Shown here: in pieces, positions 1 through 64,000 of the stretch
Layout: every line of letters starts with the position of its first letter
Numbering within the stretch: the first letter of the stretch is position 1
Source of the DNA: Takakia lepidozioides
Taxonomy: Eukaryota; Plantae; Bryophyta
Reading direction: 5' to 3'
Length of the DNA stretch: 64,000 bases
Assembly: GCA_030704615.1 (NCBI GenBank)
Contig: CM060733.1
Coordinates: 6,572,001-6,636,000 of the forward strand
Notes under the pieces: generated by a model
The model's database searches: none
What the model saw: only the letters and a program-made list of their open reading frames with translations
What the model was told of the DNA's origin: nothing
Translations under genes and position numbers: made by a program

Positions 1-1132
1 TTGCAATTGGTGCTCTTCACAATCCTCTTTCTCTCCAATGCTGAAATCTCACGAATAAGTTTTTCAGGGTCAGTGCCTGTAAGGGACATCGACTTCTTCA
101 CTTTCCTGCCCATCATCTCTAATTTGGCCTGCACATTACACGGAGCAGCTTTGATTACTCGTGTGTAATTGTAGCCAACCAGAATGCATTTCACAAATGA
201 AGTAGACAATATTGAGTAGAGTTTCTTCACTGGAGAACACAAACCTGGCAAACCTTTTGCTACGAAAACCCTAGTTCAGACCCATTTGCAATCCTGAAAG
301 ATCCGTCAGATCCTCGTTCTATTATGCAAAACGCTCTGAGCTGGTTTGTACTTGGCCCTGGGACAACCCTAAACTTCATTTGGCATGTGGGATGACCCCT
401 TTCGCTTGTTTGCAATGAAGAAACTTATTGTTTTCTTTATCATGTCGCAAGAATTGCATTCTTTTCAACGAGTAGCAAAAGGGGTCGATGACTTACCCGG
501 TGTCCACTGATCTTGAAAAGCGATCCGAAAGTAGAGCTGTTTTCAGAGTTCGAAAGGAGGTCAAAAATCTCCTCATTGTAGATTTCCCAAACAGTTGCCC
601 TAACCTCAACTCCCTGATCAGCATAGGCTTCACCATCTCCACTGCTGTCCGTGCAGCTCATGAGTTGCTGAAGTGCATGAGAAGCAACCCCTTTTTCGCA
701 TGCAGACCCAAACATGGTGTAACTCTTTCCGGCCCCGGTGGGACCATACATCATGATAGTGCATCGCCCACCGCTCTTCACATCTTCCACCCTCGCTTCC
801 ACGTATTTTAGGTAGAACGCCAGCAGATTCTCAGTTGTGGCTTGTGATACTCCGTCAAGAGTAAACTCTCGACATAATGCATGTGCTCTCACGACTACGT
901 TCGCACCTTGCACACGAATTGCGGACTCCTTGCCTCCCCCCTCTGGATGTTCGCGAATACGCCCCACCACTTCCACTGGATGATTCCCCACGCCACTCGG
1001 CACGCAGGCCGACGGCCCACGACTCACAAACGATCCAACTCTCCCTGATGTTGGTGTCCTTTCCGAAGCCGCAAGCTTCATCGGAGACGCCCTCGGATTT
1101 GGTGACATGGGCGTCAACACACCTGGAGCCAT
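1..1132 (-). CDS. KIN10A: Kinesin-10 (PAKRP2/KIN10A-like) motor, 5' part; exon 1 1132..497, exon 2 128..<1
   Basis: HPVEVVGRIRE, FTLDGVS, P-loop MYGPTGAGKSYTMFG, EIYNEEIFDLL. GT donor at 496-495 and AG acceptor at 130-129. Exon 2 reads AKLEMMGRKVKK...KRIVKSTNC, as in plant kinesin-10. Confidence 0.9.
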
Positions 1133-1719
1133 AGCCCGATACCCTCAAGGACAGCCCACTGTACACTCACCCCCCTTCACAAGGATGGAACCCCCATTGT
1201 ACACATCCCACCAACATTCGCTGAAAAGTGTGCGGTTTGAAGAAACAAGAGGGATGGGTAGAGAGGACAGAGAGCAGTGAGGAACAAGGAGGGGAAGCAG
1301 ACAAGAGAGAGTGGCGAGTGCAAGCATCGCAGAGCCGTTGGAGGGCAGTCCGTTATGATTTGAATTCTACACATCGCCGTCCTTTGCCTCTCTTTGGGTT
1401 TTAGGTTTTCTTTTCTTTTTTCCCAAAAGGCTGTGAAGCCATATTCCGGTACCGTCGGTTGGGCCAGGGGGTATTCCTCCTTCTCCTTTTTTTTTTTCCT
1501 TTTTTTCTTTTTTTTTGTTTATACAGAACAGGGATTGCAGCCCAGAGGCTGTTCAAGTCAATGGAGAAAATGTGGTCAACGGACCTTACACCGTGTCAAG
1601 AGTATGATTGGTCTAAAAAAGCTCTTAATGTAAACCACGTGACAGCTTGTGAAAATTGTTGCTTCAATGGTGAGAGCCTCTTGCGGTTTGCGGCTTGTTA
1701 TAAATTATAAATTATTGAA

Positions 1720-4085
1720 TCTAACGTTGGTAGGTTGTGGAGGCTACTTTAAACTCAATCCGTCCCTTCTCAAGCACCAAGACTTGGTCAATGTTCTTGC
1801 TCAAGTATGGTCCTCGACCGGGAATAATTTTGTCTCCCCCACTCTTAGATTTCTCTCTAAGCTGGAAGGCACTAGAGCTAAAGCAATAGTTCTGTCTAGA
1901 GAGCTGACTCAAGCTAGATCTCAAAGGGAGAAATCCTTGCTAAAATGTCTCCAGCTCTGTCAGCAACTCCTTGAAAACGAAGATGAGGGCCCTTGTACCC
2001 TTCAACCATAGGGCTAAGACCAATCTTTGGCAATTTAGACAAGGCAAAGACATTGCCTTACGTAGAAAAGTTGGGGTTAATTGGTCTCTCAAAGGAGAAA
2101 AGATGAACAAATATTTTTTCGTCAAAGCCAAGCAAAGAAGATTAGCTTCTTCAATAGCTTCGCTTATAAGGGCTGATGGCTCCTCCTCCTCTTCTCCAAA
2201 AGACATGGTCAGCATAGCAAAATCGCACTTTGCTAACCTCTTCTCAAAGAGATCTCAATATGCAAAAATGGATCGAGCATCTGATGTTATTTTGCAGCAC
2301 ATTCCTACTCTCCTCTCTAGAAAGGATAAAGAGACCTTATCTGCCCCTCTTACAGAAACAGAGTTAGGTCATGCGTTGGACTCTCTGCAATCTGGTAAGG
2401 TGCCGAGGCTTGATGGTCTACTTGTAGAGCTCTTTAAAGCCCAGTGGCAAAGTATAGGGGATGACTTTGTGGAGCTTGTCAAAGATATTATTGCTAAAGG
2501 CATTATGCCTCGCAATTATCAGTTGGCCTCATCACTTTGATTTTCAAAAAGGGTGACAGGAGCTCTAATCTCTAAGTACTGCCCAATTACTCTCATGAAC
2601 ACTTCTTACAAAATCATAGCCAAGGCTCTGGCTTTTAAGACTTCAGCCAATACTGGCTAGGATTATCAGGCCTAAGCAAACGAGATTTCTTAAGGGAAGG
2701 ATGATTTTGGATAACTTGGTGCTCGTTAATGAGGCCAAAATGTCTGAGCAACCTCTAGCAATTCTTATGCTAGACTTTGAAAAAGCATTTGACAACATTG
2801 ACTAGGGTTTTTTGTATAAAGTCCTGGCTAAGATGGGGATGCCACTAGCTTTCTCAAATTGGGTTAAGCTTCTCCTGACCTCAGCATCCAGCAAGCCTGT
2901 TGAAATTAATGGAGCTATCTCTAAGCCCTTTGCTATTTTCAGGTCTGTTAGGAGGGATGCCCCCTGGCCCCATACATCTTCCTCATTGCAGCTGATACCC
3001 TTGGACATTACCTCACTGCGAGGCATGACATAGAGGGTCTCAGGTTGATTCGGGGTTCAATTGTTAAGTTATCTATGTATGCAGATGACACCACCCTGCT
3101 GCTGAACAATGAAAGCTCATCTAATATAGAAAGAGCCCATGAGGCTCTTCAGCTTTTCTGCTTTGCCTGAGGTCTAAAAGTTAACTAGAATAAATCTGTA
3201 GGGCTGCTGACCGAGTCGTCCCCCGATGCTTCCAAGCATCATTTGCCCCCATGGGGACAGGATCTAGGGCTCAGATGGTTGCAACCAGGCACTGCTCACA
3301 TTCTTCTTGGGTTTCCAGTTAGCATTGGACTAACTGATGAGCAAAGATTTGAACCTGTTGTCAAAGCTCTGAAATAAGTTGGCATTCTGGAGCTCAGCCA
3401 TGCTCTCCTTGGTTGGCAGAGCCCTAGTTCTTAATCAGATCTTGCTAGCATTTGTTTGGTATTTTGCATCAGTCTAGTCTCCTGGATCCAAATACATTAA
3501 CAGGATTAAGTCCATGATGCGCAACTTTCTGTGGGGAGCCAAACCTCAAACACCCTCATTGGTCTATTGGGCTTAGCTCTTCAGACCAAAGAAAGAAGCA
3601 GGTTTGGGATAAATTGACCCATCCTCCCAGATAACCGCCATGCTGGCTAAATGGATCCCTAGAGCTCTAGTTTATCGTGGTGACAGCCCCTGGTGTGCTT
3701 TGGTACGTTCCCGCATGGTAAGGATCTTCCCTACAAACTCGGTTGCCTGGGCCCCATCCCTAAAATGGATGCTACATGGCCCTCCAAAATCCAGGGGTAC
3801 TAAGGGATCTCATGCTTGGAACTCCATTTGGGCAGCATGGAATGCTGTTAGGCCTTTTCTATCCCAAAGGAGGGCTAGGTGTTTTGAGGAAGCCATACAC
3901 CAACCATTGTTTGGAAACATGAACTTGAACAGTGGTGCTCTGGCCTCCTTAGATAAGAAATGGGCAACCTGGGAATCTAAATGCCTATCACATGTGGCCA
4001 ATATCTGGGAAATGGGGATCTGATTTCACCACCCCTCCTCACCTCCCTCCTCACTGCTTCTTTTATCCGCAATGGCTGGGACCGT
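1720..4085 (+). mobile_element. Decayed L1-like LINE ORF2, 5' part (5'-truncated, frameshifted)
   Basis: YFKLNPSLL, EKMNKYFF, KVPRLDGL, LIFKKGD, PITLMNTSYKIIAK, LDFEKAFD, MYADDTT (~3076); multiple stops and frameshifts. Confidence 0.9.
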
Positions 4086-4659
4086 CACTAGAGGAAAAAC
4101 GCGGAATAACCACTCTGGCAACCACTCATTTTGAGTGGGAAAATACCCCCAACCACTCTGGCCCCATAGTGGTCTAGAACCAGTGGATCTTGACTCAGCA
4201 GTGGTTAAAGACATGACGTGTCCGAAGTGGTTAATGACAGTGGTTACGATCACTTGCCTCCGAGTCCAGCTGTTCGCTTACATGTCACAGTGGTAAACTA
4301 ACCACTTATGACGTGTCACAGTGGTAAGCCAAGTCACGTCTGACATGTTACAGTGGTAAACTAACCACTTCAGAACATAGATCACTTCCACCGTATGCGA
4401 CGTGAACGCAACAACTCTGTCGATTATACTAAGCAATGGACGGATATGTGTCCGTATCCATATGGACACGTGGCCGAATCCAGTTAGACAATTATGGGCT
4501 CCATTATCTGGACACGTGGCGATATTGCAAATGAGCACGTGCCCTATTTTAGGGATGTGCTGAAAAATGCAATGACTTCACAAACAACTCTGTGAGTGAG
4601 ACTTAAATGACTCTAATAGTCATGAAACAAGAATAAACAATGCATATTATCACTGAATG

Positions 4660-4830
4660 TGTGGTTCTAATAGTATTGATATAGTGGTTTGATTGTGTGC
4701 TAAAACAACTTACTGAGTGGTTCTACTAGTATCAATGTAGTGGTTAGGTTGTGTGCTAAAACCACTCACGAAGTGGTTCTACCAGTATTGATGTAGTGGT
4801 TAGGTTGTATGCTAAAACCACTTACTGAGT
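4660..4830. repeat. ~56-bp tandem repeat x3 (CACTA subterminal)
   Basis: gtggttcta.tagtattgat.tagtggtt.ggttgtgtgctaaaac.act repeated three times. Confidence 0.75.
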
Positions 4831-5133
4831 CATCTAGTGTGTCCCACCAAGTAGGAATCATGCATTTGAATTATTACTACCAGAGTGGTATGTAAGTGAT
4901 TGGGGCTATATCTGGAGGAGTACAACCACTCTTGCCTACTGTCACAGTCTTACATATACCACTAACAGAGTGGTGTGTAAGTGATTCATACATTCCCATA
5001 CAATTCTCCTACAATTCCCATACATTTCAAGTGAATCTGCAAATCCAAATACTCTTGAAGATTCACCATTCAAAAAACAGAATAGAATCCAAGACAATAA
5101 GTGCTGGAACAGAGTCAACAAAATTCAGAATTC

Positions 5134-6762
5134 AGAATTCAACATGCATTCAGGGCTGAGTCTGATGAGAGGGAAAAACAGGTTGAAATAGGTCGAAGAA
5201 TAAGGTGCCATCACCACCACCCAACGAGCTCACTTTCATTCAGGGCCAAGTCTGATTAGAGGGAAAAACAGGCTGAAATAGGTCAAAGAAGAACGTGCCA
5301 TCACCTCCACCCAATGAGCTAACTTTCAGAATTCAACATGCATGATTTCAGGGCCGAGACTCTGATGAGAGGGCAAAGAATGCTTACAATAGGTTGAAGA
5401 AGAAGGTGCCCTCATGACCACCACCCAACGAGCTAACTTCAGAATTCAACATGCAATTAGGGCCGAGTCTGATTAGAGGGAAAAACAGGCTGAAATAGGT
5501 CGAAGAAGAAGGTACCCTCACCACCACCCAACTAGCTAACTTTCAAAATTCAACATGCATTCAAGGCCGAGAGTCTGATGAGAGGGCAAAACATGCTACA
5601 ACATGTTGACGAAGAAGGTGCCATCACCACCACCTAACGAGCTAACTTTCAGAATTCAACATGCAATCAGGGCCGAGTCTGATAAGAGGGAAAAACAGGC
5701 TAAGGTGCCCTCACCACCACCCAACTAGCTAACTTTCAGAATTCAACATGCATTCATGGCCAAGAGTCTGATGAGAGGGCAAAACATGCTACAATAGGTT
5801 GAAGAAGAAGGTGCCCTCACCACCACCCAATGAGCTAACTTTCAGAATTCAACATGCATTCACGGCCGAGTTTGATTAGAGGGAAAAACAGACTGAAATA
5901 GGTTGAAGAAGAAGGTGCACTCACCACCACCCAACGAGCTAATTTTCACAATTCAACATGCAATTAGGGCCAAGTCTGATGAGAGGGAAAAACACGTTGA
6001 GATGGGTCGAAAAAAAAGGTGCCCTCACCACCACCCAACGAGCTAACTTTCAGATTTCAACATGCATTCAGGGCCGAGTCTGATGAGAGGGTAAAACAGG
6101 TTGAAATAGGTCGAAGAAGAAGGTGCATTCACCACCACCAAACGAGCTAACTTTCAAAATTCAACATGCATTCAGGGCCGAGTCTGATGAGAGGGAAAAA
6201 CACGTTGAAATAGGTCGACTTCAAAAGAAGGCACCCTCACCACCACCCAATGAGATAACTTTTAGAATTCAACATGCAATCAGGGCCGAGTCTGATGAGA
6301 GGGAAAAACAGGCTGAAATAGGTCGAACAAGAAGACGCCATCACCTCCACCCAACAAGTTAACTTTCAGAATTCAACATGCATTCAGGGCCGAATTGATG
6401 AGAGGGCAAAACAGGCTGAAATAGGTCGAAGAAGAAGGCGCCCTCACCACCACCCAACGAGCTAACTTTCAGAATCCAACAAATTTAGGGCCGAGTCTGA
6501 TGAGAGGGCAAAATAGGCTGAAATAGGTCGAAGAAGAAGGTGCCCTCACCACCACCCAACGAGCTAACTTTCAGATATCAACATGAAAATTTAGGGCCGA
6601 GTCTGATGAGAGGGCAAAACAAGCTGAAATATATAGGTCAAAGAAGAAGATGCTCTCACCACCACCCAACGAGCTAACTTTCCGAATTCAACTTGCACTC
6701 AAGGCCGATTCTGATAAGAGGGAAAACAGGCTGAAATAGGTCGAAGAAGAAGGTGCCCTCAC
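5134..6762. repeat. ~104-bp tandem array, ~16 copies, inside the CACTA
   Basis: Unit agaattcaacatgcattcagggccgagtctgatgagagggaaaaacaggctgaaataggtcgaagaagaaggtgccctcaccaccacccaacgagctaactttc; one orphan copy near 7120-7190. Confidence 0.95.
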
Positions 6763-7904
6763 ATTGTCCTTGACCTTGTGTCATGACCCATGGAGGATTT
6801 GACTGAGAGTACCTCTTGTGTGTGCTACTTGTGTTTGGAGCCAGATAATGTCGGATTGGTCTGTGAGAACCACCACGGTGCAGCTGAGTAGGCAGAGATT
6901 GAAACACGGCCTCTAAGACCAAGCTGACTCTCACAAGAACCTTGTAAACATCACAAAGAATACCAAATCATGGTCCCAGTAGCCAAAAGCCGACATGTGC
7001 AGGATGGACAAACTTCTTCATATCGTACATTAAGAAAAAACTACACCTTGTGATTGCGGTTGTCCCACCATCGTGAAGGATCTTTAAAAACCTCATGCCA
7101 GCTTTGCTCCGTGCTGTAAATTCAGGGCTGAGTTTGATAAGAGCGCAAAAAAGGCTGAATAGGTCAAAGAAGTAGGTGCCCTCACCACATTGTCCTCGAC
7201 TCTCCCAAGAACCTTGTAAACATCACGAAGAATACCAAATCGTGGTATTAACAGGAGCCAAGAGCCGACATTTGCAGGATGGATAAACTTCTTCACATCG
7301 TGCTAAGAAAAAACTACCTATACCTTGCGACTGTGGTTGTCCACCCAAGCTATGCATATCCTGCAGATCATCCCACGCAAACACATCAAAACGATCAAGT
7401 CCCATAACTTAGCTTAACGCAATCCCACAATCCTAAATCCATTTTGAAATATTTGGATGAATGTATCGTAGATGGATGGATTTTGGGTTTTCCATCTATC
7501 TATCCATCCGTTCATTTGGTTTTAACTTTATTGGTTCATCCATCCATTCTAATTTCATCCATTCATCTTTTAGTGAGTTTCTACAACTAACTACAGTCCA
7601 TAATGTAGTTATTTTAAATGGTCAAAAAAATCGTCAAACTGACATAATGAAAAACCAAGGGTGTGTTGTAGTGTACAATGGTCTGGACACTTGTCTGTTT
7701 TTCAAATCTGTCACAGGTGCATAAACCACTTAAAGTTTTTCATGTATCACCATAGAAGTGATATCAATCACTATTGTATAGGCAACCACTCATTAGCGAC
7801 CACTGGAATAGTGGATCCAATTACTGCAGTGTCTTTCACCACCCACTCTCCACCACTTTCAAAGTGGTACAAATCAATGAGAAGTGCATAATAGAAATCC
7901 AGTC

Positions 7905-7976
7905 ATGTCACCATTAGAGTACGTTGGGGTCATCAAAGAGATCTTGAAACTGGATTATGGATGAGTGCATCCCATT
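7905..7976 (+). pseudogene. CACTA transposase DUF4216-like fragment, part upstream of the Gypsy insertion
   Basis: Reads PLEYVGVIKEILKLDYG*VHPI and continues after 19678 as (I)VFHSVWVRANL. Confidence 0.75.
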
Positions 7977-8333
7977 TGTCAAGTTAAATAAGCACAGTGT
8001 GAAACTAGCTAGAATAAAGCTAGTTATTTGTATTTAACACTTGGATTTAGGTCAAGTGTTAAATCAGGTGTCAAGTTTAGTTTGACACCTGACCCGTCTT
8101 ATCTTCACGAGAGCGGCAGTCGCGCAGCTCATCTCTCTCGAGTTGAGCCTGCGCGACCGAGCTCCTTCATGCGTTTAGATCTGAGTGTGCTTATGATGGG
8201 AGTGTAGGTTGTTGTGGGGTGGAGTCCCCATAGCTTGGGGTGCCCCTGGCTTGACTTCTATTTTTAAAGAGTGATAGCAATGGATTTCATATTTCTTGTG
8301 TTGAGAGTGTGTGTCTTTTTAGCTTGTTTATCA
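7977..8333 (+). repeat. 5' LTR segment A (357 bp)
   Basis: Matches 19236..19592 with 3 transitions; starts TG, ends CA. Confidence 0.95.
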
Positions 8334-8350
8334 CTCGAGAGAGATGAGCT
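8333..8350 (+). promoter_or_regulatory. Putative self-priming primer-binding site
   Basis: actcgagagagatgagct directly at the LTR end is the exact reverse complement of LTR 8126..8143; no TGG-type tRNA PBS is seen. Confidence 0.75.
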
Positions 8351-8599
8351 CTTACCTGTGAGTGCAAGGTAGGAGTTGAGGGTTAGCACTTGTATGACTA
8401 CCTGTGCAAAAGTAGTGCTTAGTTTGAGAAGCTTTAAAAAAAAAAAAAAAAAAAAAAACATGCAGGTTTCGATCATCTCTGGTTTCTATGTATATAGATG
8501 GTCCATGGAGGCAGGCTGCATGTCAAGCAGGGGCAAAGAATTGGTGTCTTTCCACTGGTAAGGATAGCGTTGGTTCTGGCATAAGGCCGCAGGGGCAGG

Positions 8600-8863
8600 A
8601 CGGAGCTATACTGCGGGGAAGCAGCCTTCGTTCTGGTCAGTAAGGGCATGAACAGCTCACAGTGGGTGCGGCAAGCATTGGCGAAGCCAGAGCTGGCCAG
8701 ACAAGTTCTTGATGTGAAACTGCTGAAGACCATAGGTATTGACAAGCAGCTGCTGCAGCTGATGGATGTGGCCATGCTTTGCACACACGAGGTGCCTGAT
8801 AGATGCCCCTCCATGCAAGACGTGCTAAAGGTGCTCATTGGAATCCAGCACCAGCAGCGGTAA
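8600..8863 (+). pseudogene. Captured receptor-like kinase C-terminal fragment (subdomains X-XI)
   Basis: QWVRQAL...QVLDVKL...LLQLMDVAMLCTHEVPDRCPSMQDVLKVL resembles the RLK/Pelle 'vA.lCt...P..RPsM.dV.k.L' motif. Confidence 0.7.
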
Positions 8864-10484
8864 AGTGGGTTTTCGTTTCTTCCTCTGCTCGAGCTCCTTC
8901 GAGCAAAGAAAAAGCAGGGTATGTGATTCAGGAAAACAGATCTCTCTCTATCGAATGAAATTCCCGTGGAGGGGGTGAGCACGACAGGCTGCTGAGGGTC
9001 GGATGAGAGAGACGGCGATCATTAGCATCAAGCTGGTTGGACATGGTGGAGTGGACACAAGTAGTGGAAGTACTTCACGGACATGGTTTCCTGCTCCACA
9101 ACAGATGTCCATGAAAGGAAACACAAAAAGCCAGAGAGGGATTGCGCACCACGTGCACTTCTACTCCAGGTTTGCAAAAACAAGTGTTCCTGACTGTGCA
9201 CCACATTCGTTGACAGTAAGTGTGATGTTCAATCGGACCTCGTCCTTTTGGAGGTGTGCAAGATAATATAGTTAATTTCCCACATCGTGATAGTCCAACT
9301 GAAGGTGTTCAAGAGCTGTTGAAGAAGGGGGACGAAGTTCACGTTGACTGAAATGCGCAAAGTGTTCTAGCTCTAGGGAAGGTTTTGACCAGACGATTTG
9401 AGAAAGAAGATTTGCAGCTGGGACATACCCGTATGTGCCTGGTTGGGTGATCTGCACAAATCAGGGCCATTGCAAGTGAGTCCGGAAGATAGGGCTTCCA
9501 ATGCCCCAGATGCAGACCTCTTTCTTTGTGGTGCAGACCAGTTTGTTGCAACTCCGCTGTAGCGTGGAGGATGGTAGAGAGGTTGCCATCTGCGAATCGT
9601 TGCGTGCAAAATGCTGATGTGAGGATGAGAGGCGGACTGAAGAGATAAGTAGGAAATCGCAGCTTCACTGCTTCCCTGGAGGTGCTTGTTCTAAGCCGAG
9701 TGCTGTGGTGTACTAGACTTCCAGGCATTCATTGGACATCCTGTGTGAGTGGAACCAGCTTGAACCTCGTGAGCCTGAAGGGGAGCGAGGGTGATTTCTG
9801 GTTTTGAGTGTTGTGTACGACAAAGAGTAGGTAGCCGTGAGGACTGAGCAGAACCAGGAGCTGGTAGGAGCTGACGGGCATCTCTGCTGCATGGCTTTGG
9901 AGATTGACGAGCATGCAAGCTGCTCATGTGCAACCCTTTGATCAGGTCTTTGATCGGCCGAATCGGCCAACACCCCGCACCACCTCCTTGTTCTTGCTTG
10001 CTTGCGCAGGCTTGGCCATCGTTGCCATCGTCTGCGTCCGCCTTGCCTCTCTCCCCTGAGCATACTGAATGCGTGATTAATGTGAGGCCATTTCTTTCAG
10101 GACCAATTGGCCTTGCAGTTTATGAGTCCAAGGAATTCTTAGGGAACCAGGGAACAGGGAACCAAGACAAGTATTGAAAATAAAATAAAATAAATTCCTT
10201 GTATTTGTTTTGTCTTATTAAATTTTTTTTTAAAAAAAAGGTGTTATGTTTAAAGAGCCTGGTTGGTCATATCTTTGTCAAATGAGCTCCGTTTGACTCA
10301 GTTTTTGAGGGGATAGCTGCAGAAAGGGGAAATCTACCTATCTAGTTCTGGTTTTTGTTTTTTGGACTCTGCTAAAAATCTATGGAATTTTTAGAGTGTG
10401 AGTGTGCCATGAAAGATCCACAATTCTGTTTCTAGAACATGTTCTGGTCTATTTGAGAGACAAATATGTGGATGTCCTCCTTGT

Positions 10485-11234
10485 ATGGCTGGGGGAAATG
10501 AGGACGTAATTGAAGGGCAGGTCTCTTCTCTTAGCCTGTGCACACAAGGGGACAAGATTTATGTTTCCCAAGGAACTCAGACTGATTTGAGTGGAGAACA
10601 GTTGGACGAGTTCATTGCATACTGGGAGTCAGGCATTAGCAGTAGACAACAGACTGCTGTAGTTGGCGTTGAGGGCCTCAATATCGCTTTGGACAGTCAG
10701 AACTCTGTTGGATCCAGCAGTTCTGCAGCTGTAAGTGAAATACCAAAGTGGGTGAAAGCTAGGCTTAGAACACAGCCAAAGACAGCCCCGGGGACCAAGG
10801 TGTTCAGCCACAAGGCTGTGGTGTACTGGAGCAGAGGAGCAGGAGCTACACAAGTTTGTGCAATCAGACAGCGTTGCAGCTGGACACGCTCTGCACAAGG
10901 CAACCACGAGCGGGGGTTCATTAGCGAGGACAAGTTTGTTCTGTTTGAAGGAGATGCAGTCATTCGCAATGAGGACACCCGCAACCGTCTCAAAGCTTTC
11001 GAGTTGAGAGACTATCAGACCCTGCCTTTGTTTTCTTTAGTGTTCAGTGAGCGGGAGATAGCAGAGTGTTGCTTTGTCTCTACCTGGCAGAAAGAGGAGG
11101 AGGGTTGGTTAGAGCGAGCTACTGTAGCTTGGGACAAGGTTAGTGGCAGGTTTCTGGACATAGATATACCTCCTACACCTTACCATCATGCAGAGCGAGG
11201 CACTTTGAGAGAAGTCTGGAAGTTGATAGCATAG
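10485..11234 (+). CDS. Orphan 249-aa ORF upstream of gag in the Gypsy element
   Basis: ATG-initiated, uninterrupted, protein-like composition, same strand as gag-pol; no motif recognised. Confidence 0.5.
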   Translation: MAGGNEDVIEGQVSSLSLCTQGDKIYVSQGTQTDLSGEQLDEFIAYWESGISSRQQTAVVGVEGLNIALDSQNSVGSSSSAAVSEIPKWVKARLRTQPKTAPGTKVFSHKAVVYWSRGAGATQVCAIRQRCSWTRSAQGNHERGFISEDKFVLFEGDAVIRNEDTRNRLKAFELRDYQTLPLFSLVFSEREIAECCFVSTWQKEEEGWLERATVAWDKVSGRFLDIDIPPTPYHHAERGTLREVWKLIA

Positions 11235-11753
11235 ATCAAGATTAGATCTTGCTTGGGCGGGCTTCTATTCTTCCCCTCCATCTCTGTACTATTTTCATTA
11301 CCTTGTACTCGTAGTTGCCAAAGCCTCTCTTGGTGGAGGCCAGTCAGTCCGGGGTTTTGGGCTGGGATATTCTGCAGGATCAGCATTGCAGCTGGATTTT
11401 GGTGTGGGGGTGTTGATGTTTTGATTTCTTGTGTTTGGATCCCCCCCAACACCTGCATGCTTGACTGTGCGCCATGTTGGTTTTGTCTGGGCGCTTGCTT
11501 TCATAGGGATTAGGCCGGATTTGATCACCGGTCAATCCTAGAGTATACTATCGGTGGTGAGGCTGGAGTGATGACCAGCAAGACCACCAGTGTTTCTTCT
11601 ATGGTGAGGCTGGGTTGATGACCAGCCAACCATAGGAGTTCTTGCGGTGGATGCAGGTGCAGGTGCCTTGAGCCATTGGGATATGACCCTTAGACTGCAA
11701 CAGGTGCCCACCCGTGTCACTATTAGATTAGTACTAGAGCCTTATAGTGTCAC

Positions 11754-13960
11754 GTGGAGGAGGTGCACATTGTGAGTGTCATTACGGAGTTACCCAAGGG
11801 TTTTGAGGGGAGTACGGCTACAGGCAGTAACAGTGAGAGTGGGTTCACAAGACGAGGTATTCGGTTCAGACCACCTTCACCGCCACCCTCAACTATTGTA
11901 GAGTCAGACACAGACTCGGAGGCTTCATCAACAGGTGTGCAGTTTCATTCGCCATTGTTGTGGGACGACATAGAGGAGATGTATGGAGCTACCAAGGGGC
12001 CTCGTAGGTACTCTGGAGCTGTGGGCACAATCGAGTTGGATGACTTTATCCAGGAGTTCGACAGCTGGTGTGATTTGTAGCAGATGCGCAATCCACAGCT
12101 ATTCACCCCATTCATGGCGTGGAAGGGACTATTCCAGCATTTGGAAGGCCCGCCTATGGACGATTACCACGAGTTCAGGCGAGGACATGAAGCAGAGATT
12201 GAGGAGTGGAGGATGTATTGGTCACCTGACTACGTCTCCATTACTCGAGGCACGATGCGACCAGTAGCTGCATCAGTACCAATATCTCCCACTGCCAGCA
12301 CTAGTAGTGGAACAAGTAGTGCCGGTACTTCTGCAGGTCGTACCAGTTCAAAAGGTGCTACTACTCCTCCTGCCACGACTACAACACATGTGCCTAGATT
12401 CAACCCGGTGGTGGAGTTCTTCCAGGAGTTGCGGAGAAACTACCAAGGTGTACGGACAGAGAAGCTGCGAAGTTTGCAAGACTTCCAGCGCAAACCCAAT
12501 GAAAGCCTGCGAGAGGCGTACACTCGTATGAGGCGCTTGATAAGTGTGACCCAAGGGGTTACTGAAGCTTAGGCAATCCAGTTTTGGTATGGAATTCTGG
12601 ACAAGGAGCTCAAGAGAAGGGTGCGAGATGCAACCCTGTTACAAGCAGCCCAACCCACATTAGCAGATGTGTTTCTGCTGGCTGAGCGGATTGAGCTCAA
12701 CATGGTGGAGGAGCGAATCGTCACCATTGGATTTGGCAAGGACATGCTTGCACGAGGCGCAGCTGCCAGCCCATAGGCACAAGGTACTGCCCAGCAGCGT
12801 GGTCAGGGGGGCAAGGTTTCCCAACCCAAGTTCCATGGAGTTTACAGGGGACCTCAGGTGCAGAGGCCCGTGGCATCTTTTGCAGGCCAACAACAACCAG
12901 GGGTGGTATGTTGGACATGTGGAGGACCCCATGTCAAGAAAGATTGCCCAGAGAATGGCAGAAGGCCGACACAAGCACAACCTGCACAGTTGCAGTGTGG
13001 GCATTGTGGCAAGTATGGACATGAAGATGCCCAGTGTTATGACTTGCACCCTGAGTTGCGCCCAGGCCAGTTCCAAGGGAACAATGGTGGTCGGGGGCGA
13101 GGTGGACCAGCCCAGAGAGGACGAGGTGGTCGGGCACGAGGTGCAGGCCAAGGGCAAGCTCAACATGGCCAAGGACGCGGAGGTCAGGGTGTTGACCAAG
13201 GCATGGCCAACCGGCTTCAGCAGCTAGAGCAGAGGCTCGCTGCCATGGCTACAGCTCAGGCGGTACCGGCTCCCAGGCGGGATGGTCCACCTCTTGTTCC
13301 TGAGGGAGGAGATATAGGAGGCATGGGATTCATGTGCGAAGCAGCACTACCACTAGAGCAGGTGGAGTCTGCTGCAGCCGTGACTCGAGGAGCAGCACGA
13401 GTTCCTGAGCCACGAGGTGCAGAGGTGGAGTTGGATCCACAACGTGGGGAGGCAAGCCGTCAAGCAAGGCTGCCTTGGTCATTCACCTTGGCGGAGACAG
13501 TGTCAACGCCATCCATGGCACCTAGTTCTCGCCCGACTGTTACCGAGGCGGAGGTTTCTATGCCATTGGGGAGAGCTACACGTGCAACACTGACACCTGC
13601 TGCCAAGGCTAGTGCAGCCGGTGTGTTGTTGGGGGCAGCCACCTCTGTGTGTCAAGCCCCACTGTTCTCGGCAACCATGATTGCGACGCCGGGGGTAAGG
13701 CCAGTTGCAGTGTTCAGACTAGCAGCAACACTCTGTGAGAGTGGGGAGGTCACTTCATCTTCTGCGGAGTTACTGGAAGGTATAGTGGCAAAGGGATCCT
13801 CAGATTTGAGGGTCAAGACTGCCACGGCTGCGCCATGGCAAGCTGCAGCTGCCAGGTTGACGAAGCTGTCAGCTAGGCCAGCCTTTGAGCGCGCCATGGT
13901 GACACCTGGAGTTGTCTTGTTAGACAACCAGGATGGCATTTTCTCATTGAGTGGACGGCA
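11754..13960 (+). pseudogene. Gypsy gag (stops at 12078 and 12570, frameshifts)
   Basis: LDDFIQEFDSWC, FQRKPNESLREAYTRM, zinc knuckles CWTCGGPHVKKDC and CGHCGKYGHEDAQC, RGG-rich tract. Confidence 0.88.
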
Positions 13961-14400
13961 GGCAAGAAGTACCGGCCACTTTGGGTCTTGTTGGACTCGG
14001 GGGCTCAGCCACTGATGTTGGGCAGAGCTGCTATCACAGGTTTGGGCCTCATGGAGGCGGATATGGAGCCTTGTCCTTTCCAGATACAGACATCTCTGGG
14101 AGGATCAGAGCAAGCTCGGGGCATGACACGACATCAGTTGGCCATTAGACTGCAGCCGGATCATCCTAGAGATGGCTCAGTGATGCGAGCCAAGGCCATT
14201 GTGACAGACGCGGTCTCTTACGATGTCCTCGTTGGTGGGGCAGTGTTATACCCCATGGGCTTCACCCTGGACTTTTGGGAGGAATCAGCATCCTACAGGC
14301 CTGGATGGCAATCAGGCGATGGTCATCGTGCACAGCTCCCTGTGACATTCATTGGGGGTATTGCGGCTGCCCAGTGGGGCAAAATGCCAACACTAGCCGC
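13960..14400 (+). pseudogene. Retropepsin aspartic protease domain
   Basis: (V)LLDSGAQPLMLG catalytic motif; YDVLVGG. Confidence 0.88.
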
Positions 14401-14523
14401 CTTTACAGCTGCAGTTAGTTGGCCTGGAGAGTTGCTGGAAGGCAATGCCCATGCAGAGGATGTCACCAAGACCACCTCAATTGTGGCCACTGGACACCAC
14501 ACCTCTTGTGTGGCAGTGCCCGG

Positions 14524-15500
14524 ATGAAGGCATATGCCTTCTGGACTTGTTTGGCGGGATCAGCACTGGCTTGGCTGCAGTGCTGCAGGCACGTGTACGA
14601 GTTTGACGTTACTTGTATGTGGAGAGGGATGAGACTACACGACGCGTCTCACTGCGCCATGTTGCTCAGATGGTGCAGCAGTACCCTGAGTTGTTGCCGG
14701 TGTCTGCAGTTCGTGGATATCAGCAGGCCTTGCTAGCAGACATTGCGTTGCTGGGGGCGCAGGATTTGGAGCGGGTTGGCTCCATTGATCTGGTAGTGGC
14801 AGGTTGGCCCTGCCAAGGGCATTCATCAGCCGGACATGGCAATGGATTGCAAGACTCAAGGACGGGTCTGTTTTGGGAGATGGTGCGGATTTTGCGCCAC
14901 TTGCAGCTTCATCAAGCTGTATCTCCAGCATACATCTTGGAGAATGTGCCACTGATGGGTGATTCTCGGGCCAGGGTGATGGCCAGTGTGCATCAAGTCC
15001 GGTCGTGGCTTGGGTCAGCAGTGCTGCTGGATGCAGCTGCAGTGGGGTCACGGGCTCATCGTCCACGGCTTTGGTGGACTAACTTGATGCCACCCGCACT
15101 GCTCAAGCGTGCATTTGATGGGGTGCAGCGGCCAACACACCTCACATTGGATAACATTTTGGACACGGGGAGGCAGTCTCAACGTGTGAGACACAATGAC
15201 CGTTCGCCTTTGGCAGTGGTCAACAGGGTGGGTCAACCACGAACAGCATTATCTACACTGCTCAGCTTCCCAGGATCCCATGCTTTTTGGGATGGTGGAC
15301 CTGGCCTCCTGTGGGATGCTCAATTGCAGCAGTTAGTGGAGCCTAATGCCGACGAGCGAGAGCGGGCTATGGGGTTTTCCACTGGGACCACGGCGGTGCC
15401 TTCTCTTTCTGAGGCATCACGGCGTCAGGTGTTGGGGCAAGCAATGGATCTCAATTGCTTGACCTGGATTATCAGCTTGGCTATGGCTGAGCAACGTAGA
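14524..15500 (+). pseudogene. C5 DNA cytosine methyltransferase domain within pol (one in-frame TGA at 14604)
   Basis: Motif I LLDLFGGISTG (~14538, same frame as ORF 14613), II YVERD, III ADI, IV IDLVVAGWPCQG, VI YILENVP, VIII AHRPRLWW, IX ERERAMGF, X RRQVLGQAM. Confidence 0.92.
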
Positions 15501-15844
15501 GTGCGGAGTGCACTCCCCTTCATGGTCTCTCTGCCTACCGAGACGGTACAGGCAGCGAGTGGGGGCGAGCCGGTGAGGACCACGGGGTGTAGGCATCCAT
15601 GGCACACGTGGGAGGTGCTCGAGGTTCAGAGGGAGTTGGCAGCCAAGGCAGCTGTGATGGATGAGGTTGGGGATTCTTCTCGGGATGAGGAGGTTCTCAA
15701 TGATGAGATGATGGGGCAGGATGAGGCCTTGTCATTGACTGAGCAGGAAGGGAGTACTGCTCAAGAGGTTGCAGCATAGCAACCACGGGACGCGTCCTCT
15801 ACCTCTAAGCCCACTGGACTTAAGGTTGCAGTTACGGAGGACAA

Positions 15845-16860
15845 TTGGGAGCTGACATTGGACCCATTGTCACCGGAGGAGAGAGACGACGTATACGGCG
15901 GTTCCTGAGGGCTTACAGGAATTGCTTTGCCTTCAGTTTGAAGGACTTGGGAGCACTGAAGGGTCAAGAGATCCGTATTGAGTTGGCCACTGACACGCCA
16001 ATCTTTCGGAGACCCTATAGATACAGTGACATGGAGAGGTCTTTGATTCAGATGAGGACTCAAACGAGACAGGTTTGGTGGAGCTCTCTGGTGGAGAGTA
16101 TGCTTCAGCCACAGTGATGCCAGCCAAGAAGGATGTCTATGGCAATTGGACTGAGAGACGTATGTGCGGTGATTACCGGCCTGTAAATCGTCAGACCAAG
16201 TCCGATAGGTATGCCATGCCGACACCAGAGGAGATCTTTGATGCCATTGGGCATTCCAAGGTCTTTAGCACGTTGGATTTACGATCCGGATATCACCAGT
16301 TGCCGATCAAGGAGGCGGATAAGCAAAAGACGGCATTCTGGGGGATCAATGAGCACGGGAATGATTGCCTATACCAGTGGCGGTTCTTACCATTTGGGCT
16401 TAAAAACGCTCCCGCTGAGTTTCAAAGAGTCATGGACAGGATTCTAGCAGGGGTGGAGTTTGCTCGGTGCTACATAGATGACATCATCATCTTTAGTGCT
16501 ACGGTGGAGGAGCATGAGAGACACCTTCAGGGGGTATTTGAGCGCTTGAGGGCGCACGGATTGAAGTTACATCCGGGAAAGTGCAAGTTTTTCCACAACC
16601 AGATTGAGTATCTGGGTCACATATATATCCTGGAGGATTGGGGGTACAGCAGACTAAGGTAGAGTCCATTGCACAGGTTCCACGCCCCACGGATGTGAGC
16701 CGAGTTCGAGCTTTCATGGGGTTAGCAAACTATTACAGACGGTTTGTTAAGGGATTTAGTGCCATTGCAAAGGCTCTAACCAAGCTGACCAAGGTGGACC
16801 AGGAATGGCAGTGGGAAGATGAGCAAGAACAAGCTTTTCAAGAGCTCAAGGCGAGGTTGA
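15845..16860 (+). pseudogene. Gypsy reverse transcriptase (frameshifted)
   Basis: PIFRRPYRYS, RMCGDYRPVN, FSTLDLRSGYHQ, LPFGLKNAPAEFQ, YIDDIIIFS, KCKFF, YLGH, FMGLANYYRRFV. Confidence 0.95.
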
Positions 16861-16879
16861 CCTCGGCGACCTATCAGGG

Positions 16880-18648
16880 GGCGTCCTTTTCAGCTGCATA
16901 CAGATTGGAGCATGCTGGGGCTTGGAGCGGTGCTCACACAGGTGGATGATGAGGGAAGAGAGTTCGTAGTGGCTTATGCTAGCCGCTCGAACAATGCTGC
17001 AGAGTCTAAGTATAGCTCATATGAGGGAGAATGCTTAGTTGCAGTGTGGGCCGTGGCACACTTCAGGTGCTATCTATACGGCAATCTCTTCACCCTTGTC
17101 ACGGATCACCAACCACTCAAGTGGTTGATGGAGTCAGACAAGCTTACGGGGAAGCTTGCACGGTGGGCACTCATCCTTCAAGAGTATGACTTTCAGGTGG
17201 TGCATCGACCGGGTTTGGTCAATCGCAATGCAGATGGGTTGAGTCGCAATCCATGCACGAGCCAGCAGGATGACACTGGAGCTCGGTGGCATGGTGAGAC
17301 GGACGAGGAGATGGTGCCCGGATGGCATGCATCTGCATTTCTGTGTATCTTGGCAGCGGAAGGCCAGGTTGGACCTGCAACAGGGATGACTGTAGATCAA
17401 GTGTCTGAGGACCCTGAGGCCAGCAATGAGCAAGGTGGCGCCAAAGATATACATGAGGATTCAGTTGTGTTGGACTACCTCCGCACTGGAGACACTGCAG
17501 CCACTGTGACTGCCAAGGAGAGGGATCGGATCCTACAACGAGCCAAGAGGTTCAAGTGGGAGGGGACACACCTGCTCCGAGTGTGGGAGGATGGTCGAGT
17601 GAGGATTGTGCCTCACCCAACACAGCGAGCACGGTTAGTGCGGCATGCCCATGAGGAGTTGGGGCATTTTGGGGTGCGACGCACTCATAGTCTACTGCAG
17701 GGGCAGTATTGGTGGCGTGGTATGCATACAGAGGTGCAACAATTTGTGGCTAGGTGCATGGTGTGTGACAGGGTGCGTGCTTCATTCAACGCCCCTACTC
17801 CACAATTGCACCCTCTTCCGATCATGGGATTGGGCTACAGGTGGAGTCTTGACTTCGCAGGGCCGTTGCCACTGACCATGCGCCACAACAAGTACGTGTT
17901 GGTGATGGTGGAGCACTTCTCCAAGTGGATTGAATTGGTTCCATTGCCTGATAAGGCTAGTGAGGGAGCTGCGTATGCATTCTTGGATTGTGTGCTTAGC
18001 CGATTCGGTGCTCCAGCTGAGGTACTCACGGACCAAGGGAGAGAGTTCTTGGGGGAGTTTCAGGCTTTGTGTGACAAGGCCTTGATAGACCACCGCACCA
18101 CTTCTCGGGATCATCCTGAGGCCGATGGCTTGGCAGAGAGAGTTGTTCAGACAGTAAAGAGGGGTTTGCGCAAGTATGGCTTGCAGAAGGGACACCTAGG
18201 AGATTGGGACCTTCAGTTACCCTGGTTAGCCATGGGCTACAGGTTCAGCAAGCAAGCATCACTTGCCTCCTTCTCACCATACTTTCTTCTCTTTGGCCGT
18301 GAGCCGGATTTGCCTACATCCATTCGCAGAGAAGCTGCTACAGTTCTTAATCTTGACGATCCGGACGTGTGGGCACGTGCATGTGAGCAGCGTGCAGAGT
18401 TGTTCAAGAAAGTCATGCCCATGGCTTTCGAGAACCTTGCCATTGCACAACACCGTGATACGTTGAGGTATGCTACCATACGTGGTGGGGGCTATCGTCC
18501 TGGGGTTCGGAGATTCAACCCTGGTGACTATGTCTATCTGCAGCAGACTGCTCCTACGACCTTGGATGTGACTGCAGGACGTGTTATTTTGAGGGTTCGA
18601 GAGGTCTTGCCCTCAGGCGTCTTGGTCTTGGAGGGTCGGATGGCATAA
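16880..18648 (+). pseudogene. RNase H plus DDE integrase
   Basis: LHTDWS, GLGAVL, VAYASR, TDHQPL, NADGLSR; HHCC (HEELGH...CMVC); catalytic D (SLDFAGP), D (LTDQG), E (GLAERVV). Confidence 0.95.
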
Positions 18649-18746
18649 CTTGGAAGGACCATGTGCGTAATTGTGCGCCATGTCACCTTCCGAATGTCGA
18701 TGGCAGGATTGACCCAAACCTGGCAGTGGTATCTGCAGGTTTGAGG

Positions 18747-18880
18747 TGCATGTTGTGTGGGTCTGCTAAAGGGGCAGCCACCATGCTGGTGTGTGATCGA
18801 TGCTCTAGAGGTGGCATATGGGATGCTTGACTCCACCTCTTGAGATGGTTCCGGATGGGGATTGGTTATGTCCACATTGC
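18747..18880 (+). pseudogene. PHD finger (C4HC3) at the integrase C-terminus
   Basis: CMLCGSAKGAATMLVCDRCSRG[W]HMGCLTPPLEMVPDGDWLCPHC after correcting a 1-nt frameshift near 18811; linked to INT by a frameshift near 18638 (DGITWKDHVRNCAPCHLP). Confidence 0.9.
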
Positions 18881-19138
18881 ATTGGATAATGGGAGTGGAT
18901 ACAACCATGGAAGGCTAACAAGAAATGCAAGGCCAAGCTACTAGGAGACCTTGAACACACAAGATCTTGGCTCAAGTTCACAGATTGCAAGACGGCGACT
19001 AACGATGGGGCTACTCTTGTATCCGGCCTCTTGGTTGATAGAGTTTGAGCACGATAGGGACAGTGATAGAGGACTTAGTACGGCTGTGGCTATTACATCT
19101 TGTAGCTATCTGGAGTTAGAGGGACCTATCCACCAGCT

Positions 19139-19147
19139 AGGGGGCGA
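19139..19147 (+). promoter_or_regulatory. Polypurine tract
   Basis: agggggcga just before the TG of the 3' LTR at 19149. Confidence 0.75.
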
Positions 19148-19148
19148 T

Positions 19149-19592
19149 TGTGGCAGACTACTTTATTGTGCATATATGTGTGGTGTGGTTTGGACAGCGA
19201 TGTAGTTGTGTAGCGATACGTATGCGCACGACAGCTGTCAAGTTAAATAAGCACAGTGTGAAACTAGCTAGAATAAAGCTAGTTATTTGTATTTAACACT
19301 TGGATTTAGGTCAAGTGTTAAATCAGGTGTCAAGTTTAGTTTGACACCTGACCCGTCTTATCTTCACGAGAGCGGCAGTCGCGCAGCTCATCTCTCTCGA
19401 GTTGAGCCTGCGCGACCGAGCTCCTTCATGCGTTTAGATCTGAGTGTGCTTATGATGGGAGTGTAGGTTGTTGTGGGGTGGAGTCCCCATAGCTTGGGGT
19501 GCCCCTGGCTCGACTTCTATTTTTAAAGAGTGATAGCGATGGATTTCATATTTCTTGTGTTGAGAGTGTGTGTCTTTTTAGCTTATTTATCA
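19149..19592 (+). repeat. Complete 3' LTR = B (19149-19233) + gc + A (19236-19592)
   Basis: Starts TG right after the PPT; ends with the same ...ttatca that precedes the PBS in the 5' copy. Confidence 0.85.
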
Positions 19593-19593
19593 T

Positions 19594-19678
19594 TGTGGCA
19601 GACTACTTTATTGTGCATATATGTGTGGTGTGGTTTGGACAGCGATGTAGTTGTGTAGCGATACGTATGCGCACGACA
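19594..19678 (+). repeat. Second copy of LTR segment B (85 bp), forming the element's 3' terminus
   Basis: Identical to 19149..19233; followed by TSD catt. Confidence 0.92.
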
Positions 19679-20117
19679 CATTGTATTTCATTCTGTTTGG
19701 GTGAGGGCCAACCTCGTTGGACAAAATGCTACAATGAAGCGGGATTCTTATGATTTTCTACTTGCGAATTTTGGGAGGATGTTACCCGAAATGAAGTGTC
19801 GTTCATCTTTCCATCTCAAGTTGAATTATGTGTTCTTTTCGGATGAGTTCCCAAGTTCGGAGTGGAAGGTAGTCCTTCAGAAGGATCCAAGAGCAAAAAA
19901 AATTGTGGACGTAGATCAATGGGACATTGGAGAAAATGCAGATTTACCTTATCAGCTTAGCCAATACTGGCCTAGGTCATTAGATGGTGTCATGGCTCTA
20001 AATAAAGAAGAGCTGGCTATACTGGATACCATTCAAGCGGCATTTGTACAATCAACCGCTATTCTAGTTGAGGAAAATGATTCGGAGAGTGAGGACTATG
20101 ATTCAGATTCAGAATAA
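19679..20117 (+). pseudogene. CACTA transposase DUF4216-like C-terminal fragment
   Basis: VWVRANL...KRDSYDFLLANF...VFFSDEFPSSEWKVVLQKDPR, acidic tail. Confidence 0.75.
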
Positions 20118-20581
20118 AGTTTCTTGTTGGAACCATTTGTTCAATAGCATCATCCTATAATGGTCTGGACACTTGTCTGTTTTTCAAAGTCTATCACATG
20201 TGCACAAACTTCATGTATCACCACAAAAGTGATACCAATCACTATTGTGTAGACAACCACTCATGAGTTATTACACGTGGAGTAGCAAGTGGTTTCAACC
20301 ACTTCCCATCACTGAGGTGTCTATAACCACTCACAATGTACCACTGCACCCGTCCACGTGGAATATTATATTTAATAACTCAAATATATTACCAAATTAA
20401 AAATATATATATTACACGTGGACTACTGAGTGGTTCAAACCACTTCCAACCACTGTCTGTGATGCCACCGTGGCATTTCATTGGGATTAACCACTGACAA
20501 GTGGTTACTAGTGGTTTATAGAGTGAGAAAAGACAGTAGTGGTTAAAGGACCAGTGGTTATTCCGCGTTTTTCTTCTAGTG

Positions 20582-22020
20582 CATGTCAAACAAGGGGTTT
20601 TTTTTTGTAACACCCCTGCTGCTGGGGGGGGGACACTGCTGAAAGCGACTTTCCTTGCTGGTTTGGTTCTTCGACTGGTCTGGACTCTGCCATCCTTGCA
20701 TTGGAAAAGTCTGGCTCTAACTGGCTAGGTCTTACTTTCAAGGCATCCGCTGAAGGTTGGCTACAATTTACTGGGGCAGGGGATCTGCCACTTGAAGAAG
20801 CTTTCAGGATCAGAGTTGTTGATTTTGTAACTGGCTCACCAGATCCTAGGCCTCCTCCGGGAGATGAGGTTTGCTTGGCCAAAAACATAACCCTCATTTG
20901 GTTCCTTCGCTTCCATCTCAGCAGGTTGCAGCTGGATCCCAGAGAATGGACTTAGAAGGATAGAGCCAAAACCCCCTTGCTTGAAGGCAAGGTTGGGGTA
21001 GGATCTGGAAGGATGTCTGGGCCAAGCACCGATCGGCGAAAGTCAGTGCTTTTCTTTGGAAATTAGCAAACAGAATTCTACATGTGGCCGTAACCATCCC
21101 AGACCTGATCAATCCACACTATTTGACATGTCAAAGAGGACCTCCTGAGACAATTGAGCAATGCCACTTTCATTGCCAGATCTCCTCCAGGGTCTGGAGT
21201 TATATCACTGCTTTCTACTCCAGTTGGATGGACCTCCCACCCATCTTTGACCATTTGGTGCTTCTCAATCTGCAGAATGGGTCCTACTGGAATGCTTGCC
21301 CAATTTGGGCAAATTTGAGAGCGTACTCTCTCTGGTCAATCTGGAAAGCTAGGTTGCAAATGGTTTTTGAGGGAACAAGTCCTAGCATCAGAGTGATTCT
21401 TTGCAAAATTTATGCAGATATGGTGACTGAGGGCCACAAGACATGGATGGTTTTGCTTGCAGCTTCTAGCAGGTGTAATGAAAGGAGGAGGCAATAGCTG
21501 TTCGAGGACTTCGACATCACCTGGGCTAAAGACAACATCCTCTGCTCGCGGCCAGGATCTCTAACACTCGAATCATTTGGAATGACAACATCCCCAGGGC
21601 TTGGCAAGTCCCATCTGAGTCTGAGGCACCAGACATCAATTGGCACCACCAGAAGTTGAGCTCTTACAAATCGAAAGTTCATCTGGACTTTGGGACCTAA
21701 GTGCGGTATGGGGTAGGGATCCCTGTGCAGATAGGGGCTCATGGCCTTGTTTCTTCATGAGTAGCTTGACGCCTAGCCTATGTTAGTGCGTGTTCGTTTC
21801 CCTAGCGGTTTCATTGCTAGTCCTTGTTTCTCCACTACACTGGCTTACTAGGGTGGCATGCCAATTTTCCCCCCCTTTCTTTCAGACACGGGGTGTACCC
21901 CATGGGATTCGCCTTTACGGCTCTTCTCGGAGGTTATCTTTTCCTCCGTTTTGTTCCACCTTTTTGCAATAAATTTGACCCAGGGTCTCCGTCCCCTATT
22001 AAAAATAAATAAATAAAAAT
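20582..22020 (+). mobile_element. L1-like LINE, 3' part (zf-RVT, 3' UTR, A-rich tail); continuation of 1720-4085
   Basis: WKDVWAKHRSAKVSAFLWKLANRIL, TCQRGPPETIEQCHFHC...VW, LWSIWKAR; tail aaaaataaataaataaaaa at ~22001. The frame joins across the CACTA (IRNGWDR|VKQG). Confidence 0.88.
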
Positions 22021-22429
22021 CTAAATGATTAAATACTAATTTAAAAAATTATTATAATATATCATCTTTTATATATTATAGATACTATCTATTATCTATT
22101 ATTCCTCAAAGACAAAACGGCCTATGGGCTATATTTTAAACAACACGGTTGACATCAGTCTTGCATTTTCCATGTATAAATTTTTCACGTAGCTCCAATG
22201 TAGTTTCAAGATGAGCGATGCTACCCCATGAGCCTGCGAGCCCAGCCGGCCTGGCATGAAAGTGGTCGAAGATGTAGGGCCTATAACCGCGGCCGATCAC
22301 CAATTACCGTGGAAATGCGGCTATTACAAACCATAAACCCCCAACGCAACCCTAAACCCTAAACCCAAACCCTCAGTCATAAACCCCAAACCCCAATCGG
22401 GGTCAATGAAGAACAGGTAGAAACAACTG

Positions 22430-22860
22430 GACTGACATCGTGAAGCTGAACGAGGATTTAATTATGAAGAAGAGGTGAAAAAACCTTGGTGACATTGTGA
22501 AGCTCAACAAGGATTTAATTATGAAGAAGAGGTGAAAAAAACCAAGGCGCAAATGCGAATCTCAAGGATAGTTAATTTTTTATGAAGAGGTGAAAAAATG
22601 TGGAAGTGTCATCGTGAAGCTTAATGAGAGTTTAATCTTGAAGAAGACGGGAAGAAACTGGAGTGACATGGTGAAGGTCAGCGAGGGTTGAATTTCAAAG
22701 AAGAAATGAAAAAACCGGAGCGACAAAGAAGGCCAACGAGGGTTCGATTTTGAAGAAGAGGTGAAAAAAATTGGAGAGGATGGTGAAGCTCAACGAGGAT
22801 TTGATTATGAAGAAGAGTTGAAAAAAAAACGTCCGACATCTTGAAGGTCAATGAATGTTT
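22430..22860. repeat. Degenerate ~56-bp tandem array (~7 copies)
   Basis: gacatcgtgaagctcaacgaggatttaattatgaagaagaggtgaaaaaa repeated with variation. Confidence 0.8.
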
Positions 22861-25800
22861 CTTAGGGAATGAAGCTTGCATTGACACAAGCTAATCTTAG
22901 CCCCTATTGGCACTTGGAATTCAAAAAATTTAAAAAGAAAAAGAAAAAAGAAAAACTGAGCCCTAGCGAACTGCCCTTGTCGTAGATGTTCAGTTTCACT
23001 ACCTATAACCCTAAATATTTTGTTGTCTCTTTCACCCTTACCTTTGTTGGCTGGGTACAAATTTATAACCTTGAGCAATGTAGGTTTCTATCTTTCAAGA
23101 AAATGCATTAAATAGTTCAACAGTCCTTGTATCGCATGCTTCTTTGTCCACAGTCCGTCCATCACGTGCTTCTGTGTCCCGTTTCTAGCACCAATGACAT
23201 GGCTCTAAAGTGCGTCTTCGTGCCGATGCGTACCTGCTTCCATGGTAATAGGACCTCCTCGTCCTGTCCTCGGTTATAGGGCTTGCTTCTCCATCCTCTA
23301 AGCCCTATGCTTGCTTAGTGGGCCAAGCGTGAGCCCAGCTCGCAAGCTCACGAGGCTGGGCTCATGATCTAGCATTCCTCTTTGAAGATAACGCTGGACT
23401 CGTGGGGCACACATGCTCTTGGTCGTGATCGTCTTTTACGCTTTGACACACTATGCATATGGATCAAGCACGGGTTCGCCTGTGTTTTGGTTTACTAAAA
23501 CAAACGATGTTGCGTCATGGCTAGTTGCAATAGGCCGCCGGCGATATTTTTTCAAAGACGGATATTTAAATCTTTGTTTGTGAATTCAATTCAAGGAGTT
23601 TCTAAGGTATCTTAGGCTCCTATTAAAAGTCCAAAAGAGGTCGCTGGGATTTTGTTGTATTAAGGACCTCAAAATGACAAGCCGAAGCCATTATCGAACG
23701 CTGTTGGTGGGGAACTTTTGTGTGTGTATCTAAATGGTGGGGCAAAGACTGTTCGAGAGAAATTTCAGCCCCAAGCGTTGATCTCTCCACACCCTAAAAA
23801 TTTGCTCCACAATAAAAACAACGATTTCACGGGATTTGTGACCCATCTGTTTTTCATGGGTGATGGTTGAATCCAATGGACCTGCAGATTGGTGGGGATT
23901 TCAAGGGTATCCCAAGAAAATTTATGGCAAGTTTGAGGAACTGTGGCTCAATTGCAACCAGGTCCAATATGTGGCTTGATTTTATTGCAAGCGTGTGAGC
24001 TAACGGGTACGGCCCGCGAGGTACAGCCGGGGACCCCCGCTCCGGCAGCCTCGTCGGGAGCTGACGCACCATGTCAAATCATCCCCACCCCCCTCCGACC
24101 CCTCCGCCCGCTGCCCCACGATAGCCCCGCACGAGGCTCCCGAGCCCCCCTGACAACCCCGCGCAAACAACCCCCGCCCGGGACCCCTGACCCCCGCCCC
24201 ACCGCTGGCCGGCGGCGCCCCACAGCACGACCCGATCTCCAACACGTGGCGGCCCCCCCGTTGTGGATCCCCTCACTGGGTTGTTTGATCCCCCTTCCAG
24301 TGCCGGAGTGCTCCCCCATCCCCATCTCCAGCCCCCCCCATGTGGCGATACCTTGAACGGCGATCCCTCCCCCATCCATCCAACCTCAATTGAATGGATG
24401 ACGGCGGATGAAGCCCCATGACGCGCCCATCGCCACGTGGTGCTCGCCGCCCGGCGATCCCCTCCTCCCAATCCACGGCGCGTTCCCCCGAGATGTTTTC
24501 GCCCCCCCGACGCGCACTCTTGATCTCCCTTCCGGACGGGAGTGACCCCAACCCTAATTGTCCCGCCACGTGTGGATCACCCGGACAGTTGTCGATCCCC
24601 TCGCCGCACCATCCGACCTCACAAAAAAGGGATGTTGTGTGTCATCCGCCCCTCATCCCCACCGTCGATCCCTCTTCCAAAATCAATGGATCCCGAACGT
24701 CGTCCCGATCACCCGACACGTCGCCGCAACCCCCCCCCCCCCCCCCCTCCGAACCCCTCCGGGTGATCCCCGTCCAATGCGGGTGATGATCCCCCTGACC
24801 ACCACATCGCACCCGGCAACGTGAGCGTCCCCCACCCCCCCCCCCCCCCCCCCGCCGCCGATCCCCTCTTCCCATCCACGGGGTGCGATCCCTCGACACG
24901 TCGCAGCTCCCCTGACCTGGCTTGATCCCCACACTCAGACCCGCAGTGATCCCCCACCCCTAATCGCCCGCCACATGCGCTCCCCCAAACGTCGATCCCC
25001 TGCTTCATCCATCCAACCTCAAAACAATGGATGTTAGTGGTCATCGGCCCCTCATCCCCCGCCATCCTCCCGTGCAGCGGATGGAAGGCCCCATGGCACG
25101 CCCACCGCGCAGAGGCGCCCACTCACTTCAAGAGAACGGTGCCTAAAAAGGGGAAAGCATGCAGGAGGCAAGCTCTTAGACTCCAAGGGCCAATAGTTGC
25201 TCTGTTGTGATAAAGTCTTGCCTTCACATTTGTGGTTTCCGATGGTCTCTATGTGTTCTTTGTAATGCATGTTGCATGTTTGCATTGTTTGCTCTTTATT
25301 TTGTCAAAATGCTATGCTCTCTTGCTCCGAGTTATTCCCACTCCGCCGACATAGTTCTCATCATTGTTCAGGTTCCATTGTTCTTATGGAATTGAGGACA
25401 AGCGCACGAAGTGATATCTGTCAATAGAACATTCTTTGAAGAGAAGGAACGGTAGGAGAGGGTGTGTGCTGGATGTTCATTGCCTTATACAACAACACAC
25501 AAAGGGCCGAGACGATCGAAGAAAAAGCGTTCAGGGAGAGTCCATCAGAAGGGTTGCCTCTGTTAGTGTAGGATTGGACGATGATACCGGATCCTTCTCT
25601 TGCTTATCATAACATACTACAACAAAAATCATGTTGATGGATGTGACAAGGTCTGCCAATTGCCACATTGCCCCACTTCAAGTAACACCCGTTCGTGCAT
25701 GCACCTCACCTTAGTGAAGAGGTTAAGATTGTGGATAATGAATAGCAATATACGTGTTGGGTGTCGTCGATGCTGAAATCATGGCCCAATAGGAACAAAC

Positions 25801-26699
25801 AACAGGTACACAGGTTATGGAGAGAAGTGGTTGTCGTGATATGTTCTGCTTGAGCATGACATTAGAAACATCATGGACAGAGGCGCATGTGAGACTTCAA
25901 GCGACATAAGGACGATGGGACAGTCTGAGATTTGGAAGGAAGCCCAGCCCCAGAGTGTTTTCTTCTATCAAGAGGACATGCCGATGCCCCTGCTGGGAGG
26001 AAAACGATGTGGCTAGATTGTCTACCTTCAAATTTGCCATTGGCATTTCTCAAAACAGAATTTCAGAAAAAAAAACAATGCTCCAAAGGGGGACAAACGT
26101 ATCGTCTCTTGTGATGGACCTTCGGAACGAATGAACACAAGGTTGTGGAATCGACGACGTGGACTCCTGGGAGATGAGAGCATAACATCTTTCATTGTAA
26201 AGGGTATATCAGTGGGGAACATGGGATCAGTGGAGAGCAGGGCCACAGGGGACCATAGCCTTATCCACTGTGCAGGGAGATCACGATTGGGTCATCACCA
26301 GTGACCTATTAATCCCCCTATCGGGATTCGACACCACGGCTGCCTCAGCCCATTAGGCACTAGACACATAGGCCAAACTTCCATTATGCATACTGCCTGT
26401 ATATGTATGGGACCATTTGGGGACCATGACAGTACTTGTGTGATTCGTAGTGAGGGGTGCCAGGCAGGAGGAAGACAGCTTAGCAAATGCATGCCTTGGG
26501 GGGTTATAGAGAGGAATGAGGAGGGATGGTCTACTTCCAGGGGATCATGGCATAGCCCAAGGGGGGAATCACATTAATACTAAATGAGACGAGAGCGGTT
26601 GCAGGTTCGGGTTCACCTCCTGTGATTTCTTGTCATTAATTGCAGTAAAATGTTTCGCCTATTTTCAAAACAATAGTACTGACATTGCACATTTTCATC

Positions 26700-28250
26700 T
26701 TTGTGTGCAGTATGCCATGTACTCTTATGGTCTTCGACATTGGGACCTGAACGACTCCATGTTGCATACATAAGATCTTCAAGACGAAACAATGCAACGA
26801 TTGTCAAGTTGGATGTTGGCTCTTCGTCAAAAGGCTCCAGGCGATCAGCCGGATTGCGTCCCAACGCATTCATTGTGGACGATGCCGATGCTGAGATTAA
26901 CGCCATTCGGTTTGTTCTCAATCCCCCCCCCTACCAATGAACTTACATTGCCTTGCCTGCTTCTGCATGAGGGGAGCAGGAGAGGGGAACAATCACAATG
27001 CTTCTGCCGGGGATCCGTGTAGAGGGACCAAGAGTGTGTAGGGTTGCATGGGGGATCAGTGAAAGGGGATTCGATTATGGGATCATTGATCAGGGGACCA
27101 GGGGAGAGGTAGCAGGGATCAAGAGCAGCAGATCTCACATCCGACAATGATCGAGGGTCCATGGAATCCAAGGTTGCATGGGGGGATCAGTGAAACGGGG
27201 ATCAAACGGGATCAGTGATCAGGGACTTCGGACACTCGGGGGTACCAGGGGATCAGGACCAAACACATGTTGATCCGACAATGTGATTTTTATCGGCCTT
27301 TCATTGGCCATAGGAGGGCTCGTGTATTCCCCTTTCATTGGCCTGTCATCGGATTCTGCATGAGGGGTTTCAGTCAAAGGGGATCAGGGGATCATGAGCA
27401 GGGAGCACTTATCATAGGTGGTCCTGTTGTGGTGTTGTAGTGGCCTTGCTAATGCGTTTTGTGGATGGAATCAGGCATACGTTTCCCAGGGGTGCCGGTT
27501 TCCTGTGCCTTTGGCATGTTCGAAGGGCCGGGCTGAGGAATGCCATCGAGACGATCAAGGATGCCCAGTTAAGGGCCGATGTCTTGCAAGGTATGGGGAC
27601 ATCATGTATAATAAAGGTATGGTCCCATTGGTGACTCTTCGCAGGCCTGGGGCTGTGTTTAGATTGTAGAGTTTCAAACAAAGTATCCCGCCAGCTAAAC
27701 TGTTCTTCTTGTATATCCACAAATGGTGGATCCCGAAAGTGGACATGTGGGTTGTTGGAGCTTGAAATATCACACATGCTGGATCAGATATGAATGCTGG
27801 AATTCAGGCGTACCATGCGAACTTGAAGAGACGCTTGTCCCAAACAAGACGAAAATGTTTGCACGGCGCGACTGGATTGTTGGTTCTACATCCTAACAGG
27901 TAGCCTCCTCACACATTACCGGTCATTTCGACCTTGAAAGCTGAAGGTTCATACCGCAACTCTAGGATGGAACATGTTCGTGCAAAATGCGGTGTGGATG
28001 GCTGGGCGGATACCGGAATCCAACGTGGTAATTGCCCAGAGCAACACGGGGGATCGTGCGAAGTGAAAAAAAAACATGTCTTCTCCAGGCACTGTATACA
28101 CTATATGCAATCCAGCATCGAGGGGCTTGTGTGACTAGCCCTAACGCCATGGAAAGATGAACCTATGCAAGCACAAGTGAAGGTTGTTCAAGATGTTGCG
28201 GCCACATGTACCAGAGGGTTTAAACTTGTCCGAACTTGTGGACACGAGAT
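26700..28250 (+). pseudogene. Decayed MULE transposase with SWIM finger
   Basis: RPNAFIVDDADAEINAIR, FLCLWHVRRA, WVVGA*NITHAGSDMNAGIQAYHANLKR, CD*P..NLCKH. Confidence 0.8.
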
Positions 28251-30571
28251 TGCGGACACTCAATGGGGGCATGGCCAAGATGCTCGACCTTGATTCCCCG
28301 GTCCGCTGCGGAGCCCCTGTGTGACATAGATCCCATGTGTGGCATTGATCCCCCTGCACAAGACACGGTTCCGGCATGGCAATGTATGGGGCGAAGCAAG
28401 CAACCCCACCATGAATCGTAGGCAGACTGTCATGAAGGGCCATCGCAAGATGAGATGCTCGGTTTGGAAGTCTGTGTGAAAGGTAAATGCCCTTCAGAAC
28501 CATCTTTGAGTGACCTTCGTGTCACGAAGTGAGGAAAGCTAGCGAAATGGACCACGCATGGCTGCGGGTCTTCTCCACCCACATCTTGTAAGAAGGTATT
28601 GAAGTGTGAGCATGATGAGTTGAGAGAGAAGAAAGGATTGGGTAGATGGTTTCTATGTCATGGAAATCAAGACGTCTTGTGATCCAAAAGAGAGGTGCGT
28701 AGGGCAATCCCTCCATCTTCGTCTATTCCGTGCAGTTCCACTAACTTAGGAGCCTCGTCAAGTTGGGCGTCCAAGATTGAAGGGTTGAGAGCAAGCAGGT
28801 TTATGCTTCGTGCTCCCATTCAGATTGCTGATTCCCTGAGATTGCATTCTCATAGAAGCATTTGTATCAAACAAATATTATTCAAATGGCTGAAGCTGTA
28901 TGTTAGTGACGCATGTGTTCTGTGATTCACAATGGATGAGAAGTAGATGTGAATGATCTTTATTGCAATTGAGACTGTATGCATGCATTTGCAAATGATG
29001 TTCAAAACACAATTACCGCCCACACTTTATGTTTAGGCCCTGAAATCTCAATACTGAAAAACGGTTGCCACCGTCTCTAGTGCGTTCCATGCCACCTTTT
29101 TTGCATTGCAAGCACACAATGCTACCACTCCTCCCCATCATACCCCATCTTCGTGTAGTTGCTTCGGCCTCTGCTCCCCTGAAATGGCAGAGGTTCCCTG
29201 ATCCCCTTCATCCCCCTTCTCATCACAGCTGGCCCCCTTACACAACAACCTGCTCCGAGGAATGTGCAAAAAAGAAGACAACCCCGTGAACAAATCCCAA
29301 ACAACAGCAGTCCACCCACAACTCATCCACCCATCAAACCCCATCCAGCGTTCGCAATGGACTTATATGCCCGGTTCCCCTTCACGTGCAATGCTCCCCC
29401 ATGTATCACCCAAAGAGTTTGCCTCAACAAGTGCAGTGCGGCTTGTCATCCGGCAGGGCCAATATATGAAGCCAACGCCTTGTGTTCAGTGACACCATGA
29501 TGTTTTGTGCGATTCACAGTGGTAATACATTGAGAGACATTGTGGGTGACCTCGGTGCGGAACCATAAGGATTCCCATAGGTATATAAAATATCGGACAC
29601 CGTATATGTGGTTTGAAAGGATTCTATCCTCATAAACCATTATACATTCGCTTCCAGCGTGAAGCCACCAGTTCAAAGTTCTCCATTTGAAAGGGAGGGG
29701 ATACCATTGCATGTGACCAAGGCAGTGCACCTAAAACCGATGCTTCAGTATCACGTCCCTTTCAGAGAGCAAATGACATTGTTTTGGACTAAAGCGGAAA
29801 GTTGTGGGCTCTAGGTCATCTTCCGACTCTGGGGTCTCCGCCATTGTTGGGCAAATTTTGGATTTTGCGCTGGGGCGTATTTTCAGTTTTTGTTACATGC
29901 TTATGCACCACTCGTATATGCAAGGGATGTGACCTTTCATAGGCAAAACACCGGACATGACCTTTCACAACTTGCCCCTTCACACGCGACTTTTCACCAG
30001 TAATCCCCCGATCCCCCAATTTGGAAACCTGTAGTTTTCCTCATCCCCTCATTCCGTGGTCCCCTCATCCCCTTATCCCCCGTCTAGCTCCCGATATTCC
30101 CTCCATGATGGGCGAGCTCATCTCCGGCCTGTTCTCGGTTCCCTGATCCCCTGATCTCCGCCACCCGTCCCACACTGATTCCCTGAATCCCCATATTTCT
30201 CCGGCCGGTTCCCCTAAACCCTAATCCCCTGATCTCCCAAACCATTCCCCTGGTTCCCTGATCCCCTGTTCTCCCCACCCGTTCCCTTGCTTCCCCGATC
30301 CCCGCTAACCCCTTATACAATCCCTTGTCTTCTTCATCCCCTCATCCTCCGACCGCCCTGAACCTGAGCCCCCTGATCCCCCTGATCCCCCTGATCCCCT
30401 GATCCCGCCCTGAACCCCCCCCGTGATCCCCCTAACCCCCCTTGGCTCCCTCTCATCTTTGGTTGTCTGATCCACCTCAAGGATCCCCTCATCCCCTCAT
30501 CCCTTCATCCCCTTCACAGCACAATGGACGCCAAAGAAGGCACAAAGGGATTACAAAGAGGAGGACAAGCT

Positions 30572-31410
30572 TCATTTTTTTTCCGTGGGGAATGGAGATA
30601 CAATAGCTACATCCGAGGCATCCGAGGCATGCACATGCGACAGTCTACGCTGCAAATCTGCATCATCCCAATTATCCACTATCCATCCACAAAGAAAATC
30701 CTGCTTTGATACTGCGTACTCACATGTAAACCAATCTGCTGTAAAAGTTGCCCCCCATTTTTTTGTGATTTTGGTCTCCAAGTATTTATGTATGAAAGTC
30801 ATTACGAAGTAGCCACACTCCCAGCCGCTTGGTTGTTGTGGCACCTCAGGTTCCAGCCACTCCCATGCCATTATTTCATTCCAAAGTACTGAGTCCGGTT
30901 CGGCTTTGTGTAGGTATGCTCTAAAAGTGAGAAGACGTGTTTCAAAGGCAAGTTGGCTATGGGATTTGAATGATGTCATGGAATTCAGATGAACAAACTT
31001 GGACTTATCAAAAACCATGAAACTCCAATGGCCCCTGCAGAACGCACATGTGTTTGAGGCCAGACACCACTAATGCTTTCCATTCTCCAAATCAAATCAA
31101 AGTCAGTCAAAGCTGCAAAATAGGAGGATTGAGGGACGTACCCAGAGCATAAGGGGACGAACCATGTCTGAACCTTATCTGGATCCTTCCCTAGGCACTT
31201 CTCAGTTACCCAATCATTTACAAGCCCTTTGGAAATCCTGTGAAGGTCCTTGGATGATGCCTCCAAAGCCGTCCATATCAGTGTGTCCATCACAGCCCAC
31301 CAGCAACGATTACTCTCCTCCACAGATAGCTGCAAAATATTGGAATACAAAAACACACCCCTCCATCCCCCGCTTCCCCATACAATTTTGACAACCGTAG
31401 ATAATCCCAT
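30572..31410 (-). pseudogene. Ulp1-like (peptidase C48) domain of a MULE accessory gene
   Basis: VQTWFVPLC, FVHLNSM, PEVPQQPSGWECGYFVMTF (oxyanion Q and catalytic C); catalytic His not clearly seen. Confidence 0.7.
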
Positions 31411-34400
31411 GAACCCATAATGGACTCATGTGGAGTGCCTTTGAAGAAAACCAGGCAGCCCTATTCTGGTTTCTGCATTGTACACAAGCTCACGAAGTCA
31501 CACAGGCAGACAATTAACTGTCAAGGGTGTTTTCAATTAACCATAGCATCCCCCTATCATGCGTATAAGCCCTGCTGAATGTACTCACCATGAATTTGGT
31601 CCCCCCTTGGTTGTTGGAAGCCCTGGCCCACTTACTTAGTGACTTCTGGCCGACCAGATTTCACCTTCCGTTTCTTCCGTGTTCTGGTGATAGGTTTACT
31701 TCCCCCCTCAGCTGCACGGTTCTCTCCCCCTCCCCGCATCGTCACCCGTATTTTTTGCGCACGCTTCGGCTCCCCCTCATCCTTCGGGGGTCTTTGCTTT
31801 CCCTTGCCGATCCCCTCTCCGGTCTGCTCCCCCTTGCCCTTCATGTGTTCCTTTTCCTTCCCCTTATCCTTTGTTTCTTTCCGATCCACCTGCTCCATGC
31901 CCTGCAGGTTCAATTGGCGTCCCGAAGTTTTTGCAGCAACCCTATGCCGTGTTCGACCTGCTATTGGGCCAGATGATGGTTGCCGGAGGTCAAACCCATG
32001 TGTAGGGGGATTGGAGCAGAAACCATAGGCGCAGGCACCGTCAGACCTGTGGTGAATGTGGAGCCAGGGGTGACCCCCAATTCAATATTCCAAGGATCTG
32101 TGGAAGCGATGGGAGCAGTACCAGGGGGCTGGAGTAAGCGCTCTGCTGTGGGGGGAGACCAGACTATCTGCGAGTGCGGATAACAACGGGATGGCCTGTG
32201 CATGATACGGGGGTGCACCTGGGAAAACTGACATGGGCGGAACAAACCCCTCCGTTGCCAATTCGGGGGGGGGGGGGGGGGGGGGCGGGCGAGAGGAGGG
32301 TAGCACCTGGTGCGGGTTCACAGATTCGAAGGGGAGCAGCGGCGGGGACATCACATGATGGGGCAGCAAAGACAGAGAGGGTAGCAGAGAGGAGGGCCGC
32401 TCTTTGGGAGCGATCAGAGATAGGAAGGGGAGAAGAGGCAGGGGCAACAAACATCAACTTCCGCAATAGGTGTGTAGAAACCTGTCGTCGGAGATTCCAC
32501 TTGAAAAGTCTCTGTATGAGGCGCTTGAAGGTCTTCAACCTGTGAGGGTGTTGGTGACGCCATCTACGATTCATGGTGGCACAACTGCGATGAATTGAAG
32601 GCGTCCACGTCGATGTGGGAAAGGTGGGGCATATGGTGACACTCGTCAGTCGTATAGTTCATGTCTTCTCGCCAACAACACCTTGTTTGCTCATAAGACC
32701 TCCTCTATGGCATTTTGAACTCCAACATCAGCTGCCTCAGCCTCACCTATCACAGAGACAATGCTTGTGTCTTAGCTTTGACCCCCCGTGATCCCGTGAT
32801 CCCCCGATCCCCCGATCCCCGACTGTAAAGTCTGCTCCCCCATTTATCTATTCCAATTCTGATCTACACAATGACAGACTGTTGGAGAGGCAAAGCATGC
32901 ACTTACTCAAAAGATGCACGTAGCGTCCCAAATCAATGTGCTCCCGCCTAAACAATAGATCCTCCCAGGTCTTGGCTGCACGTCGTATCCCTTTCTTGCA
33001 CTTGGAAATGGGCGGTTTTCGTTGCTGCAAATTCATGAAACGCTCGGGCACGCACCATGCGAAGAAATGCTCGGCAGGAGTCGACGATCTGCATTTTGTC
33101 CTGCATTGTACCATATCCAAGCTGACCCTCTGCCAGGAGCACTTCTTTCAACATAGTCTCCTGATTCTGAAAATTCCCAAACGTCCGCCAACCTCCATGC
33201 AAGAAGAGTCCAAATCCATGGTAGGGCAGTTTGTGAGCAGTCTGCGGTGCAAAAAGCATCATGATATGACTGGGGCAGATGCCGTGTCTTAAATCGGCCA
33301 AAGGATACAAGTGTGAAACAGGGGGTCGAGGGTCCATGGTAGAAAAACAGGGACCAGAGGCAGTCGGGCTGGACATTGACGTTTCAGCCATGTGACAATG
33401 GCATCAGATTCCTCGGCAGTTCTTAGGAGAGGGAATTCAGGAATCAGACGTCGAACGTCCTGCTCCTCCAGCAATAGTTCAACAATATCAAACTGGGGAT
33501 CTACATATGAGGGGGGAGTAGAAGAGGAGGGAGCAGTAGAGGGGGGAGCAGCAGAGGGGGGAGCAGACCTGAAAAAAGTCGAGGAAGCAGAAGAGGGGGA
33601 ATGGTGCAAGGGGGACATGACGTGGGGGACCTGATATGGGGCGAGCACACTTGTTTGCAGTAGAGGCGGGGTGTCGCGGCCCTTTGCCTTGAGGGCAGGG
33701 GTCGGGACACATGAGGGGCTGCCCCTGTGGTGGGGGCATCGACAGCGATAGGTATGGGGGGCTGAAGCACCCTTGAGTGCCCAAGGCACAGAAGGAGGCG
33801 AAGGCGCTCACTAGGTGGAGCCCCGCACACCGGGTTGCGGTGGGGGTGGCTCCACAAGGGTGGTGGTAGCTTAGCGGGACTTAGTGGGGGTGGCATATGA
33901 CTCACCATGGGGGCGGAGACCTCGTGGTGGGAGTCGTGGGGAGTCTTGGGACTCATCACGGTCCATAGGGGCCGTGGTGAGTGGGCCAAGACTCACCGCG
34001 ACTCATCACCGGGAGTCGAGGGTTTTCGTGGTGGGTTCGCCATAAAATGGCATGGCTAGTTATGAAACCCCCGCGGACAGCTACAGAAGTATATATAGGG
34101 AGTAGTAACCCCGAGAACGGTGCAAGCCCGTTGGTGACCAAAAACTAGTGAGTAAGCGAGCGAGCCGGAAAACGACCAAAGAGTGGGGAGCTGTTCCGGA
34201 CTGCCATCTACCAAAGGGAATTCCATTAGCCCCAAATAGGTGGAGGGTTTAGTGGGAAGTGAAGGGGGACCGTTATGTCCCGGTGAGCAGCCGAAGCTCC
34301 AAGTTGGCCCGGCGGCCAGGTTGGGAGTCAGGCGCGCGCATCAAAGTGAGTAACTATGACGTGAAGGGGAGCTTACCGAAGGGAGGTGCGCGACACGGGG

Positions 34401-35384
34401 GGGGGGGGGCAGGGGTAGACGATGAAGGGGGAGCTGAGACAGGCATGATGGGGGGAATAGCATTCATGGGACAGGAGGGTGTTACGATAGGAGTACTCAT
34501 CTTTCCCACAAGGTAGCTCTCAAAATCTTCCAACTCCAGCCCAATGGATAGAGCACAGGGAACGCCGTCTTTGTAGGTGCTCCATATCCGCATTGATTTC
34601 CGCACTGATTTCCGCACAGCCTCAATTTCTCCCGCGGAAGCATTGATCTGCAGGCAAAAAAACAACATAGAATGAGCATTTACAAACCGGGGGCAATCCT
34701 GGGAAACTATTGGGGGGAGCAGATGGCCATAAACTCAAAAGGAGATTGGGGGGTGAAGCAAACCTGTTCTTGTAGAAGTCATCTTCTCCAGCGGCGCTCA
34801 GCCCTCTCCACTCGCTTTGCAAACCCTCCACTCCATGCGAAATCCACAAATGCATCCCAGAATCTTCCATCATTCTGGTCAGCAAAATTGGAAGGGAGAA
34901 GTCCATGTTGCAGGAGTATAAATGTTCCAGCAAGAGTGATCGGGTGCGGTGTGTCGTGGTCAATGTCCATGGCCCCATCCCCTGCAAGAGGCCCCGAGCT
35001 CCCAGGCTGCTCCCCCTTGTCCTGATGAGTAGTCTGCTCCCCCACATCTGCGTGTCTTCGCTGTTTTCCGGACTGGCCCCCCTAACTTTGAGACGGATCC
35101 CCCCCATGTCCGATCCCCGCCATTTCTACTGCTGGCTGCTCACGGCTGTAGGGATATTTTTTCTTTGGCTTTCTACTCCAAGTGACAGCGAGTTCAGGCC
35201 GCAGTCTTTTCAAACGGTTAAAGTAGTAACAATCTTAACCTTTTTTGCCCCCTTCTTTGGTTTGGTGCGCTCAAAATCGGTGTCGGACCCGCTACGGCTA
35301 CTCCTCTTGTGAGGGGTAGCCACTTGTGACGGTGCAGGCGCATCAGGCTTCCATTTTCTCGCTCATTTGGGCTACTGCTGCCGA

Positions 35385-35804
35385 TCAGTATGAGACACGT
35401 CGTCTCCTGGTACGCGCCGCACTTCGGGGTTTGTACACCCTCTCAACCTCTCCACAAAATGAGTAACCTGCTTCGGGAACTCGGCAGCGGGCCAGGGTTT
35501 TAAGTGGCAACTGAACCTTGTCCCAACCATCCACCATGTTCAACCAAGGACAACCCTCCCCATCAATGACATGCCTATTCAACCTAACCTTATCATTCAT
35601 GGGCCGCCCACAAAACTTGCACTTATAGGGATTCTTTTGTTTCGTGCCATCACGAACTCTGAGGTCCGCCTCTGCCTCCACTATCATCTTCTCCCACTCA
35701 GTTGGTTATACCAGAAAGGAACCTCGTCCCCCTTTCTTAGGCTTGTGCCAAAAAACCAGCATACCATCCTCAGGGGGAACAACCTTAGGCCTAGTCTTCG
35801 CCAT
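35385..35804 (-). pseudogene. 5' exon of the MULE accessory gene with a zinc finger (premature stop at ~35706)
   Basis: MAKTRPKVVPPEDG...GSFLV*PTEWEKMIVEAE...NPYKCKFCGRPMNDKVRLNRHVIDGEGC. Confidence 0.55.
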
Positions 35805-37796
35805 CGGCAACGAGCACACGACGCCGAAATACAGAAAATAAAAAGCAAGGAACAGAAGCAAGAGAAAACAAGGAAGAGCACACGGATTGCAACGAACAAA
35901 AGGAAAACACACAGCATAGACAGCAAAGAGGATATGAGTAGAGCAACTGAAAAACCACAACGAAGAGCCGCCACCGAAGAGTCGCTTTGCGAGGAAGACA
36001 TTCTGCACGTGCAGTGTACCTAGGGGAGCGGGCACGTGGGGGAGCAGGGGATCAGTCGATGGACACGTGTCAATAGCACCAAAGTGGGGATCATTGATGT
36101 CGACACGTGGGGAGATCTGGGCGGTCATAAGGGGGAGCAGGCATGGGGAGATGTGAAGGGGGAGCAAACCCTTAGCCACTCCCAGAACATGGGGATCAAA
36201 AGTAGGGGGACCAGACACGTAGGGGGATGTTAGTAGAGGGGAGCTGACATGTGCGGAGAGTATTGGATATGACATGCATGGCGATTCTGTGGTCAAGGAG
36301 GTGACACGTGGGCAGCGAAGATAGGGGGAGTGGCGGGGGGGACCAGACCGTGGGGGAGCAAAAACTTGAGAGGGATTGGATGTTTGGGGGTTTGCAAGTG
36401 ACGGATTCAGGGAGGGAGACAACTCATGAGAGGAAGGGGACCAAAACTGCAGGGGCAGGGAACATGAGAAGAGACCGTTGTGTAGGACGAGTAAAACACC
36501 ATGCTAGGTCAAAAAAGAAATCCCTATAAGTGCATGCATTATGAGCTGGCCGGTATACAACCATCTTGGACTCTCCAACCTCCATCAATCCTATTTAGCT
36601 GCTCGATACCCAACCATGTTCGATTATGCAACACACAGGGGGATCACTGCGGGTCCGGAGTGGGGATCAAGCCAGGTCGGGGGGAGCGGCGATGTGTTGG
36701 GGATCGTGCCGTGGATGGGAGAGGGGATCAGCGGCGGGGGGGGGGGGGGGGGGGGGTGTGGGGGGGGCGCGCCACGTGCCGTCCGATGGTGGAGGGGATC
36801 AGTCACCGCATTGGACGGGGATCAACGGAGGGGGGGGGGGGGGGCAACGTGTCGGGGGATCAGGCCGTCGATGGGAAGAGGGGATCGACGGCGGGGGGAG
36901 CGGGAGGATGGCGGGGATGAGGGGCGGATGACACACAACATCCATTGTTTGTTGAGGTCGGATGGATGCGCAGGGGATCGACGGTCCGGGGGATCCGCAC
37001 GTGGCGGGCGATTAGGGTTGGGGGATCACTCCCGGTCCGGAAGGGGGATCAAGGCGCGTCGGGGGAGCGGCAACGTCTCGGGGGAGCACGCCGTGGATGG
37101 GAGGAGTGGATCGACGGTGGTGAGAGCGCCACGTGGTGATGGGCGCGTCATGGGGTCTTCATCCGGCCGTCATCCATTCAATTGAGGTTGGATGGATGGG
37201 AGGGATCGACGGTTCGGGGTGGCGCCACGTGGTTGGAGATGGGGGTGGGGGATCACTCCGGCATGGAAGGGGATCAACCCAGTGAGGGGATCCACAGCGG
37301 CCGCCACGTCACTGGAGATCGGGCGGTTGCTGTGGGGCGCCGCTCGGCGGTGGGGCGGGGTCATGGGTCCCGGGCGGGAGGGCGGGCGCGGGGGTCAGGG
37401 GGGGCGCGGGTAGCAGCGGCGGCGGGCGGGGGCGGGGGCAGCAGGCAGAGGGGGTCGGAGGTGGTGGGGATGATTTGAACGGGGTTCCGGCTGTACCTTG
37501 CGGGCTGTACCCGTCAGCTCACAAGCTTGAAATAAAATCAAGCCACATCCATATTGGCCAATTTTGGAGCTTTTCGAACGTCCCTGACCACCCAAATTCG
37601 ATTGGAGGGATCTTTCAGGGCTAAAATATTTCACAAATTATATGATGCATCGACACTGTATTTTATATTTTTTATTTTTTTTACAGTAAAAGGGGAAGGA
37701 GGCCCTGGGAAATATATTGAAAATAACGGGAAAAAATAACCCGTGGAGATACAGCCTTAAAGCGTATTACGGGGATACCACCCCGGAGCCAAGAAC

Positions 37797-38070
37797 CACT
37801 AAGAACACACAAGACCAGGGAGGTCTTGGGAGGAAGATAGAATCAAACTGCCATCTACCAGAGCTGAGAATAGAAAGTAGCAACAGCAGGGAAATCAACA
37901 CTAAGAACCCACAGGACCAGGGAGGTCTGGGGAGGAAGATAGTACCAAACTGGCATCTACCAGGGCTGAGAATAGAAAGTAGCAACAGCAGGAAAATCAA
38001 CACTAAGAAACCACAGGACCAGGGAGGCCTGGGGAGGAAAATAGAACCAAACTGGCATCTGTAGCAACAA
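37797..38070. repeat. 102-bp tandem repeat x~2.7
   Basis: aagaacccacaggaccagggagg.ctggggaggaagatag... starts at 37801, 37903 and 38005. Confidence 0.9.
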
Positions 38071-39149
38071 CAGGAAAATCAAGGAGAACTCCAGCCAGCT
38101 CAGACCGTGCAGAAGTGCAGATGACCCGAAAAGCCTGTGACCACTGTATTGAAATACGAATGGTGGTCAAGTTTCTTTTGATTAGAAGATGAGCAGAGGG
38201 AAATTGCCTACAGTATGGCTTTTGTGAGGCAAGGATGTCGAGCTGGATACAGGTAGTCAAAGATAAGGAGGTTGTTTCTGGGGTCTATCCATGTAGCATG
38301 GTGAATTGTAATTGTGAGGTGATCTGTTCAAAGTGTCCACCTTCCAATGGAAGGCAGTAATCCTTCCGGATGAAGAGACACTATAATTTACGCTTCCTTC
38401 GCACATGAAGATAGTGCCCATACATACTGTTAGTAACTGGGCTACCAATGTCAAATATACCTCCTGGTGCTTCTAACTCAAACATCCCAATCCATTACAT
38501 TGGATTCACATATTACCATACTCGTGACCCAGAACAGGCTATACACTCCAAATAAGAAAAATATACCCCCCCCCCTATTTTCACCCTTTAGCAACCTGGC
38601 TGGCAAGTTGGTCCCCTTACAACCACACTTCAAAACTTTCTTTGATACCACTGTAGTGTGACTGTCTCCCAAGGAGAGAAAACCCCATCTCCTGCAGAGT
38701 GACGTTCTGTAACACACTGCTCAATGACAGGATGAGAAAAACAGTAGGCTCATCCAACCAACATGTCAAATTTCTATCTGAGAGAGTGCACTGGGCTGCT
38801 TTCTCAACAATGAGAACTTTGTACTTACAGTTTCTGTGAACTCTCCTACATACCAGCACAATTCGCATACCCTGCACCTTGATCATTGAAATGCCATAGA
38901 TTCCATATCTATGCGAATTGAGACCACATCTTTGTCTCAACTGCAGCTTGCACTGCAGATTGAATACCATTATTTGATCTCCAGAAAAATCAATGTGGGC
39001 AGACGATGAGAATAATAATGACAATGCTGCTGTGGACTACATTTGCAACATCTTGCATAGCGAAGGGAAAAAAAGTAATCTATTGTACATCCGAATCAAG
39101 AGGCACTAAGGAGGCTCTCACACTCCAAGCAAACGAGACACGCAAGGAA

Positions 39150-41571
39150 CTATTTGCTGTTTGGCTTAATCTGCAGGATATTACCAAAATTGAACACATT
39201 CTCTTCTTCCTTTGCGGCTTCTGGACCAGGGGACTTGGGTGTAGCCTCGTCCCTATCTGCATCACCTTGGAGAATTGAAGGCAGGTTGAAGTGTGGGAGG
39301 GGAGGCTTGGAAGTTCCAGTGGCGGCTTCTTTTTCCTTCTCCTTGTCATTACCTTTGAAGCCATCAGTTACAAATCCCCCCAATAACCCCATAGGATTGC
39401 TAACCTTATCCTTGAACCTCCTCACTACCTTAACAACTGTATACTTCCAGACAAACGAAGTGACAATCATGAACCCCAACACCCAGTGTGTAGTTCGATT
39501 TTGTCTTACAATCTTCTTACAGAGCTTTTTCTTGTCGTCAGACTCCCTGGAGTCCGTAGTCTCAAGAGCCATTCGATGGCTGGAAAGCACTTGATGCTCT
39601 AAGTGCTGGGCAATGGAACTCGAAAGTGAGGGGCTCAATGTCCGAAGAAGCATTTCAATCGCCTCAGAATTCTTGGCAACTGATGCAGCCGCTGCTTTGG
39701 CAGCCTCAGCTGCTGCAATTGCTGCTTGGGCTGCAGCTTCCACTGTCTTCCTCATTTCACCTTTCCTGGGTCTCTTGTCTTTGGGGCCAGCCAACTTCCT
39801 GGGGTTACTAATAGTGTGTGAACCCTCCTTGCTGGACCGATATTTCTGTTTGCCTTCTTTTTTCTGGGCTCTCACAGTGTGAACCTACAATAACCACAGC
39901 AAAGATATCAGGCCCAATCATGGACTTCAGAGAGCCAGTAGAGAGGAGAGAGTGGGTTAACATCTATCTTTGATATTCAACTTCAAAGGTACATTTCTCC
40001 AGCATGGGATCAAGCTCAGCTAAGTTGTACCCGCCGAAGAACATCCTCGAACCTGGCGAGTTGAATGTGGATGTTAAAAATTGTCTGCTATCATTTACTC
40101 ATAACACAAACACTATTGAGTGGCCAAGTAGACATGGTGCTGCAATGTCATCAGAACATGGGCCAGACACAAAGAGGGAAACTTGCAATGACGTCCACCT
40201 GCCCACCACAGATACTGTTTTGCGAGTCAGATGCCTTTTTGTTAGCCCTGCATAACAGGGGACAAAAAACTGTCTGCATAAGAGATTTAGAGTCCACCCC
40301 ATGATCAAAAGTTGATTGTACTCCTAACAGCTCCAATACAATTGGAGACTCATTGCTCTGCTCATAACTACTATTCTTTGATAGGGAAAATGGCTATTCC
40401 TCTCTATATGACCACAAAGCCAATATAGGGTCAACCTGATAAGCTCGACTCATCAGTGCATCTGTCCCTCTTCCTCTTTCCCTCTAAAGAGAAAACAGAT
40501 GTGCACCTGCTCAAGTAATCTTGAAAGAAACTCTGTGTCCCTCTCAGCGCCTGATGTATTAGCCTCTCCTTTTCCTTCCAAACCAGGGGAAAATTGCAAG
40601 TTCCCTTGTGCCTCAGTCTTTTCATACTCTGTGCCCCTTTTCACTGGAAGAGAAGTTTCCTCCCGAAGCATGCGTAAAAGTGCACTTTCAACAAGATCCA
40701 AATCCTCTTTGTCAAAGTTCCCTAGCGAGTCTTTCCCATCGCCCTCTCTCTCACTGACTGGGGAATACCCAGACATGTCTGTTCCCGAAGCTGTGGAAGA
40801 TTGAAAGAAACTGCTCCCCCTGTGATCAACATAATCACCTTCACCTGACATCTGGGCCCCTGGCTTTGGATAGGCATGAGCAAGACCTCTACCATTGTGT
40901 TTTCTGTCAGTAACATCAGGTACTGTATGAGTTGTGGTCCCTGCATTATTGTTTGTGAGAGACGACGCTAGAAACAACTGAGCAGCATCCCCCTCGCCAA
41001 AGACATGTTGGTCCCCCCTCCCTCCTTGAAGGAACTCCTGAAAGTCCAATTATGTGGCAGAACAGCGTCAGAGGCATTAGGGGTTGCGAGAGAGAGCATT
41101 ACACATAGACTTCCCTCTGTGAATGTTCCACAACCAGCTTCACGTGACCCAGACTCCGTCCACTTGCTATGACATACCTCTCAGGGAGGATCTCAGCGGG
41201 CTTGAACCCACTCAGAATGAAACTCACCTTGAGAATGCTGAAACCCCTGCCCTCAGCCTAGAATTCAGCTTTTCATTGATGTATCATGATGCTTGGTGAC
41301 AGTGCTAATCACACCAGGATGGTGAGAGTCCATGTTGACAGGCTGCGCAAATCTCTACCTAGACTAACTTGTGGTAGGAGAGTGTCATTTGACAAGTGTT
41401 TCTTGGACCGCCTTTCAACAGTTCATGTAGAAACAGAGTACGAGAAGCCCTTCTTTGCGTATGAGTTTTAATTTTGTAGTAGAACATCACCTGAAGCAAA
41501 TCGGAGGAACTGCCCACCTCTGCATCTTCCCTTATGACTGCTTCTTTCCTGGGGCTCTGGGAGCTCCCCAT
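39150..41571 (-). CDS. Uncharacterised plant protein with a C-terminal hydrophobic helix (multi-exon)
   Basis: Open exons 39150-~39885, ~40508-41050 and ~41490-41571 (MGSSQSPRK) with GT/AG sites; conserved-looking KKIVRQNRTTHWVLGFMIVTSFVW...SNP. Middle exon structure uncertain. Confidence 0.65.
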
Positions 41572-44500
41572 TCTCCCCTCTGAGACATCCTTCTCACTGA
41601 ATGTACAAAACAAAAACATTTGAAATAATGATGAAGTGAAGAGGGCATTGAGGCAAATGACCGATGAGATGAGGAATGCACATGCCACAACACAAGCGCT
41701 TCATTTATGAAGCGAAATTGCATCCAACTCCATCAGATTCGCGAGAAACAATATCAATTGTAAAATTCTGCGAGGTCTCTGTTAGTCCAAATGATAAGGC
41801 CCAGAAAGCTTATTAGCTAACAAGCTACAACAAGCCAAGGAGTTCTGCTAAGGCTGTTTGGTTAATCCTGCCTGCTGCTACTCGAGCATTGCTTCATGAT
41901 GCACGGTGACTATGATTCCTGATTCAAACTCCTATCTCGAGCTGTCACTAGGACAGTTCCATTATCAAGTGTTGCCCCGATTTTTTTTCCTGGTCTTTAA
42001 TCTCTTCATGGAACCCACAATTGCCGTATGATGTTTGAGAGCGATTGCACAGCATCCGTGCCTCAATGCCTAAATACAAGCACTCATGGTTGAGTGTGAT
42101 TACCCTGAAATAAACTCGTCTTTGAGAGCCTGCTCCATGGCCTGCGACGCTGCCGACTTCTTCGAGAGGAGCGAAGATGATCGTAGACAGAAAGATAGAT
42201 GAGAGTGAGAAGCCTGCAATGATGGGGCAGAGTCAGGCTTGCTATCCATGCTTAACCGCTAGCTGCTGAGGAAGATACAGACAAAGGCCAGCTGCCAAAG
42301 CCGTGTCTCTCCGGGAAAACAGCATATGAATATCCTCTTTTCTCATTGAGTGCAGAGAAGGGCACTATGTACCTAAGCTGGTGAGATATGACGGGTACAT
42401 AAGAGCCCTTTACCTACAGACAACTGAAGCATAGACTGTCGTGTCAAAAGAGTGGAGGAAGGAGAAGTGGAGTGAGCTGCACGATCAAATCTGCATCAGC
42501 TGCAGAGGGCTCCAGAGAGTGGCTGGAATCCGAGGGACATGCATTTCACGGGTCTATCACAGCTGCAGAGTCAGGCAGGGGGGGGTACCGGAGGACCAGC
42601 AAACAAGGTCTATCAACCATCAGTGATATGCAGGTCCACAGACGATCGCGCTAAACTGAAAGAAATATTCCACTGACACGCCAAAGGATTGAACGATATC
42701 GAAGAGCTTCATCTCCAGAAGGAAATGTGCAACTGAACCCAAAGAGCAACACGTTGGTAGATTGGCATGGTGGCTGCCATGGAATTGAAACGAGCAAATT
42801 GGGAAATGGGTATGGGACTGTATACCACGAGATTTGTGGAATACGAAGGTTGCGGAGCCCCCACCTCATCTGGCAGCCTCCGTTGCTTTATCTTGTTTGC
42901 TGGTTGGCCACAGAATCTCTCAACAGAAACCACCAAATTTAGTGACACTATTTTCGAAGAGTCCACGCCTACCTAACGAGTTTCCCGTTTCGCCGTCGAT
43001 GTAAACTTCTTCCCAAAAGGAACAGAAAACAAAACCTTGAATAAGCATGAGTAGCATCGGATTACCTGCGAACAGGTTTTGAAGTTTGAAGGGTTCGCAG
43101 ATGCATACAGTGGTATTGCAGACCTAAATCATTATCAGTACAGCAGATTACATGTTTGAGAAGGGGGTGGAGATAACATGTTAGAAGCCCGCGTGGAGGT
43201 GGACGTGAAGGTCACAGGTGTGCAAGTTAGGTTTTTCATTTTTTTCGTTGTGGGCTCGGATTAGTTCCATCTCAGCAGCATGGGACACCAGACGGAAATG
43301 TTGGGAGAGAAGGTGGTCTTGTGTAGCAAGGGCATTGGATTGCGTATGGCGCAGGCTCTCATCCCGGGCTCATCCTCACTGACACGCGTGTAAGCTTCCT
43401 GACCCTTCCTCCCCCCTCCCTAATCCTCCTTGTTCACCTAAAAAAGGTAGAGTTCAAATGAGAGGGAGGATGCTCCGTGATGCAGCGATTCTTCAATCTT
43501 GTAGGCATTGTCATTAGTTCTGTTTGGATGACTTGCTTTTCCTTTTTATCAACCTTGATGTAGTGAGGAACAGTTTGCCGCCCACAGTAGCTCTGTTTGT
43601 GACAGCCATTTCCAATGCAGGAGATCTCACTTTTCACCAAAACTCTTCGGCAAAAATTGCCTTCTGCAATGGTTCAATTTTCTTTTCAACTAAGTCGTGT
43701 AACACAACAGAGAATCATGTTTCTATTCTCTTTAAAGAATCCAGTGCCTTAAATGCTCCAAAAACTGTCCAAGAAAGACTCATCAAGCTTTACATTGACA
43801 CTCGGAGCCACAATTGCTTGGAAAGAAAAAAGAATTGAGGATGAAGTATACATCTTACCTGACGCCCCAACCAACAAGTCCATTTCAAATGCTTGGGGGA
43901 TGGATGCCCAAGTAGTAGGCTTATCAGTCGACAACAAGAGTCGGATTCCTGTCATCAATGTTTTTATGTAGTTGTTCATGGTAGTTGTTAATATCAATAT
44001 GATATCATCCTCATGTGATCCATTTGCCATTTGATTGAATGGAAGATGCCCTTTAGTTTGATGAGTGCTGTGTGCTGCTTACAGTGTGTCTCTGTTGCCA
44101 TGGACGGACAAGACTACACAAGCCAATGTGCCAGGCGAGCTGATTCACTTTGTGGACAAGGATGGTGTAGCAAAGGTTATTCCCCTGTTTTCCTGTATTG
44201 GACAGAGAGGCTGTTGCTCACCGTCATAATTGGCTTTCGTCCTGCCTTTAGCAAAGCTCGATCCCTTTTCTAGTGTTCTTCTTGTGTAGTGAAGAACAAG
44301 GTTCTGTGATTTGTGTTCATCCCACCAAGTTGGCTCGAATCAGATGTAAACAAGGTTCTGTGAATTGTGTTCATCCCACCATATTGGCTCAATTCAGATG
44401 TAGGAAGGGTTCTTGTAATTCCATCTGGCAAGACTAATTTGGCTTGTGCAGGTGTCATTGGTAGTTCTGCTGCAGGAAGTGGCTGCCTCGATGTGTGTTA

Positions 44501-45469
44501 GTGTGGTCCATGAGCTATTTGAGTTTCTCTTGACTAGTGCTCCAGTCCAGTCGCCAGCCTTTACCCTCATAATTCCAGCCATCACACGATTGCCTGGATC
44601 TATATTGAAATTGCAAGACTTCGTGCATGGCAAGGGGATGCGGGAGTCCATACATGTAGCAATTTTGAATGATGCTCAAGAAGGTTCCCGAGGGGTGTAC
44701 GCCGGACTACCAAGGTTGCCCTCAACAGTACCAATACGAGATGATTTTTTGGCATGTCTATTGCATTTTGTGCATACCACGGGGCTGCCAGCACTTCTCT
44801 TGCTTGGCCCTAGGAGTCAAGGCACAACTCGGGATATGTTTAAGAGCAAGCATGGGGAGGCTTTTCAGGTAGTCTACGCCTCCCTTTGTTTTTTCTCATC
44901 CGGTGCAGTGCTGTTTTTGTGTGGCACTCTCATTTACCTTTCAGCTTTATTAGTGTCTTGGTAGAGATGGCGATTTGACATGTTGTCAGTACTCTGTTAG
45001 GCTCTTTCCTAAGGAAGTCAGCCTGGTGTATTCATTTGCTTGCTGAAGTGTTTGTCTCACATCAATGTTGCAGGTGCTTCATGCAGTGGGAGACATCATA
45101 GCACAGCAAGTAGGGCTCACTTACTCAGATGAAAAAGCACAGGATGTGTCAGTGGATCACGTGTCTGCGAGCGAAGGTGTGGAGGATGACTGGCAAAGGC
45201 TGTACATATAAGGAATTGACTCCAATCTCTCTCTCTCCCTCTTCCCTGATTTGGGATGACGAGGATCTAAGTTTTGTCCCGAATCCTGGTTAGGTTAGAA
45301 CCAAGTGCACATGTGATATTGCTTCCACACTACTGGCACAGAGCACAGCGCCTGAGTACTGTTATGCAAAAATTTGACGTTAGTGGAAACTAATACTACC
45401 AAAATTGTTTGCCGAGTTGTTACATGGTAGGTTAGTGGCAATACAACTGGTCAACGATATGACATTTGG

Positions 45470-46370
45470 TGTTGTCTTTTCTTTGAATCCTTGATTCTGA
45501 CATTCTGGTGCAGATCCTCCCGCCTCTGCCCCATGTGTGATCAAAATCTTGGAGGAGTTTAATGCGCCTCCTTTGCCCACATCTGGAAATAGCTGTTCCC
45601 AACACACCCCACGCCTTACGAGCCTCAAACATGAGGTCTGAGTGAGTCAAAAATAGCACAGACCTGACACAGATCAGCTTACCCGAAAAAGCCAAGGCAC
45701 ATCTGGCCTTCCACAAGTTCCACAAGGTGTGAGCACGGAGAGCAGCCCAAACAGGACAGGTGGACCACAACCACCACCAGAGAAGTTTAATAGCAGAACA
45801 GAAGCTGCATCCCTAGGCACTGGATTCCACAAAGCATAAAAGGGAAGCACTCTAATCCAGGTGGAGTTAGCCACGGGGCAAGATACAAAGCAATGCTCCA
45901 AGCTCTCAGGTTCCCCCAACACACAAGAGATGCAATCAGAGGATGAAGCAGGAAAGCAGATCCTCAGAGGAAGGATATGGTTAACCAATTTCCAGAGAAA
46001 GCGAGAGACTTTGGCTGCACAGTCCTTCCCCCATACACCAAGAGGTTGGACAATCCGGCAAATGAGACCACTTCCTTGTCCATTTAAGATACATGGAAAC
46101 CACAGGGTTATTAAGCAGGGAGTAACCAAGCTTAACAGAATAAGCAAAGAACTGAGAGTGAAGCCTGTCACACAGGCTCAGAATTTCATATCCAGAGTTG
46201 ACAGAGATGCAAGCAAGAGCCATCTTTGAGGCTGCTTCAGGGATAACAATGAAATACATAGCCTGGTTGGATGAGATTAGTATGTGATCCCGGGCTCAAA
46301 TCCTTCACAACTAAAAAGGAAGCTACTTCCCCAGGTTCCTTTCAGGTTGGTTAACTGTCAACTTCAGGGA
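45470..46370 (-). mobile_element. L1-like LINE 3' fragment (zf-RVT)
   Basis: WGKDCAAKVSRFLWKLVNHILP, CISC...ESLEHCFVSC...W, LWNLWKARC; related to the LINE at 21-21.5 kb. Confidence 0.85.
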
Positions 46371-49019
46371 TCAAATAAAATATACGTAATGATCGCTCTA
46401 GGGCGAGAGAGATAGAAGCAAAGCACAAGTGTAGTGTAGTGTAGTCACTCCTCCTCTCTCTCGATTTGGTAGTTTGTTCAAGATTATGTTGATGACTGAG
46501 GTGAAGGTCTGGCCTGCAGGGGTTGAGGAGGGGCTAGCGTCCCTTGATCTGCATTGACAGTGATGCAAAAGCTTTTTCAGGGAACTGCTGCGGGAGGAAC
46601 ATTGGAGATTCTCGTCCATGGATCAGCGGGTACTTTGCACCAGTAAAGGAAGGATGGAGTTACGCCAGTACTGGCAGCTACTAGAGCGCGAAGGACCTTA
46701 GGGGAAGGACCTACTTGGGACAAATTGTTGAGGACAGGTACCTGATGAGGGTCGGAGAGTATTATATGGTGCACAGATATTCCTGACAGGCGCCTGTTTT
46801 GGACCTTGATCAGCTTTATATCAGCTCGCAGAGAAGGCGGAGCTTGATCAGTTCATGGTGAGAGAGTAGCTGCTCCTTTGCCATAAACAGGGGATGCTCC
46901 TGCAGAGTCCACGCATAGTTAGTTTCCAAGGGTAAGTAGATTTCCAAGGACAGTTGTAATAAGAGCAGCCAAGTATTTAACTTGCAGGACAGCTGGACGT
47001 TCATAGTGCCCTTCCAAATTAGTTGCCTCTGTACAGCTATAAACCCGGCCCTCGGAACGCAGCTCGGCCGTTAGACTCTTTAACATCCTAGAGCTGGCTA
47101 GGCTAAAGGAAGAACAATGGCTTGAGCTCAATTTCCTGGATCAGGTGTCTCCAATCCGCGGCTACCCTATGGAGTACGTACTAACAAACACATGCAAGCC
47201 CAAGTTCTCCTTACCTGTCAGTTTGTACAGTTCCTGCTCTGTGTTCCAGCAGAACATCATAGCTTCACTCACAGCCCTGTTAAGACGTTGCTGCAACTTA
47301 TCCTTGTAGGCAGTGATTAGCATCATATCGTGGACCTGCAAAATCCAAAATCCAGACGACAGGTGCTTCATAAATCAACCTATCTAGGAGCAGCGCCATT
47401 TGCAGCATAAAAGACAGATGTCAATGTATGCTAACAAGCAAGAATCTGAAATGAAGTTGTCCATCTAGATAGCAGTTTGGCCAAGAACAAAGTCAGACGC
47501 TCTGTACACCTGGAATAGATGTAAAGAGAACTGAATCATCACTTGGCTCTTCAGTAGCATTAAATCTCGGCCATATTATGCCATGTACACACAGAGAAAA
47601 GATGACCCTGACTACGAAGTTGGCCTGAATAATATCAAGCCTGGTCCTCTTGTGGGTACTTTCCCTTTGAGGTACACGTGGGCTCTATATATAGTTCATG
47701 CCATATATATTTGACTTTGTAGTTTTCAAGGAAAGAACACTGTTGAGCTTCCAGTATGTGACTGACTCTATAAAGCCTAGTCTTTCATAAATGGAACCTT
47801 GGTGACTGATCTAGGTACTGGAATTTCCCATCTTCTATCTATTAGGGGTTCTTTACCATGAATTCATCAAGCTCCGCCTTCTCTTCCGGGCTGATATTGA
47901 GCTCATCAGGGTACAGAACACGATACTTCTTGGTTGTTTCAGCTTGAGCCTGCGCCAACTGCTCGTCAAGGTATGGGGTCTGATCTTTCTCTGATTCTTC
48001 CATGACCTTCTCCTTGCCTTTACTTTCATTGCGTAGGTTTTGCATTCCGCCCTGAACTTCTCTCCATATTGTCGTTCGGCATTTGAGTGTAGTAAACTAA
48101 GCTCTCCGTGGGATCCAGCCTGGTGAGCGAATCTTGTCTAAGAGAAACGTCCCAACTAGGAAATTGTCGCAACTCGGGAACATTGATGTCCCACTGGAAG
48201 TTGAATGCCATCCGAATCTCTGGCTACTTTGCAGGTGAGGCTACGTGTCTGACCCGAAGGAAGGCACTTCACGAGAATGAGTACTGCACACAAAAATAGC
48301 GATGAAGGTCTTACACATCGTAGGCTTCATGAGTCCATTCTAAGTTCCAAGGGCCAAACTTCAACAGGATACGTTACTCTAGTGCATCCGGAAACAGCTC
48401 TCCTTACTTGTTCTATGTGGCCTCACCCTAATGTAAATCCTTCCCCTTCAGGAAATGTCTGAAACTGTGTGTCCCTTCTGCACAAATGTTAGAACATCCC
48501 AGAGGCTCACTTGTGCGTAGATATGTACCTCTGAAAGGATGCTCAAGACAGATACGTATGATCCTGTAAACGTATAATCCTGCAAACACTAGAGAAAAAA
48601 TTGCACCATTCTACATGAACGCTCTGTTAGAGACTTCTCTTCCTCAATCATCCCAGGTTTCTGGAAACCTCATCTGATCCTAGTGAACATCATCAATTGA
48701 TAATGTACGTGGCTGTTCCCACAAGCAGTGGGTGTGATCCAGGAAGGTAAGCAAGACCACAGTGGTACAGAAGTGAAACACAGGACGTGAAATTATTGAG
48801 GCAACGACATTCATTGGAGGTTGGAGCTTCTACAGCTAACAAAGTTGGGCAGATTTCTGGAGAGCACCTGTCGGTGTAATTGGACCATGCAGTATACTGC
48901 GTCTATGTATATGGTTCAATACGTACGGCTGCAGGTGATTCCTGAAGCAGTTTGATCTAGGTCCAAGAAAAACGTTACACCACAGACAATGGATGAGCTT
49001 AGAGCAATGAGACTGCAAA

Positions 49020-49350
49020 GCTTGAGGTTTCCACTCCTCTCCTCACAAGATGAAACGAGGGTCCAAGAGTGAAAACACCACAGAGAATAGATCGGCTTAA
49101 GTACTTAGAGAAATGAATCTACTAAGCGTGAGATGAAGCTTGAGGTTTCCACTCCTCTGCTCACAAGATGAAACTAGGGTCCAAGAGAAAAAACACCACA
49201 GAGAATAGATCCGCTTAATTAGAGAAATGAATCTACCAAGCGTGAGATGAAACACCACAGAGAATAGATCCGCTAAATTAGAGAAATGAATCTACTAAGC
49301 GTGAGATGAAGCTTGAGATTTCCAGTTCTCTGCTCACAGAACGAAACGAG
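49020..49350. repeat. Composite ~118/59-bp tandem repeat
   Basis: gcttgaggtttccactcctct...aaacaccacagagaatagatccgcttaattagagaaatgaatctactaagcgtgagatgaa repeated. Confidence 0.85.
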
Positions 49351-51499
49351 AGGGAACCGAGAGATCAGCATAGTCCAGCACATCATGCAAAGAGAAGCCG
49401 GAAAGCAAGAGAGCTGAGAGAGATGTGTGAGCCCCCATTACAGCAGAGGTGATGGGCTTTGCGGATTGCACACGAGAAAGCCTTGAGAGAGACCAGGCAG
49501 GAAGAAGCCTAGGAAGCGTGCTGCGCTCGTCACTGCGATGTGACATGTCACGCGGGCCGACAAATGTGGGGCCTTTCACGATTCGTATTGGGCAGGTATC
49601 TACTCTGGCATCAATTACCCCCCCAACTCTACGCTTCTCAAACTCTCAGTTTTAGTTCTGTGCAAGATTCTTTTGTCCGGGGTAAGGATCAGTGTTGGTC
49701 TGGTATTGGCATTTTGTGATAACATGCTGGTCCTGGGTGGCTGCCAGAATGAAGTACCAGAGGATTGCTTGAATGGATTCCTTGAATTTACATACCAGTC
49801 TGGTATCTATAATGAAGGCATTGTGAATTACTTATGCACTCCTATCCATACAGGTGTAATTAGCTAATTAATACCAGCTGGTATCAATGATGACGTGAAT
49901 GGTATCAAACCAGATTCAAATTCATCACGAAAACAACTAGTGAAGCATGCTAAATCTCCCAGCAGTATAGCAACCATTGATACCGGTGGAGTAACGGCTG
50001 CGTGCTGAGCTAGTATCAACAATGAACCAGACGGGTCTGGTTACCCCGCCTCTTTCCCAGAATCTAATTCGTATCGGCCTAGGCATCTCAGATCCGGGAC
50101 CCGGCTGGTCTGTTCTCTAATACCAGGGTTGTTACCAGGGTTAATACCAGGTGCTCAGTCCAATACCAGACCAACACTGGTAAGGAAGGACTCCCGGGCC
50201 TTACTGGTTAGGGTTTATGCAACTAAACCAAATCCAAGTCCTTTGCTGTAATCTTAACTAGGGCCCCACTGTTGCTTTTCTTGTTGGAAATGTCCCAGCG
50301 CTGTGATAGAGATTGAAAGAATCTTTTCTATGGCTACCTCAGTTGTCCATAGACTCTTGCCAAAGAAAGTGTATTCACCCTAACTTAAATTCATATTGAT
50401 TACGCGGCGGTTATGTGAAATAAGGGGAGGATTTTGGTGCAAAAAGTCTTGAGATTGGAAAGGTCACTATCTCAAACCTCCCAAAATAATACAGCAAGTG
50501 CATATTTAACTCAAACCATCCAGTCAAATGATGTAAAGTTAAGAATTAGTTGGTCTGGTCTGGGTATAACCCAATCATTTTATGATGTATTGCCTTCATG
50601 GCCTCCCAGCATGGTTTTTTTTCCATGCTACTTTTAACATGATCTACAGGACCTCCGTCCCCTTTTAATAATTAAAAAAGAAGGAAAAAGAAGAAGTAGG
50701 CTCAGAATGTGTTGTGTGGATAGTAATTGAAGTAGAGGGACTATTTTAATCATAAGAACTACAATAGTTCGGTAATGAATATATGAAGCGAGACGTTTGT
50801 TTGTTTTGTAGCATCGTTGAGATCTCTCAAACCTTGGTCTCATGATTTTTGGATCCGCGGTGTGGGAGGTATGGAATTCAAGTACTTTTGGTCTTCTGGA
50901 AATTCGGGAAAATATCAAAGTGTGCTTTCCTGGAGCAATGATTGGCCCTTCATGTGGGAGATGTGGAAATTCAAGTACTTTTGGTCGCTGGAAATTAGTA
51001 AAAAATCATAGAGTGGATATATCAATATATGAAGCCTCGACAAGGGAGATTGCAAAAATAACAAAGTGGACTTTGTTGGAACAATGAGGTGGAGATCTCC
51101 CAAATTGTAGGGTCTCTGGACTTGGACTTAGATGACATTGGACATTGGAGGTCGCACTTGGGCCTCTACATAGGAGATGCACTTGGATACATAGGGTATT
51201 GCACTTGGATTTAGATGACACGGGACACTTGGGCCAATGGCATAGACTACCCTAAAGGTCGTATTTGGGCCTCGACATATGGGACACACTTGGATACATA
51301 GGAAATTGCACTTGGTCTTACATTTCAATTCTTCACACATGGGCCAAAGGTATAGGCTACCATAGAGGTTGCAATTGGGCCCTGACAATATAGGAGATGC
51401 ACTGGGATACATAGAAGATTTTACATTTGCTTGCGCTTAGATGACACTGGACACTTGGGCCAACGGCACATGCTACCCTAGTAGAATCTTAACCAACAT

Positions 51500-51750
51500 C
51501 CAGTAGCTCAGTTGGTTAGTGCACTCACCCGGATGATTCTGGGGTCAAATCCTGCTACTTGATGGGTGTGGTATGCTCTTCTCCCCCTTCCCTTGGGCGG
51601 TATCCCATTTGGACGCCTTCATGGCGAGGTTACTATGAAAGAGGGCTTTGCCTTTGGACCCAAGATCATGAGTGGAAGGTGATGCCGTCAAGGTGTGGGT
51701 GGTTACCCTGGTGGCCCCATGGCAAAACCTCTTGACTTCTCCCAAGCTCC
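51500..51750 (+). mobile_element. Possible tRNA-derived SINE
   Basis: A-box-like tagctcagttgg and B-box-like ggtcaaatcc in a tRNA-like head lacking a full cloverleaf. Confidence 0.45.
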
Positions 51751-52995
51751 ACCAGAAAAGAGTATGTTAGTGGGCATGGTGGTTGCAAATTAGTCTGAGC
51801 CCTCTTCCTCTTCCTACTCTTCTTGTGCTCGTCTCATGGTCTATGAAGCCTTGAGAGATGACCATGTCTGAAACCTACTAACTATAAGTATGTGCATTGA
51901 ATAGGCAACAGCAATTAGCTGACTAAGGCTGTTGAAAGATCCCATTGCAAAGACGATGCACCATCAGCATGGTGCTGTACCTCAGTTAAAATCTGCAGCA
52001 ATTATCCTTTGGAGTTTGCAGGTCGAGTACACTATACACCTCACTGCCTTCAAGGACTGACTGTACAAACATGTTGACATTGAGGTGACTGACGCTATGA
52101 GATTTTGCTGGGATGTGGAGCAGCAATCCAAATTTCGCAAAGGGACAGGTTATAAGGGGAGGGGTTTCAGCATGCATAACACTGCGGAGACAGAGAGAAA
52201 ATGTGAGAACTGGATGTAAGCTATTCTTAAAGTTGTTGATCGAGAGTGCTGCAAGAGACAGTGGCCCAAATTATGCACTAGGCCGGAAAGCTGTACAGTA
52301 TGTAGTGGAGATGTCCCTTCTCGAATGTAGACCATGGAGGCTATCTGTACATGTATCCACTTACCTATCATACATCTATAGATCCAGCTGGATACTAACA
52401 AGTAGTTCTCAACCTCTCTGAGCCATCCATGGTCCTTTCAGGGTACATATGTGGCTTTGATCCGAATTCAAGAAACCTGTTAGAGGCAATTGATGCAAGC
52501 CCTGCCCATTCACATGATCACCGAATCTCTCGATGATGTGGGGAGGTTGGGTAGTAGTTCATGTATATATTGTCAAACCAGCATCACTACGACATCTCTA
52601 AGAGGAAGTTAGAATTCAGTGGCTCAATTCAGTGGCTGAGCAGCATATGAAGGGTAACTTATAGTTACTTGGAAACTACTTGCGGCTGCCCTATGGAAAA
52701 GCAGGTTATTTGAAAAGTTGAGACTCAAGTCAGTTCAGCTTATGCAGCCAAATTCGAGTCAATAGTTGTACTTGCATGTTTGAAAGTGTGTTACATTATT
52801 CATAGATCTTTGGAAATCCACCCAAAGTCTCCTGCACAGAACATTGTACTTCAACCAACTTTCCTTTGAATAATTTTCTACCTCAAAACTCTTGTAAACA
52901 AGAGACATGAAGGCAGAAGCCCAGGCATCCAACAGAGTGTAGGAATCCTCATATTTTCACAAGTCTGAATTAGACCAGCGAGGACAGAATTGACA

Positions 52996-55900
52996 TCAGT
53001 AGTATTCTGCCCCATTCCTTGTCTTGCATATGAGGGGGACACCATCCTCACGCCAGACAATGTGATTCTCACACAGTGCAGCTACGGCCTCAACATACAG
53101 AACATGCTCCTGCAAATCAGCCCCAGTTCCCTCTCACAGTTACTCATGACAGACTAAACTAGCAAAAAATATACCTCCCAACCTGAGAAACCTGAGCTAC
53201 TGAATGCAGGGATTTTTATTCCATTTAAGAGGCCACTGGATACTAGCACAAGGAGATCATATCATTTTGGATGGTAATAAATTGTTGAAGGGAAGGTCTC
53301 TAGGAGCTGATCTAAAACATAGGCAACCTGGAAGCATCCAAATGTTGCGAATAGAAGGGAACCTACAACCACTCAAATTGCCACGATCTGTACAAACAAA
53401 CTTGTGCCATCAACAGACATTTGTTGGCTGGTCAAAATGCATGTCCGTACTATGTTGTTGCTCATTACTCCTGAGAATTACTCCACTAATGAGCTGCACT
53501 GTGGTTCTGTTCAGGACCAGGTGGTTCTATCCCAGATAGGCTTAGTTCTGTTGATCATACAATTCTTCCAATGGCTATTAAGTATCCCTGACAAATCTAT
53601 GCAATAGCTTTGGGTCAAGAGTACAAACCTCTTTCAGGACACGAGCAGCCAAGTCCGATGGAGTATCATGGGGTAGAACTGGCACTACCCTCTGTGCCAG
53701 TATTGGACCGGTGTCATACTTCTCATCTACAAAATGGATGGTAGCCCCTGAATACCTGCCCACCACACAGCAATCCGAGTCTCAACTGTCACTGCCAACA
53801 TACTTAATAAAAACCAAATCAAAGCTCAATCTTAGTATTTGGATTTTACCAAATTCCTCAAAAGTTTGTCCCAGGAGCAAGATAGACCAAGATAAAAGCA
53901 GCTTTTGTTGACAGTTAATCACCAGATGAAAATACTCAAGTCTTCTCAAACATTCTTCCCTCTAAAAGATTCCACTTTCAGCGATTGGCTCTGTTTAAGG
54001 GCATGACAAGCAACTGTGAAAGAAAATGTAGCCATCACTGCCAACCACAATTCCGGCGCTACAATTCTCTCCTGCATTAATGGAAGGGATCTCATGCTGA
54101 AAGTAAGTACTACAGGCACCTATCAAAGCTTGCATTTGCAATGTCTAACTGCATCAAGGTAGCAGAGAAACATACGACTCGACTCAATCATCTATGAGAA
54201 ACAGCACAAATCAACAGCAATCAGGACCTCACTTGGAGAGTGCTTGGTCTGTGATTGGCTCAGACACTTGATGTCATCACAAATGATCAGGCAAACTGTG
54301 AACTATCATCAGTCATCACCACCAATCATAGCAATAGTCCAACATGAAATTTGGCCAGGAGAACAGCACATCTCAACAGGTTCATGTGACTAGTGCAAGG
54401 TAAGTGTTTGGCTCAGAAACTTGATGTCATCACGAATGATCAGGCAAACTGTGAAATATCATCAGTCATCACCACCAATCATAGTCATTGTCCTACATGA
54501 AATTTGGCCAGGAGAACAGCACATCGCAACAGGAGCATGTGGCTACTGTAAGGTAAAGTGCGCAGTATTTGGCTCAGAAACTTGATGTCATCACGAATGA
54601 TCAGGCAAACTGTGAAATATCATCAGTCATCATCACCAATTGTAAAGAACTGCCCTAATTTTTCCTTGTATTTATTGTAACCTTAAAAGGCGGAATATCT
54701 CAGCAGGCATTCTGCCTGGCGTAAGGCCCTGGTCAGTGGGTATTCTGCACGGCAGAAGGCCCAGCTCAGATTTCTCTTACTTCTCTTTTTTTCTTTCTAG
54801 GCGACGTGGCAGTGTAATATTGGCAGCGGGGTAGAAATTATGACAATTCTTTACTGCCCTCAGGCTTCAGGCCCTCAAATCCAGGAATGCCCTCCACTCA
54901 GGGCCTTCTCCTATACATAATAATTGTCCTACATGAAACTTGGCCACGAGAACAACACATCTCAACAGGATCATGTGGCTAGTGCAAGGTAAAGTGGCAG
55001 TGTTTGGCTCAGAAACTTGATGTCATCAAGGGAATAATCAACAAACATTTTCCACATCTGACATATATATTTTTCCTGGAGGCACATTTCTTTGCCATTT
55101 GGTCCACATCCATCTACACATCCAAAAGCCTTACCGGGCACCGGAACGGATGACAGCCTCATGCACCTTGGAGCCGTAGAAGCCCTTGCCACCAAATGCA
55201 GGCAGCAATGCAGGGTGTATGTTGAGAACAGCACAGGGATAAGCCTGCACCAGTTCCACTGGTAGCAGCCTAAGGTAGCCTGCCAATAGGACATACTTAA
55301 CGCCTGCAAGCCTACATAAATCACTGTTAGGCCATTCTCCACCCACGCTCTCAAATGAGACTCATTCATAGCTAAGACCTTCTTGCTTGCTTGTAAAAAG
55401 TGTAATGACAACCATATCTATCCCGCAGCCATCTCTACAGAACGGAAAAACTTACACTAACCAACCAATTCTGAGCAAGTTAGACCTCAGAAGCACGAGA
55501 AGTCACTGGCAGCTTGCAGGGAAATACTGAAAAGTACGTCCATCAACAGCCTAAGACGTCCACAACATAATTGCATTCTCTCTCTCTCTCTCTCCTTCCC
55601 TCCCTTGAATGTGGCCGTGTTCATTGTAACAACACCCAAGATGTGCCTGGTCTTTCATACTTCCTGTCTTAATCCTTTCATGGTGATTGAAGAACTGTGG
55701 ATTTGAGGATTTTTTTTACCTCTCTCTTTCCTTGAATGTTGCTAATTATCTTTATAGACAGCATTGAAGAGTTGCCTGATCCCGTTATTATGTGGAGACT
55801 TTCTTCAGATTGCCCGTTGTGTGGGCAATCTGAAGACAGTATTCATTTTCTGATACACTGTCCGGGGTTCTCTCACCAAAGAGACGCTCTCTTCAAATCT

Positions 55901-58900
55901 ATTAAGGGAATTGTGCCTGTACCCCTGTTTACCAACTTTGAAAGTCTCGAGGCTGAGCCAAAAGCCCAGGCCCTCCTGAGGCCTAGTTTTTGGGCAAATC
56001 ACACACAGCAGATTGATGCTTGTGTGAAGGGATTTCTAGAGCATATCTGGAAAACCCAAGGCTACGGCAAACAACATCTTATGAGTACAATATGTGGAGA
56101 CTTTTTTGTCTAGAACAGAATGGGGAATTGGATAACGGGATCACTCACTTGGATGACTCATCAGGGTTCACCCTAGAGGTCTTAACCTAAAGCTGCTGCC
56201 CCATACGATTAGTAAGCTTGGCCACTCTTCTCATTTGGAAGAGGGGCAGGCAAGAGCTGAAGGACCTGACTACACTATGGCTACAAGGAGAGTATCCATT
56301 TAGACTCCTTCAACACTGTGATGGGTTGCTTAGGGTGACGACACAAGGAGAGTTGACACTATGAGGAACTTACATGGACTTGAGTGAGCTCTACTCTGAA
56401 TCTGGGAATACTTTTGCACAAGCAAAGGGCTTCTATATGTGCCCTTGCTTGAGTACTTGGTCTTCCTTGCTTGTTCTCATGCTTACTCACATGGACTTGA
56501 TTAGCTCTACTCTGATTCTATGCAAACTTTTGCAAACCAAAGGCCTCTATGTGTCCCTTGCCTGAGTACTTGGCTCTAGTAACACCTTCCTTTTGGGAAT
56601 GGGTGCTTACTGACATGAGACCACCCCCCCTCCCTCTGGAGCATGGGCTGAAATAGGTGCTACTGAGTTCTGTACCTATGTTGAATGAAATGGCTGAAAG
56701 GACCTCCCTTTCCTCTCCTCTCTTTGCTAGTATGACCTGTTGCAGGGATGACATTGATAACAAACATGAAGTGGTTGAAGCCTGGGGGTCCACAGGGATC
56801 ACTAACATGTTGGTTGGCTGTGATGGATCCAGGTGATGCCACTTCACCTTCTTTTGTTGCAGGAAATGCTACTAAGGGGCAAGAGACTAAAGGATTGACG
56901 CTTTGAGCTCTCAAACCTCAAATCTGTTTGTATGTGTTGATTATGTACACATACTACTGCTGTTTTTGCTCTGATTGGTTTGATGGATCTGTGAGCTTGT
57001 ACCTACATGACAAGGAGTTACTTTAAAGGAGTGAAAGGAGTGAAGGGCCTACTTAGTGTCCATCTGACTGCCACTTTGTACACCTAAAAACTGGTTTTCC
57101 AGCAAGGATACGTAAAGAGGCAAACACATCAGATTGTGCTTAGTGTTTGCTTGTCTAGCTTTGACATGCTATGTGAATCTCTCTCTCTCTCTCTCTCTCT
57201 CTTTCTCCCATGTCCTCTAGGAAGCCTATTGACATTGGGTGGACTTGAAACGGGAGTACATTAATGTTTCTGTGACTAAATGCCGGCCTTGTGACCTCGT
57301 GTCCTTGTTTGTTTCGACCTGAAGCGCTTTGCTTCAGGTAAGGTAGTGCATTGGATTTAGTTGGAAAGCTTGGGGCCTTTCCCTCTTTAGAATATGCCTA
57401 CACGGGCCATTCCCTGCAACTCCCTGGAGTGTGATCTCTGAATGGTAACAAGCGGACTCCTACCGCTTGGGGGCAGCCCCTCCGCCCAAATTGGGCAGTC
57501 GTATGCTCTGTCTAGCATACTCGGCACTTGGGCTCGGGTTGGTTCCTGTGCTTAAACTTATGGCCTGCGAACACAATCAAAAATTAGCTCCTATCAACAT
57601 CAACACTCCTCAGGGTGATCCCTGGGAATTGGTTACTTATGCCAAATCTAGGGCTTCATGTGTAGTTTTTGGGGTGAATCCCAGGATGGACGATGTGTCC
57701 TTTAAAACTACATGCTCTAGCTTAGGCTTGGATTTCATGGCTAATGGTACCATCTCGAGACTTGATAACAGGGGTACGTTGAAGGTTGCAATGACCAAAA
57801 GTGCTTCTAATAGAGTCCCGCATCAATTCAATCTCAAAGAAGTTCGTCCCTTGACTGGCTGGAGAGCGGTCTTAGACATTGGTGATTCAATGGGGCGCTC
57901 TAGGAAGACAACCAAGGGCAACAACTTCAACTTGAGAGTTTCTAATCGGTTTGATGCTCTGGATGAAGTTGAATCCAAACAGCCAGAAGGACAAGATGCC
58001 CCTAAGTGTACGGAACCTGAACGTCCTGAATCTGAAGGATTTGGTACTCTGAATGGTTTACCAATCCTCAAGGTTTACACAAGACGAACAAATTCTATAC
58101 ATGGGGTAATTGTCCCCAAGCTGTCAGATGGACAATCTGTCCCTAAGTGTGCAGAGCCTGAACGTCGTGTAACTGAAGGATTTGGTACTCTAAATGGTTT
58201 ACCAATCCTCAAAGTCTACACAAGACGAGCAAAATCTATACACGGGGTAATTGTCCCCAAGCAGTCTGACGGACAATCTGCCCCTATGTGTGCGGAGCCT
58301 GTGCGTCGTGTAACTGAAAGATTTGGTACCCTGAATGGTTTACCAATTCTCAAAGTTTACACAAGACGAGCAAAATCTACACATGGGGTAACTGTCCCCC
58401 CTTTACAGAACGGTTGGCCATCCAGGAGCAATCACAAGCTACCTAGACGACAAACAATTCACACGCAAAGGGCTGGCTTGCGGCTGGCCACTTTCAACTT
58501 CTCAGGGTTGACCAACCAAAGGAAACAACTTGAAGTGGGACAAGTTCTTCGGACTAATGATATTCATATCTGTGCTGGGCAAGAAACATGGGAAACGTCG
58601 GATAAACTGGTTGGAGATGTCATTGGTTATAAATGGGCAGGTAAGATGTGTACTCTCAAGGCAGCCTCTGCCAAACGCGGTCAAAAAGGGGTTGGATTCT
58701 TTGTCCGTGATTTCTTGTTTGATAATTGTGAAATTATCAACAAGGGTTTGAGGTACGAGCATAGTATCTGGCTAAAACTGAATTTGAAGGGCGGCATGAG
58801 TACAAAGGACCTCTTTGTTGGTTGTGTTTACATGCCCACAGAGGGGACCCTTAGTGCTGACGCAGACAAGGCCTTCGAAGATGTAAAGCTGGACTGTGCT

Positions 58901-61900
58901 TCGTTCCTTGCCAAAGGTCAGGTGGTACTATTGGGGGACTTCAATGCCCGGGTGGGCAAAGGGATCCATCAGGACGATATCATTGGACCTTTTGGTGAGG
59001 ACGAGCTGAATTCTAATGGCAGACGGTTAATTAACTGTCTAGAAGAGCTTCAGCTTTTGACCTTGAATAACAGGACAAGAGGTGACCAAGTGCAGTGGAC
59101 TCGTGAGAAACCCCAAACTGGGGAACGTTCCATTGTGGACTATATCATAATGGACAAAATTTTGTTCCCCCAGTGTGCCAATGTGTTGATCAACAGAACT
59201 GATATTGGTACCTCTGACCACTTCCTGGTTTGGACTGAGATCAAAAGGTGTTTTCCCACCACCAAGAGATCTGTGAAACGTTCGATTCGGAAGTGGCGCA
59301 TAGAAAAATTCCACAATGAGGAGGTCAAGGCTGAGTACGTCCACGCCTTGCAAGAGGCTCTCCCTCATTTTGTCCAATCGCTCCAAGAACTTCAGTCACG
59401 CTCTGTTAACGCAAGAAATGAAGTCGAAAGAGCAGTGGACTCTTGGGAGAGTTTCGTTTCCTCCGTGGCTGACAAGATCATTGGGAGGAAACTAATTGTC
59501 TGCGGTAGAGCAGTTAATTGGTGGACTAATGAGATTAAACTCAAGATAGCTGAGAGACGAGCCCTCTATAAAGAGTGCTGCAATTTGGAAACCAACAGAG
59601 AATTGTGGGCGAGGTACTACCAGCTCCGTAAAGATATCAATCAGCTTGTTAGGTCTCAGAAGAAATTATACTGGGACAAGTTATACAGTGAAATAAACTC
59701 AAACCACCTAAAATTCTGGTTGACCCTTCAACGTTTGTACAAACCGAAAAACGGTCAGCAAGTACAAGCGCTGAAGACTACTAAAGGTGCAGTGGTGACT
59801 TCATCGGTTGACATTGTCAAAACCTTTGAAACTCACTACAGTATCCTTGGCAGAACTTCTAGGTCTAACAGTGAGGGGTCTTCTGCTGAATGGAGGGACA
59901 CAGTTGGAAAAACTGTTCCTATGATTCAAAACAGCCCTGATGAACTGGAGTATATTTCAATGGCTTATAATGCTCCCATTAGTTCTTCTGAGATTGTGGA
60001 AGCAATTGAACATTTAAATGGATATAAAGCTGGTGGACCTGATGGTATTGTCAACGAGCTTATCAAGCACGGTGGCGATCCCATGATAGAGGCCCTAGTT
60101 CTCCTCTTTAACCTTATCTGGAAGACTGAAATGATCCCCTTTCGCTGGCGACAGGGGGTCATTGTCAATCTATACAAGAAGGGTGACAGAGAAGAACCGG
60201 GGAACTACCGTGGCATCACGCTCCTCAATGCTGTTGGCAAGACATTCTGCAGAGTTATAAGTACTCGTCTCGAGGTTGATCTGGAGTCCAGAGGTTGTTT
60301 CCACGAAGGCCAAGCTGGCTTTCGGCGAAACAGGGGCTGTGTGGATCATATCTTCACTCTAAGCCAGATTATCCAGGGAAGGAAAAAAGAAGGGAAACCC
60401 ACTTATGTCTTTTTCCTGGATGTCAAAAAGGCTTATGACACAGTGTGGAGGGATGGCCTATGGTTCCGCCTCTGGTCTTGTGGGATCAAGGGAAAGATGT
60501 GGAGAGTTGTCCACAACTTGTATGCTCACACCAAAAGCTGTGTCACTGTTAACGGACAGAAGTCCAACTTCTTTGACATAGACCAAGGTGTAGCTCAAGG
60601 ATGTACTCTCTCCCCTCTGCTCTTCAATGTTTTCATCAATCAACTCCTCGAGGATGTGGAAAGTGAGGGATTTGGGTTAAGGGTGGGTGATACCACCACA
60701 CCAGCCCTTATGTTTGCGGATGACTTCGCAGGCATAGGGGAGACTCCAACCAATCTCCAGGAGTTGATTGATTGCGCGAAGAGATACTTTGATCTTTGGG
60801 GGCTAGAGGCTAATGTCAGCAAATGTGCAGTGGTAGCATTCAACGACAGAGGAGAGGGAGGAAGTGATCTTAAGTGGCAGTGGGGTAGCCAAGAGATCCC
60901 GGTCCTCCCTTCCTACACTTACCTGGGCATTGAGTTCTCCTCCAATTGTAATTGGGATGCACATATCCGGAAAGTTGTTCAAACTGGCAAGGGCAAAGCT
61001 CTGGGGCTCACTAAATTTTTCCACTGCAGAGGGGTCAACTCTGAGGTTAAGAAAACCATGCTTTGTCGCGTTATTAGACCTGCCTTGGAGTACGGATCTG
61101 CTATATGGGTTGATAACTCCAACCAGGCTAAGTCTCTAGAATCCATTCAAGTGGGGGTGCTTAAGGAGTGTATGTCAGCATGCTCCAAAACAGCCAATGT
61201 GGCTGTTCGGGGTGAGTTTGGCATTCCGTCCTTAAGCTCCCGACGAGATGAATTCAAGGTCAGATGGTGGGGTCAGCTGCAACATATGCCCAACACCAGA
61301 TATCCTAAATTAATCGACTCTATATCTTGGAAACAGGATCGCCCTGTCAAACAGGCTAAGTCCTGGCAGAAGAGAGTAGAAGAGATCCTCAAGGACCTGG
61401 ACCTGGATCCGCAAGTCTTGACCCTGCTGGATAAATCTGACTTAGAGGCTGTAGTGTCCTCAGCCATGTCTGTTGCCATGAGATTGTCTGATGAAAATGA
61501 AGTTAGGCAGAAAACTTCCCTGAACTTGTTTCCAGTCTGTGACATGGGGGAGGACATCTTGGATGATCTCAAGGGTCTACCCACTCTCGGCACTAGACTG
61601 AAAGTTAAACTCAGGGCAGGAAGCCTACCTTTGAACAGCAAACAGAAGCAGAGAGGAAAGGGAGAGTGCAATTGCCCGTTGTGTGGGCAATCTGAAGACA
61701 GTATTCATTTTCTGATACACTGTCCGGGGTTCTCTCACCAAAGAGACGCTCTCTTCAAATCTATTAAGGGAATTGTGCCTGTACCCCTGTTTACCAACTT
61801 TGAAAGTCTCGAGGCTGAGCCAAAAGCCCAGGCCCTCCTGAGGCCTAGTTTTTGGGCAAATCACACACAGCAGATTGATGCTTGTGTGAAGGGATTTCTA

Positions 61901-63380
61901 GAGGATATCTGGAAAACCCGGATTAATTCTTTATATGGAGGTAAGTCTTACTACCAACGTCAGCCCCTGACAGAGGTAGGTTCTGTCCCTTTTGTTCCCA
62001 CTCAAACTGGGCGCGGGGTCAATGGCCACAAGGCTACGGCAAACAACGTCTTATGAGTACAATCTCTCTCTCTACCTTCAACTCTGCCCCTTCCCAGACT
62101 TCCCCTTCTCCCTCCTTAAAGAGCCTTTGGCATGAATTGTACAATAGAAATGTTCTATACCACACCCCGTGACCAAAATGTATGAAGAAAATGAAGGTAC
62201 ACCTGAGGGAGTCAACAAGCTCAACTGCAGATATGCCATCCGGTGCATTTTTCCCTTTCGGAAAAGCAAGCACAGGAATATCATGCTCCTGCGCATACTC
62301 ACAACCTTTGCAGCCTGTCCCACAATCCAACCCATCCATAAAGATTGTTTTTGTATACCTCCTGCTGGAAGGAGCCCTCTACTTCTCAGACACTTTGATA
62401 TCATGATACCATACTTGTTGCATAAGTGCTATGTCTCAAGCAAGGGACAAGATGAGGAAGAGGAACGAGTAGCAGGCTGGAATGTTTTGTGGCCCCATCC
62501 CTCTTTCGCTCCTCAACATCTTAACCTCCTACTTGCCAAACAATGCAAGGCGACTAAACTCAAGTACAAACAATACACAATGTATCCAAGGCAGCGGGGG
62601 GGCGGAGAATAGCGAAGGCTACCATGCAGCAATTGACTTCCAAAATATATGCTAGAACGTGAACCAGAAATGGATTAACCTGCCCAGATATATGCAGCTT
62701 AACATATGTAGAAAAAAAGGCTTTGAAACCCCATCCCTTAATTTAATTTTACAGGTACTATTCAAGTCTTTACATTCTTCTTTCTCGCTTCTTGCTCTAA
62801 CGCTTCCAACTTCTCCAGCTGCACAAACACTCTGAACAAGATGGAAGGAGAAAAAATTACCAGGTTTGTCGGAGACAACAAGGACAAGGTCACCATGGAT
62901 CGAACTGTTCAATGTGGCTGTGTGAAGAGCTCGAAAATTGGAGCCTCCACCTGACACAAAGACTGCTAATCTCGCTCTCAGAAGACCATCTGCACGTTTC
63001 TCCTTTCCATCCGCAACGCTTTCTCGAATCCCTTCGCCTTCTTCTTCGCCTCTCCAAGCCCTCCCTTTCTGTGCCAACTCGTGCTCTAATGCTGCATCTC
63101 CTACTGCTCTGCGTGTAGGTAGCCATTTGTTTTCTGCTGAGCGGCCTAGTTCTGCGCCACCTCCAGACTCAGGAACGTGCAAGATATTTCTACCTTCATA
63201 AGTTTGAGAAAAACTCCCCCGGTTACAAGATTGAGCTAGCGAAGCCGACCGAGTGGGAATAGCATGACAATTACTGAAGCACCTTGTCTGAACATGCCGA
63301 AAAACGGGGCCGTGTGGTACAACCTGGGACGCAAGCAAGCTGCCGCAATCTACACGCTTCATTGCAGTGAATGTGGTCAT
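52996..63380 (-). CDS. purN: Phosphoribosylglycinamide formyltransferase (GAR transformylase) with N-terminal targeting extension; exons 63380-62861, 62314-62203, 55311-55135, 53755-53629, 53109-52996
   Basis: [65 protein letters not shown]; all four introns GT-AG and in phase. Confidence 0.95.
54255..55030. repeat. ~150-bp tandem duplications in purN intron 3
   Basis: ttggctcagaaacttgatgtcatcacgaatgatcaggcaaactgtgaaatatcatcagtcatc... about 3.5 copies. Confidence 0.85.
54641..54917. mobile_element. Candidate solo LTR (277 bp)
   Basis: TGTA...TACA termini; interrupts the third intronic repeat unit; flanks caat/taat. Confidence 0.5.
55809..56090 (+). mobile_element. 5'-truncated, internally deleted copy of the LINE at 57.2-62.1 kb
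   Basis: 55809-56057 matches 61671-61919 (1 mismatch seen), then jumps to 62030-62062; 14-bp TSD tatgtggagacttt (55789 / 56091). Confidence 0.92.
57204..62062 (+). mobile_element. Apparently full-length, intact single-ORF LINE in purN intron 2 (antisense to host)
   Basis: Intact ORF; flanked by (TC)n on both sides (57179-57203 and 62063-62073); 3' end defined by the sibling copy. Confidence 0.9.
57467..62056 (+). CDS. LINE polyprotein: N-terminal repeats, APE endonuclease, RT, CCHC
   Basis: [34 protein letters not shown]; [42 protein letters not shown]; CPLC...DSIHFLIHC. First ATG at 57503. Confidence 0.95.
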   Translation: MGAAPPPKLGSRMLCLAYSALGLGLVPVLKLMACEHNQKLAPININTPQGDPWELVTYAKSRASCVVFGVNPRMDDVSFKTTCSSLGLDFMANGTISRLDNRGTLKVAMTKSASNRVPHQFNLKEVRPLTGWRAVLDIGDSMGRSRKTTKGNNFNLRVSNRFDALDEVESKQPEGQDAPKCTEPERPESEGFGTLNGLPILKVYTRRTNSIHGVIVPKLSDGQSVPKCAEPERRVTEGFGTLNGLPILKVYTRRAKSIHGVIVPKQSDGQSAPMCAEPVRRVTERFGTLNGLPILKVYTRRAKSTHGVTVPPLQNGWPSRSNHKLPRRQTIHTQRAGLRLATFNFSGLTNQRKQLEVGQVLRTNDIHICAGQETWETSDKLVGDVIGYKWAGKMCTLKAASAKRGQKGVGFFVRDFLFDNCEIINKGLRYEHSIWLKLNLKGGMSTKDLFVGCVYMPTEGTLSADADKAFEDVKLDCASFLAKGQVVLLGDFNARVGKGIHQDDIIGPFGEDELNSNGRRLINCLEELQLLTLNNRTRGDQVQWTREKPQTGERSIVDYIIMDKILFPQCANVLINRTDIGTSDHFLVWTEIKRCFPTTKRSVKRSIRKWRIEKFHNEEVKAEYVHALQEALPHFVQSLQELQSRSVNARNEVERAVDSWESFVSSVADKIIGRKLIVCGRAVNWWTNEIKLKIAERRALYKECCNLETNRELWARYYQLRKDINQLVRSQKKLYWDKLYSEINSNHLKFWLTLQRLYKPKNGQQVQALKTTKGAVVTSSVDIVKTFETHYSILGRTSRSNSEGSSAEWRDTVGKTVPMIQNSPDELEYISMAYNAPISSSEIVEAIEHLNGYKAGGPDGIVNELIKHGGDPMIEALVLLFNLIWKTEMIPFRWRQGVIVNLYKKGDREEPGNYRGITLLNAVGKTFCRVISTRLEVDLESRGCFHEGQAGFRRNRGCVDHIFTLSQIIQGRKKEGKPTYVFFLDVKKAYDTVWRDGLWFRLWSCGIKGKMWRVVHNLYAHTKSCVTVNGQKSNFFDIDQGVAQGCTLSPLLFNVFINQLLEDVESEGFGLRVGDTTTPALMFADDFAGIGETPTNLQELIDCAKRYFDLWGLEANVSKCAVVAFNDRGEGGSDLKWQWGSQEIPVLPSYTYLGIEFSSNCNWDAHIRKVVQTGKGKALGLTKFFHCRGVNSEVKKTMLCRVIRPALEYGSAIWVDNSNQAKSLESIQVGVLKECMSACSKTANVAVRGEFGIPSLSSRRDEFKVRWWGQLQHMPNTRYPKLIDSISWKQDRPVKQAKSWQKRVEEILKDLDLDPQVLTLLDKSDLEAVVSSAMSVAMRLSDENEVRQKTSLNLFPVCDMGEDILDDLKGLPTLGTRLKVKLRAGSLPLNSKQKQRGKGECNCPLCGQSEDSIHFLIHCPGFSHQRDALFKSIKGIVPVPLFTNFESLEAEPKAQALLRPSFWANHTQQIDACVKGFLEDIWKTRINSLYGGKSYYQRQPLTEVGSVPFVPTQTGRGVNGHKATANNVL

Positions 63381-63475
63381 CACACAGCGACCATAATCTC
63401 GTCTACATCGGTGAAGAGACGACACGGACAGTGGAACGTCTTCTCTCTCCTCTCTCTCTATTTTTGAAGGAAGCG

Positions 63476-63598
63476 TTTAGGGTTTAGACCTGCTATCAGC
63501 CGTCGAGTATTACCTAATACCGGAATCGTCCAGTGTATATTTCTATACTGTTCAGTAAATCCTGGGATGACTGGTAAATGCCGGTAAGTTTAGGGTTT
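63476..63598. promoter_or_regulatory. Two telo-boxes in the purN/BMS1 bidirectional promoter
   Basis: tttagggttt at 63476-63485 and 63589-63598. Confidence 0.65.
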
Positions 63599-63648
63599 AA
63601 GCTCATCTAAAGCCCTGCATAGTCGCAGTGCTGGAGGAGTTCAGCGCT

Positions 63649-64000
63649 ATGGCGGTGTCTGGAGCCGGGCCAGGGGGCCGGCCACAGAAGCAGCATAGAC
63701 TGCCCAAGGCAGGCCCCGCTGCAGACAAGAAGTCCTCCACAGACAAGAAGAAACGCGGGCTTTCGACCGCCAAATCGAATGCCAAGGTCGGTGTTGTTTG
63801 CACCTTGCAGTGTGTCCCTCCTTAAGCTCTTCGAACTATGAGAAGGCTATCCACCTGCTCACGTAGGTTGGAATATGTACGGATTTTGTAGCGGACCCTT
63901 TGTGATTATTCTCCAATGCTGTGGTTGAGCAGGCCTTCACCTTCAATTCAGCTAAAAAAGCCAAACGACTACAAGCTCGGACCGCAGAACGAGATCAGCG
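63649..64000 (+). CDS. BMS1: Ribosome biogenesis protein BMS1, 5' end; exon 1 63649-63786, exon 2 63933->64000
   Basis: QKQHR..KAGP...KKKRG...NAK|AFTFNSAKKAKRLQARTAERDQR matches the BMS1 N-terminus; GT-AG phase-0 intron. Confidence 0.85.

Follow-up and report, generated by a model that had tools for sequence, protein, structure and literature searches.

A Dnmt3-like methyltransferase-bearing Ty3/Gypsy element of Takakia lepidozioides with split repeats, a self-complementary primer site and a predicted internal attachment palindrome

The window analysed here, a 64-kb stretch of Takakia lepidozioides DNA, carries at 7977-19678 a Ty3/Gypsy element that encodes a Dnmt3-like methyltransferase and a PHD finger. 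Outside the element lie host exons on the minus strand (440-1144 and 62652-63476; kinesin motor and formyl transferase by Pfam) and a 104-nt tandem array of 14.6 copies (5240-6762), whose unit had no Rfam match and contains CTGATGAG and GAAA words that we take to be reminiscent of a hammerhead core. Long GC-rich inverted repeats at 23969-25059 and 36709-37548, about 12-13 kb apart, look like the ends of a large DNA transposon. Further along are an open LINE-type ORF of 1535 codons with endonuclease and reverse transcriptase matches in Pfam (57449-62056) and an exact 249-nt repeat (55809-56057 and 61671-61919). The features of the element and its borders are as follows.

7973-7976, + strand: left target-site duplication (CATT, 4 nt), from the sequence and an empty site in run X5
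7977-8333, + strand: repeat A1, starting with TGTC, the left integrated end, and ending with TCA, the predicted U5 end
8099-8105, + strand: TATA-position element TTATCTT, a non-canonical TATA 31-32 nt upstream of 8131, the spacing being that suggested by relatives
8126-8143, + strand: self-primer arm, with the RNA 5' end predicted at 8126-8132 and a cut predicted after 8142
8269-8276, + strand: U5 segment whose complement spans the end of the LTR and bases 1-3 of the primer site, a possible flanking duplex according to folds
8334-8350, + strand: primer-binding site, 17 nt, no TGG
8351-11930, + strand: long leader; it includes an A run (8436-8458) and an ORF of 273 codons (10413-11234), from the sequence and family comparison
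11934-13300, + strand: gag-like region with zinc-knuckle-like motifs and three in-frame stops
13982-14400, + strand: protease-like region with an LLDSGA motif, conserved in 31/80 loci
14540-15500, + strand: C5 cytosine methyltransferase, Dnmt3-like (Pfam PF00145, E 1.6e-13)
15914-17200, + strand: reverse transcriptase and RNase H, interrupted by frame changes
17600-18890, + strand: DDE integrase (HHCC, D-D35-E) followed by a PHD finger, from Pfam and the sequence
19135-19147, + strand: polypurine tract, directly before B1 and in the same position in relatives
19149-19233, + strand: repeat B1, 85 nt, from the sequence
19230-19239, no strand: palindrome GACA-GC-TGTC at the B1|A2 joint, the predicted integrase attachment site
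19236-19592, + strand: repeat A2, from the sequence
19593, + strand: A2|B2 joint, a single T, the predicted end-to-end closure point of the DNA copy
19594-19678, + strand: repeat B2, identical to B1 and ending with GACA, the right integrated end
19679-19682, + strand: right target-site duplication (CATT, 4 nt), from the sequence

Pfam searches of the ORFs of the element returned C5 methyltransferase, reverse transcriptase, RNase H and rve integrase; the best solved relative of the methyltransferase is DNMT3A, and the closest solved sequence to the intact relative P0002 is Ty3 Gag-Pol. The gag-like region (11934-13300) and the protease-like region (13982-14400), the latter recognised by its LLDSGA motif, had no Pfam match. 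The D-D35-E triad of the integrase is intact. A PHD finger was detected by Pfam in 4/5 relatives scanned, no chromodomain family matched in the window element or in any of these five, and no tyrosine recombinase matched among the ORFs of the element. For the finger of P0002 (983-1029) the closest solved relatives come from KDM5A and KDM5B. Fingers of the KDM5A/KDM5B type read unmethylated H3K4, and this one is possibly a targeting signal. The gene order gag-PR-RT-RH-IN with a Ty3-like reverse transcriptase and a DDE integrase, the primer site, the polypurine tract, the TG...CA ends and the target duplication are all those of Ty3/Gypsy elements; the integrated ends are not the outer ends of two whole LTRs, as this group would have them. 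The element is best filed, by protein ancestry only, as an atypical Ty3/Gypsy variant.

In the window copy, gag is interrupted by three stops and pol by several frame changes, and the repeats are still about 99% identical. The leader of this copy is some 2.4 kb longer than that of the related locus L010. Besides the A run, it contains an 86-codon stretch (within 8436-8860) without a Pfam match, which we take to resemble the C-terminal end of a plant receptor kinase, and the 273-codon ORF, which has a counterpart in 0/80 related loci and no usable match in an atlas search; this extra content is possibly captured host RNA. The family comparison was made with the best 80 of 518 related loci, which derive from metagenome assemblies, where repeats can be chimeric. 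Five of them (L003, L047, L050 at 10286-11076, L067 and L071) have about 0.8 kb extra within the integrase match, and in L050 and L003 this insert repeats the methyltransferase region at 73-76%; L057 and L060 have no methyltransferase match.

The closest named relatives are the liverworts Riccia, Calypogeia and Marchantia and the moss Sphagnum. Over the integrase region, identity reaches 79% with Riccia sorocarpa and 85% with Calypogeia fissa, with further relatives in Klebsormidium and Closterium (K. nitens proteins up to 56%); the methyltransferase is related to those of Marchantia polymorpha (up to 72% identical), Sphagnum and K. nitens (45%). None of the viral contigs searched contained a relative. 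Methylase-bearing transposons have been stated to be absent from land plants such as tracheophytes (PMC6338049), and a term search of PMC9985172 and PMC8566409 returned no mention of such elements in bryophytes.

A preliminary description of this locus, made from the sequence alone, had reported that the end of the 5' LTR and the bases following it are the reverse complement of an internal LTR segment, and that a TGG-starting tRNA primer site is lacking, and had inferred that the transcript folds back to prime its own reverse transcription. The complementarity is exact: 8126-8143 pairs with 8333-8350 over 18/18 positions, the flanking positions mismatch on both sides, and the site has no TGG. 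Since 8333 is the last base of repeat A, the primer site proper comprises the 17 nt 8334-8350, and the pairing enters the repeat by one base. No complement longer than 11 nt arose in 5000 dinucleotide shuffles, against the 18 nt observed, and the same geometry slid across the window gave a single 18, presumably the element itself, and at most 14 elsewhere. The leader from 8126 to 8360 folds with a z of -5.7 (0/200 shuffles as good); in the folding ensemble the pairs at 8127-8139 have a probability of 0.8-1.0, and the last four, 8140-8143, are outcompeted by U5 stems. The complementarity of the U5 segment at 8269-8276 is near chance length. ARAGORN found no tRNA in the window or in the related loci. 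The primer sequence also has a local hairpin partner just upstream of or around it, which the 3' copy alone contains in the RNA (window 19378-19416, L010 10493-10530 and L067 4770-4810 by folds; L005 8826-8855 and L061 4255-4296 by eye) and is absent in L056; this hairpin may keep the 3' copy from competing for the primer site.

Conservation of the pairing across copies had been suggested as a check on this reading, and the pairing is kept in six repeat types though the letters change completely. In each of these types, namely the window, the L010 group, the L056 group, L005, L061 and L068, a different primer sequence is complementary to the primer site of the same copy. The pairing core is AGTTCTTTGAG in the L010 group and AGTTTTTCTAGA in the L056 group, and same-copy pairing covers 19/20 nt in L005, 16 nt in L061 and 14 nt in L068. 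Among 18 5' ends tested, the pairing of 12 was equalled by at most 3 of 200 shuffles; the six failures comprise L012, L020 and L050, with deletions or changes, and L036, L037 and L062, with no same-copy pair. L026 passes by way of a best helix that uses the U5 segment and not the primer, the primer itself being intact. Immediately past the core the pairing is lost in most cases, which fits an RNA that begins at this point. L010 and L005 have a few further paired bases upstream of the core, so the pairing edge is no proof of the start. TATAAA lies 31-32 nt upstream of the core in 19/20 rows of the L056 group retrieved with a TATAAA-core pattern (permitted spacing 28-36), the odd row lying outside an element, and 31 nt upstream in L001, L010 (3' copy), L024 and L026 of the L010 group. 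With six own-matching pairs, TATAAA at 31-32 nt in two subfamilies and TGG at 0/16 primer sites, the element very probably primes reverse transcription with its own RNA in the manner of Tf1. The covariation of primer and site may come partly from re-copying of the site off the primer in each cycle.

The preliminary description had placed the transcription start near 8126, and from the sequence this is the probable position of the RNA 5' end: in relatives the start is AG preceded by a pyrimidine, and the 18 nt of the site are all retained in a divergent X7 contig with different flanks. A start at 8131 is a weaker candidate, to which the position 31-32 nt downstream of TTATCTT and the variants listed for the window's own family point, as these fall in the outer five pairs. 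They are 8126 A>G (35% in X1, 56% in X5), the only primer-arm variant among them, which retains a G-U pair, and an uncompensated change at 8348 carried by about 22% of the X1 depth.

The layout of the element, A-internal-B-A-B, was missed in the preliminary description. The repeat treated there as the LTR is real (7977-8333 and 19236-19592, 357 nt, 3 mismatches), yet it is only part A of a split repeat. Downstream of the polypurine tract the order is B1, GC, A2, one T and B2, and the copied LTR, bounded by the primer site and the polypurine tract, is B-GC-A (19149-19592). The 4-nt duplication flanks the start of A and the end of B and is exact in 6/7 full A-internal-B-A-B elements, the window included; L058 is without it, and a 5-nt duplication matched in 0/13 elements. 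A contig of run X5 (403 nt, depth 9.43) fits 7884-7976 and 19679-19899 with a 4-nt overlap; as it had the same length and depth in both searches, we take it as one contig representing the empty site. The X1 depth steps at 7976, with a rise of about 200-fold at that bin, and at 19678, where 63 contigs diverge (agreement 0.44). Treating A alone as the LTR was rejected, as no duplication surrounds A1...A2 and the polypurine tract lies 88 nt from A2; B as a chance duplication or a nested insert was rejected as well.

The same layout recurs at 26 3' ends (about 22 independent). About half of all 3' ends have B only (21 distinct flanks in 25 loci, vs about 22 independent B-A-B ends), four of these loci recurring under two different assembly names; among full A-internal-B elements the duplication is exact in 3/6, and one more has 3 of 4 bases. 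Possible sources of the B-only ends are one-LTR circles or doubly cut copies, recombination between B1 and B2, and collapse during assembly. None of 18 5' ends (about 15 independent) showed the mirror product, A-B-A-internal-B, vs 7 full A-internal-B-A-B elements. Automated calls of the polypurine tract were often wrong, and only eye-checked rows of that table were used.

Each half of the B|A joint, GACA-GC-TGTC, corresponds to one of the integrated ends of the element. The spacer is 2 nt long at every one of the 22 internal B|A joints listed (about 19 independent), 7 of which match the palindrome exactly, the others deviating mostly by transitions. L005, L007, L061 and L068, with LTRs that have no match to the other LTRs, carry the palindrome as well, 105-170 nt past the tract. 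Across repeat types B is without TG at a fixed start. A ends with TCA in most repeat types, and this retained TCA leaves CA on the right end of a linear copy, which counts against the reading of the palindrome as an internal attachment site.

The proposed mechanism is built from these positions. Briefly, the RNA would start at 8126-8132, its first 12-17 nt would pair with the complementary 8334-8350, and RNase H would cut after about 8142, by analogy with Tf1. Ordinary LTR copying from the primer site and the polypurine tract would then give a linear B-A-internal-B-A molecule, the ends of which could be joined by host end-joining or by an end-to-end jump of the reverse transcriptase, leaving a variable A|B joint. 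Finally, integrase is predicted to cut GACA^GC on both strands of the palindrome adjoining the A|B joint, releasing two CA-3' ends with 2-nt 5' overhangs for insertion with the 4-nt duplication that is seen, along with the TG...CA ends, in the genome. A cut after CA on each strand of the palindrome would give two canonical processed ends, and closure followed by an internal cut would give the A-internal-B-A-B layout observed. It is fairly probable that the DNA copy closes end to end before the DDE integrase opens the internal palindrome, and the whole scheme, from self-priming to closure and cutting, is likewise favoured with moderate confidence. As the mirror product is missing, random opening of a circle at one or the other palindrome is not compatible with the data; integrase has to be supposed to prefer the palindrome that adjoins the closure, and our guess is that the integration complex stays at the closure point.

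The most serious competitor accepts self-priming and holds that B2 and the A|B joint are inherited, via the RNA or by extended plus-strand synthesis on a nicked intermediate, that no closed two-LTR circle forms, and that the palindromic ends arise otherwise. It accounts more simply for the single opening seen (B upstream in 0/18 5' ends), and no circle has been observed; on the standard LTR scheme, however, a minus strand primed after A1 and moved to A2 would not be expected to copy B2. The joints also speak against inheritance: A|B differs in length between close copies, whereas B|A is constant. The L056 group has three A|B length classes in 12 independent copies (7, 4 and 1), and the L010 group has three in 7 copies, one of which has lost about 20 nt and kept a piece of the tract. 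The joint types do not cluster on a 13-row tree (4 changes for 4 rows), which is star-like with 2 starred branches and of low power, and this is what end joining in every cycle would give. Inheritance of B2 is a possible but less favoured account.

Priming by a host RNA, a tRNA half or another small RNA, with the self-complementarity serving as a regulatory fold or arising as a by-product of template switching, is improbable. The outer pairs do vary (8126, 8348) and U5 competes with the duplex at its 3' end, as this account would allow, but six unrelated site sequences each match their own LTR, TGG is absent in 16/16, the pairing cores begin at TATA-predicted starts and Rfam found nothing at 7900-8500. 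Still less probable is that the layout was produced by a tyrosine recombinase acting in trans, as in PAT or Ngaro, or by rearrangement following ordinary integration: A1-B1-A2-B2 repeats are a hallmark of PAT, Ngaro and Viper (PMC4157794), but the ORFs of the element have no recombinase match and an intact D-D35-E, unrelated targets carry the 4-nt duplication next to TG...CA ends in 6/7, and the layout is repeated at 26 3' ends, about 22 of them independent.

Closure and internal cutting would set the element beside several known systems. PAT, Toc, Ngaro and Viper integrate through a circle. Their split direct repeats are arranged as A-coding-B-A-B (PMC4157794), as here; unlike them, the present element has a DDE integrase, a primer site, a polypurine tract, TG...CA ends and a target duplication. 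The integrase of foamy virus cuts the covalent palindrome of the circle junction after CA on both strands to leave 2-nt 5' overhangs (PMC1180852), and HIV-1 two-LTR circles have been reported as an integration reserve (PMC4372172). The likeness is that of a retroviral-type integrase cutting a covalent palindrome, here as a prediction; the difference is that in those viruses the junction of the circle is itself the palindrome and the LTRs remain whole in the provirus, whereas in the present element the palindrome is found 85-185 nt inside the LTR, with a permuted product, and this is apparently the normal route of the family.

As for priming, the element resembles Tf1/Tf2 and the Tf1/sushi chromoviruses in a primer site that directly follows the LTR and can pair with the predicted 5' end of the RNA, with no tRNA site, and its pairing cores of 11-12 nt in two subfamilies are Tf1/Tf2-like. 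The pretzel structure of Tf1 and the definition of the group have been described (bioRxiv 2022.12.06.519325; PMC5341516), and for SM-Tcn1 neither priming mode was found in the account given in PMC2864245. Here, a three-duplex pretzel is not clearly recognisable: candidate partners occur upstream in 5/7 copies (5-6 nt) and downstream in 2/7, near chance. Unlike Tf1/Tf2, the element has a PHD finger and no chromodomain, a methyltransferase, split repeats, a 4-nt duplication and integrated ends that are not the ends of the copied LTR. The element is therefore not a member of the Tf1/sushi group, whose priming the preliminary description had cited: the primer site is complementary to the element's own R region, as in Tf1/sushi elements (Tcn1), but a PHD finger stands in place of the chromodomain. 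By anatomy the element belongs with KnitGypsy-Dnmt3 of Klebsormidium nitens, which encodes a Dnmt3-like methyltransferase in pol alongside Ty3/Gypsy domains (de Mendoza et al. 2018, PMC5890265) and for which the legend of Fig. 4c gives a DIRS-type repeat arrangement that is also found here; the pairwise matches of integrase and methyltransferase to K. nitens proteins agree with this. KnitGypsy-Dnmt3 is from a charophyte, unlike the closest named relatives of the present element, which are liverworts and Sphagnum. The parts of PMC5890265 that were searched are silent on how KnitGypsy-Dnmt3 is primed, on a target duplication, on an attachment site and on a route of integration. The active PHD-bearing element Gypsy-7a_cRei of Chlamydomonas has an LTR divided into subparts, and the final 8 bp of its right LTR are missing from the left one (PMC9940879, Fig. 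6A legend), possibly a related layout in a lab-active element.

The layout is thus already in print in one figure legend (PMC5890265), whereas the mechanism of closure followed by cutting was not found in the published sources covered; literature on split or permuted LTRs together with Gypsy and an integrase was searched without a match, and no such priming or integration model for the family was found outside subscription journals and Repbase Reports. What is new is the conserved internal attachment palindrome and the route it implies. Taken by itself, self-priming carries a known mechanism over into a lineage that lacks the chromodomain. The internal attachment site weighs more, as it would explain mechanistically a layout previously mentioned in no more than a figure legend. 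Whether LTR circles are real integration precursors is a long-standing dispute in retrovirology, and the genomes compared here appear to record the circle route as the norm of a family. An internal site also predicts that LTR finders mis-call the ends and target duplications of such elements. The mechanism is testable because close relatives, with methyltransferases up to 72% identical, exist in Marchantia polymorpha. In its broadest form, for which we see even odds, the finding would mean that a charophyte and bryophyte LTR lineage moved its attachment site from the DNA ends to an LTR-internal palindrome, so that a closed two-LTR circle became the obligatory precursor of every fertile insertion. 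The lineage would have converged on the life cycle of DIRS and Ngaro elements while using an integrase of retroviral type, a self-primer and a DNA methyltransferase of its own.

Follow-up and report, generated by a model that had tools for sequence, protein, structure and literature searches.

A decayed Ty3/Gypsy retrotransposon of Takakia lepidozioides with a DNMT3-type methyltransferase ahead of a conserved, putatively leaky stop codon

Does a land-plant retrotransposon carry its own C5 DNA methyltransferase (DNMT), and is that enzyme made and used together with a histone reader at the end of the integrase? The question arises in 64,000 nucleotides of Takakia lepidozioides (the whole stretch analysed, termed the window), where a sequence-only reading had described a Gypsy element with a DNMT inside pol and a PHD finger after the integrase. 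The concept of a DNMT-bearing Gypsy element is already published, as KnitGypsy-Dnmt3 from one alga (de Mendoza 2018, PMC5890265).

The window holds, at 7977-19678, a decayed Ty3/Gypsy element encoding gag, protease, a DNMT3-type C5 methyltransferase, reverse transcriptase (RT), RNase H (RH), integrase (INT) and a PHD finger; every part of the domain set claimed earlier was found, in the order claimed. Its internal features are:

8351 to 11747, plus strand: long leader, of which 8514-10141 is little shared with other copies
11748 to 13949, plus strand: gag, with two zinc-knuckle-like motifs at 12900-13067 and premature stops at 12078, 12570 and 12774
13913 to 14464, plus strand: aspartic protease (PR; LLDSGA) and start of a linker, with a deletion of ∼65 codons at its end
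14481 to 15500, plus strand: DNMT3-type C5 cytosine methyltransferase, motifs I-X unpermuted, premature stop at 14604
15777 to 15785, plus strand: in-frame TAG followed by CAACCA (CARYYA), a predicted readthrough site closing the Gag-PR-DNMT frame
15854 to 16623, plus strand: RT, YIDD at 16471, frameshifted
16876 to 17214, plus strand: RNase H, from Pfam and relatives
17608 to 18636, plus strand: DDE integrase, with H2C2 zinc domain, core and C-terminal part
18741 to 18889, plus strand: C4HC3 PHD finger at the integrase end, interrupted by a frameshift near 18811 and closed by a stop at 18887

The Gag-PR-RT-RH-INT order with a DDE integrase is that of Ty3/Gypsy elements, the top profile match is Ty3 Gag-Pol, and Pfam matches in the element comprise DNA_methylase, RVT_1, RT_RNaseH, Integrase_H2C2 and rve. 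The Retrotrans_gag match of the window gag (E 0.0013) falls under the cut-off; the protease (D of LLDSGA at 13994; 59% match to relatives) is missed by Pfam, while that of a relative matches Asp_protease_2. The leader 8351-11747 gave neither translated nor DNA matches to relatives, and its ORF 10413-11234 has no family match and nothing matching in relatives. This copy is dead, with four premature stops (12078, 12570, 12774 and 14604), several frameshifts and, compared with relatives, ∼65 codons deleted between protease and DNMT near 14464. Summed contig depth, which does not equal copy number, is high across the element; the viral contigs searched gave a single weak match. Assignment to DIRS/Ngaro was rejected, a DDE integrase and a target duplication being present and tyrosine recombinase having no Pfam match in 10 element ORFs or in either ORF of L026, an unbroken relative. 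Assignment to chromoviruses or EpiLTRs was likewise rejected: the frame ends in a PHD finger, and neither a chromodomain nor a DAM domain has a Pfam match in the ORFs of the window element or of L026.

The methyltransferase motifs claimed earlier, including the catalytic PCQ and ENV, were confirmed in a single frame from 14481, broken only by the premature stop at 14604:

14550, plus strand: motif I LFGGISTG (position of the F)
14622, plus strand: motif II (E)
14739, plus strand: motif III (D)
14811, plus strand: motif IV GWPCQ (C)
14940, plus strand: motif VI ENV
15057, plus strand: motif VIII HRPR
15360, plus strand: motif IX
15435, plus strand: motif X

The Pfam check proposed for the translation returned DNA_methylase on ORF 14607-15776 (E 1.6e-13). 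In a single-sequence search the top matches among solved structures are DNMT3A (E 6e-8), a profile search puts DNMT3A (E 4e-23) ahead of the top DRM-type chain (3e-11) and of HhaI (4e-8), and the structure predicted for a relative whose natural sequence is intact (pLDDT 95) first matches DNMT3A/B (E 9e-20, TM 0.72). By similarity and fold, rather than by a tree with host DNMT3 or DRM, the enzyme is assigned to the DNMT3 class. Among aligned proteins the catalytic Cys is kept in 140/149 and the ENV Glu in 171/181.

Between lineages the DNMT is under purifying selection, with dN/dS ∼0.1 (<0.2): 0.134 for L026/L028 (dS 0.27), 0.09 for L047/L062 (dS 1.0) and 0.07-0.10 for the window against six close loci, where dS is near saturation. 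Close, decayed copies give DNMT values of 0.35-0.84 (0.6-0.84 for sister copies); RT and integrase of one such pair decay alike (0.58, 0.59), and RT of another gives 0.19. Relatives were found in Marchantia, Calypogeia, Riccia and Sphagnum, the closest named DNMT relatives being liverworts (72-74%). DNMT homologues number 305 + 73, and 272 clusters at 50% identity have E up to 1e-30. In a chlorophyte form the DNMT sits between RNase H and integrase, and the order RT-RH-DNMT-INT-PHD occurs in 34/155 proteins. Trees of RT and DNMT (23 rows, midpoint root, without a DNMT-free outgroup) agree, placing 17 PR-DNMT-RT rows, including P0168 of K. nitens, on one side with support of 98/96 for RT and 92/91 for DNMT; on these trees the window element shares descent with the K. 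nitens element. That a host DNMT3 was captured once and rides along without function is hardly credible: the window copy is indeed broken, but selection, the matching trees and the presence of the DNMT across this many copies and clusters refute it. The sequence-only reading had named neutral evolution and copies without the DNMT as fatal to its case; on the two tests run, the DNMT is not neutral between lineages and is common to the family, and its picture of an intronless, transposon-borne methyltransferase that looks catalytically intact is borne out.

Its placement of the enzyme inside pol, in one continuous PR-DNMT-RT frame, does not hold here, where a conserved TAG-CARYYA parts Gag-PR-DNMT from RT-RH-INT-PHD. 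A stop occupies the homologous site in 33/33 close loci, against at most 10/39 at any DNMT codon, and further, diverged lineages also have one there. The TAG at 15777 belongs to the family and is no product of decay. TAG-CARYYA is found in the window, L026, L028, L042 and L031 and in 0/611 decay stops, CAGTTA being one of the hexamers besides the CAACCA of the window. Over 15775-15785 no variant reaches 2% among 1079 contig pieces of one sequencing run, with variants on both flanks. In unbroken L026 there are just two ORFs, 1369 and 1047 aa long and in the same frame, with this stop between them. UAG-CARYYA is a plant-virus (TMV-type) readthrough context (PMC2754532), and from this context and the kept frame we infer that the TAG at 15777 is likely leaky, read through at a low rate. 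It could instead be a true stop; splicing or re-initiation would then supply the RT-integrase frame, and the DNMT would remain at Gag level. Readthrough here is a prediction, and the largest close family (Sphagnum-like) has CAACCC, one base from the consensus, in 30/33; against this, DNMT and RT stay in one frame across lineages despite linkers of 501, 540 and 615 nt (multiples of three), and the stop precedes four distinct hexamers that fit CARYYA or nearly so, which makes a true stop improbable in our judgement. With a leaky stop, the DNMT is predicted at capsid-protein level because it ends the Gag-protease frame ahead of the TAG, and the PHD finger, being encoded beyond it, only on the rarer readthrough product. 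In a second family (L041-L076 type), P0198, P0348 and K. nitens P0168 the DNMT runs into RT without a stop; Gag-level dosage may still hold in such lineages, but a stop offers no argument for it there.

The C4HC3 PHD finger after the integrase is present as claimed, though split by a frameshift: its halves each match PF00628 (E 0.003 and 2.8e-5; 2.6e-10 in an unbroken relative), and a PHD finger follows the integrase in 32/32 loci with room for one. Its best matches are the PHD fingers of CHD4, PHF12, PHF21A, KDM5 (PHD1), ATXR5, UHRF1, BAZ2 and AIRE, which we take to be mostly readers of unmodified H3 tails. Likeness to these solved fingers and a chromodomain-like position suggest that the PHD finger likely steers the integrase to chromatin with unmethylated H3K4. 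Both members of the proposed writer and reader pair thus exist, but their pairing is weakened: the stop falls between them, some DNMT relatives (P0348, P0275) lack a PHD finger, and such fingers are described as frequent accessory domains of retrotransposons (PMC6673714, PMC8557442). The DNMT would be present at capsid level and the PHD finger only on the rarer readthrough product, so the two probably do not form a single module.

The element ends and repeats are:

7973 to 7976, no strand: left target-site duplication CATT, the same four bases as at 19679-19682
7977 to 8333, plus strand: repeat A1, 357 bp, starting TGTC, the element left end; 3/357 positions differ from A2
8126 to 8143, plus strand: predicted RNA 5′ end and self-primer, an 18-nt perfect complement of 8333-8350
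8333 to 8350, plus strand: predicted primer-binding site directly 3′ of A1, without the initial TGG of a tRNA-type site
19138 to 19146, plus strand: G-rich polypurine tract (PPT) directly 5′ of B1, in the same position in 12/12 other loci shown
19147 to 19233, plus strand: repeat B1, 87 bp, ending GACA, identical to B2
19230 to 19239, no strand: palindromic junction GACA-GC-TGTC, the right and left element ends joined via two bases
19236 to 19592, plus strand: repeat A2, from repeat comparison
19592 to 19678, plus strand: repeat B2, ending GACA, the element right end; one-base overlap with A2
19679 to 19682, no strand: right target-site duplication CATT, pairing with 7973-7976

The TG...CA ends and 4-bp target duplication are those of Ty3/Gypsy elements; two full direct LTRs are lacking at the ends, and the layout is DIRS-like, A-coding-B-A-B (A opens the element and B-A-B closes it), which makes this an atypical Gypsy element, like KnitGypsy-Dnmt3. 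The target duplication is exact in 5/7 A-coding-B-A-B loci, 3/4 in one and absent from one. A Tf1-like self-priming pairing is predicted between 8126-8143 in A1 and 8333-8350: the 18-nt complement compares with 10 nt in the best of 200 shuffles, and in 8/9 loci the primer-site complement exceeds the best of 200 shuffles. The region, picked after the match was seen, has a fold z of -5.1. TATAAA lies ∼30 nt upstream of the predicted RNA 5′ end in four second-family loci; none was seen in the window. The GACA-GC-TGTC junction is conserved and matches the element ends, and its CG (CACGACA) is kept in three families and in L026. Repeats, palindromic junction, PPT and self-priming pairing together suggest integration from end-joined cDNA. 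Five loci with a target duplication have the shorter form A-coding-B; an origin as one-LTR-circle products was rejected, L052 and L064 sharing flanks yet differing by A-B, and for this reason we attribute the short form to assembly collapse or recombination. The 23 loci in which A lies upstream, some of them duplicates, include no A-B-A-coding-B copy; a symmetric two-LTR circle, the simplest such model, predicts these copies too, and their absence speaks against it.

What, then, would the enzyme do? The account we lean towards, with a little more confidence than doubt, has the Gag-protease frame end in the DNMT3-type methyltransferase and the conserved UAG, whose low-rate readthrough would yield RT, RNase H and an integrase tipped with a PHD finger. 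By analogy with Ty3/Gypsy biology, the DNMT would be packed into particles at capsid-protein numbers and freed by the protease; its position suggests that it likely methylates newly made cDNA, while the PHD finger would likely guide the integrase to chromatin with unmethylated H3K4. The likely benefit would be incoming DNA already marked like host DNA. Nascent cDNA is the most likely predicted target, a role proposed already by de Mendoza 2018 (PMC5890265). The element is not CpG-poorer than its surroundings (o/e 0.51 vs 0.37-0.45) and so bears no trace of extra self-methylation. This lack of CpG loss above background, the kept junction CG and a motif IV reading EC instead of PC in 74/137 distant relatives would also suit a DNMT kept for nucleic-acid binding, or for marking the integrase-cut internal junction, rather than for broad methylation; we find that distinctly unlikely in view of the SAM-binding, catalytic Cys (136/138), ENV and RxR residues retained in both groups, distant relatives included. 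Alternatively, an active DNMT might act once inside the nucleus, its targets being the insertion site, existing copies or host chromatin and not particle cDNA. A Gag-level product could equally act free in the cell, the chlorophyte-type DNMT adjoins the integrase and could travel with the integration complex, and a DNMT3 plus a reader of unmethylated H3K4 has a parallel in animal DNMT3 with its ADD domain. Here, however, DNMT and PHD finger lie across the stop with RT, RNase H and integrase between them, and the Klebsormidium methylome looks ordinary despite such elements (PMC5890265), and we rate nuclear action as unlikely.

Returning to particle cDNA as the target, a wider picture is offered only tentatively: a green-plant-wide Gypsy clade that would prime itself, carry DNMT3 at capsid level via UAG-CARYYA, methylate its cDNA, join the cDNA ends and have a PHD-guided integrase cut the internal palindromic junction, giving A-coding-B-A-B. 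Gypsy-DNMT3 elements were described from one alga, and the present relatives add land plants to their range. In the 2018 study the algal Gypsy enzyme gave no methylation in yeast, a result its authors judged inconclusive (PMC5890265). Marchantia polymorpha, a model plant for which methylation mutants exist, has many copies of this lineage, and several of its annotated gene models encode an unbroken DNMT domain; cDNA self-methylation thereby becomes testable in a plant. From the conserved stop follows the prediction that the enzyme is a structural-level particle component, and from the repeat layout the prediction that the DDE integrase acts on an atypical substrate. Liverwort and moss annotations list such ORFs as 'hypothetical' or 'DNA methyltransferase' genes, which could inflate host DNMT counts.

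Among known systems, EpiLTRs (bioRxiv 10.64898/2026.05.21.726589) likewise join a cytosine methyltransferase and a histone reader in an LTR element, but with a DAM adenine methyltransferase, a DNMT4-related enzyme and a chromodomain, and their authors set them apart from streptophyte Gypsy-DNMT3. SymbioDIRS-Dnmt3 of Symbiodinium, which methylates CG in yeast, shares a retroelement DNMT3 and A-coding-B-A-B repeats, but has a tyrosine recombinase in contrast to the DDE integrase and 4-bp target duplications found here (PMC5890265). The stop context is the TMV-type UAG-CARYYA (PMC2754532), readthrough in the window being predicted. In Tf1 and Tcn1 self-priming the RNA 5′ end complements the site after the 5′ repeat, as predicted here, although both have ordinary LTRs and Tcn1 also a chromodomain (PMC7175516, PMC6317226). 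For REM1 of Chlamydomonas and CR1 an accessory PHD finger is proposed to guide insertion, as here; the parts of PMC6673714 and PMC8557442 drawn on mention no methyltransferase, which the window element has. Closest is KnitGypsy-Dnmt3 of Klebsormidium nitens, with a Gypsy domain set, an intronless unpermuted DNMT3, DIRS-like A-coding-B-A-B repeats and purifying selection (PMC5890265); in K. nitens GAQ92009.1 (P0168) the domains also run PR-DNMT-RT-RH-INT, with 45% DNMT identity; this protein is partial and ends before the place of the PHD finger. The window element differs in its PHD finger after the integrase, none being mentioned in the text passages and three supplementary files of PMC5890265 that were covered, and in its junction, PPT and self-priming anatomy, which those text passages do not describe. 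Because a readthrough-type in-frame stop is conserved in the window branch, so that the DNMT is not in an uninterrupted Pol ORF with RT, we class the element as a variant beside KnitGypsy-Dnmt3, not as KnitGypsy-Dnmt3 itself.

The C5 methyltransferase (DNMT) within a Ty3/Gypsy element that the sequence-only reading had reported is real, as Pfam domains, motifs and relatives agree. On the + strand, the ORF list and Pfam reveal gag, RT, RNase H and integrase together with a C5 methyltransferase (E 1.6e-13), and a single frame from 14481 holds all the claimed methyltransferase motifs, with one premature stop at 14604. The element and the features placed by comparison with relatives are:

7977-19678, + strand: element, starting TGTC and finishing GACA, with CATT flanking both ends
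Left end: repeat A (357 bp); right end: repeats B-A-B
13970-14290, + strand: protease (PR)
18741-18886, + strand: PHD (C4HC3 finger)

Because of its premature stops (12078, 12570, 12774, 14604), several frameshifts and the loss of ~65 codons upstream of the DNMT, this copy is dead. Its A copies differ at 3 of 357 positions and its B copies at 0 of 87, so the insertion is young or else the repeats have been homogenised. Despite 99.3% repeat identity, the coding part (11748-19146) has frameshifts and many private changes of G-to-A and C-to-T type; several of the frameshifts are single-base losses in short mononucleotide runs, absent from other copies. Errors in long reads could account for this, as could mobilisation of a copy that was damaged beforehand.

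By sequence, profile and fold the best matches of the DNMT are DNMT3A and DNMT3B, with DRM-type and bacterial enzymes far behind. Of 149 aligned proteins, 140 retain the catalytic Cys, as do 136 of 138 distant relatives; the ENV Glu is present in 171 of 181 aligned proteins. Neutral evolution, which the earlier reading had named as a test, is refuted by dN/dS of 0.07-0.13 between lineages; the raised values among close decayed copies (0.35-0.84) are expected, since they are post-insertion. The element is no poorer in CpG than nearby DNA. Judging from sequence, we consider it fairly likely that the DNMT would methylate cDNA inside the particle.

A DNMT search returned 305 proteins of comparable length plus 73 that are longer, with named relatives in Marchantia polymorpha, M. 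paleacea, Calypogeia fissa (74%), Riccia sorocarpa, Sphagnum and Klebsormidium nitens (45%). Widening the search gave 272 clusters at 50% identity (E up to 1e-30). A metagenome scan confirmed 292 loci and listed the best 80, of which a few samples supply many and some are the same insertion. Every search was anchored on the DNMT, so DNMT-free sisters are invisible to it. Among the matches listed for 81 loci, 57 of the 66 with enough room have protease 5' of the DNMT, 55 of 62 have RT 3' of it, and in 32 of 32 integrase is followed by PHD. The order RT-RH-DNMT-INT-PHD occurs in 34 of 155 further proteins, one from the chlorophyte Scenedesmus. RT and DNMT trees (23 elements, midpoint root) are concordant: both separate 17 PR-DNMT-RT elements, including Klebsormidium, from six RT-RH-DNMT elements, and both give the window's copy Marchantia and Sphagnum-like neighbours. 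The element almost certainly belongs to the Gypsy-DNMT3 lineage. In the chlorophyte-type relatives (proteins P0238, P0211, P0241, P0337 and P0172; locus L074) the DNMT comes after RNase H and before integrase, and the PHD is kept; their motif IV is often EC, not PC, and some have added G-patch or Tudor domains.

DNMT and RT share a frame at the DNA level and are separated by a stop (TAG at 15777 in the window). The continuous PR-DNMT-RT frame that had been proposed is broken there in 33 of 33 close loci covering the site (26 TAG, 7 TAA, among the matches listed), compared with at most 10 of 39 loci at any one DNMT codon. Many unbroken database proteins are Gag-PR-DNMT, terminating ~55-140 residues past the DNMT, and metagenome locus L026 has two clean ORFs in the same frame, divided at this stop. 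The hexamer 3' of it is CAACCA in the window and L031, CAGTTA in L026 and L028, CAACTA in L042 and mostly CAACCC in a large Sphagnum-like family; CARYYA follows 0 of 611 decay stops within domains, a count leaving out one further match (L021) that is out of place. Sequencing run X1 (1079 contig pieces) has zero variants at >=2% over 15775-15785, eight other positions of 121 being variable. UAG-CARYYA is a plant-virus readthrough signal, and in TMV the short product is ~tenfold commoner than the readthrough product (PMC2754532); in some plant groups, elements with two ORFs of which Gag-PR is the first are known (PMC6317226). Readthrough is predicted here, and very probable. Against generality, no stop separates DNMT from RT in a second family and in some single proteins. 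Three Gag-PR-DNMT proteins (P0179, P0181, P0183) end exactly at the last helix of the DNMT, representing another stop position or lineage.

The PHD terminates the integrase, the place of the chromodomain in chromoviruses. Its closest solved structures are mostly readers of the unmodified H3 tail, and a Gly occupies the position of the cage Trp of H3K4me3 readers. Of the suggested DNMT-PHD writer and reader pair, the presence of both domains stands; against pairing, the stop lies between them, DNMT relatives without a PHD exist, and PHDs are reportedly widespread in retrotransposons (PMC6673714, PMC8557442). Since the PHD lies past the stop, its linkage to the mature DNMT would be unlikely.

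The integrated layout is A-coding-B-A-B (copies A1, B1, A2 and B2). A G-rich tract lies immediately 5' of B1, and bases 3' of A1 are complementary to part of A, over 18 nt in the window's copy; in 8 of 9 loci this pairing is longer than any obtained in 200 shuffles. The RNA fold predicted there has z -5.1, for a region picked once the match was known. Similar pairing serves self-priming in Tf1 (PMC7175516); here self-priming is predicted from sequence, and given it, the true LTR under standard reverse transcription would be B-GC-A. At the B1/A2 junction stands the palindrome GACA-GC-TGTC, built from the element's own two ends and kept in three families and L026; at A2/B2 the end of A is fused to the start of B with one or two bases common to both. 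We infer that cDNA ends would be joined and that integrase would cut the internal junction, leaving the integrated layout. The simplest circle model is disfavoured, because the mirror product A-B-A-coding-B is absent from the 23 loci with A upstream among the matches listed. Alternatively, RNA could run into B2 and the junction act as template, a scheme proposed for split-repeat elements. The short form A-coding-B was dropped as evidence for the circle model, one insertion occurring in both forms: L052 and L064 are one site in two assemblies, the right end B-A-B in one and B only in the other.

In the element's leader, a 92-codon stretch at 8585-8860 (+), finishing MLCTHEVPDRCPSMQDVLKVL, gave no Pfam match and resembles the end of a receptor kinase from plants; the surrounding 8514-10141 may be captured host DNA, since it is much less common to other copies. 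Repeats 81% identical (7674-7796 and 20156-20267) flank the element, which suggests insertion into an older repeat or other mobile element. Elsewhere in the window are an unbroken LINE ORF (57449-62056, +; 1535 codons) encoding endonuclease and RT, with flanking direct repeats of 249 bp, identical to each other, at 55809 and 61671; long GC-rich inverted repeats ~12-13 kb apart (23969-37548), possibly a DNA transposon, around an Ulp1-type protease fragment (30572-31069); a tandem array of ~104-bp units (5131-7185); and host-gene pieces (kinesin motor, 440-1144, -; DUF7894, 44419-44964, +; formyl transferase, 62652-63476, -).

The full scheme, with Gag-PR-DNMT made at capsid-protein level, leaky UAG yielding RT/RNase H/integrase-PHD, cDNA methylated in the particle and PHD steering integrase, is one we would favour only slightly. 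A plant LTR reference survey has zero occurrences of PHD, methyltransferase or Marchantia, and the search of open-access papers yielded nothing on copies from land plants, on the readthrough stop, on a DNMT paired with a PHD or on the junction. The K. nitens founder KnitGypsy-Dnmt3 has a DNMT3 within Gypsy Pol, DIRS-like repeats and purifying selection; its enzyme showed no methylation when tried in yeast, and the proposal that cDNA is methylated comes from the same paper (de Mendoza 2018, PMC5890265), which a 2025 paper cites (PMC12344493). A 2026 preprint adds EpiLTRs and mentions 'streptophytes (Gypsy-DNMT3)' (bioRxiv 10.64898/2026.05.21.726589). The concept is thus published through KnitGypsy-Dnmt3; the stop and the junction go beyond it and, with presence in a tractable model plant, are the points beyond routine.
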